Virus genome (UHGV): UHGV-1379542
Direction: 5' to 3' (one strand)
From: a virus
DNA length: 43,674 bases
The translations under genes were made by a program, and so were the position numbers. A model generated the notes under the pieces. It saw only the letters and a list, made by a program, of their open reading frames with translations. It ran no database searches and was not told the origin of the DNA. Of the stretch, positions 1-43,674 are shown in pieces. Positions within the stretch are counted from its first letter, which is position 1. Each line of letters starts with the position of its first letter.

Positions 1-51
1 CAACAAATCGAAACGACTGCGACGGTACAGTTCAATGACGATATCGATTAA
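1..51 (+). CDS. terS: terminase small subunit, C-terminal fragment (gene wraps around window ends)
   Basis: Frame-1 ORF is open from position 1 to the TAA at 49-51 (…QQIETTATVQFNDDID*). The ORF at 43345..43674 ends exactly in frame at the window end, so the two pieces join into one ~126-aa TerS if the molecule is circular. Confidence 0.6.
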   Translation, partial: QQIETTATVQFNDDID

Positions 52-1300
52 TCTATCCGAACTGTTACCTAAACACTTTCATAGCTTATGGAAAGCTACT
101 AAGGATAGAGAAAAACTTAACATAGTTGCTAAAGGTGGTCGTGGTAGTGGTAAGTCCTCTGATATATCTATCATCATTACACAGTTAATCATGCGCTATC
201 CTATGAATGCAGTTGTAGTACGTAAGACAGATAATACATTAGCTACATCAGTATTTGAACAAATCAAGTGGGCGATAGAAGAACAAAAGGTGTCACACCT
301 GTTTAAAGTTAAAGTGTCGCCAATGGAAATCACATACGTACCTAGAGGGAATCGAATTATCTTCAGAGGGGCGCAGAACCCTGAACGATTAAAGTCGTTA
401 AAAGATAGTCGGTTCCCTTTTTCTATCATGTGGATAGAGGAGTTAGCAGAATTTAAGACAGAAGATGAAGTTACGACAATTACTAACTCTATGTTACGTG
501 GTGAATTAGATGACGGATTATTTTATAAGTTTTTCTTTAGTTATAACCCACCTAAGAGAAAACAATCGTGGGTTAATAAAAAATATGAAACCTCATTCCA
601 ACCAGATAACACATTCGTACATCATTCAACGTACTTAGATAACCCTTTTATCTCTAAACAGTTTATACAAGAGGCAGAGAGTGCTAAAGAACGTAACGAA
701 CAACGTTATCGTTGGGAATATATGGGCGAAGCTATTGGTAGTGGTGTTGTTCCGTTTAACAACTTACAAATAGAGAAGATACCTGATGACTTATACAAGA
801 CATTCGATAATATACGTAATGCAGTTGACTTTGGTTACGCTACTGATCCGTTAGCATTTGTACGTTGGCACTATGATAAGAAGAAACGTATTATCTACGC
901 AGTTGATGAACACTATGGTGTACAAATAAGCAATAGAGAGTTTGCTAACTGGTTAAAACGTAGAGGTTATCAATCTGATGAGATATACGCAGATAGCGCT
1001 GAACCGAAGTCTATTGCAGAGCTGAAACAAGAACACGGTATTAAGCGTGTTAAAGGTGTGAAGAAAGGTCCTGACAGTGTAGAACACGGGGAACAATGGC
1101 TAGATGATTTAACTGCTATTGTGATAGATCCTAATAGAACACCTAACATAGCAAGAGAATTTGAGAATATCGACTATGAAACTGATAAAGACGGTAACGT
1201 TAAACCGAGATTAGAAGATAAAGACAACCACACGATAGACGCCACTAGATACGCCCTAGAGCGTGACATGAGGCAGAATAAACTTAGCATACTTACGTAA
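35..1300 (+). CDS. terL: terminase large subunit (PBSX/Terminase_3-like ATPase-nuclease)
   Basis: 421 aa. Walker A-like GGRGSGKS near the N-terminus. Sits immediately after terS and before the portal. Overlaps the terS end, as in pac-type siphoviruses. Confidence 0.9.
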   Translation: MTISINLSELLPKHFHSLWKATKDREKLNIVAKGGRGSGKSSDISIIITQLIMRYPMNAVVVRKTDNTLATSVFEQIKWAIEEQKVSHLFKVKVSPMEITYVPRGNRIIFRGAQNPERLKSLKDSRFPFSIMWIEELAEFKTEDEVTTITNSMLRGELDDGLFYKFFFSYNPPKRKQSWVNKKYETSFQPDNTFVHHSTYLDNPFISKQFIQEAESAKERNEQRYRWEYMGEAIGSGVVPFNNLQIEKIPDDLYKTFDNIRNAVDFGYATDPLAFVRWHYDKKKRIIYAVDEHYGVQISNREFANWLKRRGYQSDEIYADSAEPKSIAELKQEHGIKRVKGVKKGPDSVEHGEQWLDDLTAIVIDPNRTPNIAREFENIDYETDKDGNVKPRLEDKDNHTIDATRYALERDMRQNKLSILT

Positions 1301-1305
1301 ACGAG

Positions 1306-2742
1306 GTGATTAGCATTAACTGGCCGTGGGATAAACCATATCACGAACAAGTGGTAGAACAAATCAAACCGAAGTATGAAACGCAAGAAGAAATGATATT
1401 GCGCTTGGTTAGAGAACATAAAGAGAATATAGACAATATCACAATGGGCGAAAGATATTATAATCATCACCCAGATATATTAGACGCTCCTTCCAAAAAA
1501 GATGTAAACGGCGACTATGACGAAACTAAACCGGACTGGCGCATGTATACTAACTACCATCAAAACTTAGTAGACCAGAAAGTAGCTTATGCAGTTGCTA
1601 ATCCTGTGACATTTGGTGTAGATAATGACAAAGCATTAAAACAAATACAACATACACTTAATCACAAGTGGGATGACAAATTAGTAGATATATTAACTGC
1701 TGCAAGTAATAAAGGTATCGAATGGGTTCAACCTTATGTAGATGAAGAAGGAGAATTTAAAACGTTTCGTGTACCTGCAGAACAAGCTGTACCTATTTGG
1801 ACTAATAAAGAAAGAGATGAACTGCAAGCGTTTATCCGTGTATATGAATTAGACGGAGCAGAACGCGTTGAGTATTGGACTAAAGATGATGTGACATTCT
1901 ATGAGTTGAAAGAAGGACAACTTATCCCTGATTTCTATCGTAGTGAAGATCATATACAACCTCATTATTATCAAGGTAATAAATTGATGAGTTGGGGACG
2001 TGTTCCTTTTATTCCGTTCAAGAACAACCCACAAGAAGTATCTGACTTATTCATGTATAAAACAATTATAGACGCGTTAGATAAGCGATTATCAGACACA
2101 CAAAACACTTTTGATGAATCAGTAGAGTTAATCTATATCTTAAAAGGTTATGAAGGTGAAGATATGAAAGACTTCATGCATAACCTTAAATACTACAAAG
2201 CAATTAGTGTTGCAGGGGAAAGTGGTTCCGGTGTAGATACTATTAAAGTAGAAGTGCCTATCGACTCTGTTAAGGAATACACGAAGATGTTACGTGATTA
2301 CATTATAGAGTTTGGACAAGGTGTAGACTTCCAACAAGATAAGTTTGGTAATAGCCCTAGTGGTATTGCACTTAAGTTTATGTACAGTAACTTAGACTTA
2401 AAAGCTAACAAGCTAAAGAATAAAACACTTACTGCATTACAAGAGTTGTTGCAGTACATTATCGACTTCTACAGATTAGATGTGAAAGTGCAAGATATCG
2501 AGATTACATTCAACTTCAATGTAATGGTTAATGAGTTAGAGAACTCTCAAATCGCTATGAATTCTACAGGATTATTATCTAAAGAAACTATTCTTTCTAA
2601 TCATGCTTGGGTTGAAGATCCTGTAGCTGAAATGGAAAGAATAGAGCAAGAAAACATAGAACTCAATCAACAACTCCCTGACATTGAGGAGGGATTGAAT
2701 GACGAACAACAAAGACAATCCGAAAATAACCAATCAGAATGA
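1306..2742 (+). CDS. portal protein (SPP1 gp6-like)
   Basis: 478 aa with an acidic C-terminus. Position after terL and before the Mu-F-like minor head protein. GTG start is inferred and the exact start is uncertain. Confidence 0.8.
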   Translation: MISINWPWDKPYHEQVVEQIKPKYETQEEMILRLVREHKENIDNITMGERYYNHHPDILDAPSKKDVNGDYDETKPDWRMYTNYHQNLVDQKVAYAVANPVTFGVDNDKALKQIQHTLNHKWDDKLVDILTAASNKGIEWVQPYVDEEGEFKTFRVPAEQAVPIWTNKERDELQAFIRVYELDGAERVEYWTKDDVTFYELKEGQLIPDFYRSEDHIQPHYYQGNKLMSWGRVPFIPFKNNPQEVSDLFMYKTIIDALDKRLSDTQNTFDESVELIYILKGYEGEDMKDFMHNLKYYKAISVAGESGSGVDTIKVEVPIDSVKEYTKMLRDYIIEFGQGVDFQQDKFGNSPSGIALKFMYSNLDLKANKLKNKTLTALQELLQYIIDFYRLDVKVQDIEITFNFNVMVNELENSQIAMNSTGLLSKETILSNHAWVEDPVAEMERIEQENIELNQQLPDIEEGLNDEQQRQSENNQSE

Positions 2743-3646
2743 TATAGATAACTACATCGATAAACTGGTTAATCAAGCAGAGAAAGAAATTGAAATACTA
2801 TTTGCTAAACGTTTGAAAGAAATCAAACAGATTATTGCGAACATGTATGAGAAATACGATAGAGATGAACCACAAGTGACGTGGACTGAATTCAATAAAT
2901 ACAACAGGCTCAACAAAGAACTTAATCGTATAGGACAGATGTTATCTCAAGACTACAGAGAAGTCGCTAAGGCTATCAAACAATCACAACAGAACGTCTA
3001 TATCGAAAAGTACATGATGAGCCTATTTTTGTATGAAGTAGCAAGTCAAACGTCTATGAACTTTGATATACCTACTTCGCAGACAATACAGACGGCAATT
3101 GAACAACCTATTGAGTTTATTAAGTTAGTACCTACACTGCAGAAACATCGTGATGATACATTGAAGCGTATTCGTATGCATATCACACAAGGCATTATGA
3201 GTGGCGAGGGCTATTCTAAGATAGCTAAAGCGTTAAGAGATGACTTAGGAATGGCAAAGGCTCAATCAGTAAGAGTAGCACGTACAGAAACAGGACGCGC
3301 ATTGTCACAAGCAGGATTAGATAGTGCAATGGTAGCTAAAGATAACGGACTTGATATGAAGAAACGTTGGTACGCTACTAAAGATACACGTACAAGAGAT
3401 ACACACAGACACTTAGACGGACAAACAGTAGGCATTGACGAAAATTTTCACTCAAGTGGTTGTGTAGGTCCTGCACCTAAGTTGTTTGTAGGTGTAGCTA
3501 GTGCAAAAGAGAACATCAATTGTCGTTGTAAGCTTCTTTATTACATAGACGAAGATGAATTACCTACAACGATGAGAACTAAAGAAGATGGCGTAATACC
3601 TTTCACTAACTATAGAGAGTGGGAGAAGAATAAACGTAAGCAGTAA
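2699..3646 (+). CDS. minor head protein (phage Mu F / SPP1 gp7-like head morphogenesis protein)
   Basis: 315 aa. Overlaps the portal 3' end. Conserved position. A C-terminal Cys-containing region is present (…INCRCKLLYY…). Confidence 0.7.
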   Translation: MTNNKDNPKITNQNDIDNYIDKLVNQAEKEIEILFAKRLKEIKQIIANMYEKYDRDEPQVTWTEFNKYNRLNKELNRIGQMLSQDYREVAKAIKQSQQNVYIEKYMMSLFLYEVASQTSMNFDIPTSQTIQTAIEQPIEFIKLVPTLQKHRDDTLKRIRMHITQGIMSGEGYSKIAKALRDDLGMAKAQSVRVARTETGRALSQAGLDSAMVAKDNGLDMKKRWYATKDTRTRDTHRHLDGQTVGIDENFHSSGCVGPAPKLFVGVASAKENINCRCKLLYYIDEDELPTTMRTKEDGVIPFTNYREWEKNKRKQ

Positions 3647-3739
3647 ATACTCGACCTTAGCACCGTCGTTAAAAGGCTTCTTTTTTATACAAATCTTTCG
3701 TGTCGTTACACGTAAAAAACGTAAAAGGAGCAATTAAAT

Positions 3740-4333
3740 ATGGACTTATACGCATTATTAGGGCAATTTAAAGACGGTGAAATCGATAAACAGAAAATGA
3801 TTGACGCTATTGATGAATCGAAATCAGGTATGGTACCACGTTCTCGATTGAATGACAAGAACGCTGAAATTGATGAGTTAAAAGCAGAGATTACTAACCG
3901 TGATGAACAAATTGCCAAATTACAAGACTCTGTGAAAGATGATAGCGAGTTACAAAAAGAACTCGACGAATTAAAAGATAAAAACGCAGAGTGGCAAACT
4001 AAGTACCAAGAATCACAATTGAATAACGCTGTTAAGTTAGCTGTTGCGAAAGACGCGAACGACGCTGACGACATTCTAGCTTTCATCAACAAAGATGAAC
4101 TAGAACTACAAGATGACGGCAAAGTTAAAGGTTTAGATAAAGCGATTGAATCGCTAAAAGAGTCTAAACCTTATTTATTTGCTGAAAGTAAACCTAGTGG
4201 ACGTACACCAGATGACGGTAAAAACGTAAATGGTGGGATTACACAAGAAGAATTTAACAATATGAGTGTCGCAGAGAGAACTAATCTATTCGTTAACGAT
4301 AGAAAAACTTACGACACTCTAATAAATAATTAG
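3740..4333 (+). CDS. head scaffolding protein
   Basis: 197 aa, highly acidic, predicted coiled coil. Lies immediately upstream of the major capsid gene. RBS aaaaggag. Confidence 0.7.
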   Translation: MDLYALLGQFKDGEIDKQKMIDAIDESKSGMVPRSRLNDKNAEIDELKAEITNRDEQIAKLQDSVKDDSELQKELDELKDKNAEWQTKYQESQLNNAVKLAVAKDANDADDILAFINKDELELQDDGKVKGLDKAIESLKESKPYLFAESKPSGRTPDDGKNVNGGITQEEFNNMSVAERTNLFVNDRKTYDTLINN

Positions 4334-4350
4334 AAAAGAGGTAATAACAT

Positions 4351-5181
4351 ATGGCACAAGGAACAACAACTAAAAGTACACAAATCGTTCCAGAAGTATT
4401 AAAACCTATGATGCAAGCAGAATTAGATAAGAAATTGAGATTTGCACAATTTGCAGACATTGACAGTACATTAGTAGGACAACCAGGTGACACTTTAACT
4501 TTCCCTGCATTTGTTTACAGTGGTGATGCTACAGTAGTACCTGAAGGACAAAAAATTCCTGTAGACAAAATTGAAACTAACAGACGTGAAGCTAAAATTC
4601 ATAAAATCGGTAAAGGTACTGATATTACTGATGAAGCTTTATTGTCTGGTTATGGCGACCCTCAAGGAGAAGCAGTACGTCAACATGGTTTAGCTATTGC
4701 TAACAAAGTAGATAATGACGTATTAGAAGCTTTACGAGGTACTAAATTAACTGTAAGTGCAGACATCGGCACATTAGCAGGCTTAGAAGCTGCAATTGAC
4801 ACATTCGATGATGAAGATTTAGAACCAATGGTATTATTCATTAATCCTAAAGACGCTGGTAAGTTACGCTCTAGTGCTTCAGATAACTTCACTCGAGCTA
4901 CTGAATTAGGCGATAACATTATCGTTAAAGGTGCATTTGGGGAAGCGTTAGGAGCTGTTATTGTACGTTCTAAGAAATTAGATGAGGGCGAAGCTATTTT
5001 AGCTAAACGTGGTGCAGTTAAACTTATCACTAAACGTGATTTCTTCTTAGAAACTGACCGTGATCCTTCAACTAAAACAACTGCTTTATACAGTGATAAA
5101 CACTATGTAGCATACTTATATGACGAATCTAAAGCAGTTAAGGTAACTAAAGGCGCTGGAACTACAGACTCAGGTGCATAA
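4351..5181 (+). CDS. major capsid protein
   Basis: 276 aa. Strong RBS. Position between the scaffold and head-tail joining genes. Gly/Ala/Val-rich composition typical of an MCP. Confidence 0.75.
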   Translation: MAQGTTTKSTQIVPEVLKPMMQAELDKKLRFAQFADIDSTLVGQPGDTLTFPAFVYSGDATVVPEGQKIPVDKIETNRREAKIHKIGKGTDITDEALLSGYGDPQGEAVRQHGLAIANKVDNDVLEALRGTKLTVSADIGTLAGLEAAIDTFDDEDLEPMVLFINPKDAGKLRSSASDNFTRATELGDNIIVKGAFGEALGAVIVRSKKLDEGEAILAKRGAVKLITKRDFFLETDRDPSTKTTALYSDKHYVAYLYDESKAVKVTKGAGTTDSGA

Positions 5182-5197
5182 AAGGAGGTAGTGACGT

Positions 5198-5488
5198 ATG
5201 TATAAAGTAATCGAGTATTTCGAAGACTTACAAGATGACAACTACGAGTATAACGTAGGAAAAACGTTCCCTCGTAAAGGTTTAAATGTAAGTGATGAGC
5301 GATTAACTGAACTATCCACAAAAGAAAACCGTCAGAATAAGCCCCTTATTGAACGTGTAGAGAGCGATAAAGACTTAAAAGGTATGAAAGTATCTGAGTT
5401 AAGAGAACTCGCTAAAGAACGTGAAATAGAGGGCTTTTCTAGTATGAAAAAAGATGAACTCGTTGAAGCATTAGGAAGTGTTAAGTAA
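5198..5488 (+). CDS. Rho termination factor N-terminal domain-containing protein
   Basis: The C-terminal motif MKVSELRELAKEREIEGFSSMKKDELVEAL resembles the Rho_N helix-hairpin. Small ORF with RBS aaggagg. Confidence 0.5.
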   Translation: MYKVIEYFEDLQDDNYEYNVGKTFPRKGLNVSDERLTELSTKENRQNKPLIERVESDKDLKGMKVSELRELAKEREIEGFSSMKKDELVEALGSVK

Positions 5489-5802
5489 TGAACGCACAAG
5501 ACGTTAAATTATTAAATAATCTTTCACTCGATGATACTTCAAATGACGAAACAATCGAATTACTTATTGAAAAGTATCTGAATGTAGCTGAAGAATATTG
5601 TAATCAAACATTCAATAGGAAGTCATTACCTAGTAATGTAGAGAAATTCATTGCTAACTGTATTAAACAAGGTACGACTAGCAATATTTCTTCACGTACT
5701 ATGGGTACTGTGAGCTACACTTTCGTTACTGATCTACCTAAGGAAACATACGGTTGCCTTAAACCATTTAGACGCTTACGTTGGACTGGTTATCATGTTT
5801 AA
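5488..5802 (+). CDS. head-tail connector protein (gp6-like)
   Basis: 104 aa. Start overlaps the previous stop (ATGA). Conserved position. Confidence 0.55.
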   Translation: MNAQDVKLLNNLSLDDTSNDETIELLIEKYLNVAEEYCNQTFNRKSLPSNVEKFIANCIKQGTTSNISSRTMGTVSYTFVTDLPKETYGCLKPFRRLRWTGYHV

Positions 5803-6124
5803 TCCATTAAATGAGTTTCCTCATACAATCGAATTAGGCTCAAGAGAGGTTGTAGGAGAGTATCCACGTGAACAAGAGCGCTTTAAGAGCGAAAAAACAA
5901 TACAAGGATTTATGGATACGCCTACTTCATCTGAACAACTCAAGTTTCATCAAATGAACCAATCATACGACAGAAACCTATATACGCCGTACAGCCTGCC
6001 AATAACTAACACAAACTTATTTAAATACAACGGTAAAACTTACGAAGTAGTAGGAGAACCTGTCGACCAAGGCGGGCAACAAGAAATCAACTTAACAAGA
6101 TTGAGAGAATGTCCTATTGGCTAA
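5795..6124 (+). CDS. head closure / head-tail adaptor protein
   Basis: 109 aa, overlapping neighbouring genes. Conserved position. Confidence 0.5.
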   Translation: MFNPLNEFPHTIELGSREVVGEYPREQERFKSEKTIQGFMDTPTSSEQLKFHQMNQSYDRNLYTPYSLPITNTNLFKYNGKTYEVVGEPVDQGGQQEINLTRLRECPIG

Positions 6125-6530
6125 GGTTAAATACGGAAATTGGGATTTAGTTAAGGAGCTTGAGGAGTTCGAAAAAGAAACGATTAGATGGGCTAAAAAA
6201 GGTATAGCCAAGACAACAACTATTATTCACAATTCAATAGTTAGTAACATGCCTGTTGACACCGGTTATCTTAGAGAAAGTGTTTCTATGGACTTTAAGA
6301 AGGGCGGATTAACAGGCGTTATTAATATCGGCAGTGAGTACGCAGTTTACGTCAACTACGGTACAGGGATATACGCAGTCGGTCCGGGTGGTAGTCGTGC
6401 AAAGAATATCCCGTGGCGTTACAAAGACGCAGACGGACATTGGCACACAACTAAAGGGCAACATGCACAACCCTTTTGGGAACCAGCAATTGATGAAGGT
6501 AGAGCGTTTTTCAACAAGTATTTTTCATAA
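6117..6530 (+). CDS. HK97 gp10-like tail component (neck protein)
   Basis: 137 aa. TTG start overlapping the upstream stop. Conserved position. Confidence 0.45.
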   Translation: MAKVKYGNWDLVKELEEFEKETIRWAKKGIAKTTTIIHNSIVSNMPVDTGYLRESVSMDFKKGGLTGVINIGSEYAVYVNYGTGIYAVGPGGSRAKNIPWRYKDADGHWHTTKGQHAQPFWEPAIDEGRAFFNKYFS

Positions 6531-6542
6531 GGTGGTTAAGAT

Positions 6543-6980
6543 ATGTGGGTATCAGTAGAACGGTATCTGTTTAACAAGATATATAACAAATTAAAAAGCA
6601 ACCCTATCATCAAAAAACAGCTTGGTGGTAGGGTTTTTGATTGCGTTCAAAAAGACGCTGTTTACCCATATATCGTTGTGGGTGAAACAAACGTCACTAA
6701 TAAAGAAACGACAACGAGTATGTTTGAAGATGTAGGCGTAACCTTACACGTGTATAGTCAAGCGAGAAATCGTGATGAAGTAGCACAAATCATTCAGTTT
6801 TTAGGCCATGTACTTAATACTGAATTTGAAATCGAACATTACTCATTCATTAAAAGTCGAATTGATACACAAGAAGTGATAACTGATATTGATCAGTACA
6901 CGAAACACGGTATCATCCGGCTTGTTTTTAAATACAGACACAATACTTTACAAAGGAGTGTAACGAATGGCACAGAATAA
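6543..6980 (+). CDS. tail completion / tail terminator protein
   Basis: 145 aa. Position directly upstream of the major tail protein. Confidence 0.45.
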   Translation: MWVSVERYLFNKIYNKLKSNPIIKKQLGGRVFDCVQKDAVYPYIVVGETNVTNKETTTSMFEDVGVTLHVYSQARNRDEVAQIIQFLGHVLNTEFEIEHYSFIKSRIDTQEVITDIDQYTKHGIIRLVFKYRHNTLQRSVTNGTE

Positions 6981-7506
6981 ATACATTGCAGCGCTACAAA
7001 TTGCTGACAAAGATTTAGCAAGTCAGTTAAAAGAAGAAGACGCTATTCTGTTAGCTAGTTTAGCTGAGGGTGGACACACAATCAGTAATGACTTAGCTGA
7101 AATGATTACAGGTGGCAAAAAAGACTACGGTCGTAACTCTGTAGAAGAAGAAATCAAGTTAACTGTTGACCGTGTTCCTGGCGACAAAGGTCAAGAAGCT
7201 TTAAAAGAGTCAGTTAAAAACTTCAAGCAGTTACGTTTATGGATTTGGGAAGTTAAGAAACGTGACGGTAAACATCACGGTACTTTCGCTTATGTAATTG
7301 TAGAAGAGCACGAATGGTCATTTGATGATGAGGATGACAAAATCGAAATCACTGCAAAAGTTAAATTTAACAGTGCAGACGGTTCTGTTGATTCATTACC
7401 ACCAGAATGGCTCAACCCTAGTGCTGCTGCTCCTACAGTTGAATGGGAAGATATGGGAGCTTATACAGACTCATACGAAAACCGTACACCTAAAGCTGGT
7501 GCATAA
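6967..7506 (+). CDS. major tail protein
   Basis: 179 aa. Followed by a strong intrinsic terminator. Position upstream of the G/GT chaperone pair. Confidence 0.7.
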   Translation: MAQNKYIAALQIADKDLASQLKEEDAILLASLAEGGHTISNDLAEMITGGKKDYGRNSVEEEIKLTVDRVPGDKGQEALKESVKNFKQLRLWIWEVKKRDGKHHGTFAYVIVEEHEWSFDDEDDKIEITAKVKFNSADGSVDSLPPEWLNPSAAAPTVEWEDMGAYTDSYENRTPKAGA

Positions 7507-7513
7507 GTTTTAC

Positions 7514-7539
7514 GAGGGCATTAAGCCCTCTATTTTTTT
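7514..7539 (+). terminator. rho-independent terminator after major tail gene
   Basis: Hairpin gagggc-attaa-gccctc followed by tattttttt. Confidence 0.7.
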
Positions 7540-7567
7540 GTACAAAATAACAGAAAGAGGTTAAAGA

Positions 7568-8062
7568 ATGACTGAAAATACAATCAATCCTATTACTACA
7601 TTAGAGTTCAACGGAGAAGAAGTAGAAGCAAAAGCTACTTTCTTATTCGATAAAGCGGCTAAGAAATTTGCTAAAGACGAGCAAGATGAAAATGGTAAAA
7701 CTACTAAAGTATCTGGTTTTAATGCTATTTATAACGGTATTTTAGAACGTGATCCAATCGCAATTGCAGACTTTTGGGAATGTGCAACGGCTTATTTAGG
7801 TAAAAATGCACCTAAACGTGAAGATATCGAACAAACACTAATGGAAATTATCGATGAAAAACAAGACTCTATCGAATTGTTACAAGGTGCATTGCAAGTT
7901 TTAAATCATAGTGGTTTTTTCAAGCAGAAATCACGTCTATTCTGGACACAAATGAACTCGGCTCCATCTATGGTCAAAGAAGAAGAGAAAGAGTCTACGA
8001 AGAACGGTATCGAGTTCATGAAGAACAATTACAAAGAAATCATGGGCGAGCTACCTTACTAG
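7568..8062 (+). CDS. tail assembly chaperone (G-like)
   Basis: 164 aa. Lies between the major tail protein and the tape measure. Contains the slippery site. Confidence 0.7.
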   Translation: MTENTINPITTLEFNGEEVEAKATFLFDKAAKKFAKDEQDENGKTTKVSGFNAIYNGILERDPIAIADFWECATAYLGKNAPKREDIEQTLMEIIDEKQDSIELLQGALQVLNHSGFFKQKSRLFWTQMNSAPSMVKEEEKESTKNGIEFMKNNYKEIMGELPY

Positions 8063-8427
8063 ATTATTCAGAAATACGGCAGATAACCAGTCAATACATA
8101 GGCTATCTTCCTTATGATGAATTAATGAGTTTGACGCCTAATGAATGGAAAGACTGGGTTGTAGGTCGTAGATTGGCGTTACTTGATGAACAAGAAAATT
8201 TATTGTTTGGTGCTCAAGCTAACGGTCTTGTGCAAGCTGGTAAATCACTTAAACGATTACAGAAGCAGTTAGAGCGTGCAAGATACGAAGTACGTGGACA
8301 GTCAGAAGAATACGAACGTATGAAAGAACGTAAGTTAGCACATAACAAACGCATTAGAAATGTTCAGAAACAAGGTACACGACGCTTTATGAATTCATTA
8401 CGCAATACTAGTCAAAAAGGAGGTTAG
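7568..8427 (+). CDS. tail assembly chaperone GT-like fusion made by -1 programmed frameshift at 7915-7921
   Basis: The -1 frame is open with no stops from 7912 to 8427 and contains the annotated ORF 8125..8427. The slippery heptamer T TTT TTC (7915-7921) sits where the two frames overlap. Confidence 0.65.
7915..7921 (+). promoter_or_regulatory. -1 ribosomal frameshift slippery heptamer U UUU UUC
   Basis: Zero-frame codons ggT TTT TTC. The -1 frame opens at 7912, just after a TAG at 7909-7911. Confidence 0.6.
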
Positions 8428-8429
8428 CC

Positions 8430-11400
8430 ATGAATAAAAACTTTATGGCTCGTATATCGGCGATCATTACAGATTTCCAACGGAATATCAGAAAAGCTCA
8501 ACGTATGGCAAAAACTGAAATACCCGATGAAATCGAAACACAAGTCGATGCCAACATAAGTAAATTTAAACGAGCCTTAAACACTGCAAAAGCAATGGCT
8601 CAACGTTGGCGAGAACATACCGTTGATATAGACGGTAACAACAACCCTATCAAACGAGCAATTGCAGTAGTTAAAGAGAAATTACAGCAATTAAGAGATA
8701 AAGAAGTAGACATAAAAGGGAATAACAATCCCTTAAAACGTTCAGTATTAGGTGCTAAGGCTATGTTGGCAACCTTACATGATAAAACGGTAAAAGTTAA
8801 CTTTGATACAAGGGGAATGACAAGAGCTCAAGTATTAACTAGAGCTTTAAGTCAGTCTTTAGATGAATACGGCGACAAAATGGATAGATTAGCTACTCGT
8901 ATTCGTACATTTGGTACTGTGTTTGGACAACAAATCAAAGGTGTGCTAATCGCTAGTTTTCAAGGTCTTATTCCTATTATAGCTGGTTTAGTACCCGCCA
9001 TCATGGCAGTAGCTAACGCATTAGGTGTAGTTGCTGGTGGTGCATTAGGTGTAGCTGGTGCATTTGGTATCGCTGCAGGTGGTGCGTTTGCATTTGGTGC
9101 TATGGCAGTAAGTGCAATTAAGATGTTGAGTGATGGAACGTTAGAAGCAACAGCACAAACTAAACGTTATGAGGCTTCTTTAGAAGAAGTTCAATCAACA
9201 TGGGAAAGTATTATCAAACAAAACCAAGCACAAATCTTCAATACGTTATCTAACGCTTTAGACACTGTTAACGTAGCTTTAGGGCGTATGAAACCATTCT
9301 TAGCAGGTATCTCTAAAGGAATGGAACAAGCGTCACAGAGTGTCTTAAAATGGGCTCAAAACAGTCAAACCGCCAGCAAATTCTTTAACATGATGAATAC
9401 AACAGGCGTTAAGACATTCAACACATTATTAAGTGCTGCAGGACGTTTTGGTGACGGACTTATTAATGTGTTCACGCAGTTAGGTCCACTATTCTTATGG
9501 ACTGCTAAAGGTTTAGATAATTTAGGTAAGAAGTTCCAAAACTGGGCTAACAGCGTAGCAGGTCAGAACGCTATTAAATCATTTATTGAATACACTAAAA
9601 CTAATTTACCTAAAATAGGTCAAATATTTGGCAATGTATTCATGGGTATTGGTAACTTGATGAAAGCATTTGCTCAAAACAGTTCTAATATCTTTGATTG
9701 GCTAGTTAAAATGACTGCTAAGTTTAGAGAATGGTCTGAACAAGTTGGTAAATCTGAAGGGTTTAAAAAGTTTGTTCAGTATGTACAAGAGAATGGTCCA
9801 GTCATTATGGATCTAATCGGTAATATTGTAAGAGTATTGGTTGCGTTTGGTACTGCAATGGCGCCAATAGCAAGTGTGATATTAAAAGTAGTAACAGCAT
9901 TAGCTGGTTTCATAGCTAAATTGTTTGAAACACACCCAGCTATAGCTCGAATGGTTGGTATAGGTATGATACTCGGTGGTATGTTGTGGGCTTTACTAGC
10001 ACCAATCATCGCAGTAGGTACATTATTAGAAACATTCTTTAGTAGTAGTCTATTCAAAGCTATGACTAAAATGTTAGCTTTTGCTAGAAACACTCAAATA
10101 CTTAGAAGCGCGTTAAACCTAGTGAAAATCGCATTTAGACTTCTCATGAGCCCTATTAGTACAATTATGCGTATCTTACCTATGTTAAGTGGTGCTTTCC
10201 AAGCATTGGGTGTAGCTATAGGCGCGATTTCATGGCCTGTATTGGCTATCATAGGCGTTATCGTTGCTTTAATAGGTATTATTGTTTGGTTATGGAAAAC
10301 GAACGAGAATTTCAGAAAAACTTGTGTTGAAGCTTGGAACACAATTAAAGATACGATAATGAACGCTGTAAAAACAGTGATTAACTGGTTTAATCAGTTC
10401 AGAGCGTCTATCGAACAAACGCTCCAACCAATTATGCCTATCTTACAAATGTTAGGACAAGTTGCAAACCAAGTTCTCGGCTTCTTATTCATCAGCCTCA
10501 TCAATGGTTTAGTAACTGCTTTCCAATCTCTTTGGACTGTGATTTCAGTAGTATTCACTGCGATAGGTGGAATACTACAAGCTGCTACGCAATTGATTTT
10601 CGGTTTGTTTACTGCATTAATACAGCTCCTTACTGGAGATTTTTCTGGTGCTTGGCTAACTTTACAAACTACGATTTCTAATGTAATGACTACGATTTGG
10701 AATACTTTAGTATCAATTTGGAACCAGATTTCTAACTTCATATTCAACGTTTTGAACAGAATACTTGGTACTAATATCACAAGTTGGAATCAAATTTGGT
10801 CTGTGATTTCAGGCGCAGTTACTAGAATTTGGAACACGGTGTCAAGTTGGTTTTCACGTGTAGTTTCAACCGTTGCTCAAAAAATGATGCAAGCACTCAG
10901 TCGTATCATTTCTGGTGGTGCACAATGGGTTTCAAGTATCATTTCTGCAATGAGTAGATTTTTACAAGCAGTAGTTAGTGGTTTCTTCAGAGTGGTTGGC
11001 GCTGTTGGAAATGGCATGACAACTGCATTAAATCGAGCTCGAAGTTTTATTGGAGGTTTCTTTCAAGCAGGTGTTGATATGATAGCTGGAATGATTAGAG
11101 GTATCGTTCAAAAAGCTAAAGATTTAGCAGCAGCTGCATGGAACGCTGCAAAAGGTGCATTGAACGCTGCAAAAAGTGCTTTGGATAGTCATTCTCCTTC
11201 TCGTAAATTCATACAACTAGGTAATGATAGTATGACTGGATTAGGTATGGGTATCTCTGAATATGCAGGAAAAGCTGCAAGAGAAAGTAAATTAGCGGCG
11301 TTAAAAGTTATGGATGCCTTCAACGCAGACTTAAAACCGGACTTTTTAGAAGAAGGATTGGCTGGTTTAGGAAATTCTTTCGATGCACATATGAGTAAAG

Positions 11401-11534
11401 ACGTACGCCATAGCATGCAAGAGAACAATAAACCTATCGTCAACGTGACTGTTCGCAATGAGTCAGATATACCAGCTATTAAATCATACATTGAAGATTC
11501 CAACTCAAAAGACGCAAGTTTCGGATTATTTTAA
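8430..11534 (+). CDS. tail tape measure protein
   Basis: 1034 aa. Long hydrophobic/Gly-Ala-rich central segments and repeated W/F periodicity. Position after G/GT. Confidence 0.9.
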   Translation: MNKNFMARISAIITDFQRNIRKAQRMAKTEIPDEIETQVDANISKFKRALNTAKAMAQRWREHTVDIDGNNNPIKRAIAVVKEKLQQLRDKEVDIKGNNNPLKRSVLGAKAMLATLHDKTVKVNFDTRGMTRAQVLTRALSQSLDEYGDKMDRLATRIRTFGTVFGQQIKGVLIASFQGLIPIIAGLVPAIMAVANALGVVAGGALGVAGAFGIAAGGAFAFGAMAVSAIKMLSDGTLEATAQTKRYEASLEEVQSTWESIIKQNQAQIFNTLSNALDTVNVALGRMKPFLAGISKGMEQASQSVLKWAQNSQTASKFFNMMNTTGVKTFNTLLSAAGRFGDGLINVFTQLGPLFLWTAKGLDNLGKKFQNWANSVAGQNAIKSFIEYTKTNLPKIGQIFGNVFMGIGNLMKAFAQNSSNIFDWLVKMTAKFREWSEQVGKSEGFKKFVQYVQENGPVIMDLIGNIVRVLVAFGTAMAPIASVILKVVTALAGFIAKLFETHPAIARMVGIGMILGGMLWALLAPIIAVGTLLETFFSSSLFKAMTKMLAFARNTQILRSALNLVKIAFRLLMSPISTIMRILPMLSGAFQALGVAIGAISWPVLAIIGVIVALIGIIVWLWKTNENFRKTCVEAWNTIKDTIMNAVKTVINWFNQFRASIEQTLQPIMPILQMLGQVANQVLGFLFISLINGLVTAFQSLWTVISVVFTAIGGILQAATQLIFGLFTALIQLLTGDFSGAWLTLQTTISNVMTTIWNTLVSIWNQISNFIFNVLNRILGTNITSWNQIWSVISGAVTRIWNTVSSWFSRVVSTVAQKMMQALSRIISGGAQWVSSIISAMSRFLQAVVSGFFRVVGAVGNGMTTALNRARSFIGGFFQAGVDMIAGMIRGIVQKAKDLAAAAWNAAKGALNAAKSALDSHSPSRKFIQLGNDSMTGLGMGISEYAGKAARESKLAALKVMDAFNADLKPDFLEEGLAGLGNSFDAHMSKDVRHSMQENNKPIVNVTVRNESDIPAIKSYIEDSNSKDASFGLF

Positions 11535-11549
11535 AGGAGTGATTGTTAA

Positions 11550-12488
11550 TTGATATTACATGATGTTGAGGTATACAAAAATAAAGAACGTTTGCGTATT
11601 AGTAACAATCGCTTTACTGGTACTGCGTTGAGAGTTGTTTCTTACGATGTTAAAGGTGCAGGCTATGACCGAAAGTTTGATGAAATCGATCGTGTTAACG
11701 GTAGATTTCATAATGCTACTAAAGAAGAAAAGAAAAGTATATCTATGACGGTTAGGTACGATGTAGAAAAGATAGCTTATGCTTCTCATTTAAAAGCGAA
11801 CATACAAGCTATGCTAAGAGGTCATTTTTATCTTAGAGAATTAGCAGCGTCTGAAAGTGAAATTAAATTCGAGAATATATTCGAACCTAAGGAACAATTT
11901 TTTGAACTAGAATATGTTGACGGCAGGCAGATACTTGTTGGCTTAGTTAATGAAGTGTCATTCGATACTACTAAAACGTCAGGTGAATTCACACTAGATT
12001 TCGAAACGATTGAATTACCATACTTTGAGAGTATTGGGTATAGTACAGATTTAGAAAAAGAGAGTGGTAATTTGAATAAATGGGGTATTCCTGACAAAAA
12101 CCCGTTCAACACATCCCATAAAGAACGTAGATATACATTCTATGACACTAAAGTGGGCGATGTATATTACGGTGGTACAGCTGAAATAAATCAATTTAAC
12201 CAAGATAGTGTTGTAGAAATGGTTCTAGGAGAAAACGTTAGCAAAAAAGATAGTGACGGTTTCAACTTCTACATGACACATAGCGACATTATGAAAATAA
12301 GTGGTTTAGAGTTGAAAGCAGGAGATGTTATAAAATTTGACGGTATCCATGTATATCGTAATAACTTACGTATTGATGATTACAACAAGACAAAACAACA
12401 ACCTGTATTAATGCCTGGTTGGAACACTTTCCATACTACTAAGAAACTTCAAAAAATCACGTTTAAACACAAAAGATATTACTTGTAA
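11550..12488 (+). CDS. distal tail protein (Dit)
   Basis: 312 aa. TTG start with RBS aaaggagtg. Lies immediately after the tape measure gene. Confidence 0.6.
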   Translation: MILHDVEVYKNKERLRISNNRFTGTALRVVSYDVKGAGYDRKFDEIDRVNGRFHNATKEEKKSISMTVRYDVEKIAYASHLKANIQAMLRGHFYLRELAASESEIKFENIFEPKEQFFELEYVDGRQILVGLVNEVSFDTTKTSGEFTLDFETIELPYFESIGYSTDLEKESGNLNKWGIPDKNPFNTSHKERRYTFYDTKVGDVYYGGTAEINQFNQDSVVEMVLGENVSKKDSDGFNFYMTHSDIMKISGLELKAGDVIKFDGIHVYRNNLRIDDYNKTKQQPVLMPGWNTFHTTKKLQKITFKHKRYYL

Positions 12489-12501
12489 GGAGGTTGCTTA
12501 A

Positions 12502-14358
12502 TTGCCAATATTATTAAAAACGTTACAGGGCATTGGGCAATCCCTACCTGTAGAAACAAAATTAAACGAGAAATTAAATGAAGATGGCTCCTTAGAAATA
12601 GAAATGGTAGAAAACAAAGCTACATTTGACGCTATAGGGGCTATTACTAAAATGTGGACGATTACAGGCGTTGGTGGTGCTGATGATCTAAACGAATACC
12701 GTATCGTTATGTTAGACAAAACAACTGTAGGTCAAAAGGAAAAGTTAACAATCAAAGCGCGTCCTGTCGAATTAGATGACCTAAACAATTTAAGAGTGTA
12801 CGAAGTATATAACGGTAGTTTTACAGGAAAAAGTTACTTTGATTTAGTTTTTAAAGATACCGGTTATAAGTATGAATTACACGCTAAGGTTTCATCTTCC
12901 AAATTCGAAAATCTAGGTAACCACGATACCAATTTAGAATTATTCAAAAAAGGTTTGGAAAGATATAACTTAGAATATGAATATAACGCCAAAACAAAGA
13001 CATTTCATTTATATGATATTGTTCAAAGAAAAGCTAACTATTACATTAAAGCAGGTGTCAATGCTAATAATGTAAAAGTCCAAGAAGATGCTTCTAAGTG
13101 TTACACATACATCAGAGGTTATGGTGGCTTTGATGAGCAACAAACTTTCAACGAAGCCAGCTTGCAATATGAGTATACACACCCCTTAGCTGACTTAATA
13201 GGCAAACGCCATGCACCACCTGTTGTAGATGGACGCATAACTAAAGGGGATACACTCAAAAAAGCTATGGAGTTAGTTATACAAGAAAGTTTAAAAACGT
13301 CTGTAACACTAGATTTTATTTCTTTGCAAAAACATTTTAAAGAAGCAGTACCTAGAGTTGGGGATATTGTGAATGTGATTGATGATTTAATAGGTTTAAA
13401 TGAGTTTGTTAGAATTATCGAAATCACTACGCAACGAGATATTAACAACAAGATTATCAAACAAGACGTAGTGCTTGGGGAATTTAGATTACAAGATAGA
13501 TACATGAAAGCAGTAAACACTGCTGCAAATTATGTTAAAGCTATTAAGTCTAACAAATCTGATCCAGCTAAAGACTTAAGGATGATTCAAGCTCAAAACA
13601 ACGCAAATACTAAGACTGCACAAGATTTGCAGAAGAAAACCGATGAAATAAAAAGAAGATTAGAAAGCGCGCATGCTAAGAGTGTTACAACTGCAAACGG
13701 TACTATTGTTCACGACTTTACACCTAAGTCTAAGATTAGGAAAGTTAAAACAATAGGTACTATTGGAGATTCTGTCGCTAAAGGTACTGGTGCTAAAACT
13801 AACTTTACTCAAATGTTAGCTAAGAAGATAAAGGCTAAATCAACAAACTTAGCTGTTAGTGGTGCGACAATGAGCACAAACAAAGATAATAGCATTTATG
13901 AACAAGCGACCAAAATTAAATCTGATTTAATCATTGTGCAAGGTACAGATGATGATTGGACTAATGATATTAATATAGGCACTGATAAAACGGATACTAA
14001 AACGTTTTACGGTGCCTTTTATAGTGCTATCACTAAAATCAAGAGTAATAACCCTAACTCTAAAATAATTGTTATGACACCTACTAAACAATGTTATATA
14101 AAAGACGGCAAAACCGTAAGAAAAGACACTACTAAGAACGATTTAGGTCACACTTTAGCTGATTATGTAGATGTTCAAATAGACGCTTGTAACGAACTGG
14201 ATATACCTGTTTATGACGCTTATCATTCAACACAATTCAAACCCAATATACCTTCGTACAGAAAATCGAGTATGCCTGACGGGGTACACCCTAATGAAAA
14301 AGGGCACGAGGTCATTATGTACGAATTGATTAAAAACTTTTATGGTTTTTATGGCTAA
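12502..14358 (+). CDS. tail-associated lysin/Tal-like protein with C-terminal SGNH/GDSL hydrolase domain
   Basis: 618 aa. TTG start with RBS aaggagg. The GDSL block TIGTIGDSVAKGTG and a later DxxH-like segment (…MPDGVHPNEKGHEV…) are typical of SGNH esterases. Position after Dit. Confidence 0.6.
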   Translation: MPILLKTLQGIGQSLPVETKLNEKLNEDGSLEIEMVENKATFDAIGAITKMWTITGVGGADDLNEYRIVMLDKTTVGQKEKLTIKARPVELDDLNNLRVYEVYNGSFTGKSYFDLVFKDTGYKYELHAKVSSSKFENLGNHDTNLELFKKGLERYNLEYEYNAKTKTFHLYDIVQRKANYYIKAGVNANNVKVQEDASKCYTYIRGYGGFDEQQTFNEASLQYEYTHPLADLIGKRHAPPVVDGRITKGDTLKKAMELVIQESLKTSVTLDFISLQKHFKEAVPRVGDIVNVIDDLIGLNEFVRIIEITTQRDINNKIIKQDVVLGEFRLQDRYMKAVNTAANYVKAIKSNKSDPAKDLRMIQAQNNANTKTAQDLQKKTDEIKRRLESAHAKSVTTANGTIVHDFTPKSKIRKVKTIGTIGDSVAKGTGAKTNFTQMLAKKIKAKSTNLAVSGATMSTNKDNSIYEQATKIKSDLIIVQGTDDDWTNDINIGTDKTDTKTFYGAFYSAITKIKSNNPNSKIIVMTPTKQCYIKDGKTVRKDTTKNDLGHTLADYVDVQIDACNELDIPVYDAYHSTQFKPNIPSYRKSSMPDGVHPNEKGHEVIMYELIKNFYGFYG

Positions 14359-14372
14359 GGAGGTCAAAAAAT

Positions 14373-17039
14373 TTGAAATTAGATAACTTAATTACGAAAC
14401 TTCACTCGTACTTTAGTCAAAAGTTTGTAAGTCAACTTGAGAATAACTTCGAACAAATAAAATACTGGACTAATAAAAGTGATGATAGCTTTAACGAGCA
14501 TTTAACCACTCAAAAAAATGCGCATACAACTGATCAAATCAAACACAAAACTACAAAAGGTAAAGATGTCGTATTATCTAATCATGAAAATTATCAAGAT
14601 GAACTTATTGAACATCTTGTGTTAGGTCATAACGGTGATGGCAATAACGAATTAAAAGCTAGTCACACATCAATGGACGCTCAAAGTTTCGATTCTTTAC
14701 ACCAACGTCTATATCACGACTTTTTAAGAGAAAGTAACGCTAGAGAAGAACTAAGAGCCGACTTAACTAAGAAAATACAACGTATTGTTAACGTTGATGA
14801 CTTTGGCGGAGATCCTACAGGTCAAAAGGACAGTACGAAAGCTTTCCAAGACGCATTAGGTAACGGCAATGTACAGGTAACTATGAGTGGTGGTACTTAC
14901 CTTACAACAGGTATTAAAATGCCTAACAACTCTCGTTTGGTAGGACAAGGTAAAGACATTACTACAATTAAGTTTATGGACGAAACACCTGCAGAAAATA
15001 TTGGTATCACTAACTTAAAAATGAGTGGTGGAGCTGAAAACATTTCATTAGAAAGTTTTTCGTTCAACGGGAATAAGTTTAGACAAAATAAAACACTTAA
15101 AGCTACCGGTGGTTCTCGTTCATCTAACATTAGATTTGCGGGTGTAACTAATGGATATATCTATAACGTTAAATCATATGACGCTTTACTACACTGTATC
15201 GATGTAACATATGCAAATGACAATTATTACTACGAAGGCGATGGAAACAGAGTGCCTTACGCATTAGAAAGTAAGCATATTCATATTGATAATTGTGAGG
15301 TATATGGTTGCGGAGATGATGGTATCACTACCCATCACTCTCGTTACATTACAATTTCTAATTGTTATGCACATACACCAACAGGCGGAAGTAATAACAA
15401 CGGTGTAGAAATTGACGATGGCTCACAATATGTGTTCTTATCAAACAACAGAACCAAAGGTAACTTCGGTGGTTTAGAAATCAAAGCACACAGTAATGCA
15501 AGTGCTGCAAGTGGTGTGTTCGTTAACGGTCACGTATCAATCGAAGATACAAGAGCTTACAACATTCGACACATCGGTCATCATAGAGCTAAAACGGACA
15601 ATAAAAGTTTGACTGCTTATGACGTGGTGCTAAATAATTGCTTAGCTTTAAACCCTAAATACAATGGTGTGTATCCAGGCTCAACACCTAGAGCATTATT
15701 AATCAGTGCTTATAAAAATGTATCAGTCAATAATTTCACTGCAATTGGTGATGATGATTTCGGAAAATTAGAAGGTGGAAAACTAGATAAAAAACAACCA
15801 GCAATAGCCATCCAATTCATGTCCGAAAACATCTCGCTTAATAATATTAATGTGCGTAACTTTAAAAATGCAGAAGTAGATATTAGATTATTTGGCGGAG
15901 ATAATAGACCTTCAAGAGTTATTTTAAACAATATCAATATTTGGAATTCATCTAACAATATCGGTATCGGTGTTGGAAGTAAAATATACGATACTAAAAT
16001 AACTAATTGTAACTTACACGGTAATGGTTCGGGCATAGGATTACGTTTGACAAATAACCACGCTATGATTAGTGGTATCACAGCAAACAATTATTCAACA
16101 CCTGCATGGATAGCCGGCGAAAAATACGACACACCTCCTACAGTTGGAAAAGGTGGTGCTAGTATAGCGTCTACAGGAAGTGCAGGCGTAGCTAATGCTA
16201 GTGCAGTTATTGCGTCAACAGGTGGTTCGAAAGCATACAGTAATCGTAGCTTTGTATTAGGTTCTGGTGCTAACTCCAAATCTTATGGATCACGTAGTGG
16301 TATTATCAACTCGTTAAATTCAGAAACAGACAAGTCAGGACACACACAATTAATTCTTAATAGTAATCGTGTTAAGTCACCTGGTAACTATCATGTTGTC
16401 GCTGGATATGGTTCTAGTGGTAATGCTTCTACATCTAACATTAAATTTGATTTAAGCACTTATTCAGGAAACTTAACTTTAGCCGGTCAACTTAAACAAG
16501 ATAGTGCCGATATCGCAGAGTTATTTGAGTCACAAAATGGATTAGCAATCGATTTAGGAACTATCGTTACATTAGACGGCGATAAGATAAGAAAAGCGCA
16601 ACCTAATGACACACCAATTGGCGTTATATCTGGAACTGCTGCATTGGTAGCAAATGAAAAAACATTCCACCATAAAGATAGATTTTTAAAAAATGAGTAT
16701 GGAGTAACGATTACAAACAGAAAACAAGTTGAATTTGTAGACGATGAAGGAAATGTTTCTTTCGAATGGCGTGACATACCAGTAGAAAACCCTGATTATG
16801 ACGATAGCATTAGTTACGAATCTCGTTCAGAAAGACCTGAATGGAATGTAGTCGGATTATTAGGCCAAATCTACACAAACATTGAAAAAGACGTTATACC
16901 AGGTGACTATATCAATGGTAGAGCAGGTGTGGGTTACAAAGATAATGTAAATGGTAAAGGTAGAGTCATGAAGATAACTTCTGAATACACTGAAGAACGT
17001 GGCTGTGCAATAGCATTAGTATTGTGGGGTGCTAAATAA
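14373..17039 (+). CDS. tail fibre / receptor-binding protein with pectin-lyase-like right-handed beta-helix (putative polysaccharide depolymerase)
   Basis: 888 aa. Repeated beta-helix rungs (…NCEVYGCGDDGITTHHSRYITISNCYAH…, NNINVRNF, NNINIWNS…). The N-terminal motif DVDDFGGDPTGQKDSTKAFQ is typical of pectate-lyase-like tailspikes. Confidence 0.6.
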   Translation: MKLDNLITKLHSYFSQKFVSQLENNFEQIKYWTNKSDDSFNEHLTTQKNAHTTDQIKHKTTKGKDVVLSNHENYQDELIEHLVLGHNGDGNNELKASHTSMDAQSFDSLHQRLYHDFLRESNAREELRADLTKKIQRIVNVDDFGGDPTGQKDSTKAFQDALGNGNVQVTMSGGTYLTTGIKMPNNSRLVGQGKDITTIKFMDETPAENIGITNLKMSGGAENISLESFSFNGNKFRQNKTLKATGGSRSSNIRFAGVTNGYIYNVKSYDALLHCIDVTYANDNYYYEGDGNRVPYALESKHIHIDNCEVYGCGDDGITTHHSRYITISNCYAHTPTGGSNNNGVEIDDGSQYVFLSNNRTKGNFGGLEIKAHSNASAASGVFVNGHVSIEDTRAYNIRHIGHHRAKTDNKSLTAYDVVLNNCLALNPKYNGVYPGSTPRALLISAYKNVSVNNFTAIGDDDFGKLEGGKLDKKQPAIAIQFMSENISLNNINVRNFKNAEVDIRLFGGDNRPSRVILNNINIWNSSNNIGIGVGSKIYDTKITNCNLHGNGSGIGLRLTNNHAMISGITANNYSTPAWIAGEKYDTPPTVGKGGASIASTGSAGVANASAVIASTGGSKAYSNRSFVLGSGANSKSYGSRSGIINSLNSETDKSGHTQLILNSNRVKSPGNYHVVAGYGSSGNASTSNIKFDLSTYSGNLTLAGQLKQDSADIAELFESQNGLAIDLGTIVTLDGDKIRKAQPNDTPIGVISGTAALVANEKTFHHKDRFLKNEYGVTITNRKQVEFVDDEGNVSFEWRDIPVENPDYDDSISYESRSERPEWNVVGLLGQIYTNIEKDVIPGDYINGRAGVGYKDNVNGKGRVMKITSEYTEERGCAIALVLWGAK

Positions 17040-18571
17040 TGGAATTAGAAAAAGTAGGTAAACTCGATTTAAATGAAGAACCATATTTACAACCGATATC
17101 TAATAGAGGTATCGGTTTTTATAATCTCGATAAAAACACCGCTAAATTTCAATTTGTAGTACAAAAAGATAACAAACCTTTGTTAATCAGTGACAAAAAC
17201 GTTAAGGGTTATGCTTTCTTTAAAGCTACAAACGGAACAGAAGAAAAACGACCTAGTACATCAGGTGTATTAGACGTAGAATTCATTGATCCGATGAAAG
17301 GATTGATAGGTGTTACGGTGCCTCAATGGTTTTTAAAAAACGTTGTCGATTCTGAAGTGTTGGGTGAAATTTACTTATCACTCAATGATGTAAACAATGT
17401 AGGAAAAGACGACACTGTTGTATTAGGTACTTTTAAATTTACAGTACGTGATAGTCTTATTAATCAAATAGAAAGTGATATCAAAGTATCTTACATTCGT
17501 ATGTTTGATGACTTACGCACAGAATTAGAAAAGAAAGTGCAACAACTCAAACAAGATATAGGCGATACACAAACGCTGATTGAATCTATTAAGCAAACAG
17601 CTGAAGAATATCTCGTTAAAATAAACAAGGCTCAAGCAGACGCTCTTATTGCCATTACAGACGCGTTACTTACTTCTAATCAAAGTATCGATTTAGAAAG
17701 AGAAGAAGCTTTAAGACAAATAGATGCTAAACGTGACGCTATCAAGACAGATTATGATTTGGCTTCTGATACGTTCAAAAAAACTTATGATAGCAATGTA
17801 GACGCTTTTAATACAAATGTTAATCAGGCTAACACAACAATTGACGAAAAACTACAAACATTCAACGAAACTCTTGAAAGAGATGGTTTTACTACCCCTG
17901 AATATGTAGAAAATAAGTTTACAGAAAAGAATTGGCAAAAATTTAAATTAACAAATGATGATGGCACTAACTTTTATGACTCTAGCTTACAAATAGATTT
18001 CGATAATAATGAACAATTAACTGCTTTACCTATTGGCACACGATATGTTGCTTTAACACTAAACAACCCTCCTGAAACTAACAACAATGGTTGGTTAACG
18101 AAGTTAAAAAGAGGTGATGACGCAATACTAATACGTTATCAACCTTACAATTCAACCGTTATATACCAAAAAAGATTTTACAAAACGTGGAGTGGTTGGG
18201 AGCGTGTTGGTTCAGATGTTGTAGATACTGGTTGGATTGATTTGCAACTAGTAAATAGTGCATCCCCTCATAATGATTTAGTTTCTAAAGGTGGTTTCAC
18301 TAGTGCGTATAGAACAATTACTCAAAATGGTATTACTAGAAAAATGATACGCATTAATGCAACAACTATCAAACACGGTCAAACTATTGCGATGTTACCA
18401 AAAGAGTTTGTTAGAAACTTAGTATTTTTCTCAATTAGTGCACCTAGAAATAAAAATAATGGACGTATTTCGTTGAACACGTCAGGAACGGTGAACTTTG
18501 ATGCTACTGTAGATCCTAGCGCATGGACTGATACAGATTATATCTATGGTCAATACGAATGGACGGAGTGA
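17039..18571 (+). CDS. tail fibre / baseplate structural protein (coiled-coil containing)
   Basis: 510 aa. ATG overlaps the previous stop (TAATGG). Central coiled-coil region. Confidence 0.45.
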   Translation: MELEKVGKLDLNEEPYLQPISNRGIGFYNLDKNTAKFQFVVQKDNKPLLISDKNVKGYAFFKATNGTEEKRPSTSGVLDVEFIDPMKGLIGVTVPQWFLKNVVDSEVLGEIYLSLNDVNNVGKDDTVVLGTFKFTVRDSLINQIESDIKVSYIRMFDDLRTELEKKVQQLKQDIGDTQTLIESIKQTAEEYLVKINKAQADALIAITDALLTSNQSIDLEREEALRQIDAKRDAIKTDYDLASDTFKKTYDSNVDAFNTNVNQANTTIDEKLQTFNETLERDGFTTPEYVENKFTEKNWQKFKLTNDDGTNFYDSSLQIDFDNNEQLTALPIGTRYVALTLNNPPETNNNGWLTKLKRGDDAILIRYQPYNSTVIYQKRFYKTWSGWERVGSDVVDTGWIDLQLVNSASPHNDLVSKGGFTSAYRTITQNGITRKMIRINATTIKHGQTIAMLPKEFVRNLVFFSISAPRNKNNGRISLNTSGTVNFDATVDPSAWTDTDYIYGQYEWTE

Positions 18572-18914
18572 TGAAATGAAAGTAGTTTATTTATGGAAAA
18601 ACGGACAAGCTGTTATCGTCTATAAAAATGAAGAAGATGAATATGTTTATCCGAATGAAAAATGGACAGACAACAAACCTCCACAAGGTATTATATTGCC
18701 TTGCTATTACGACGGTAAGCAATGGGTAGGTCAAACTGAAGAAGAATTAGCGAAGTCACTACCTAAAATAGAAACTCCTGTCGATAATAAAGATATAGCT
18801 ATAGCCGAACTAACAAATCTAGTAGTTGATTTACAAGAAGAAGTGAACGATTTAAAACAAACTATTGCTCGTTTAACAGAAGAACAAGCAAACCAAAAAT
18901 TGGGGGAATCTTAA
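18546..18914 (+). CDS. XkdW-like tail-fibre-associated protein (copy 1)
   Basis: 122 aa. Paralogous to 23255..23599, sharing the motif …PCYYDGKQWVGQTEEE / PCHFDGEKWIGTSHEE plus a C-terminal coiled coil. Confidence 0.5.
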   Translation: MVNTNGRSDEMKVVYLWKNGQAVIVYKNEEDEYVYPNEKWTDNKPPQGIILPCYYDGKQWVGQTEEELAKSLPKIETPVDNKDIAIAELTNLVVDLQEEVNDLKQTIARLTEEQANQKLGES

Positions 18915-18915
18915 T

Positions 18916-19056
18916 ATGGATAAAGTAGTAATCGATTTATATAAAAAGGGTTTATACACTGACGAAACTTTTAAAAAGTTTGTTAGGGTTAGATGGATTA
19001 CGCCAGAACAATTTAAAGAAACAACAGGTAAAGATTACGAGCCACAGGTTAAATAA
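18916..19056 (+). CDS. XkdX-like small protein (copy 1)
   Basis: 46 aa, below the ORF-track size cut-off. Paralog of 23592..23738 (MDKVVIDLYKKGLYTDETF vs MRNIGIRYYKMGLYNEEQF). Confidence 0.45.
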   Translation: MDKVVIDLYKKGLYTDETFKKFVRVRWITPEQFKETTGKDYEPQVK

Positions 19057-19092
19057 CTTGTGGTTTTATTTTTTAAGTAAAGTTGGTGCTAT

Positions 19093-19527
19093 ATGAAAAA
19101 TAATATGAAAGATTTAACTTTAGCTGAAATCATAGCTTCTGTAATGGTTTTTTGTTATGGCTTCAGAGAATTTTTAAGAGGCTTTTTTTGGATAAAAGAA
19201 CAAGACGATGTTTTAGATGACAGTTCTTTTTACTTAGCTTTAGATAACATTTTGCCTATTTGGGGGTGGGGAATCATTGTTATGTTAGCAGGCATCATTG
19301 TCATCATTTCGGCAATATTTGTTAGCTCTGCAGACCAAAATTCTAATTTTAGTAAATTTATTTTAGTCGGTGGTTTTATGTCTGCTATCTTATATTTCTT
19401 GATGACGAGTGCAAGCATCTACCACTCTATAAATTGGCTTACAACTGTTCATATGGGCTTGATGTCAGCGACAGGATTTGTTGTTTCTTACATCGGAGGT
19501 GCTGATTTATATGCCAGAAGAAAGTAA
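19093..19527 (+). CDS. polytopic membrane protein (about 4 TM) embedded in tail module
   Basis: 144 aa with several hydrophobic helices. Function unknown. Confidence 0.45.
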   Translation: MKNNMKDLTLAEIIASVMVFCYGFREFLRGFFWIKEQDDVLDDSSFYLALDNILPIWGWGIIVMLAGIIVIISAIFVSSADQNSNFSKFILVGGFMSAILYFLMTSASIYHSINWLTTVHMGLMSATGFVVSYIGGADLYARRK

Positions 19528-19906
19528 TTACGTTTTAAGGCATGAATGGATTGAAAGTAACGGTAAAATATACGAGAAGATAAATGAAAATGACAGAAAA
19601 AACATTGAAGCCTTAAGCGATTTAAGAACGAAAGTTGAGACACAAACCACCTTACAACAACAAACATACGAAGCTCAAAAAGAAACTAACATCAATATCA
19701 AAGACTTAACTAGTGTAATGACTAAGGTAGGCACGGAAATGACTGATATAAAGTATAAAGTAATGTCACATGATGAAAAAATAGATGCAATACAAGGTAG
19801 CATTGAAACTAAGAAAAAAGGTAGTGTGCAAGTAATAGTAGCGCTAATTGGGTTAGCCGGAACTATCGTTGGTGGTGCCTTTGCGTTTGCTCAAGCCTTT
19901 TTTTAA
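19511..19906 (+). CDS. hypothetical protein with coiled coil and C-terminal transmembrane anchor
   Basis: ATG at 19511 with RBS ggagg 10 nt upstream; the track start at 19478 lacks an RBS. The C-terminus VQVIVALIGLAGTIVGGAFAFAQAFF is hydrophobic. Confidence 0.4.
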   Translation: MPEESNYVLRHEWIESNGKIYEKINENDRKNIEALSDLRTKVETQTTLQQQTYEAQKETNINIKDLTSVMTKVGTEMTDIKYKVMSHDEKIDAIQGSIETKKKGSVQVIVALIGLAGTIVGGAFAFAQAFF

Positions 19907-19959
19907 AAGTCGGTACATATTGTATCGGCTTTTTATTATGCCAGAAATGAGGTGCATAT

Positions 19960-22107
19960 ATGGGATTACCTAGTCCTAAAAGAAGAAAACCTACTGCTTC
20001 GGAAGTTGCAGCATGGGCAAAAAGAATGATTGGCAGAAGAGTTGATGTAGATGGTTATTATGGCGCCCAGTGTTGAATCTAGCACCTTTGATGAGTAATC
20101 ATCATAGCAAACTCCTCTAATTCATGGGAACCCTAAACAAGTTATGTTGTAGGCAATCATGAGCGAAGCCTATAAATAGGAACGTGCAACGACTAGTCGA
20201 AAGACGTACACTCAAGCGAGTGGAAACGGGGAGCAACCTAATAGGTTGATGATATAGTCTGAACATTCATAGAAATATGAAGAAGGTGACAAGTGGCGAT
20301 TGTCATCGTAACAAAATTGTGGGATTTACCAAACTACATTTTCAATAGATATTGGCATTTCAAAACAACAGGAAATGCGATTGCTATGGCGTGGTATAGA
20401 TATCCTAAAGGGTTCAAATTCTATAGGAATACTAGAAACTTTGTTCCGAAACCCGGAGATATGGCTGTATGGGGTACAGGTTCTTTTAATAATGGCACAG
20501 GACATACAGCTGTTGTAGTAGGTCCATCTAACAAGCGTTACTTCACCAGTGTGGATCAAAATTGGCGAAATGCAAACGGTTATACCGGTTCTCCCGGTTC
20601 GTTAGAAAAACACACATACTATGGTATAAGTGGGTTCGTCAGACCTCCCTACCACGCAGAAACTAAGAAACCATCGAAACCAAGTAGTACACCGTCCAAA
20701 CCCTCTAATGAAAACACTCCTAAAAACACAAAAGAACAAACGAAACCTATAACTAAAGAGGTTACCAAAGTTTCCTATACATCGTTCGCATATGATTTAG
20801 ACGATGATTTGGAATATATTTATCATTATATGGTTGAAGGGCAAAAGTTGATAGGGAAAGTAAAAGGTATATATATCAAAGAGAGTACACATATGCGTTC
20901 TGTTGAAGAATTGTATTTACAACGTAATAAATATGTGAATGAAGATGAATACCCTCATGTATATATTGACCGTGAGCGTGTATGGACACCTAGACCTGAT
21001 TCAGAAGAAGCACCAGAACATCCAGGTTGGCTTGTTATGGAAGTTTGCGGAGGACAAACGGATAGTAAACGCCAATTCATGCTCAATCAAATCAGAGCGT
21101 TAATCTACGGCGTTTGGTTGCTAAGTTGGAGTAAGGTAAAACTTTCTGAATCGTCAATCAAAGCAGATCCTAACATATGGCGTTCTATGAAAGATTTAAT
21201 CAATTACGACTTAATCAAAAATGGTATTCCTGATGAGAGCAAATATAAAGAAGTCGAAAAAAAAATTATCGGTTTATATTTGAAAAGAGATAAATTACTT
21301 ACAGAAACAATTACTACAACAACTACAAAGACAACGATAAAAATTAAACCTAAAACTTCGGTCGACAATCCTTCGCAGAACGATAAGCCGACAGGCAAAA
21401 CAACAAACAGAAATTCAAATAAACCTCGTGTAGTTGTAGAGAAAAGTAAATATACTTTCCAACAAGCGCTTAATGCACAAATGGCTCATGGCATGCCTCA
21501 AAAATCTTATAGTTGGGGTTGGGGCAATGCTTCTAGGTCACAAACAAGTAAGTATATGAATCCTAACACTATATGGAATAGTTCTGTACAAAGGTATCAA
21601 ATGTTGGATTTAGGTAAGTATCAAGGTATATCAGTAAGTAAGTTGAATAAGATACTTAAAGGTAAAGGTACATTATCTGGACAAGGTAAAGCTTTTGCAG
21701 ACGGTTGTAAGAAGTACAATGTAAATGAAATTTACTTAATCGCTCACGCTTTCTTAGAGAGTGGATATGGCCGTAGTAACTACGCTAGTGGACGATATGG
21801 CATTTATAACTATTTTGGTATTTCTGCATATGATAACAACCCAGATGCTTCAATTGCATACGCTAGACGTCAAGGTTGGACTAGTCCACGTAACGGTATT
21901 ATAGGTGGCGCTAAGTTTGTTAGAAAACAATATTTTAATAAAGGTAAAAACACATTATACAGAATGCGTTGGAACCCTAAAAACCCTGGTTACATGCAAT
22001 ACGCTACTGCGATTGAATGGTGTAACTTCCAAGCTACAACTATTAGTAGCTTATATAAAAAAGTAGGATTAAAGGGTATGTACTACATTCGAGATAAATA
22101 TAGATAA
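19960..22107 (+). CDS. tail-associated peptidoglycan hydrolase (CHAP peptidase + GH73 glucosaminidase), split into two exons 19960..20073 and 20320..22107 by a group I intron
   Basis: Exon 1 (RBS gaggtg, ATG 19960) encodes …DGYYGAQC and then meets TGA. Exon 2 resumes in frame with WDLPNYIFNRYW…, restoring the CHAP motif QCWD (compare the endolysin [15 protein letters not shown]). The C-terminal half carries a glucosaminidase-like block (…YLIAHAFLESGYGRSNYASGRYGIYNYFGI…). Confidence 0.7.
20074..20319 (+). mobile_element. group I self-splicing intron (246 nt, no homing endonuclease ORF)
   Basis: Preceded by a U (20073) and ends in G (20319). The internal guide gcac (20082-85) pairs with exon gugu (20070-73) to form P1. 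P7 halves are GACUA (20191-95) and UAGUC (20255-59), within the S-element-like GAUGAUAUAGUC. Removing the intron fuses the exons in frame. Confidence 0.7.
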
Positions 22108-22161
22108 CAAGGCTATTCACTGTCAGTGGGTAGCCTTTAATAATCAATAAGAGGTGCATTT

Positions 22162-23244
22162 ATGGTACAAAAATTACAAGATGTAGAAACAAATATTAAT
22201 GTTAGTACTGTAGAAAATGGCTTTATAGGAGCTAATTTCTATACAGAAGACGACGGATCTTCATATATTCGCATTGCTATTAAAGATAACAACGAGGCCC
22301 TTAACTTCAACAACACGGATATGACACCTCGATTAGATTTATTTAGTTCAGATGGTTCTATATTTACAAATGAACCTTTAGACATCCTTGTTCCAGAAGG
22401 AGGGGTTATCCAATATAAGGTATCAGACAATGTTATTAAACATGCAGGTAGAATGGATGCAAAGTTATTTTTAGCTAATAGTAAAGATAGTGTGCATGTC
22501 GCTAACTTTTATTTCACTATCACAGACAGTGGAATGACTGGACCGATTGGTAAAGAAATTCATGTAGATTCGTTACAAGATTTAGTAAAAAATGTTATGA
22601 AAGAGAATGCTATAGGATTATTAGATGATGATTTTAAAGATAAGTTAGAAAACGATTTAAAAGTATATATGGAGGAAAATGCTGATACATTCAAAGGAGA
22701 ACAGGGCGCTCAAGGCGCAATTGGTCTACAAGGACCTAAAGGAGAGCCTTTCCGATACGAAGATTTCACGCCAGAGCAACTCGCTAATTTGAAAGGAGAG
22801 CGGGGCGTACAAGGTATTCCTGGTGAAGATGGGAAACCATTCACATATAGTGATTTCACTCAAGAGCAGTTAGAGTTGTTAAAACCTAACTGGACGGACA
22901 CAGATTGGCAATCACTTCCACTTGTTAATGGAGTTGCACAAGCCGGCATATATAACAAACCTTCTTATAGACTGGTTTCAATTAATAATGTTAACGTAAT
23001 ATTCATTAAAGGTGCAATAAGTGGCGTAAGTATGAAAGAAATGGCTTTTGCGAAATTCCCTAAAAACATTGGGGATATGATAAAAGATTATAAACAATAC
23101 ACGAAATCGAGTATTAATACGAGTCAAGCGATTATCTATAATATCACCATCGCTCAAGGTGGCGATTTAAAAATTACATTTGATCCTAAGTATGAAGTGA
23201 AGTCGTATGACATGTACTACATTGAAGGAACAATTGTTTTATAG
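22162..23244 (+). CDS. collagen-like repeat tail fibre protein
   Basis: 360 aa with Gly-X-Y runs (GEQGAQGAIGLQGPKGEP, GERGVQGIPGEDGKP). Internal duplication of the motif F(R/T)Y(E/S)DFT(P/Q)EQL. Confidence 0.55.
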   Translation: MVQKLQDVETNINVSTVENGFIGANFYTEDDGSSYIRIAIKDNNEALNFNNTDMTPRLDLFSSDGSIFTNEPLDILVPEGGVIQYKVSDNVIKHAGRMDAKLFLANSKDSVHVANFYFTITDSGMTGPIGKEIHVDSLQDLVKNVMKENAIGLLDDDFKDKLENDLKVYMEENADTFKGEQGAQGAIGLQGPKGEPFRYEDFTPEQLANLKGERGVQGIPGEDGKPFTYSDFTQEQLELLKPNWTDTDWQSLPLVNGVAQAGIYNKPSYRLVSINNVNVIFIKGAISGVSMKEMAFAKFPKNIGDMIKDYKQYTKSSINTSQAIIYNITIAQGGDLKITFDPKYEVKSYDMYYIEGTIVL

Positions 23245-23254
23245 GAGGTAAAAT

Positions 23255-23599
23255 ATGAAAACAAAACAAATTTATTTCTATGATGGAACTCCATATTTGG
23301 TTATAGAAAACAAAAGAGGAGACATGGAATTCCCGAAAGGAAAATGGACAGAGATAGAACCTCCGGAAGGGATATTTACCCCTTGTCATTTTGACGGAGA
23401 AAAATGGATAGGAACATCACATGAAGAATGGTTAAAAAAACAACCTAAAGTTGAAATAGAAGAAATTCCCGATGATAAAGATATTTTAATATCGGATTTA
23501 ACTTTACAATTAATGAAAACACAAGATACAGTAGCAAATCTACAAAATGATATAGCGAATTTAACATTACAAGTTTTGGAGAGTGATATTAATGCGTAA
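23255..23599 (+). CDS. XkdW-like tail-fibre-associated protein (copy 2)
   Basis: 114 aa paralog of 18546..18914. Confidence 0.5.
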   Translation: MKTKQIYFYDGTPYLVIENKRGDMEFPKGKWTEIEPPEGIFTPCHFDGEKWIGTSHEEWLKKQPKVEIEEIPDDKDILISDLTLQLMKTQDTVANLQNDIANLTLQVLESDINA

Positions 23600-23738
23600 C
23601 ATAGGTATCAGATACTATAAAATGGGTTTATACAATGAAGAACAATTTGCTTTATTTGTTAAAAGAGGATTTGTAACACCAGAAGAATACTTAGAATTAA
23701 CTGGTGTTGAATACGATCCTGAAAAAGCACATGCATAA
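23592..23738 (+). CDS. XkdX-like small protein (copy 2)
   Basis: 48 aa from ATG 23592 (ATGCGTAA overlaps the upstream stop). Similar to 18916..19056. Confidence 0.4.
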   Translation: MRNIGIRYYKMGLYNEEQFALFVKRGFVTPEEYLELTGVEYDPEKAHA

Positions 23739-23746
23739 CTAATTCA

Positions 23747-23770
23747 CCGGACTAAAAAGTCCGGTTTTTT
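23747..23770 (+). terminator. rho-independent terminator
   Basis: Stem ccggact / agtccgg with a 4-nt loop, followed by tttttt. Confidence 0.75.
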
Positions 23771-23784
23771 ATTGGAGGTAAAAC

Positions 23785-24294
23785 ATGCTAATAAATGTAC
23801 TTAATTTAAATGACTCTCAAGACGGTAATCGCATTAAACAAGGCGATTTATCACATATGCGTTATATCCTAACAGATACTAACAACGATGATTTAAAACT
23901 TGACGGATTACCTGCAAAAGTATTTTTGACAGATGAAAAGGGTGTTAAATATATCTACGACACAACTGTTAGAAAAAGTGATGATAAATATACTTGCGAT
24001 GTAGTTATCAATCAAATTATCCCTGCTAACATATACACACTGGAAATATGGGTGGATAACAAGTATGTATTCCCGTCTGATAAGAAAACGAAAATTCAAG
24101 TGACAGAGAGTGTGATTGGTAGACAATTAATCAACACACAAAACCATGATTTATGGCAAGAAATGATTGAATACGGTGTAAAAAACGGATTAATTAAGAA
24201 TCAAACTGAAAGCGAAGAAAATTTTGTCATTGGAGAAAACGAACCGACTGACACAACTAAAATTTGGATTGACACTACTGGAGGTAATGAATAA
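23785..24294 (+). CDS. hypothetical protein (possible baseplate/structural)
   Basis: 169 aa with RBS ggaggt. Lies in the late region upstream of the holin. Confidence 0.35.
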   Translation: MLINVLNLNDSQDGNRIKQGDLSHMRYILTDTNNDDLKLDGLPAKVFLTDEKGVKYIYDTTVRKSDDKYTCDVVINQIIPANIYTLEIWVDNKYVFPSDKKTKIQVTESVIGRQLINTQNHDLWQEMIEYGVKNGLIKNQTESEENFVIGENEPTDTTKIWIDTTGGNE

Positions 24295-24824
24295 TGAAAG
24301 CTATACCTAAAATTTTTGACAAAGAAAAAGGGCAATGGATTGAGTTAATGGCTAAACCTATAGCAGAGGAAGTAGTTAAAATTATGAAAGAAGATTGGTT
24401 GTCTAATAAAAAAACGATTGATTATTGGTTGCTAAGCTATAAAGAACAAGGTATGGCTGAACCTATTCAAGTTGCTATATTTACTGATGGCAATGAAGTT
24501 GATGAAACATTAAAAAGTAATTTAGAGTGGAGTTTTAACGGTTATGTATCTAATCTACAAAACAAAAAACTCTTTAATTTACAGGGTTTTATAAACGATT
24601 GCTATAGTAGAAAAATAGAATTACCTAAACAATTCAAAGTCAACGCTACTGTAAATTTCGATAGTTTAGATGAGCCTATTTACTTACAGGAAATCGACAA
24701 TATAACTACTAATGTTGATGTAATAGGTATGTTAGATGAATCTTCTAAAGGTTCGATTGAAGTTAAGTATATTTATAACGATCACCCTATAGAAGAGAAG
24801 AAATTAATAAAAGAGAACAAGTAA
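24294..24824 (+). CDS. hypothetical protein
   Basis: 176 aa. Start overlaps the upstream stop (TAATG). Confidence 0.35.
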   Translation: MKAIPKIFDKEKGQWIELMAKPIAEEVVKIMKEDWLSNKKTIDYWLLSYKEQGMAEPIQVAIFTDGNEVDETLKSNLEWSFNGYVSNLQNKKLFNLQGFINDCYSRKIELPKQFKVNATVNFDSLDEPIYLQEIDNITTNVDVIGMLDESSKGSIEVKYIYNDHPIEEKKLIKENK

Positions 24825-24878
24825 TTTAAGTCAACGTTTTGCGTTGGCTTTTTAATTTATATAAAAGGAGATATGAGT

Positions 24879-25148
24879 ATGAAAACAGATGTAGGTTCAA
24901 TTGTAAGAACAATCGTATTTATTTTAGCTTGGGTTAACCAATTTTTAGCTACTAAAAACATTTCGCCTATTCCAGTAGATGAAGTGACTATTAGTTCTAT
25001 TATTACTGGCGCAGTTTCCCTGTGGACATGGTGGAAAAATAATAATTTCTCTCACGCAGCGCAAAAAGGACAACAAAAGTTACATGAAGTTAAAGCTGGA
25101 ACAAATTCTACAGGTGGTGCGCCTCAAACGAATGGAGATGATTTCTAA
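24879..25148 (+). CDS. holin
   Basis: Two hydrophobic helices and a polar, charged C-terminus. Lies immediately upstream of the endolysin. ATG 24879 has 8-nt spacing from GGAG; the track start at 24873 is too close to the RBS. Confidence 0.6.
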
Positions 25149-26551
25149 TGGTATCTGTTAGAACATATAAGCAATCAATTGCATATTTAAAAAGTTTAGA
25201 GGGCAAAGCGTTAAACCCTGACGGTGCTTATGGTTTCCAATGTTTCGACGTAGCTAACCAATATTGGCTTTATTTATTCGGTCATACTTTAAAAGGTGTG
25301 GGTGCTGCAGACATTCCGACATGGAACAATTTTACAGGAGAAGCTACTGTTTATGAGAATACACTATCATTTTTAGCTAAGCCTGGAGATGTTGTAATAT
25401 TCAATAGAAATTATGGTGGGGGTTATGGTCACGTAGGTATCGTTATTTCTGCTACTTCTAACTCTATAACTATACTGGAGCAAAATTGGGTTGGCGGTGC
25501 GTATTGGACACCTCCTGAAGTTACTACAAGACGTACACATGGCTACGACTTCCCTATGTGGTTTATTAGACCTTTCTACGCTAAAGAAACGACTAAGAAC
25601 AAAGTTAAAAGTAAAGCTAAACCAGTTAAGAAAGCAAAAGCTAAGAAAGGTAAGAAAATCTTGCTTGTTGCAGGTCATGGTAAAGGTGCTTATTCAAATG
25701 ATCCAGGTGCCGTAGCAAACGGATATAATGAACGTGACTTCAATAGAAAGGAAATTATTCCTAGAATAAAGAAATATCTTGAAAGTGTAGGTAATACAGT
25801 TGTTTTATACGGTGGCAAATCAATGAATCAAGACTTGTATCAAGATACGTTATATGGACAACGTGTAGGTAATTATTCCGACTATGGTTTATATTGGGTT
25901 AAAAAGAATGTTAAGCCTGATGTCATTGTAGAATTCCACTTAGACGCTGCAAGCCCTCAAGCAAGTGGTGGTCATGTCATTGTAAGTGACAGGTATCCTG
26001 CAGATGATATAGACAAAGCGTTATCTAGCGCATTAGGTAAGACGGTTGGTAAAATTAGAGGTGTAACACCTAGAAACGATTTATTAAACGCTAATGTTAC
26101 CGGACAACTTAATTTGAATTACAGATTAATAGAATTAGGCTTCATCACTAGTAAAAAAGACATGAACTATATCACTAAGAACGTCAATGAGTTTACTAAA
26201 CGACTTGCCGAAGCTATTAACGGTAGACAAATCAATGCACCTAAGAGCAAACCGTCTAAAGCTAAAACAACGTGGAACTGGGGAGGTAAATTCACTGCTA
26301 ACAGTACTATTAAAGTACGTAAGTCACCTGGACTTAAAGGGAGTGTAGTTGAAAGTGGTTCGTGGTTATACAAGGGGAATTATGTTCCTTTCGACCAAGT
26401 AATCAAAAAAGATGGGTATTGGTGGATTAGATTTAAATATGTTAAGCCAGGCTCAAGTAATAAACATTTCTATTGTGCCGTTTGTAAAATCACAGACAAA
26501 CAGCAAAAAATTAAAAATGAAAAATACTGGGGTGAAATAGACTGGAAATGA
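25148..26551 (+). CDS. endolysin: CHAP peptidase + N-acetylmuramoyl-L-alanine amidase + SH3b cell-wall binding domain
   Basis: 467 aa. N-terminal CHAP (…[13 protein letters not shown]… with a downstream His). Central amidase block [19 protein letters not shown] Lys-rich linker. C-terminal SH3_5-like segment (…[23 protein letters not shown]…). Confidence 0.85.
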
Positions 26552-26579
26552 TATAATTAAATTACCACGTCATTATACA

Positions 26580-26609
26580 AGGGTAGTCGCTATGGCTACC
26601 CTATTTTTT
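26580..26609 (+). terminator. rho-independent terminator after lysis cassette
   Basis: Stem agggtag / ctaccct with a 9-nt loop, followed by atttttta. Confidence 0.65.
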
Positions 26610-26657
26610 ATTGTATAATAATCTTTGTCCCTAATTTCAAACTAATACTATATTCTA

Positions 26658-26686
26658 AACCACGTTCTTATGAGCGTGGTTTTTTT
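26658..26686 (+). terminator. second intrinsic-terminator-like hairpin
   Basis: Stem aaccacg / cgtggtt with a 10-nt loop, followed by tttttt. Confidence 0.55.
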
Positions 26687-26694
26687 GTATACAC

Positions 26695-26875
26695 GTGTCA
26701 AATACGTGTCAAAATAATTATAATCTTTTAGTTCTATTTAGAAAATAAATCTTTGAAAACACTGTACTTATGGCTATTTAGTTTTATTTAGAAATTTATT
26801 TTTATCCCTCCGTTTCCGTACTATAACGTTGATATGACGGGCTTTCGAGAGAGTAAGTGTCAAATAAGTGTCAAG
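26695..26875. repeat. attP-like region: tandem GTGTCAA(A/G) arm-type repeats at 26695-26715 and 26857-26875, flanking 22-nt direct repeats TAGTTYTATTTAGAAA at 26729-26750 and 26779-26800
   Basis: Direct repeats read from the sequence. Lies directly 3' of the integrase gene; the second pair overlaps the int stop codon at 26871-73. Confidence 0.5.
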
Positions 26876-27920
26876 AGAATATTTCTCTGACACGTTGGCC
26901 TTGCTCTTTTTTATGTTCTTCTAATAAATGTGAATACGTGTCTAACGTTTGTGATATAGTAGCGTGACCTAAACGTTTACTTATATACTCGATTGGTATG
27001 CCTTTAGATAGTAAGTAAGATGTGTGCGTATGTCTGAGTGAATAGGGAGTTATATTATTATCGTTTAATCCTATCACCTCTTTTGCTTTTCTGAATGCTT
27101 TACTTACTGATGTATGACTAACCGAGAATAACTTGCCATCAATTCTACGTGGCATTTTAGCTAATTTTGAATTTATGTGCATGATATCTTTTGAATTTAC
27201 TTCTACATCACGTTTTGAATTCTTTGTTTTCGTTCCAGGCAAATGAATTATGCCATTCGCTTTGTTTAGATCTTTGTAAGTCATATTGATGACATCGCTA
27301 TATCTTGCGCCAGTAATGCCTAATAGATATAGCAAAACATAACTTTCTTCATCTCTTTTCTTGAAATAATCTAGCAAGTTTAAATAGTCTTTTATCGTAA
27401 TAAACTTAAATTTCTCATCTTTAGCTTTTTCAGTCCCTTTGATATTTACATTATAAGTAGGGTCTTTCTTCAAATAGCCATCGTATAACGCGTCTCTAAT
27501 ACATCTAGCAAGACAACCGTGAACTTTTCTTACTGTTTCATCAGTGTGACCTTGTGCGTATTGATTTAAAAACTTTTGATACTCACTACGTGTGATATTT
27601 TTAACTAACATATTTTCTCCGAAATACTCACTGAATAATTTAATCGATCTTTCATACCAGTAGAATTGTTTGCTAGACAACTGTTTCTTGTTCTTAATTT
27701 TTATCCAGTCATCGTAGTAGTCAACGAATTTTTTATTATCTTCAATGTTGTTGCCATCTTCTAAATCTCTAATTAATTGTTGTGCTGCGTTTGTAGCCTC
27801 AGCTTTTGTTTTAAATCCAGATTTACGTTTTTTGCCAGATTTCAAACTAGGGTGTTTAACATCGTATTGCCATGATGAGCTTGTCTTATTTTTGCGTTTT
27901 GTTACTGTAAATGTTGCCAT
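26871..27920 (-). CDS. int: tyrosine integrase
   Basis: 349 aa. The C-terminal catalytic region carries R…HxxR…Y (…SLRHTHTSYLL…LGHATISQTLDTYSHLL). RBS aaggagg. Confidence 0.9.
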   Translation of the reverse strand: MATFTVTKRKNKTSSSWQYDVKHPSLKSGKKRKSGFKTKAEATNAAQQLIRDLEDGNNIEDNKKFVDYYDDWIKIKNKKQLSSKQFYWYERSIKLFSEYFGENMLVKNITRSEYQKFLNQYAQGHTDETVRKVHGCLARCIRDALYDGYLKKDPTYNVNIKGTEKAKDEKFKFITIKDYLNLLDYFKKRDEESYVLLYLLGITGARYSDVINMTYKDLNKANGIIHLPGTKTKNSKRDVEVNSKDIMHINSKLAKMPRRIDGKLFSVSHTSVSKAFRKAKEVIGLNDNNITPYSLRHTHTSYLLSKGIPIEYISKRLGHATISQTLDTYSHLLEEHKKEQGQRVREIFS

Positions 27921-27937
27921 TTTCCGTGTTCCTCCTT

Positions 27938-27973
27938 AAAAAAGTAAAAAAATAATAAGGGTACTAGGTACCC
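27938..27973 (-). terminator. rho-independent terminator for lipoprotein gene (minus strand)
   Basis: Palindrome gggtac-tag-gtaccc (27959-73). The minus-strand run ttattattttttt follows it. Confidence 0.6.
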
Positions 27974-27978
27974 ATAAA

Positions 27979-28902
27979 TTATTGTTGTAATGCTTGTGAC
28001 TCATTTCTTGCTTTAGTTACGTCTTGTTTGAAACTATCATACGATTGGTTAGGACTAGATAATGCCATACCAGGCCCACCACCTATATGTTGAAATTTAT
28101 CCGGATTATTTTGAATGTTTTCTGTAAGTTTTTTAGCATTTAAATATTCTTGGTAACTAGGAGAGTTTGGGTCTTGTTGTTCGGATTGCTGATTATTACT
28201 TTGTGCTGTTTGCACTTGCTTACCTTGCGTACGTTCATTATTACCATTATTGTCTTGTGATTTGCCATTATCATTTTTAGATGTGCTTTCTGATTCGTTA
28301 TTCGCAACATCTTTATTGCCTTCTTTTGAACTACTAGCAGAATCGTTTGTAATATCATCTGCTGCAGAATAATCTACGGTCTTTAGTTTACTAATATTTA
28401 TTTTCTTGGTACCCAGTTTTTTACCCTCTGTGCCTTTAGTAGCTTTAAGTGTCACTTGCTTATCATTTTCTAATTCATAAGTAATAATACCTTTAGCAGT
28501 TTTACCTTTCTTAATTACATCATTGTTGTGTTTGTCCCATTCTTCGAATTTACCAGTATTAGGCGTTGGACCAACTTCAAGTTTACTTTCAGTATTTTCA
28601 CTATCTTGTGTAGTCTCCATCGACGATATCCAAACATTCATTGGTGTGATTTGTTCGTCCCCGTCTTTACTTTTAACTTCGTATTTAAAAGCTAATAGTT
28701 TCTTGCCATTATCCGAATCCTTATCATTAACTAAAAATGTATCTTTTATTTTTAAAACAGCTTGATCAAGGACTAAAGTATCATTAGTGAATTGTACTTT
28801 GTTTTCATCAACGGACGTCGACTTTTTTGAATCGTTATTGTTGTTGCTACATGCCGCTAAAACTAAGAAACAAGATAATAAAATAAATAAGACTTTTTTC
28901 AT
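27979..28902 (-). CDS. secreted lipoprotein (moron between int and repressor; candidate superinfection-exclusion protein)
   Basis: Start at MKKVLFILLSCFLVLAACSNN (signal peptide with lipobox LAAC) and RBS aggaga 8 nt upstream. The longer track start at 28947 lacks an RBS. The C-terminal half is low-complexity and N/Q/S/D-rich. Confidence 0.65.
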   Translation of the reverse strand: MKKVLFILLSCFLVLAACSNNNNDSKKSTSVDENKVQFTNDTLVLDQAVLKIKDTFLVNDKDSDNGKKLLAFKYEVKSKDGDEQITPMNVWISSMETTQDSENTESKLEVGPTPNTGKFEEWDKHNNDVIKKGKTAKGIITYELENDKQVTLKATKGTEGKKLGTKKINISKLKTVDYSAADDITNDSASSSKEGNKDVANNESESTSKNDNGKSQDNNGNNERTQGKQVQTAQSNNQQSEQQDPNSPSYQEYLNAKKLTENIQNNPDKFQHIGGGPGMALSSPNQSYDSFKQDVTKARNESQALQQ

Positions 28903-28957
28903 TTTACATTTCTCCTCTGAATAAATATTTATATTAAAGCGCCACAAAGGACGCTTA

Positions 28958-29569
28958 TTAAAACAGTTTTTGACTTGCTACAACTCTACCAATTATTTTA
29001 ACTTCGTCATCTTCTCCGTAAACTTGAGGTAAATGTTCTGGGTTGTTTGATTCTGGAATTAAGATAATTTGATTCTTGTTATATCTAACTCGTTTAACAG
29101 TAGCGTTATAACCATTAACCATAACGACGCCCAACTGACCATTTTCTACTATAGAATCTTTTTCGACTACAACTACATCGTTTTCTTGGAAAATTTTATC
29201 CATGCTATCGCCAGACACTCTCAAACCAAATTCTTCTTTGTCAGAATTAAGATTTTTAGTAGCGAAGTATATGTAATCAACTAAATTTTCTTCACTATAG
29301 ATAGGTAAGCCTGCAGATATTTTTGAAACAACTGGAATCTTTTTGACTGGTAGGGTTTCTAGTTGAGGTTGCTCGATATCCATAATTTCCTCTGGTTTAA
29401 TATTTAACCCTTTACAAATTTTGATGACATTTTCTACCTTAGCATTAAATACTCCTCTTTCTAAAATAGATCTAACAGTTGTATAAGCTAAACCAATTTC
29501 TTTTGAAAAAGCTTTTATACTCCCAGATTTCAATTCCATAAGTCGTTTTAAATCTTTTTCTTTAGTCAT
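28958..29569 (-). CDS. cI: cI-like repressor (XRE HTH + S24 LexA-like autopeptidase)
   Basis: 203 aa. N-terminal HTH. C-terminal Ser-Lys dyad context (…GLRVSGDSMDKIF… …VKRV…). Divergent from cro. Confidence 0.85.
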   Translation of the reverse strand: MTKEKDLKRLMELKSGSIKAFSKEIGLAYTTVRSILERGVFNAKVENVIKICKGLNIKPEEIMDIEQPQLETLPVKKIPVVSKISAGLPIYSEENLVDYIYFATKNLNSDKEEFGLRVSGDSMDKIFQENDVVVVEKDSIVENGQLGVVMVNGYNATVKRVRYNKNQIILIPESNNPEHLPQVYGEDDEVKIIGRVVASQKLF

Positions 29570-29601
29570 TTTCGTTTACCTCATTTCTAATTTGTACCTA
29601 T

Positions 29602-29630
29602 ATAATACCATGCGAAAAATCGTATATCAA
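29602..29630 (-). promoter_or_regulatory. leftward repressor promoter (-35 TTGATA, 17-nt spacer, -10 TATTAT on minus strand) with the degenerate operator O3 in its spacer
   Basis: Minus strand reads TTGATA-tacgatttttcgcatgg-TATTAT upstream of the cI RBS gaggt. The operator-like tgcgaaaaatcgta lies at 29611-29625. Confidence 0.5.
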
Positions 29631-29664
29631 GTAAAAATAAAAATAAAAAATGCGAATTTTAGTG

Positions 29665-29693
29665 TTGACTTAGTACGAAAATTCGTATACAAT
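29665..29693 (+). promoter_or_regulatory. rightward early promoter (-35 TTGACT, 17-nt spacer, -10 TACAAT) with operator O1 TACGAAaaTTCGTA (29674-29687) in the spacer
   Basis: Read directly from the sequence. A perfect 6-2-6 inverted repeat sits inside the spacer. Confidence 0.6.
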
Positions 29694-29737
29694 TTAGTTA
29701 AGCAATCGGAAAGGTTGCTAAAAATTATAATTTGGAA

Positions 29738-29751
29738 TACGAAAATTCGTA
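29738..29751. promoter_or_regulatory. operator O2: identical palindrome TACGAAaaTTCGTA between the promoter and the cro RBS
   Basis: Exact repeat of the 29674-29687 site, 3 nt upstream of aggaggg. Confidence 0.55.
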
Positions 29752-29765
29752 TTAGGAGGGGTACT

Positions 29766-29981
29766 ATGTTGAAGAATTTCAACGATATTAGAAAAGAGAA
29801 AAAAGTATCTCTGGTTGATTTAGCAGACTTATTAGAAGTCAGATACCAAACGGTAGCAGATAAGATAAATGGTGTTTCTGATTTTAAATTTGGAGAGGCA
29901 TTACTTATTAAAAATGAATATTTTCCAGAGTATGACATTGAATATCTTTTTGAAAAAGAAAAAGAACGACAAACAAATTAA
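29766..29981 (+). CDS. cro: Cro-like HTH regulator
   Basis: 71 aa from ATG 29766 with RBS aggagggg. HTH segment VSLVDLADLLEVRYQTVADKING. The upstream extension in the track (from 29592) has no RBS and would cover the operators. Confidence 0.7.
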   Translation: MLKNFNDIRKEKKVSLVDLADLLEVRYQTVADKINGVSDFKFGEALLIKNEYFPEYDIEYLFEKEKERQTN

Positions 29982-29994
29982 AGGAGGAATTCAA

Positions 29995-30711
29995 ATGCAA
30001 GATTTACAAATTTTCAATTTTGAAGAATTACCAGTAAGGACGTTAACAGTAAATGAGGAACCATTTTTCGTCGGTAAAGATGTAGCGGAAATCTTGGGCT
30101 ACTCAAACACGAGAGACGCATTATATAGACACGTTGACGGTGAAGATAAGGACGTCGTGAAACTCGACACCCTTGGTGGTAAACAAAGTCAAACTATTAT
30201 CAACGAATCAGGATTATACAGCTTAATATTCTCATCAAAATTAGAATCAGCTAAACGTTTCAAACGCTGGGTAACATCAGAAGTTTTACCTACATTAAGA
30301 AAAACTGGAACTTATCAAATACCTAATGATCCAATGCAAGCATTAAAACTGATGTTTGAAGCAACGGAACAAACTAAAGAAGAAATTGCAACAGTGAAAG
30401 CAGATGTTATTGATATCAAAGAAAATCAAAAGCTAGATGCAGGAGAATACGGATTGATAACAAAAACAGTTCATCAACGCGTTGCTTATATCAGACAAAT
30501 TCACGGACTACCTAATAATAAAGAAGTTAACAAACCTTTATATAGAGATATTAACAGTAACGTAAATACGATGGCTGGTATTAAAACAAGAACACAATTA
30601 AAACAAAAACATTTCGATGACGTAATGAATATGATCACAAATTGGTTTCCATCTCAATCAACAATGTATGTCATCAAACAATTAGAAATGGACTTTGAAA
30701 ACGAAGTATAA
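29995..30711 (+). CDS. antirepressor (Bro-N domain)
   Basis: ATG 29995 with RBS aaggagg. N-terminal Bro-N-like segment FNFEELPVRTLTVNEEPFFVGKDVAEILGYSNTRDALYRHV. Confidence 0.7.
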   Translation: MQDLQIFNFEELPVRTLTVNEEPFFVGKDVAEILGYSNTRDALYRHVDGEDKDVVKLDTLGGKQSQTIINESGLYSLIFSSKLESAKRFKRWVTSEVLPTLRKTGTYQIPNDPMQALKLMFEATEQTKEEIATVKADVIDIKENQKLDAGEYGLITKTVHQRVAYIRQIHGLPNNKEVNKPLYRDINSNVNTMAGIKTRTQLKQKHFDDVMNMITNWFPSQSTMYVIKQLEMDFENEV

Positions 30712-30723
30712 GGAGTGATAGCA

Positions 30724-30933
30724 ATGGAATACATTGGATTTGCGGACGCTATCGAGTTTGTGAAAATAAGTGGAATTTCTAAAAACGATTTAGAAAAGCA
30801 CGTTTATAGCAATAAAGAGTTCCAAGAGAAATGTATGTACAGATTTGGCAAGAATCATAAACGCTACATCAAGATTAGACCGGCAATTGACTTTATAGAA
30901 CAAAAATTAATGGTGTCAGAAACGGCACTTTAG
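30724..30933 (+). CDS. hypothetical protein (possible small DNA-binding protein)
   Basis: 69 aa from ATG 30724, with RBS aggag 8 nt upstream. Confidence 0.35.
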   Translation: MEYIGFADAIEFVKISGISKNDLEKHVYSNKEFQEKCMYRFGKNHKRYIKIRPAIDFIEQKLMVSETAL

Positions 30934-30990
30934 AGGAGTTTTACTGAAGAAAGAGGATATATCGAAAAACTTTTAGAAAGGGTGGATTAA

Positions 30991-31167
30991 ATGAAGTACT
31001 TACTAAGTTACATGACGATGTTTATCGCAATGATTATCACATTACTTTTAGGAGGTGGTTTCTTTACGGTAATAGCATTTTCAATGTTAACCCTTATTTT
31101 CAGCAGTTTCTTCTGGGAGAAGTGGCTTGAGATAACAAAAAAGACTGAAACTTGCGCCAACAAGTAA
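30991..31167 (+). CDS. small membrane protein
   Basis: 58 aa with two hydrophobic helices and RBS aagggtgg. Below the ORF-track size cut-off. Confidence 0.3.
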   Translation: MKYLLSYMTMFIAMIITLLLGGGFFTVIAFSMLTLIFSSFFWEKWLEITKKTETCANK

Positions 31168-31228
31168 CAGTCAGAATCTAATCAAAATATACAACTTAAT
31201 TTAATCAAAATATACGGAGGTAGTCAAT

Positions 31229-31480
31229 ATGAAACATAAACTTTTAAAAATAGCCAATGATTTAAATAAATTAATTTTGCATAGTGATGAAGAAGTGAAA
31301 GCAGAATTTCAAAAATATTATGAGGGGGAAGTTAGTATCACCTTTTGGCACTACTCTAAAAAATATGAAAGTAACTGTAATCATCTAAGTTTCTATGAAT
31401 TTCACACAGATGAAGAATTACAGAAATATTTTGAATTAGCAAAAGAAGTTATTGCAGGGGAGTGTTTTATTGATGAGTAA
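31229..31480 (+). CDS. hypothetical protein
   Basis: 83 aa with RBS acggaggt. Confidence 0.4.
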   Translation: MKHKLLKIANDLNKLILHSDEEVKAEFQKYYEGEVSITFWHYSKKYESNCNHLSFYEFHTDEELQKYFELAKEVIAGECFIDE

Positions 31481-31958
31481 TTTATTCGAATTAAAAAATA
31501 GTTACCAACAAGTTTACGACCTTATTGCAGAACAAGAAGACGAACAAATTTTAAAAGATACTTTATCAAGTATTAATGACGCTATCGAAGATAAAGCAGA
31601 TGGATATGTAGCAGTCATTAAGTCTTTAGAAGCAGATAACAATGCTATAGACGAAGAAATAAAACGATTAAGACAACGTAAAACTTCTAACCAAAACGGT
31701 GTCAAACGTTTAAAAGAAAGTTTACAGGAAGTCATGGAACAAACTGGAAAAGAGAAGTTCAAAACTGCGCTTAATTCGTACAGTATTGCTAACAACCCAC
31801 CTAGTTTAGATGTAACTGATGAAAGTTTGATACCTAAACAATATTACGTTGAACAGCAACCAAAGTTAGACAAAAAAGAGTTATTGAAAGCTGTTAAAGG
31901 TGGTTTAGAACTCAAAGGAGTAGAACTAAAACAAAATAGAAGTTTGAGGGTGAGATAG
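31473..31958 (+). CDS. Gp157-like protein (siphovirus recombination-module protein)
   Basis: Acidic coiled-coil protein immediately upstream of the Sak4-like ATPase. ATG 31473 with RBS ggggag. Confidence 0.5.
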   Translation: MSNLFELKNSYQQVYDLIAEQEDEQILKDTLSSINDAIEDKADGYVAVIKSLEADNNAIDEEIKRLRQRKTSNQNGVKRLKESLQEVMEQTGKEKFKTALNSYSIANNPPSLDVTDESLIPKQYYVEQQPKLDKKELLKAVKGGLELKGVELKQNRSLRVR

Positions 31959-32735
31959 ATGACTGAGGAAAAACAAGAACAGGATATTTTAACCCAACTT
32001 GGTGTGAAAGACATCAGCAAACAAAATGCTAACAAGTTTTATAAATTCGCTATCTACGGAAAATTCGGTACAGGTAAAACAACCTTTTTAACTAAAGACA
32101 ATAACGCACTTGTGCTCGACATTAATGAAGATGGAACAACAGTTACAGAAGATGGTGCAGTGGTACAAATTAAAAACTACAAACACTTTGCTTATGTAAT
32201 AAAAATGTTACCTCAAGTAATTGAGAAACTAAGAGAAAACGGAAAACAAATAGATGTAGTAGTGATTGAAACAATACAGAAACTACGCGATATCACTATT
32301 GACGACATCATGAACGGTAAGACTAAGAAACCGACATTTAATGATTGGGGAGAATGTGCGACACGCATTGTGCATATGTACAGATATGTTTCTAAGTTAC
32401 AAGAACAATATCAATTCCATTTAGCGATAAGTGGTCATGAAGGTATCAACAAAGATAAAGACGATGAAGGCAGCACGATTAATCCCACTATCACGATTGA
32501 GGCACAAGATCAAATAAGAAAAGCAGTTGTAAGTCAATCGGATGTTTTAGCAAGAATGACTATCGAAGAACATGAGGAAAATGGCCAAAAGTCATATGAA
32601 TATGTACTTAACGCTGAACCCTCTAACTTGTTTGAAACAAAAATAAGACATGCAAGCAATATAAAAATTAACAATAAGAAATTTGAAAACCCAAGCATTA
32701 CAGACGTAGTAGAAGCAATTAGAAATGGAAATTAA
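31959..32735 (+). CDS. Sak4-like RecA-fold ATPase (AAA_24)
   Basis: Walker A GKFGTGKTT and Walker B VVVIET. Position in the recombination module. Confidence 0.7.
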   Translation: MTEEKQEQDILTQLGVKDISKQNANKFYKFAIYGKFGTGKTTFLTKDNNALVLDINEDGTTVTEDGAVVQIKNYKHFAYVIKMLPQVIEKLRENGKQIDVVVIETIQKLRDITIDDIMNGKTKKPTFNDWGECATRIVHMYRYVSKLQEQYQFHLAISGHEGINKDKDDEGSTINPTITIEAQDQIRKAVVSQSDVLARMTIEEHEENGQKSYEYVLNAEPSNLFETKIRHASNIKINNKKFENPSITDVVEAIRNGN

Positions 32736-32763
32736 AAATAACTAATAAGGACGGTATAAAATT

Positions 32764-33318
32764 ATGAAAATTACAGGACAAGCGCAACACACTAAAGAAA
32801 CTAATCAAGAGGCATTTATGAAAGGTGGAGACTTCTTAGGAGCAGGAGAATTCACAGTAAAAGTTAAAGACGTTGAATTTAACGACAAAGAAGGAAGATA
32901 TTTCACTATCGTATTTGAAAATAACGAAGGTAAACAATACAAACACAATCAATTTGTACCACCATTCCAACAAGATTTCCAAGAAAGACAATACATTGAA
33001 TTATTAAGCAGACTAGGAATTCAACTTAATTTACCTGATTTAACTTTCGATACAGACAGATTAATAAACAAAATGGGAACAATCGTACTTAAAAATAAGT
33101 TTAACGAAGATCAAGGTAAATATTTCGTCAGATTATCTTTTGTAAAAGTTTGGAACAAAGGTGACGAAATCGTAAATAAACCCGAACCTAAAACTGATGA
33201 AATGAAACAACGTGAACAACAAGCCAACGGACAGCAAACGCCAATGACAAAACAAGATAATCCTTTTGGTAATGCTAATGGACCGATTGATATTAGTGAT
33301 GATGATTTACCTTTCTAG
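32764..33318 (+). CDS. SSB-like protein (DUF669-type) with acidic C-terminal DDDLPF tail
   Basis: The C-terminus …PIDISDDDLPF matches the SSB protein-interaction tip (DDDIPF). Sits next to the Sak4-like gene. Confidence 0.5.
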   Translation: MKITGQAQHTKETNQEAFMKGGDFLGAGEFTVKVKDVEFNDKEGRYFTIVFENNEGKQYKHNQFVPPFQQDFQERQYIELLSRLGIQLNLPDLTFDTDRLINKMGTIVLKNKFNEDQGKYFVRLSFVKVWNKGDEIVNKPEPKTDEMKQREQQANGQQTPMTKQDNPFGNANGPIDISDDDLPF

Positions 33319-33329
33319 GACGTGATTAA

Positions 33330-34016
33330 ATGCAGCGTATTACAAGATACCAGAGAGATAACGACGGTACTTATTCCGTCGTTGCTACTGGTGTTGAATT
33401 AGAACAAAGTCATATCGACTTATTAGAAAATGGTTACTCACTCATTGCAGAAGTTGAAGTACCTGATAACAAAAAATTATCAATAGATCAACGTAAAAAG
33501 ATTTTTGCATTATGTAGAGATATTGAGTTGCACTGGGGAGAACCTGTGGAATCACTAAGGAAAAGATTTCAAGCAGAGCTAGAAATAATGAATGGTTATA
33601 ACGAGATCAGTTTAAGTAACTGTTCAATGAGAATAGCGAGTGAATTAATAGAGTTGATTATATCTTTTATGTTCCATCATCAAATACCAATGAGAGTAGA
33701 AACAAGCAAATTGCTAAGTGGAGATAAAGCTATGTTGTACTGGGCAACGATCAATCGAAACTGTGTGCTATGCGGGAAATCAAACGCTGACCTTGCACAT
33801 CACTACGCAATAGGTCGTGGTGCTAACCGTAAGAAGATGCAGCATTACGATTATGAAGTATTGGCTTTATGCAGATTCCACCACCAAGAACAGCACAACA
33901 TAGGCGTTAAGTCTTTTGACGAAAAATATATCTTACAGGATAGCTGGATAAAAGTTGATGATCGTTTAAACGCTATGTTGAAAGGAGCTAAAAATGAATT
34001 CGAGAGTAATAACTAA
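33330..34016 (+). CDS. DUF968-like phage protein with Cys/His cluster (possible HNH-like nuclease)
   Basis: Cys/His cluster CVLCG…HHYAIGRGANRK…CRFHHQEQHN. Confidence 0.4.
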   Translation: MQRITRYQRDNDGTYSVVATGVELEQSHIDLLENGYSLIAEVEVPDNKKLSIDQRKKIFALCRDIELHWGEPVESLRKRFQAELEIMNGYNEISLSNCSMRIASELIELIISFMFHHQIPMRVETSKLLSGDKAMLYWATINRNCVLCGKSNADLAHHYAIGRGANRKKMQHYDYEVLALCRFHHQEQHNIGVKSFDEKYILQDSWIKVDDRLNAMLKGAKNEFESNN

Positions 34017-34224
34017 AGAAAATAAGAAAGAAATTGCTAATAGAATCAAACAAATAAGATTACAAAGAAATTTTGATATAAACGAATTCGCTGAAATTTT
34101 ATATGTTTCTCCTTTCTCTATAAAACAATGGGAAGAAGGCAAAAGAATTCCTAATCTCGAGAAAATAAAATTAATAGCATTCGTTTTCAAGACAACACCT
34201 GAATGGCTATTGTACGGGGAGTGA
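33994..34224 (+). CDS. XRE-family HTH protein
   Basis: 76 aa with RBS aaggag 7 nt upstream. HTH segment …EFAEILYVSPFSIKQWEEG…. Confidence 0.55.
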   Translation: MNSRVITKENKKEIANRIKQIRLQRNFDINEFAEILYVSPFSIKQWEEGKRIPNLEKIKLIAFVFKTTPEWLLYGE

Positions 34225-34229
34225 TAGAA

Positions 34230-34442
34230 ATGACTTTAGGTAATCGTATTAAACAGCATAGACAAGATAAAGGTATGAACATGCGAGAGTTTGGTGAATA
34301 TATCGACAATGCCTCTGACAGCATAGTAAGTAGGTGGGAACGAAATATTTCTGTACCTAATGCTAAAAGACTTAAATTAATAGCTGATGACATGAATATT
34401 ACTGTAACAGAGTTATTGAACGGGAGTGAAAAAGATGGTTAA
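34230..34442 (+). CDS. XRE-family HTH protein
   Basis: 70 aa from ATG 34230. HTH segment …MREFGEYIDNASDSIVSRWERN…. Confidence 0.5.
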   Translation: MTLGNRIKQHRQDKGMNMREFGEYIDNASDSIVSRWERNISVPNAKRLKLIADDMNITVTELLNGSEKDG

Positions 34443-35196
34443 ATCGATATTTTTACAAGATGGCGAAGAAATTTTTGTTGATGATGAAGATTACGAGAGA
34501 GTGAATCAACACAATTGGCATAAATCATTTAGCGGTAATCACAGAATGATTATGAATAACGATAGTAAGCATTTGCCTAATTTTATTCTCGAAAAAAGTT
34601 TTCAAATGATAAAAAACAATGATTTTACTAGAAAAAATTTGACTACTGAAGGGAATAAAGTTAGATGGCAAAAAGCTAGATTTAATAATTCTTCTAAATA
34701 CAAAGGAGTTTCATGGGATAAAAAAAGTAATAAATGGTACGCCAAAATAAGAATCGGAGAAAAAGTGAAGAATTTAGGACGTTATATTGATGAAGATAAG
34801 GCTGCTATGGTTTATAACAGTGCAGTAAACGAGTATTGGGATGGTCACGGTTATTTAAACATAATCGGTGAAGATAACAGAACTAAAGAAAGAAATTATA
34901 AAACTCACAAAAATCAACTGAACAAAAGAACAAACAAGAAAAAATTGAGAGGTATTAAGATAATTAAAGATAGATACTATGTGCGCATTAATTATTCTAA
35001 AAAAGAATATTCGTTAGGAGCGTATGAGGATTTGTATAAAGCTAGATTAGTTTACAACAAAGTAGCTTTATATTTACACAATAATGATGCAATCATAAAC
35101 GACGTACCTATGACTGACGAACTCAAAGAATTCATATCTAACTGGGAGATACCAAACAAAATTAAAGCGCTGAAAGAGGGTGCTGATGATGAATAA
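34435..35196 (+). CDS. HNH homing endonuclease with AP2 DNA-binding domains
   Basis: HNH_3-like N-terminus (IFVDDEDYERVNQHNWH). Two AP2-like repeats (KYKGVSWDKKSNKWYAKIRIGEKVKNLGRYIDEDKAAMVYN, and RGIKIIKDRYYVRINYSKKEYSLGAYEDLYKARLVYN). Confidence 0.6.
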   Translation: MVKSIFLQDGEEIFVDDEDYERVNQHNWHKSFSGNHRMIMNNDSKHLPNFILEKSFQMIKNNDFTRKNLTTEGNKVRWQKARFNNSSKYKGVSWDKKSNKWYAKIRIGEKVKNLGRYIDEDKAAMVYNSAVNEYWDGHGYLNIIGEDNRTKERNYKTHKNQLNKRTNKKKLRGIKIIKDRYYVRINYSKKEYSLGAYEDLYKARLVYNKVALYLHNNDAIINDVPMTDELKEFISNWEIPNKIKALKEGADDE

Positions 35197-35968
35197 CAGA
35201 GACTATATTTCTTCAATAATCACTCAATTCAGTGGACAAAACAATATTATCCCTATACCTGCTATTTATTTGAAAATCACCGAAGATTATCCAACTGCTG
35301 CATTACTTAACCAATTGATTTATTGGTCGGATAGAACAAGTAGAAAAGATGGTTACTTTTATAAATCTTATAAAGAATGGGAAGACGAAATATATTTATC
35401 TAAATACCAAGTAATGCGCTCAATAAAAAAATTGAAAAGTATGGGAATTGTAGAAACTGCTTTAAAAAAGGCGAATGGGGCGCCTACAGTACATTATAAA
35501 GTCGATAGTGAAGTTACTTCACAATGGATTGTTAAGTTTCTTAACAATGGAAAGTCAACAAACTTAACAATGGATAGTAAAGAAACTCAACAATCTTTAA
35601 CAGAGATTACTACAGAGAATACAACAGAGACTACTAACAATAATATATTGTCTCCTTCGTCGACTGCATATCCTTACAAAGATGTAATTGACTACCTCAA
35701 CCAACAAACAGGTAAGAATTACAAATCTACTACTAAGAAGAATCAAACAGTCATACGAGCAAGAACTGATGAAGGTTTTTCACTAGATGACTTTAAAAGA
35801 GTTATAGATAACAAAGTTGCCGAGTGGAAAGGCACAAACATGGAGAAGTACCTAAGACCTGAAACGTTATTCGGCACTAAGTTTGAGGGTTACCTTAACC
35901 AAGAATTACAACCGAGTGGAATGGATCAACTAGAAAGAATGAAATACGATCCTAGCTATTGGGACTAG
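35186..35968 (+). CDS. replication initiation / replisome organizer protein (DnaD-like N-terminus, phage conserved C-terminus)
   Basis: 262 aa, directly upstream of the DnaC-like loader. Start 35186 or 35189, with RBS gagggtg. Confidence 0.55.
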   Translation: MMNNRDYISSIITQFSGQNNIIPIPAIYLKITEDYPTAALLNQLIYWSDRTSRKDGYFYKSYKEWEDEIYLSKYQVMRSIKKLKSMGIVETALKKANGAPTVHYKVDSEVTSQWIVKFLNNGKSTNLTMDSKETQQSLTEITTENTTETTNNNILSPSSTAYPYKDVIDYLNQQTGKNYKSTTKKNQTVIRARTDEGFSLDDFKRVIDNKVAEWKGTNMEKYLRPETLFGTKFEGYLNQELQPSGMDQLERMKYDPSYWD

Positions 35969-35980
35969 GAGTGATTATAA

Positions 35981-36751
35981 ATGCAATCAATGGAAAGTTT
36001 AGCTAGAAATATCAAACCTAGTAAAAATATTGTAGAAGAGCAACACAACCTTAAATGCGGTAAGTGTGGGAACACCTACGACTATTACAAATTTAGTAAC
36101 GGGCATGAGTTTAGACATGGTTGTGACTGTTCAATGATACAAGCTGGTAAAGAAGCAGAGAAGAAACGTAAGCAAAAATATATAAATAATATCTTCAATC
36201 AATCTACTGTAAACGGTTCGCTAAGAGATGCAACAGTAAATAATTACAAACCTCAGAACGAAAAGCAAATATACGCCAAAAAAACAGCCATAGAGTACGT
36301 TAAAACATTCTCGGTAGATAAACCTAAGTCTTTAATCTTACAAGGCTCATATGGTACCGGAAAAAGCCATATAGCGTATGCCATAGCTAAAGCAATTAAA
36401 AACGAAGGATATTCAGTCGCTTTTATGCACATTCCAATGTTGATGGAGCGCATCAAAGCGACATATAACAAGAATGCTGCAGAAACAACAGATGAACTTG
36501 TACAACTACTAAGTAACATAGATTTACTAGTACTTGATGATATAGGTGTAGAGAACACTGAACACACATTAAATAAACTATTCAGCATTGTAGATAACAG
36601 AGTTGGAAAGAATAACATCTTCACTACAAATTTTAGTGATAAAGAACTTAATCAAAACATGAATTGGCAACGGATCAATTCAAGAATGAAACATAACGCT
36701 AGAACCGTAAAGGTACTAGGCGATGACTACAGGGAGCGTGACGCATGGTAA
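35981..36751 (+). CDS. DnaC/IstB-like helicase loader ATPase
   Basis: Walker A GSYGTGKSH and Walker B LLVLDDIG. N-terminal zinc-ribbon-like CGKCG…HGCDC. Confidence 0.75.
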   Translation: MQSMESLARNIKPSKNIVEEQHNLKCGKCGNTYDYYKFSNGHEFRHGCDCSMIQAGKEAEKKRKQKYINNIFNQSTVNGSLRDATVNNYKPQNEKQIYAKKTAIEYVKTFSVDKPKSLILQGSYGTGKSHIAYAIAKAIKNEGYSVAFMHIPMLMERIKATYNKNAAETTDELVQLLSNIDLLVLDDIGVENTEHTLNKLFSIVDNRVGKNNIFTTNFSDKELNQNMNWQRINSRMKHNARTVKVLGDDYRERDAW

Positions 36752-36906
36752 CGAAAGAGAATGTTATGCAAATACTTGAGTGTTCCGATGTGTATGCTCA
36801 AAAAATGATTGATTGGTGCAGTGGGAATCAAGCTGCACTCATCAAGTTAATTAATGCCAAGTTAGAAGAAAAAGGCAACAGACAGGCAATAACGGAGGTG
36901 TCCTAA
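36745..36906 (+). CDS. small hypothetical protein
   Basis: 53 aa. ATG overlaps the DnaC stop, and TAATG overlaps the next gene. Confidence 0.3.
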   Translation: MVTKENVMQILECSDVYAQKMIDWCSGNQAALIKLINAKLEEKGNRQAITEVS

Positions 36907-37151
36907 TGGGACTTATCGACGGACTTAAAAATCAATACATGTTGTATCAAATTGACGGTTGGGAGATGTGTAGTGTAACGCCGTTAGGAGAAGATACATT
37001 CAAACTAGGTAACTATGCAGGCATACACTATAGAAACACATTCTCAGGAACAGTAACGAAAGATGAACTAGAAAAATTAAAACGTAAGCACAAGTTGTTC
37101 AGAAAAGAAGAATTGCAACAACAGATGACAATTAACGAATTATTATTTTGA
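36906..37151 (+). CDS. hypothetical protein
   Basis: 81 aa ORF with RBS aacggaggtg. Confidence 0.4.
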   Translation: MGLIDGLKNQYMLYQIDGWEMCSVTPLGEDTFKLGNYAGIHYRNTFSGTVTKDELEKLKRKHKLFRKEELQQQMTINELLF

Positions 37152-37159
37152 GGTGAGTT

Positions 37160-37567
37160 ATGGAAATAGAGATTAATTTTAACGATACGTATAAGGAACC
37201 TATTGGCTCTCCTCGTCCACGTTTTAGAAATGCAGGTAAGTTTATCCAAACATACATGCCAACGTCTTACACAAAGCATAAAGCATATATACAGAGTCAG
37301 TTACCTAAAAAGATGTTGAACAGTAGATTGAAAGTATCAATATATTTTTACTTCGCACCACCTAAAAGTTGGACTAAGAATCAAAAGTTAATATCGATAG
37401 GTCAATATAAACGTACGAAACCAGATATAGACAATTTAATCAAAACAGTGCTAGACGCTGCTAACGATCACTTATGGAAAGATGATAACCAAATTGCACA
37501 CATTGAAAGCTTTAAGCAATATGCAGAAGAGCCAAAAATAATCATGAATGTAGAGGAAGTGGAGTGA
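37160..37567 (+). CDS. rusA: RusA-family Holliday junction resolvase
   Basis: 135 aa. Opens GSPRPRF…; conserved D in the middle (…KPDIDNLIKTVLDA…). Confidence 0.7.
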   Translation: MEIEINFNDTYKEPIGSPRPRFRNAGKFIQTYMPTSYTKHKAYIQSQLPKKMLNSRLKVSIYFYFAPPKSWTKNQKLISIGQYKRTKPDIDNLIKTVLDAANDHLWKDDNQIAHIESFKQYAEEPKIIMNVEEVE

Positions 37568-37759
37568 ATGGCTAATAGAGAAGAAACTATTGAAATTGAA
37601 GCAATACTCAAAGTGAGATGTAAATATCCAGTATGGATAAATAATCGTATTACGAAAGAAGAAGAAAAAGAGCGCATTTTAGATTTAATCAGTAACAACC
37701 CTGAAAAAGAGTTAATGAGCGAAGATTTTAAATTAATTGAATTGGTAGAGGTGGAATAA
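37568..37759 (+). CDS. hypothetical protein
   Basis: 63 aa. Start overlaps the upstream stop (TGAATG). Confidence 0.4.
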   Translation: MANREETIEIEAILKVRCKYPVWINNRITKEEEKERILDLISNNPEKELMSEDFKLIELVEVE

Positions 37760-38119
37760 ATGGAAGCAACAAAAATGAGAGTTAAAAATAAATACTTCTC
37801 TATTACACCTAATGTAGTAGAGAAAATGAAAGAAGCAGATATCAATCCCGATATCTTAAGACAAAGATTAGCTTCTGGTTGGAAGTTTGAAGATGCAATA
37901 GAAGCTCCTTTGGGAGTAAGACGTAGTGAATGGGATAGTTTAAAACCTAAAGAGGACGGAATCGCTAGTTATAAAGAGAGAATGGCACAACGTAGATTAC
38001 AAGAGTTGAAACGTAAGAAACCACATTTATTCACAGTGCCTCAAAAACACCCTCGTGGTGAATGGTGCAAGCATCTTATGGAGAATGACATATTCCCTAG
38101 AAAGGTGGTTAGATCATGA
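37760..38119 (+). CDS. hypothetical protein
   Basis: 119 aa with RBS gaggtgg. Confidence 0.4.
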   Translation: MEATKMRVKNKYFSITPNVVEKMKEADINPDILRQRLASGWKFEDAIEAPLGVRRSEWDSLKPKEDGIASYKERMAQRRLQELKRKKPHLFTVPQKHPRGEWCKHLMENDIFPRKVVRS

Positions 38120-38559
38120 GCATTAAAGATTTGATTATAGGCGATAGAATCAGAATACAAGAAGTTAACGGTGTTGAAATTACAGTAAAAATAAAAAATG
38201 TTTATCGTTTAGTTCAGTCAAGTCTTGATATAGATAAATGGGTTGCTGATGTAGAAGCAATTGACGGGAGAACTTGGACTATTGATGATTGTTATGATTT
38301 TTACTCATTACCTAATGGAAATGAAGGAACTAAAAAGACATTAGATGACAAGGTTAACCACCCGTCGCATTACACGTATGGAGATATGGAAATTATAGAC
38401 TTCATAGAGCAAGTCACTAAAGATTACAAACCAGAGTTAGCATTTGCGATTGGTAATGCAATCAAGTATATAAGTCGAGCTAATCGTAAGAACGGTAAAG
38501 AAGATTTAGACAAAGCACGTTGGTATCTAAACAGAGCATTTGAGAAGTGGGAGGGTTAA
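38116..38559 (+). CDS. DUF3310-like protein (NHPSHY motif)
   Basis: Motif …DKVNHPSHYTYGDMEIIDFIE…. Confidence 0.45.
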   Translation: MSIKDLIIGDRIRIQEVNGVEITVKIKNVYRLVQSSLDIDKWVADVEAIDGRTWTIDDCYDFYSLPNGNEGTKKTLDDKVNHPSHYTYGDMEIIDFIEQVTKDYKPELAFAIGNAIKYISRANRKNGKEDLDKARWYLNRAFEKWEG

Positions 38560-38563
38560 TGAA

Positions 38564-38794
38564 ATGAGAAACACATTGACAGATTTAAACAATCATTTAT
38601 TTGCACAATTAGAAAGATTAAGCGATGAAGATTTAAAAGGCGAAGAATTAAAAGAGGAGTTACAAAGATCTAATGCAGTTTCTAAAGTAGCTCAAAATAT
38701 CATTAATAATGGCAGTTTAGTCCTGCAAGCACAAAAGTTTAAAGATGAAAAATTAGATGCAGAATCAGAAATCCCTAAGTTGTTAGGAGAGTAA
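38564..38794 (+). CDS. hypothetical protein
   Basis: 76 aa from ATG 38564, with an RBS gggaggg upstream. Confidence 0.35.
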   Translation: MRNTLTDLNNHLFAQLERLSDEDLKGEELKEELQRSNAVSKVAQNIINNGSLVLQAQKFKDEKLDAESEIPKLLGE

Positions 38795-38799
38795 TAGCC

Positions 38800-39414
38800 A
38801 TGAGACATGTATGGACTGATGAGCATGAAAAATATATTCGAAATAACATCAAAGGTAAAACTAAGAAAGAAATGACAGAAATGTTTAATAAGGAGTTTGG
38901 CACTGATGTTACTACAGATAAAATGAAAGGTTTTTGTTCGAGAAAGAGGATAAGAAGTGGCGTTGATTGTAAGTTTAAAAAAGGTGTGCCTTCTTGGAAC
39001 AAAGGTAAAAGTTTTCCGTCTAGAGGCAGAAGCTCTGAAACTCAATTTAAGAAAGGACAAAAGCCCGATAACACATTTCCTTTAGGAACGATAAAAACCA
39101 CTACTGACGGTTATAAGTTTATAAAAATCAAAAAACGAGGTTCTAAAAACGAATGTTGGAAACAATACACACATTATTTATGGGAACAAAAGCACGGACC
39201 TGTGCCCAAAGGATATTGTTTAATACATTTGAATCAAAACAGGTCAGACTGTAGCGAAGAAAATATAGCATTGGTAAGTCGTAAAGAATTAGTACGTATT
39301 AACAAACTTAATTTAACTTCAACTGATCGTAACTTAACTAAAGCAGGAATCAACTTTGTTAAATTATTAAACAAACAAAAAGAAGTTAAGGACAAAATAA
39401 ATGCTACTAAGTGA
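38800..39414 (+). CDS. HNH homing endonuclease
   Basis: HNH motif YTHYLWEQKHGPVPKGYCLIHLNQNRSDCSEENIALVSRKE. Basic N-terminal region. Confidence 0.6.
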   Translation: MRHVWTDEHEKYIRNNIKGKTKKEMTEMFNKEFGTDVTTDKMKGFCSRKRIRSGVDCKFKKGVPSWNKGKSFPSRGRSSETQFKKGQKPDNTFPLGTIKTTTDGYKFIKIKKRGSKNECWKQYTHYLWEQKHGPVPKGYCLIHLNQNRSDCSEENIALVSRKELVRINKLNLTSTDRNLTKAGINFVKLLNKQKEVKDKINATK

Positions 39415-39595
39415 TACGGTATCCCAACGATACAGATACAACACACAAGGTAAGACGCCTACAGAAATACAACAGGAGTTACGACAGATAGGTGTTAAAG
39501 GCTTTGTGGTTAAAGTAGCAGGAAGCAGAGTGACGATGAAAGTTGAAAAAGAGAATATAAGAAAGAATAGGGAGTGTATGAATAATGGCTTATGA
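39401..39595 (+). CDS. hypothetical protein
   Basis: 64 aa ORF overlapping its neighbours. Confidence 0.3.
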   Translation: MLLSDTVSQRYRYNTQGKTPTEIQQELRQIGVKGFVVKVAGSRVTMKVEKENIRKNRECMNNGL

Positions 39596-39848
39596 AAAAA
39601 TCAAATTAGTATATGCATTAATGAGTGGAGATATTTATATGGCACGTATAAATGATGATGGGACTATGAACCTAAGAAATAGACGTATTGCTACAGATGA
39701 TGTTATGAAAGCGGCTGCTGAATGGTTTATTGGAAACAAAAAGACAGTAGCGCATTTTGGAGGACATGGAACACTTGCATGGATACCTGAAAAAGATGGG
39801 TTATCTCCTCAAGATGTAAAAAAACATATAGATGAGTTAAAAAGTTAA
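39585..39848 (+). CDS. hypothetical phage protein
   Basis: 87 aa with RBS gggagtg. Confidence 0.4.
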   Translation: MAYEKIKLVYALMSGDIYMARINDDGTMNLRNRRIATDDVMKAAAEWFIGNKKTVAHFGGHGTLAWIPEKDGLSPQDVKKHIDELKS

Positions 39849-39878
39849 GCGCAAAACTACCAAATCAATAAACAGGGA

Positions 39879-40232
39879 GTGTTTATTATAGACATTAACA
39901 ACTTATACACCTACAAAGCGACATGCACCAATGTAGTAGACGGGGACACGATAGATATCTTACTAGACTGTGGCTTTGATACCTATGCTAAACGTCGTGT
40001 ACGTTTGCTAGGTGTCGATACGCCAGAGAGAGGACAAGAGAATTATAAAGAGGCAACAGCATTAACTAGATCATGTGTAGAAAATAAAGATATATACGTT
40101 CAGACATACAAGAGCGATGTGTTCGGTAGATACCTAGCTAATGTATGGTACGAGGATGGTAAATATTGCTTAAACGATGAGTTAAGAAATGCAGGATTAT
40201 TGAAAGAGAATTCTAAATGGAATGAGGGATAG
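39879..40232 (+). CDS. thermonuclease (staphylococcal nuclease, SNase-like) family protein
   Basis: SNase-like motif …VVDGDTIDILLDCGFDTYAKRRVRLLGVDTPE…. The exact start is uncertain. Confidence 0.55.
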   Translation: MFIIDINNLYTYKATCTNVVDGDTIDILLDCGFDTYAKRRVRLLGVDTPERGQENYKEATALTRSCVENKDIYVQTYKSDVFGRYLANVWYEDGKYCLNDELRNAGLLKENSKWNEG

Positions 40233-40235
40233 AGA

Positions 40236-40550
40236 ATGGCAGAAGTTAAGTTATCTATTGAAGAGTATCACAATGTTGTTAAGAATTTGAATACTTTAAT
40301 AAAAAAGCTCTATGAGACGACAAAGAAATGTAAAGATTATAAACGTCAACGTGATGAACTCATCAATGATATGGCAGAAACGAAAAGAAAAGCAGAGGCG
40401 TTTGATGAGATAGTGAAAGTTTTAGCTAGTATCTCAAAAGAGATAGTGGAGTATCCAGGCGATAATGATAAACAAAAAGAGGTGATCTACAAAAGATGGG
40501 ATGAATTATTTGGACCCATGAAAATACTGGATGTCGACCATGAAGGATAA
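40236..40550 (+). CDS. hypothetical protein
   Basis: 104 aa with RBS gggatagag. Confidence 0.4.
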   Translation: MAEVKLSIEEYHNVVKNLNTLIKKLYETTKKCKDYKRQRDELINDMAETKRKAEAFDEIVKVLASISKEIVEYPGDNDKQKEVIYKRWDELFGPMKILDVDHEG

Positions 40551-40773
40551 CAAGTGGACAACGCTAAAAGACGAATTGACACAAAAGTATATTGAACTTC
40601 ATGGCAAAAGCAATAATATTCCAAATAATATACCAATTGCTGAGATAGCGAATATATTAGTTGGTAAGAGAGTTGTAAAACAACAATTACAACGCATGGA
40701 CGAACTCGACGGAACGCATGAGTTTCAAAATTTATTAAGTGATTTGGAGCGTGGTAGTGATGAAGAAATATAG
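40531..40773 (+). CDS. hypothetical protein
   Basis: 80 aa ORF. Confidence 0.35.
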   Translation: MSTMKDNKWTTLKDELTQKYIELHGKSNNIPNNIPIAEIANILVGKRVVKQQLQRMDELDGTHEFQNLLSDLERGSDEEI

Positions 40774-40951
40774 AGTGATGTTTGAAACATTTATTCATCC
40801 AGCCTTTTTCTTTCATCCATGCTATATAGTCGAAGCAAATAGTGTTGTAGAAGCTAAAGAAAAGGGGCAAGAAGCATTTAATAGCCACCCTAACAATGTG
40901 AAGTTACAAAGAGAAATTGTAGAAGTTCAAGAAATCGAGGAGGAAAAATAA
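40760..40951 (+). CDS. hypothetical protein
   Basis: 63 aa from ATG 40760; the GTG start at 40739 is the alternative. Confidence 0.3.
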   Translation: MKKYRVMFETFIHPAFFFHPCYIVEANSVVEAKEKGQEAFNSHPNNVKLQREIVEVQEIEEEK

Positions 40952-41455
40952 ATGACTAACACATTAGAAATTAAATTATTATCAGAAAACGCGACTATGC
41001 CGAAGAGAGATAGATTAGATGCTGGGTACGATATATATTCAGCAGAAACAATAATACTTGAGCCACAGGAGAAAGCAGTAATTAAAACAGATGTAGCAGT
41101 AAATATTCCAGAGGGGTATGTAGGGCTATTAACGTCAAGAAGTGGTGTAAGTAGCAAGACACATTTAGTGATTGAGACTGGCAAAATTGATGCAGGCTTT
41201 CAGGGTAATCTAGGGATTAATATTAAGAATGATTGCCAATATTATCACAAAGAAGATAATTATTACAAAGATATTAAAGGAGATATTAATTACTCAGATG
41301 TACGTTTTGATTTGGGCGCTTATAAAATCAACAAAGGCGACAAACTAGCTCAACTGGTCATCGTACCTATTTGGACGCCAGAGTTAAAAGAAGTAGAGGA
41401 GTTTAGCAGTGAGTCAGAGAGAGGGACAGACGGATTTGGATCAACAGGATTCTAA
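40952..41455 (+). CDS. dut: dUTPase with inserted variable motif
   Basis: dUTPase motifs (…RLDAGYDIY…, …RSGVSSK…, …GKIDAGFQGNLGINIKN…, C-terminal GTDGFGSTGF). A roughly 30-aa insertion sits between them (CQYYHKEDNYYKDIKGDINYSDV). Confidence 0.8.
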   Translation: MTNTLEIKLLSENATMPKRDRLDAGYDIYSAETIILEPQEKAVIKTDVAVNIPEGYVGLLTSRSGVSSKTHLVIETGKIDAGFQGNLGINIKNDCQYYHKEDNYYKDIKGDINYSDVRFDLGAYKINKGDKLAQLVIVPIWTPELKEVEEFSSESERGTDGFGSTGF

Positions 41456-41503
41456 AGACATAGTAGCAGAGATTAAAAGAATATTAGGTAAGGAGTGAGC
41501 AGG

Positions 41504-41674
41504 TTGATTAAACGAATATTAAAGATTTGGTTTACTATCGCAATGTATGAGTTGGGCAAATGGATTGGCAGAGAAGTTTATTATAAGTTAACTGCAAATG
41601 ATGAGGTGGAAGTGCCTAAGGACTTTGACGAGAATGACCACGCTCATTTAAATGGCATATACGGAGGTTATTAA
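41504..41674 (+). CDS. rinB: RinB-like small transcriptional activator
   Basis: 56 aa from TTG with RBS aaggagtg. The N-terminus IKRILKIWFTIAMYELGKW resembles staphylococcal phage RinB. Confidence 0.45.
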   Translation: MIKRILKIWFTIAMYELGKWIGREVYYKLTANDEVEVPKDFDENDHAHLNGIYGGY

Positions 41675-41677
41675 ATA

Positions 41678-41878
41678 TTGGGTGAAATTATATATATGAT
41701 TACAATTATAACATTGTCTATAGTCTTTGTTTTAATGGAGATATTTATAATATATCTTTTTGTTGAAGGAATTAAATACAAGGAATATGTAACGATTGGG
41801 TTTTCCGTTACCATGTTTTTACTTTCTATCTTGCTATTTTTACACTTTTTATATTTTGGGATTTTAGGAGGTTATTAA
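41678..41878 (+). CDS. small membrane protein
   Basis: 66 aa, almost entirely hydrophobic (2 TM). Confidence 0.35.
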   Translation: MGEIIYMITIITLSIVFVLMEIFIIYLFVEGIKYKEYVTIGFSVTMFLLSILLFLHFLYFGILGGY

Positions 41879-41879
41879 T

Positions 41880-42278
41880 GTGATTTGGATAAGTTTTTCA
41901 TCGGTAATAATTGTGTTAGTACTGTGTATTTTTGCTATATATAAGTGGATTAAAGCAGAGAAAAGAGTTAATGAGTTACAGGAAGATAAACATGGATTGC
42001 AATTAGATAAGTTACATTTAGAAAGAGAGGTATCTTGGTTGAAAAATAAGGATAATAAAAACAACATAGGCAAATACGTGGTTGAGTTAAAAAAAGGAGT
42101 ATATTTAGTGAAAAAATATATAGGTAGTTATGGAAACACATGCATAATCACTGACAATGTATTTGAAGCTTTATCTTACGACGATTTATATTCAGCTAAA
42201 GAAGATGCATGTAGTTTTAACGGACGTGTACTAGAACACAAACCTAATTTAGAGGTGGTCAAACAATGTGGGGCGTAA
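41880..42278 (+). CDS. membrane-anchored hypothetical protein
   Basis: An N-terminal TM helix followed by a coiled-coil and a soluble domain. GTG start with RBS aggagg. Confidence 0.4.
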   Translation: MIWISFSSVIIVLVLCIFAIYKWIKAEKRVNELQEDKHGLQLDKLHLEREVSWLKNKDNKNNIGKYVVELKKGVYLVKKYIGSYGNTCIITDNVFEALSYDDLYSAKEDACSFNGRVLEHKPNLEVVKQCGA

Positions 42279-42406
42279 TAGCAATCATTATATTAGTTTT
42301 ACTACTATTTGGCTCTATACTTGAACAGAATGATCTAAAACATCAGTTAGAAGTGAAAGAGTATGAAATTGAAGTGTTAAGAGATAAGTTGGAGAATGGA
42401 GGGTAA
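42266..42406 (+). CDS. small membrane protein
   Basis: 46 aa: N-terminal TM (WGVIAIIILVLLLFGSIL) then a coiled coil. Below the ORF-track size cut-off. Confidence 0.3.
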   Translation: MWGVIAIIILVLLLFGSILEQNDLKHQLEVKEYEIEVLRDKLENGG

Positions 42407-42408
42407 GT

Positions 42409-42825
42409 ATGATAACGATTGAACGACACGATATAAAGAAGTTAGAAGATTATATCAAGAACATAGAACGCTACAGACGAGAGTTAAAAGTAAGAGAGTA
42501 TGAACTACTAGAAAATCACGAACCCGAGAATGTAGGAGCAGGTAAGAGTAATATACCAGGTAATCCTATCGAGAGAGAATCAATTAAGAAGTTAAGCGAC
42601 AATCGTTATAACAACTTACGTAACATTGTAAAAGGTGTAGATAAGCTCATTTATGAATCAGATGAAGACACACAAGACTTAATGCGCTTGAGATACTGGG
42701 AATGTCCGATAGGTTGTAGTGAGTGGGAAGATATAGCTGAATACTTCGGAACAAGTAAGACGAGTATTTTAAGACGACGTGACGCAATGATAAATAGATT
42801 AGCAGAATTTATAGGTTATGTGTAA
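42409..42825 (+). CDS. rinA: RinA-family late gene transcriptional activator
   Basis: 138 aa. C-terminal sigma-70 region-4-like HTH (…EYFGTSKTSILRRRDAMINRL…). Lies upstream of terS. Confidence 0.7.
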   Translation: MITIERHDIKKLEDYIKNIERYRRELKVREYELLENHEPENVGAGKSNIPGNPIERESIKKLSDNRYNNLRNIVKGVDKLIYESDEDTQDLMRLRYWECPIGCSEWEDIAEYFGTSKTSILRRRDAMINRLAEFIGYV

Positions 42826-43268
42826 GGTGGACTTTTGAAGTGTGTAAGTCCGTTTATAATCGGTGTATTATGATATTGTAAGAATTACCTCACAAGACAT
42901 AGTGTTTATCCTTTCGCACTATGGTGGGGTATTCAATATCGAAGTGATTGGACAAGTGTTTATCGTCTTTAACTAGACGTTGCGCATCCGATTGCTTAAC
43001 TATCCGTCAGAGTGGCGGGTAGTTTTATTGAATCTTACAAATGTGAATTTTTATATTCTTTACCATTTTCATCAGTATCGTCTTTAATATCACCATAAAC
43101 AGCAACACGACGATACTTCTTATTTTTAATTAGTTTGTAATATAGCTTTTTTGTCTTTCTTGTGAGTTATCCGTGAGAACACACGGGTAACTTATTTTTA
43201 TGTATTGATGTGACATAGAGGTGTGACATGAGCACATAAACTCAAATAAATAATAAAACATAATCATT

Positions 43269-43298
43269 AGGCACTGTTTATGCAGTGTCTTTTTTTAT
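43269..43298 (+). terminator. rho-independent terminator upstream of terS
   Basis: 8-bp stem aggcactg / cagtgtct with a 6-nt loop, followed by ttttttta. Confidence 0.65.
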
Positions 43299-43344
43299 AC
43301 GTCAAATAAAGGTGCTTAACCGTGAGAGTAGGTGGTAATATACG

Positions 43345-43674
43345 ATGACTAACATGCAAAATAACGCAACATTCGGGGCGTACTTAGAATTAACCAAGAA
43401 ACAACAAGAATATATACGCTTGAAGAACGAAACAGATTTAGCAGAGGGAGAAATAGCAGTAGAAATTGACGTTAATCGTTCTACTATATCCCGTTGGAAG
43501 CATAATGATAAATTCAGAGAGGGTTTTAAAGGTTACCAAGCAGAGCATTTATCTAAGCAGGTACCGAAAGCCTTACAAACGATGATTAACTTGTTAGACG
43601 CTAAAAGTGAACTAGTACGCTACCAAGCCTCTAAAGATATATTAGATCGTACAGGTTACACTCCTGTAGAAAGA
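43345..43674 (+). CDS. terS: terminase small subunit, N-terminal 110 codons (continues at position 1)
   Basis: RBS gtaggtgg. HTH-like segment EIAVEIDVNRSTISRWKHN. The frame is open to the window end and joins in frame to 1..51. Confidence 0.7.
   Translation, partial: MTNMQNNATFGAYLELTKKQQEYIRLKNETDLAEGEIAVEIDVNRSTISRWKHNDKFREGFKGYQAEHLSKQVPKALQTMINLLDAKSELVRYQASKDILDRTGYTPVER

Follow-up and report, generated by a model that had tools for sequence, protein, structure and literature searches.

An intron without an open reading frame, probably a selfish group I element, behind the catalytic cysteine codon of a staphylococcal phage tail hydrolase gene

The window analysed here, a stretch of viral DNA 43,674 nucleotides in length, harbours an open reading frame (19960-20076, plus strand) that reads ...DVDGYYGAQC and then ends at a TGA (20074-76). 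Exactly 246 nt further on, the same frame resumes at TGG 20320 and reads WDLPNYIFNRYW. The interrupted gene, hyd, codes for a tail-associated peptidoglycan hydrolase with a CHAP and a glucosaminidase domain and belongs to a Rockefellervirus-type phage of Staphylococcus epidermidis. The question raised by this locus is what the 246 nt are and how they came to lie at this position. We conclude, with a probability of roughly 0.93, that the insert (20074-20319, plus strand) is a group I intron that lacks an ORF and has an architecture of type IA, best read as a selfish element and not as a regulator, and that it has spread horizontally. An initial annotation, which was made from the sequence alone, had already described a 246-nt in-frame insert directly after the cysteine codon, and all of its coordinates match, including TGA 20074 and TGG 20320.

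Identification of the insert is based on a covariance model, on insert-free alleles and on covariation. The Rfam family Intron_gpI (RF00028) matched with 93.8 bits (E = 5.1e-23) along the full model (positions 1-253). The gathering cut-off of this family is 50 bits, and the group I identity proposed in the initial annotation, for which the same search had been suggested, was thereby corroborated. Intron_gpI is the only Rfam family at threshold across the 43.7-kb window. Since the model ends after P9, the match stops at position 20282; the 37 nt beyond it consist of the hairpin P9.1 and a conserved tail up to G20319.

The phages phiIPLA7, CNPH82, vB_SepS_48 and CNPx (n = 4) lack the insert and read GCCCAGTGT|TGGGAT straight across the site, which sets the length of the insert at exactly 246 nt. 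On the protein level, the insert-free sister phages feature GAQC|WDLPNY with nothing in between, as had been expected of intron-less homologues. The insertion point is thus located between the codons for Cys38 and Trp39. Three registers are compatible with the insert-free alleles, but only 20073|20074...20319|20320 combines a U at the 5' splice site with a G at the 3' end; U20073 and the terminal G20319 had been named as flanking bases before. Ten spliced alleles, all either 633 or 636 aa in length, are collinear. A Tblastn search matched 685 phage records, most of them without residues between QC and WD, and the sampled matches outside the present phage group all align as one piece.

Counted over all six frames, the longest open stretch of the intron comprises 49 codons and is antisense, so that no endonuclease gene is present; the copies in PH15 and E72 are likewise ORF-less. 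This agrees with the earlier view of an intron without a homing endonuclease gene (HEG). The antisense stretch (20117-20266, minus strand) is a spurious ORF, which the nearest GenBank record lists under BE21_0067 as a hypothetical protein. The first three bases of the intron (20074-20076) form the in-frame UGA; in the other five hyd copies the stop at the start of the intron is UAA instead.

The fold was examined in a set of eight homologous staphylococcal introns and 13 helices. A further 120 fetched viral-contig loci with the IA core signature were left out of the set, because the eight staphylococcal homologues had already yielded decisive covariation. Of all helix cells, 98.3% are paired, compared to 34-46% in slid controls. 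Changes on both sides of a pair were observed in 32 of 67 pairs, compared to 0-6 in slid controls, and none of 500 shuffles reached this number. The MFE fold (z = -3.4, 200 shuffles) recovered helices independently. P2, P3, P5, P6, P6a, P8 and P9 are 97-100% paired, each with compensatory pairs. P4 and P7 are perfectly paired in all eight introns and match the Rfam consensus; being invariant, they give covariation evidence neither for nor against pairing.

All elements of the ribozyme lie on the plus strand. P2 (20089-20104) is a hairpin of 6 bp with a GUAA loop, is 100% paired with three compensatory pairs and is part of the MFE fold. In P3, CUCCUC (20112-20117) pairs with GGGGAG (20228-20233), again with 100% pairing and with compensatory changes in four of the six pairs. 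The P4-P6 domain (20122-20185), the helices of which are all present in the MFE fold, is composed of the invariant P4 (20122-27/20157-62) and of P5 (20132-35/20150-53), P6 (20163-65/20183-85) and P6a (20169-72/20177-80), which show compensatory changes. P7, the guanosine-binding helix, is a pseudoknot between GACUA (R element, 20191-20195) and UAGUC (S element, 20255-20259), the latter inside GAUGAUAUAGUC, exactly where the initial annotation had placed both strands. Five of five pairs are standard in all eight homologues without any variation, and the Rfam consensus AGACUA...GAUAUAGUC is matched. Relative to the Rfam model, the intron features an insertion (20196-20222) that forms P7.1 (20196-98/20203-05, GAAA loop, two compensatory pairs) and P7.2 (20209-13/20218-22, three compensatory pairs), both 100% paired. 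P8 (20234-20248, 5 bp) and P9 (20266-20281, 6 bp, GAAA loop) are hairpins with 100% pairing and with two and four compensatory pairs, respectively. The P9.1 hairpin (20285-20307, 8 bp) is 93.8% paired, has four compensatory pairs and is found in the MFE fold. It is followed by the conserved 3' tail GUAACAAAAUUG (20308-20319), which ends in G20319. Within this tail, none of the eight homologues, including those from a different host gene, deviates in CGUAAC or in the final UUG, and the same applies to the terminal G itself (omega G).

Extra hairpins P7.1 and P7.2 between P7 and the 3' strand of P3 are typical of subgroup IA, and the presence of both suggests, by architecture alone, that the intron belongs to this subgroup and is IA2-like. 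The reference introns of subgroup IA2, T4 td and Twort orf142, are compact, carry P7.1/P7.2 and P9.x extensions and feature an early in-frame stop; the likeness of the present intron to them is one of architecture only. For the staphylococcal hydrolase introns, a resemblance to the Twort nrdE introns was pointed out by the authors of the DW2 study (PMC4124061).

P1 (20070-20085), which is also supported by the Rfam alignment, is formed by the exon bases GUGU together with the intron bases UG (20070-75) and by UAGCAC (20080-85). The pairing of the guide GCAC (20082-85) with GUGU (20070-73), as proposed earlier, was recovered. It places a U20073.G20082 wobble at the 5' splice site, and this U.G pair is kept in 8/8 homologues. 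The internal guide sequence UCUAGCAC (20078-20085) would serve both exons, GCAC recognising the end of exon 1 (P1) and UCUA the start of exon 2 (P10). UCUA (20078-81) can pair with UGGG (20320-23), a short helix with modest support; seven of the eight homologues could form a P10 of 3-5 bp, whereas in one it is limited to 2 bp. Additional information comes from kayviruses and a Baoshanvirus (Fi200W, 812, phiSA_BS1), in which the tail tube gene tmpA contains introns. These belong to one ribozyme family with the hyd intron (about 77% identity, 253-256 nt) and share its helices, among them P7.1, P7.2 and P9.1, as well as its 3' tail, but reside in another host gene and exon context, with the P1 and P10 guides changed to match. 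At the pair next to the U.G wobble, the change in the exon is accompanied by a switch from U-A to A-U, the kayvirus copies having GCUC for GCAC alongside GAGU for GUGU, and the P10 guide differs where exon 2 differs. In kayviruses, the tmpA introns occur as a tandem pair.

Exon 1 (19960-20073, plus strand) comprises codons 1-38 and is identical in the insert-free alleles. Its last codon, UGU, specifies Cys38, the CHAP nucleophile, and it also encodes the residues D29, D31 and Y33 of the calcium loop. Exon 2 (20320-22107, plus strand), collinear with the insert-free alleles, comprises codons 39-633 plus the stop and supplies the remaining CHAP residues (D40, H100, D117, N119) as well as the C-terminal glucosaminidase domain. 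In the fused product of 633 aa, the motif DVDGYYGAQC|WD with calcium loop and nucleophile is intact. Pfam CHAP (PF05257) matches residues 31-119, across the exon junction, with 37.2 bits (cut-off 26), and both the catalytic Cys and His are present. Glucosaminidase (PF01832) matches residues 495-614 with 43.6 bits (cut-off 30.2). Cys38 aligns with Cys54 of LysK CHAPK, which is a proven nucleophile, and H100, D117 and N119 align with His117, Glu134 and Asn136 of CHAPK. The endolysin of the same genome, with which the active-site motif had been compared in the initial annotation, indeed carries FQCFDV at window position 25235. The spliced 633-aa protein of the present allele had no copy in a collection of 15 billion proteins.

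The intron is predicted from its sequence to splice itself, presumably by the standard group I pathway. The pre-mRNA would fold into P1-P9.1, and a free guanosine bound at P7 would attack after U20073, which the guide GCAC holds in the U.G wobble. In the second step, for which P10 would align exon 2, the released end of exon 1 would attack after the terminal G20319. The exons would be joined as ...CAGUGU|UGGGAU... (in DNA ...GCCCAGUGU|UGGGAUUUACC...), giving rise to the 633-aa enzyme. Ribosomes would be stopped by the UGA that opens the intron and so be kept out of the ribozyme. The copy of the intron in phage PH15 is reported to splice in vivo (Daniel, Bonnen & Fischetti 2007, as cited in later work).

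The 246 nt could also be a dead insertion that is kept in the mRNA, leaving a pseudogene or a truncated hydrolase started at GUG 20293 or AUG 20386. The records of BE21, phiIPLA5, BE01, IME1318 and IME1323 annotate separate fragments, in keeping with such a loss, and a hydrolase of this kind is, according to the DW2 paper, which refers to work on phage 11, not strictly essential for replication (PMC4124061). However, the full ribozyme structure is maintained by compensatory changes, exon 1 is open and conserved, and the junction restores frame and motif exactly. Together with the reported splicing of the PH15 copy, this makes a dead insertion highly improbable.

The intron is already known from the same site in the sister phages PH15 and E72. 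In PH15, gene ph24 (DQ834250) is interrupted at the Cys|Trp site by 246 nt, of which 241 are identical to those of the present intron, while the exons are 93% identical. The joined CDS was deposited in 2006, and its product ABI21813.1 corresponds letter for letter to the protein predicted from splicing of the PH15 gene. The five substitutions break no helix; they are located in loops and joining regions (two of them in the loop of P8), except for the one at intron base 2 in P1. This base is an A in PH15, resulting in an A-U pair instead of G.U and in UAA instead of UGA as the stop. The intron of vB_SepS_E72 (MW364975) is 100% identical and at the same site, hyd is deposited as a two-piece join, and the protein QQV93440.1 is again letter for letter the one predicted for E72. 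This copy was published as a predicted noncoding intron (PMC8125051). Unannotated copies with 100% identity are present at the same site in phiIPLA5, BE01, E72m5 and BE21; for E72 and these four, the exons differ by 6.5-12.5%. Literature on BE21 or BE28 yielded no mention of the intron.

More distant copies were found at the C|W site of hyd in IME1323_01, IME1318_01 and StB12, phages of S. caprae, S. haemolyticus and S. hominis, and in HOB 14.1.R1 from an S. epidermidis host. These copies are 243-245 nt long, 86-90% identical to the present intron and share its fold with compensatory changes, although identity between the host genes is only about 60%. The StB12 gene contains a second intron further downstream. 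Assignment of the StB12, IME1323 and IME1318 copies to endolysin genes, which would have implied a transfer from one paralogous CHAP domain to another, was considered and rejected, as both annotation and sequence identify a tail hydrolase with CHAP and glucosaminidase domains.

A different group I intron is known from the CHAP-coding 5' end of staphylococcal tail hydrolase genes (DW2: PMC4124061). This DW2/BE28 type is inserted 6 nt upstream of the present site, between the codons for Ala36 and Gln37, and represents a different lineage, with similarity restricted to a 53-nt core. The DW2 intron is ORF-less, 349 nt in length and reaches 80.1 bits in Rfam. The BE28 version is an insert of 652 nt with an ORF for an HNH/AP2 endonuclease. 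It has no match at the Rfam gathering threshold; a permissive search returned two sub-threshold pieces, and based on these and on its ORF-less DW2 relative with 80.1 bits we take it as a group I intron. In the small sample of alleles examined, the two intron types never occur together.

Does the position behind the nucleophile codon point to a function? The initial annotation had suggested that splicing may gate the production of active enzyme. On this view, the efficiency of splicing would time or limit the active CHAP hydrolase, and unspliced RNA would yield only a 38-aa peptide or a protein that starts within the intron and lacks the Cys. The nucleophile motif is interrupted, so that an active CHAP domain does require splicing. 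In addition, an SD-like AGGUGA (20284-89) precedes the in-frame GUG 20293, from which a Cys-less protein of 604 aa could be made, and calls of such a 604-aa protein are present in databases. However, the SD-like sequence is base-paired in the conserved P9/P9.1 and is also found in the tmpA introns. A gate would also be dispensable, given that about ten sister phages with genes 92-97% identical have no intron. The same intron family is located in the unrelated gene tmpA, a different intron occupies a site 6 nt away, and conservation across phages is much higher for the intron than for its host gene. Taken together, these features are characteristic of a mobile parasite. Homing sites are often located in the codons of functionally critical residues, so placement at critical codons follows a general rule (PMC3984707). 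No evidence supporting the suggested gate was obtained, and we consider it very unlikely.

The best reading is instead a selfish element that occupies a conserved site. It is based on the sporadic presence of the intron, its higher conservation compared to the host gene, its relatives in tmpA and the unrelated intron at a distance of 6 nt. Among the matched Rockefellervirus records, seven phages have the intron, about ten lack it and two have the larger BE28-type insert. In the comparison with IME1323, which crosses subfamilies, the intron is 90.5% identical, while exon 1 (61%), exon 2 (60%) and the upstream region (51%) are much less so; the first 60 nt of exon 2 are 82% identical. The DNA coding for the catalytic Cys and the calcium loop is the most conserved stretch of hyd, which may provide a homing site common to many phages. 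Judged from these comparisons, horizontal transfer appears to have carried the intron through the hydrolase genes of staphylococcal phages, in each case to the C|W site. Part of its high conservation could stem from purifying selection on the ribozyme and not from transfer. The lack of any difference among four intron copies was considered as a sign of recent transfer within the genus, but was rejected because the adjacent exon is equally conserved, the first 200 nt of the CDS being 98-100% identical within the genus.

The intron contains no endonuclease gene, and no trans-acting enzyme was identified. Within the genus, the most likely mode of spread is homologous recombination via the almost identical flanks, either in co-infected cells or with prophages. 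Help by a trans-acting endonuclease in the spread is possible. In its stronger form, an active homing of the ORF-less intron that is mobilised in trans (collaborative homing) and not by passive recombination, this appears unlikely to us. Such homing is documented for ORF-less introns (PMC3984707), and candidates for it are the free-standing HNH_3 gene of the window (38800-39414) and the HNH/AP2 enzyme of the BE28-type intron, which targets a site in hyd only 6 nt away. Transfer between genes of about 60% identity, in which long homology arms are absent, also speaks for it. Against it, no endonuclease is linked to the insert-free target GCCCAGTGTTGGGAT, and the genes adjoining hyd are not nucleases. 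A comparison of the window's HNH protein with the BE28 enzyme gave no sequence similarity (E = 32), and its gene lies about 18.5 kb from the intron. The homing endonuclease genes that had been called "neighbouring" in the initial annotation turned out to be one HNH_3 and one HNHc_6 ORF, 13-19 kb away and unlinked to the intron. Within the genus, moreover, presence or absence of the intron goes together with a 36-site haplotype of the exon, located 160-440 nt downstream and for the most part at 160-300 nt; this co-segregation fits block inheritance by ordinary recombination.

It is also conceivable, though we regard it as doubtful, that the 12 bases for Ala-Gln-Cys-Trp in the CHAP nucleophile motif are a contested homing hot-spot for two unrelated introns. 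If so, the ORF-less intron may persist by splitting the target of the rival's endonuclease and thus act as an immunity element, or, alternatively, may be mobilised in trans by an endonuclease of the rival type. With its second intron 6 nt away, the hyd locus offers a natural system for studying the spread of ORF-less introns and the competition between introns, which is a known class of question and not a new phenomenon.

The value of the present analysis is mainly corrective and concerns public annotations of hyd. The records of BE21 (the nearest one), phiIPLA5, BE01, IME1318_01, IME1323_01 and StB12 break the gene up into two or three annotated fragments, and protein databases hold many truncated versions of 572-604 aa without the catalytic cysteine. 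Cloning of tail hydrolases as antibacterials from such annotations would yield a CHAP-dead protein. The hyd locus of the window is 100% identical to that of BE21, but the window is not phage BE21 itself: compared over its whole length, it is 99.1% identical across 9604-31971, about 95% identical elsewhere and patchy beyond 32 kb, and thus represents a mosaic relative.

The tail-associated CHAP and glucosaminidase hydrolase gene (hyd, 19960-22107) is split within its reading frame. The ORF opened by ATG 19960 (MGLPSPKRRK...DVDGYYGAQC) ends at TGA 20074-76 and resumes in frame 246 nt on, with TGG 20320, as WDLPNYIFNRYW, with the stop at 22107. The insert (20074-20319) directly follows U20073, has G20319 as its final base and is closed in every frame to open stretches of more than 49 codons. 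A whole-window Rfam scan detected Intron_gpI at 20063-20282 with 93.8 bits (E=5.1e-23; gathering threshold 50 bits) and no second match above threshold anywhere in the window. The match ends at 20282 because the model itself stops after P9. The initial annotation had deduced a group I intron lacking an ORF from the same split frame and splice-site bases, all of which were confirmed; both that observation and the main reading of it are right, with very strong support. The endolysin motif FQCFDV, which it used for comparison, was found at 25235.

The best public match to the hyd locus is Staphylococcus epidermidis phage vB_SepS_BE21 (100% over 2251 nt). The 246-nt insert is present in seven close relatives (BE21, E72, E72m5, BE01, phiIPLA5, PH15 and PG-2021_89) and missing from about ten, including phiIPLA7, CNPH82, CNPx, vB_SepS_48, 459, 27, 456 and IME1348_01, while two others (BE28 and PG-2021_93) carry a larger insert. 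Insert-free alleles read GGCGCCCAGTGT/TGGGATTTACC across the site. Since TG is repeated at both insert ends, three registers are formally compatible with these alleles; of these, solely 20073/20074...20319/20320 has U as the base preceding the 5' splice site and G as the last intron base. All ten spliced alleles encode collinear proteins of 633 or 636 aa with GAQC/WDLPNY at the junction, and intron-less homologues have no residues between QC and WD. With the N-terminal 150 aa as tblastn query, 685 phage records matched, and each sampled match outside this phage group was one uninterrupted piece. The intron is 100% shared with the copies of E72, BE01, phiIPLA5 and BE21 and differs from that of PH15 at five positions, with all helices intact.

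Despite the identical hyd locus, whole-window comparison with OQ355700.1 ruled out that the window is the BE21 genome. Identity was 99.1% over 9604-31971 and about 95-97% over 1-9680 and 42866-43674, with no more than patchy matches at 32-43 kb, and compared with the BE21 record the window shows a circular permutation. The window represents a mosaic relative of Rockefellervirus type that the phage collection searched does not contain.

The fold was examined in an alignment of eight homologous introns, six from hyd (window, PH15, IME1323_01, IME1318_01, StB12 intron 1, HOB 14.1.R1) and two from tmpA, a tail tube gene (phiSA_BS1, Fi200W intron 2). In total, 13 helices were written out: P1 (20070-75/20080-85), P2 (20089-94/20099-104), P3 (20112-17/20228-33), P4 (20122-27/20157-62), P5 (20132-35/20150-53), P6 (20163-65/20183-85), P6a (20169-72/20177-80), the pseudoknot P7 (20191-95/20255-59), P7.1 (20196-98/20203-05), P7.2 (20209-13/20218-22), P8 (20234-38/20244-48), P9 (20266-71/20276-81) and P9.1 (20285-92/20300-07). 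Across the eight introns, standard pairs fill 98.3% of helix cells, compared to 34-46% with partners slid by 1-3 columns, and both-sided changes affect 32 of 67 pairs, compared to 0-6 in the slid controls; none of 500 shuffles reached the observed values. P4 and P7 fit the model but are uninformative, being invariant in the alignment. All nested helices were recovered by an independent MFE fold (-72 kcal/mol, z=-3.4). The paired P7.1/P7.2 hairpins are a mark of subgroup IA, and this architecture suggests assignment of the window intron to that subgroup.

Ribozymes about 77% identical to the window intron occur as a tandem pair in kayvirus tmpA (Fi200W, L008 2448-2725 and 2799-3054) and in Baoshanvirus tmpA (phiSA_BS1, L138 593-845). 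Their guides are adapted to the tmpA exons: the aligned tmpA introns have exon end GAGU and guide GCUC (GUGU and GCAC in hyd), and the bases upstream of the guide differ in step with the other exon 2 sequence (P10). A P10 of 3-5 bp is possible in seven of the eight sequences. The introns of hyd and of tmpA alike retain the 3' tail CGUAACAAAWUUG, and an in-frame stop opens all six hyd introns (UGA in the window, UAA in the others).

The main interest lies in the correction of annotation. The PH15 hydrolase gene ph24 was deposited as a two-piece join, one of exactly two joined CDSs in that genome, the other being the large terminase. The predicted spliced proteins of PH15 and E72 equal ABI21813.1 and QQV93440.1 exactly, so the deposited junction is the same as the inferred one. 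The window element is a further copy of the intron described for PH15 in 2007, which is reported in a citing paper to splice in vivo (PMC7235722), and for E72 in 2021. Nevertheless, hyd is annotated as fragments in BE21, phiIPLA5, BE01, IME1318_01, IME1323_01 and StB12. The BE21 annotation comprises a hypothetical protein (19960-20076), a second hypothetical protein encoded in antisense within the intron (20117-20266, minus strand) and a 'tail associated cell-wall hydrolase' in truncated form (20386-22107). The hyd protein cluster contains many truncated, Cys-less calls of 572-604 aa, and the window's spliced protein was not found in the protein collection searched. Gene finders start at GUG 20293, in frame with exon 2 and 3 nt after an SD-like AGGUGA (both together 20284-20295), yielding a 604-aa product; both elements fall in the P9.1 region, which is conserved and base-paired, and are probably coincidental.

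The fused product has Pfam domains CHAP (residues 31-119, spanning the junction) and Glucosaminidase (495-614). Comparison with solved structures aligned Cys38 to Cys54 of the LysK CHAPK domain, the nucleophile, whose C54A exchange abolishes activity (PMC4126393). The Ca ligands Asp45, Asp47, Tyr49 and Asp56 of CHAPK correspond to D29, D31, Y33 and D40, and His117, Glu134 and Asn136 to H100, D117 and N119. The intron hence splits the most constrained CHAP stretch, right after the nucleophile codon. The initial annotation took this position to suggest that splicing may gate production of active enzyme, which found no support; several lines point instead to a selfish element at a conserved site. 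Its presence is sporadic among phages with hyd genes 85-98% identical, ribozyme relatives sit in the unrelated gene tmpA, and insertion is always at C/W, in keeping with homing sites as a rule coding for residues critical to function (PMC3984707). Moreover, the intron is 90.5% identical to that of S. caprae phage IME1323_01, while exon 1 (61%), exon 2 (60%) and the upstream region (51%) are far less similar and, within exon 2, identity is raised (82%) over the initial 60 nt only.

Among five intron-carrying and five intron-less Rockefellervirus-group alleles, 36 fixed differences co-segregate perfectly with intron presence. Most of them lie together at CDS 276-417 (window 20481-20622), in the part encoding CHAP and 160-300 nt downstream of the insertion site, with others at CDS 498, 537 and 556, and the immediate flanks are near-identical across all alleles. 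This pattern suggests that within the group the intron is inherited in a block by ordinary homologous recombination. The ORFs and flanking genes checked revealed no endonuclease gene inside or adjoining hyd. The homing endonuclease genes that had been called neighbouring do exist as free-standing early-region ORFs (HNH_3, 38800-39414, 204 aa; HNHc_6, 33330-34016, 228 aa), but lie 13-19 kb off with no tie to the site. The HNH_3 stretch had no megablast match to the BE21 HNH gene region and, compared with the endonuclease of the BE28 intron, showed no similarity. Trans-mobilisation, known as 'collaborative homing' (PMC3984707), is possible for the window intron but unsupported in this analysis.

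As a side observation, the same gene harbours an insertion hot-spot for two introns. In BE28, a 983-nt insert (L005 644-1626) lies between the Ala36 and Gln37 codons (GGAGCT/...AAACG/CAATGTTGGGAT), 6 nt upstream of the window intron's site. Its group I intron match is split (5' half E=3e-8, 3' piece E=0.007), and the ORF within it has matches to phage HNH endonuclease families and to Pfam AP2. At that site, an ORF-less form of 349 nt is present in S. aureus phage DW2 (L139 259-607, Rfam 80.1 bits), proposed earlier as a putative intron by the DW2 authors (PMC4124061) and sharing 89% and 94% identity with the respective BE28 ribozyme halves; BE28 carries a DW2-type ribozyme with a 652-nt insert encoding the HNH/AP2 endonuclease. 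The DW2 and window introns share only a 53-nt core similarity, so two unrelated introns target the same 12 bases of hyd. None of the alleles examined carried both types; given this small sample, competition or immunity between them is only a possibility.

Further introns were observed in relatives. In PH15 the large terminase gene is interrupted by the phage's other intron, which carries a SegB-like endonuclease ORF (L140 720-2952, ph2/ph3); the window terminase gene appears uninterrupted, as no Rfam intron match was found outside hyd. The StB12 hydrolase gene contains a second group I intron downstream (L006 about 2280-2650, Rfam 94.8 bits) and is therefore in three pieces.

Follow-up and report, generated by a model that had tools for sequence, protein, structure and literature searches.

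A predicted lipoprotein gene lies between the integrase and repressor genes of a Staphylococcus epidermidis phage, which raises the question of whether it is an occasional, separately expressed addition (a moron) that protects lysogens from other phages, as an earlier note on this DNA had proposed, or a regular member of the lysogeny module. Temperate phages of Gram-positive bacteria keep superinfection-exclusion genes at this position, among them sie2009 (lactococcal P335 phages), ltp (TP-J34), and orf203 (Sfi21). The 43,674 nt analyzed here (the window) make up the complete genome of an S. epidermidis Rockefellervirus with 99.9% identity to phage PG-2021_91.

The lipoprotein gene and its place in the lysogeny module

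The lipoprotein gene runs leftward from an ATG at position 28902 to a stop codon at 27979 to 27981 (minus strand, 27979 to 28902; 307 codons plus stop), and the coordinates, strand, and 307-residue length first assigned to it are correct. The product matches PHROG 5610 (3e-123), and an identical protein (100%) is encoded in PG-2021_91. The gene does have its own ribosome-binding site, read directly from the sequence as AGAGGAGA on the minus strand (28918 to 28911), 9 nt 5' of the ATG. A longer open reading frame beginning with a TTG at 28947 is also possible; this start is disfavored because MKK is the start in 26 of 26 homologues.

The genes on either side confirm that the lipoprotein gene lies in the lysogeny module at the integrase-repressor junction, with all three genes on one strand. 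Directly upstream is a cI-like repressor with helix-turn-helix (HTH) and S24 autopeptidase domains (29569 to 28958; Peptidase_S24, 5e-27; HTH_26, 1e-6), and directly downstream is a tyrosine integrase (27920 to 26871; Phage_integrase, 1.3e-18); apart from these two and the lipoprotein gene, no substantial gene in the genome runs leftward. The best promoter-like site for the leftward, presumably lysogenic, transcript (TTGATA-17-TATTAT with an extended TG; minus strand, 29602 to 29630), recognized by consensus match alone (10 of 12), is divergent from a rightward site at 29665 to 29693. No convincing promoter belonging to the lipoprotein gene itself was found, as only 9/12 sites are present and these number 16, with 16.8 expected. 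A TTAATA-17-TTTAAT sequence spotted by eye in the 55-nt gap after cI was rejected as a background-level match in AT-rich DNA. Pfam and PHROGs scans revealed no recognizable excisionase at the locus, as had been noted, nor in six small early ORFs (including a 72-aa ORF at 30715 to 30933), which match only PHROGs of unknown function.

Two hairpins flank the lipoprotein gene. The downstream one (GGGTAC-CTA-GTACCC plus a T-run; minus strand, 27938 to 27973), located between the gene and the ribosome-binding site of int, had been put forward as a terminator, and this holds up well. A terminator scan calls a stem-loop at 27973 to 27959 followed by TTATTATTTTTTT, and the same hairpin and T-run are present in 57 of 65 related loci, always ending 16 to 40 nt upstream of the int start regardless of integrase family. 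In 48 of these loci the sixth pair of the stem is G-C and in nine it is C-G, with no mismatches, a compensatory change, and there are 20 distinct loop sequences; on its own the hairpin is thermodynamically weak (−9.8 kcal/mol; z, −0.69). The smaller upstream hairpin (AGCGUCC...GGCGCUU; minus strand, 28937 to 28956) lies directly 3' of the repressor stop codon, lacks a good U-run, and was not called by the terminator scan. Prophage L009 has the same hairpin with a different loop, and the structure may be a partial attenuator.

The 65 related loci, drawn from viral contigs in IMG/VR, show how constant this arrangement is. The lipoprotein gene occupies the same slot in all 65, with a same-strand repressor or ImmA gene upstream in 64 (26 S24 repressors and 38 ImmA proteases) and a same-strand integrase downstream in each of the 62 with sufficient flanking sequence (31 tyrosine and 31 serine), and all four repressor/integrase combinations are seen. 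In vB_SepS_48 the lipoprotein gene overlaps the upstream ImmA gene by 4 nt, and in phage 88 and phiMR11 the corresponding gap is 17 to 18 nt. We take a moron to be a gene with its own promoter, its own terminator, and a patchy distribution among relatives, and of these only the terminator was found here; with no convincing promoter of its own, gaps of −4 to 18 nt in relatives, and the same slot in all 65 related loci, the moron designation overstates the gene's independence. Because it is in that slot in 65 of 65 loci with any type of integrase or repressor, the gene looks to us like part of the core of the repressor operon and not an optional extra, and from these comparisons it looks like a fixed member of the lysogeny operon. 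The order repressor-lipoprotein-hairpin-integrase, being independent of integrase family, is also a landmark for annotating the ends of staphylococcal prophages.

Domain architecture, purifying selection, and fusion of two lipoproteins

The N-terminus consists of MKK, a 14-residue hydrophobic stretch, and L-A-A-C18, and the lipoprotein signal peptide MKKVLFILLSCFLVLAA with the predicted lipidated Cys18 is encoded at 28849 to 28902 (minus strand). We looked for a positively charged n-region, a hydrophobic h-region, and [LVI][ASTVI][GAS]C with the cysteine at about residue 15 to 35, and MKK-VLFILLSCFLV-LAAC18 contains all of these; it presumably also fits the PROSITE PS51257 pattern. The LAAC lipobox, recognized from the outset, can be read directly, and Leu15, Ala17, and Cys18 do not vary across 27 homologues, which come from about 15 Staphylococcus species. 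By its N-terminus the gene product is thus a surface lipoprotein and a predicted Lgt/Lsp substrate. NCBIfam matches (TrsH/TraH, EexN, SA0632, and others) involve the signal peptide only, lie far under the cutoffs, and were set aside.

Following the signal peptide is a DUF5067 beta-sandwich (residues 34 to 180; minus strand, 28363 to 28803), which begins about 15 residues from the lipid anchor and is therefore membrane proximal. A Pfam scan of the full-length protein returns zero matches, but this is misleading, probably owing to the low-complexity tail; residues 20 to 190 alone match PF16729 over profile positions 3 to 126 of 126 with 60.0 bits (E 2.8e-16), above the Pfam gathering cutoff of 27 bits that defines the family, and a 99%-identical protein has a precomputed PF16729 match. 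The structure of an uncharacterized lipoprotein of S. aureus NCTC 8325 (PDB 3QFG) is matched with 38% identity (E 1.4e-24), and in a Foldseek comparison the AlphaFold2 model has the same fold (E 1e-15; TM, 0.90; rmsd, 1.9 Å over 144 columns), with a pLDDT of about 90 across residues 34 to 180. Values of dN/dS for the beta-sandwich are 0.049 (at a dS of 0.61) and 0.086 (at a dS of 0.25), which indicate that the DUF5067 domain is under strong purifying selection.

The C-terminal 120 or so residues had been described as low complexity, and this applies to only part of the region. A spacer at residues 186 to 243 (minus strand, 28174 to 28347) is hypervariable among homologues, and residues 186 to 250 are 52% N/S/Q and predicted to be disordered (pLDDT, about 33). 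The protein ends in a conserved helix-loop (GGGPG)-helix module (residues 244 to 307; minus strand, 27982 to 28173), recognized from the predicted model and homologues, and residues 250 to 306 (about 57 aa), with a pLDDT of about 80, are not of low complexity. The tail module is common to other phage lipoproteins, and some of these, in other staphylococcal phages, are short tethered lipoproteins encoded next to int that carry it alone. Homology searches with the 63-aa tail, including an exhaustive phmmer search of 1.84 billion representative proteins in which only 10 clusters match, recovered a handful of staphylococcal proteins, and none linked it to a known domain. We also considered the idea of a decoy by comparing parts of the protein with the phage's own tail, tape-measure, and other gene products, and nothing better than E 0.4 emerged. 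The long ORF at 8430 to 11534 probably encodes the tape-measure protein, judging from its length and location.

The two ends of the protein have different relatives. Residues 1 to 186 are 94% identical to a DUF5067-only lipoprotein, residues 190 to 307 are 91% identical to gp31 of phiIPLA5, a tether-only lipoprotein, and in prophages L008 to L011 the two separate lipoproteins are encoded by adjacent tandem genes. Judged from these alignments, the protein joins two lipoproteins that other prophages encode in tandem as separate genes, with the recombination junction of the two ancestral proteins falling in the disordered spacer. Nucleotide similarity to phiIPLA5 extends from int to about position 28296, with 98.5% identity across int and the tail-encoding half of the gene. 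Because the DUF5067 and tail modules are fused here and encoded by adjacent genes elsewhere, they probably act together.

Comparison with known exclusion and resistance proteins

Ltp of Streptococcus thermophilus phage TP-J34 is a lipoprotein that blocks DNA injection, encoded between int and the repressor gene, and the protein described here resembles it in being a lipoprotein of the integrase-repressor module, in its expected expression in lysogens, and in the proposed action at a postadsorption membrane step. It had been called Ltp/Sie-like, but it is not a member of the Ltp family, as Pfam searches with the whole protein and both halves at E up to 1 returned only DUF5067 and no Lipoprotein_Ltp match. 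Ltp is built of tandem helix-turn-helix-like repeats, in contrast to the predicted DUF5067/MPT63-like beta-sandwich and helical hairpin here. Sie2009 of lactococcal P335 phages and Orf203 of Sfi21 are envelope-located products encoded in the same repressor-integrase slot, and these small proteins are held in the membrane by an N-terminal transmembrane helix, whereas the anchor here is a lipobox and lipid.

The DUF5067 lipoproteins, with 3QFG as the solved example, are among the closest known proteins. 3QFG shares DUF5067, the W..H..D.IKKGKTA motif, and the form of a lipoprotein with a charged low-complexity tail after the domain, but not the conserved helical module at the C-terminus; no prophage assignment or function for 3QFG was found in the literature. 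The lipoprotein described here is phage borne, has a fixed place in the lysogeny operon, and carries the tether and tail of a second lipoprotein as a fusion. The closest structural neighbors of the model include Bacillus subtilis YxkC (7e-6), which has been modeled with the penicillin-binding protein DacA, and YcdA (2e-5), together with MPT63 (1e-3) and DUF4352 proteins in BFVD (2.5e-4 to 3.4e-4). An S. aureus chromosomal DUF5067 lipoprotein, SAUSA300_0769, is listed apart from those encoded by phages and plasmids (PMC5020093), and Exiguobacterium plasmids also carry DUF5067. SAUSA300_0769, S. aureus 3QFG, and the Exiguobacterium plasmids thus indicate that the DUF5067 fold is not dedicated to phage defense.

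By analogy, the nearest functional precedent is the DUF4352 domain of the mycobacterial protein Mpr. The extracytoplasmic DUF4352 domain is needed for in vivo resistance of Mycobacterium smegmatis to phage D29, and the mutations that allow escape lie in a minor tail protein (PMC9262609, PMC12596739). Mpr is laid out in the same way, with a membrane anchor, a low-complexity stretch, and a sandwich outside the cytoplasm, but the two domains belong to different Pfam families within the MPT63-like superfamily and are alike at the fold level only, the hosts are in different phyla, and the cytoplasmic nuclease segment of Mpr is missing from the lipoprotein described here. A direct search for DUF4352 (PF11611) gave no Pfam match at E up to 1. 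A possible sequence bridge is provided by gp44 of Fionnbharth, a lipoprotein adjoining the integrase, which matches DUF4352 at 9e-28 and DUF5067 at a subthreshold 9e-4; in an hhalign comparison of our family alignment with gp44, the lipobox alone aligned. Fionnbharth gp44 and Stink gp33 are both DUF4352 lipoproteins of temperate mycobacteriophages, and in domain swaps, gp44 failed to restore resistance and gp33 restored it (PMC12596739). Llp of coliphage T5 is another phage-encoded lipoprotein, one that prevents superinfection; it is small, acts in a Gram-negative host, and inactivates FhuA, an outer-membrane receptor (bioRxiv 10.1101/2022.06.28.497910). Llp also differs in being made by a lytic phage and has no similarity to the lipoprotein described here.

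Proposed superinfection exclusion and alternative roles

Our preferred reading, to which we give a probability of roughly 40%, is that the lipoprotein excludes superinfecting phages after adsorption. The leftward operon would comprise, in order, the repressor, the lipoprotein, the terminator hairpin, and the integrase, and from this position the lipoprotein is most likely made continuously in lysogens along with the repressor, with the hairpin limiting read-through into int. The lipid-anchored protein would sit on the outer face of the cytoplasmic membrane, where the DUF5067 beta-sandwich would be kept close to the membrane and the flexible spacer of about 60 residues could carry the helical tail into the cell wall. 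A lysogen may then be protected from other phages at its envelope, with a block that takes hold when the tail tip or the tape-measure protein arrives at the membrane and the phage DNA passes in; in function this would be exclusion of the Ltp or Sie2009 kind, by way of an unrelated fold. The invariant lipobox, DUF5067 membership, fixed slot, operon-like spacing, purifying selection, and fusion and fission of modules are all consistent with exclusion, as are the phage resistance precedent in the same fold superfamily (Mpr DUF4352) and the occurrence of sie2009, ltp, and orf203 in the corresponding slot of other phages. The homologues are spread through prophages of about 15 staphylococcal species, which we take to include human-, animal-, and food-associated ones, and this spread fits a phage-centered role better than a host-specific virulence role. 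Against exclusion, there is neither an Ltp model match nor a match to any defense model in PADLOC-DB v2 at E up to 1, with the whole protein or either half; the link to Mpr is remote, a matter of likeness in fold and a subthreshold sequence bridge; YxkC and YcdA point toward cell wall physiology; and strong conservation suggests a conserved partner, for which a component of the host envelope that has nothing to do with phage entry would serve just as well. In the literature searched, DUF5067 is mentioned without a function, and papers on SAUSA300_1436, SAUSA300_0769, 3QFG, staphylococcal superinfection exclusion, phage lipoproteins, and closely related phages yielded no functional data. Nothing found contradicts exclusion, which is a reasonable candidate function.

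Such a host partner, perhaps a penicillin-binding protein, lipoteichoic acid, or a wall-building enzyme, is central to the view that the lipoprotein is a lysogenic-conversion or envelope physiology factor that alters the wall or surface to the benefit of lysogen fitness, colonization, or stress tolerance, any effects on phages being incidental. We consider this possible but somewhat doubtful. It accords with a DUF5067 domain that is highly conserved rather than diversifying, with the chromosomal DUF5067 lipoproteins of S. aureus (3QFG and SAUSA300_0769), and with YxkC and YcdA as fold neighbors, but it sits poorly with the same slot being filled in phages of many staphylococcal species with differing niches, as host-adaptive conversion genes are usually patchy and niche specific. 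The confinement of the tail module to staphylococcal phage lipoproteins (10 clusters among 1.84 billion proteins) also argues against it, as does the lack of any adhesin, enzyme, or toxin signature in Pfam and NCBIfam scans. The USA300 exoproteome contains SAUSA300_1436 (phiSLT ORF144-like), an analogous lipoprotein that a phage encodes in this slot (PMC5727369), showing that proteins of this kind are made in ordinary growth. We considered phiSLT ORF144 as a relative and rejected it, as only the signal peptide and general architecture are common to the two, and the exoproteome detection is only an analogy.

A role in the phage's own cycle is unlikely. The lipoprotein could keep progeny virions from being lost to lysing cells and debris, as Llp does for T5, or assist the establishment of lysogeny or int regulation, with the gene and its terminator acting mainly as an insulator or regulatory spacer, and the invariant position directly 5' of int, the covarying hairpin 16 to 40 nt before int of any family, and the joint passage of int and the tail-encoding gene half into phiIPLA5 all lend it some weight. 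A mere regulatory spacer, though, would not hold a 150-residue domain at a dN/dS of 0.05 to 0.09 or keep an invariant lipobox, and phiIPLA5, a virulent and repressor-defective phage, has lost the DUF5067 part and still plates, so that DUF5067 is not essential for lytic growth. Least probable of all, and very improbable in our estimation, is a defense closely modeled on Mpr, in which the beta-sandwich would not block entry sterically but would be an oligomerization scaffold, supporting an activity at the membrane by which incoming phage DNA is degraded or trapped. Membership in the fold superfamily of Mpr DUF4352 and the similar layout of Mpr (PMC9262609) speak for this, but nothing here corresponds to the N-terminal 60 residues of Mpr, to which its nuclease activity maps (PMC9262609), Pfam gives no direct DUF4352 match, and, as the lipoprotein is wholly outside the membrane, it has no cytoplasmic or transmembrane part with which to reach injected DNA.

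Exclusion of superinfecting phages is thus offered as a well-defined hypothesis, not as a discovery. No characterized superinfection-exclusion protein for staphylococcal phages was found in the literature, and one can tentatively imagine, at rather less than even odds, that DUF5067 lipoproteins and tethered helical tails are the missing system of the staphylococcal temperate phages, a new family structurally unrelated to Ltp and Sie2009 that combines an MPT63-like membrane sandwich with a wall-spanning tether and is evolutionarily linked to the integrase-adjacent DUF4352 lipoproteins of actinobacterial phages. If the lipoprotein is instead an envelope physiology factor, its gene would be an ordinary accessory gene. 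If a lipoprotein as common as this one is an exclusion factor, it would provide a function for DUF5067, for which a crystal structure has been available since 2011 without one, and would bear on transduction barriers between strains and on the gaps that temperate and therapeutic phages show in their host range among S. epidermidis and S. aureus lysogens. The link to actinobacterial phages, if true, would point to one ancient and widespread class of prophage envelope defense across the Firmicutes and Actinobacteria.

Position of the lipoprotein gene in a putative repressor operon

The 43,674-bp window is a complete genome of a temperate siphovirus of Staphylococcus epidermidis, which in the 3.2-kb region around the lipoprotein gene shares 99.9% identity with phage PG-2021_91 and 99.6% with vB_SepS_BE21 of the genus Rockefellervirus. 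Just three of its substantial genes, all adjacent, are oriented leftward, the rest being rightward: a cI-like repressor with HTH and S24 peptidase domains (29569..28958, minus strand), the lipoprotein gene (28902..27979, minus strand), and a tyrosine integrase (27920..26871, minus strand). The lipoprotein gene is real and correctly located, with an ATG at 28902, 307 codons, and AGAGGAGA 9 nt upstream, in agreement with the earlier note, which had also seen no excisionase at the locus; none is recognized there or in six small early ORFs. Three of these 3' of the antirepressor (30715-30933, 30991-31167, and 31229-31480, plus strand) belong to PHROGs 5920, 5815, and 3119, which have no assigned function, and none is recognizable as an excisionase. 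A DUF771 gene is present in the corresponding region of related prophages (e.g., at 1225-1542 of the S. epidermidis prophage L008).

For 65 related loci from IMG/VR, the neighbors of the gene were scored against an integrase, repressor, and ImmA protease panel. An integrase is encoded downstream on the same strand in all 62 loci with enough downstream sequence (31 tyrosine and 31 serine), and either an S24-type repressor (26 loci) or the ImmA protease of an XRE/ImmA pair (38 loci) lies upstream on the same strand in 64 of the 65, with all four repressor/integrase combinations seen. Among relatives, the gene either shares 4 nt with the ImmA gene or begins 17 to 18 nt after its end, so there is no room for a promoter. 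The 55-nt gap after cI in the window has no promoter match above background, and the best leftward promoter-like site (29630..29602, minus strand) is upstream of cI. On these grounds the gene is best described as the putative second gene of a lysogenic repressor operon, probably co-expressed with the repressor, and its previous description as a "moron", in the sense of a self-contained unit, is set aside given the gap with no promoter match above background, the operon-like spacing, and the fixed slot. A small 7-bp hairpin without a proper U-run follows the repressor stop codon directly (28937-28956, minus strand) and may act as an attenuator or in RNA processing or stability. This hairpin is also found, with a different loop, in the S. 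epidermidis prophage L009 (about 4951-4972).

A co-varying hairpin before int

A terminator scan identifies a stem-loop (GGGTAC-CTA-GTACCC) plus T-run at 27973..27959 (minus strand), which taken alone is weak (-9.8 kcal/mol, z -0.69). The hairpin together with TTATTATTTTTT (27938-27973 in the window) is kept in 57 of the 65 staphylococcal phage loci (L013-L077) in the pattern GGGTA(G/C)-loop-(C/G)TACCC, and its sixth stem pair co-varies: it is G-C (48 loci) or C-G (9 loci) and never mismatched. Loops vary freely (20 different sequences), and the stem always ends 16 to 40 nt upstream of the integrase start codon, with tyrosine and serine integrases alike. We accept the hairpin as real because of this conservation and covariation, and the proposal that the gene has its own terminator thus stands. 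It resembles a conserved int insulator or module junction and would limit read-through of the lysogenic transcript into int.

Domain anatomy and a fusion of two lipoproteins

The N terminus carries a textbook lipoprotein signal, MKKVLFILLSCFLVLAAC, in which L15, A17, and C18 are invariant among 27 homologues that span about 15 Staphylococcus species, bearing out the predicted lipobox. Scanned at full length, the protein hits no Pfam family at E values up to 1, probably because the low-complexity tail triggers the HMMER bias filter; residues 20-190 scanned alone match DUF5067 (PF16729) with 60 bits (cut-off 27). PDB 3QFG, from an uncharacterized S. aureus lipoprotein, is matched at E 1.4e-24, and the AlphaFold2 model superposes on it with a TM of 0.90 and an rmsd of 1.9 Å. 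Farther fold neighbors include E. faecalis NP_814968.1, B. subtilis YxkC and YcdA, C. difficile CD630_09570, and M. tuberculosis MPT63, and, among viral models, proteins with DUF5067 or DUF4352 from uncultured siphoviruses and from Paenibacillus phage C7Cdelta, together with Rhodococcus, Microbacterium, and Corynebacterium phage proteins that are lipoproteins or uncharacterized. The DUF5067 domain is under strong purifying selection (dN/dS 0.049 at dS 0.61 and 0.086 at dS 0.25), and its tether to the lipid anchor is only about 15 residues, so it necessarily lies on the membrane surface. DUF5067 proteins of about 40% identity are encoded on three Exiguobacterium plasmids.

The C terminus, previously described as low complexity throughout, is so in residues 186-250 (52% N/S/Q, predicted disordered, and hypervariable across homologues) but not in residues 250-306, a conserved, predicted helix-loop(GGGPG)-helix module (pLDDT about 80). 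This tail module is confined to staphylococcal proteins (ten matching clusters among 1.84 billion representatives), has no Pfam family, and resembles nothing else encoded by the window phage; the family has at least two alternative tail motifs.

Both parts occur separately. A 187-aa DUF5067-only lipoprotein is 94% identical to residues 1-186, and phiIPLA5 gp31, a 181-aa lipoprotein with a signal peptide, a charged spacer, the same tail, and nothing else, is 91% identical to residues 190-307. In four S. epidermidis prophages (L008-L011) repressor and integrase flank a tandem pair of lipoprotein genes, one for each part and both with a lipobox of their own (e.g., L009 5001-5564 and 5588-6202), and tail-only lipoproteins adjoin int in the S. 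aureus phages phiMR11, 80, 52A, 55, and 96. Judged by these matches, the window protein is a fusion of the two lipoproteins that adjoin in L008-L011. The fusion/fission pattern argues that sandwich and tethered tail would function in one process, and places the recombination junction within the spacer; phiIPLA5 DNA identity to the window runs from int up to about 28296.

The int and tail-only lipoprotein genes of phiIPLA5 share about 98% DNA identity with the window, gp32 (158 aa, no lipobox) replaces the DUF5067 part, and the repressor is represented by a feature labelled "similar to repressor protein", not by a CDS (features of note at L006 1780-2454 and 3312-3857). The S. epidermidis record NZ_CP121510.1, filed as a plasmid but of phage-genome length (44,931 bp), encodes a DUF5067 domain of 94% identity; it is probably a phage of this group in circular or excised form.

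Superinfection exclusion and its alternatives

By position, exclusion is a sensible hypothesis, and the gene occupies what we take to be the slot used by sie2009, ltp, and Sfi21 orf203. The "Ltp/Sie-like" family label, however, is not retained: PADLOC models do not match the protein, Pfam scans give no Ltp-family match, and it belongs to none of the exclusion families modelled in these libraries. We put the probability that it excludes phages after adsorption at roughly 0.4. Since the sandwich is out of reach of the wall surface, any block would come later than adsorption, when the membrane is penetrated or DNA enters. An exclusion-type role is favored by the shared slot, the predicted extracytoplasmic, membrane-hugging location, the probable co-expression with the repressor, the near-universal occurrence in phages whose staphylococcal hosts occupy very different niches, and the precedent of Mpr in the same fold superfamily. 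Against it, DUF5067 lipoproteins are encoded by S. aureus chromosomes and the domain by Exiguobacterium plasmids, fold neighbors are linked to wall enzymes (YxkC has been modelled with DacA), and the conservation of DUF5067 suggests a conserved host partner. A role in envelope physiology or lysogenic conversion is somewhat less likely than exclusion, and one in regulating int or in the cycle of the phage itself is unlikely.

M. smegmatis Mpr combines a membrane anchor and a low-complexity stretch with an extracytoplasmic DUF4352 domain. In vivo resistance to phage D29 requires this domain, and mutations that allow escape map to a minor tail protein (PMC9262609, PMC12596739). Its DUF4352 domain and the window's DUF5067 lipoprotein share a fold superfamily, and an Mpr-like DNA-degrading mechanism is very unlikely here. 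The DUF4352 protein gp44 of mycobacteriophage Fionnbharth (L012 2923-3444, minus strand) adjoins the integrase and matches DUF5067 below threshold; swapping it in does not restore Mpr function (PMC12596739), which counts against exclusion. From its lipoprotein-type N terminus (..AIGLSAC..), gp44 is probably an extracytoplasmic lipoprotein. We note that published work treats it as a soluble nucleotide hydrolase of the DUF4352 type, and the ATP/GTP-dependent activity proposed for it fits oddly with such a location.

The sequence is already public in phage records as a "hypothetical" or "DUF5067 domain-containing" protein, so it adds to a known but uncharacterized kind of protein. Homologues are evidently mis-annotated as "terminase large subunit" in PP971698.1 (Pel11) and as "osmosensitive K+ channel histidine kinase" in KY653120.1 (IME1348_01). 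The literature searched assigns no function to DUF5067, says nothing of this gene in closely related phages, and yields no staphylococcal exclusion protein. The present analysis adds the domain dissection, the evidence for fusion/fission, an operon slot that stays the same whatever the type of integrase or repressor, and the co-variation of the terminator close to int. If the exclusion reading is true, this could be the first staphylococcal exclusion family named.
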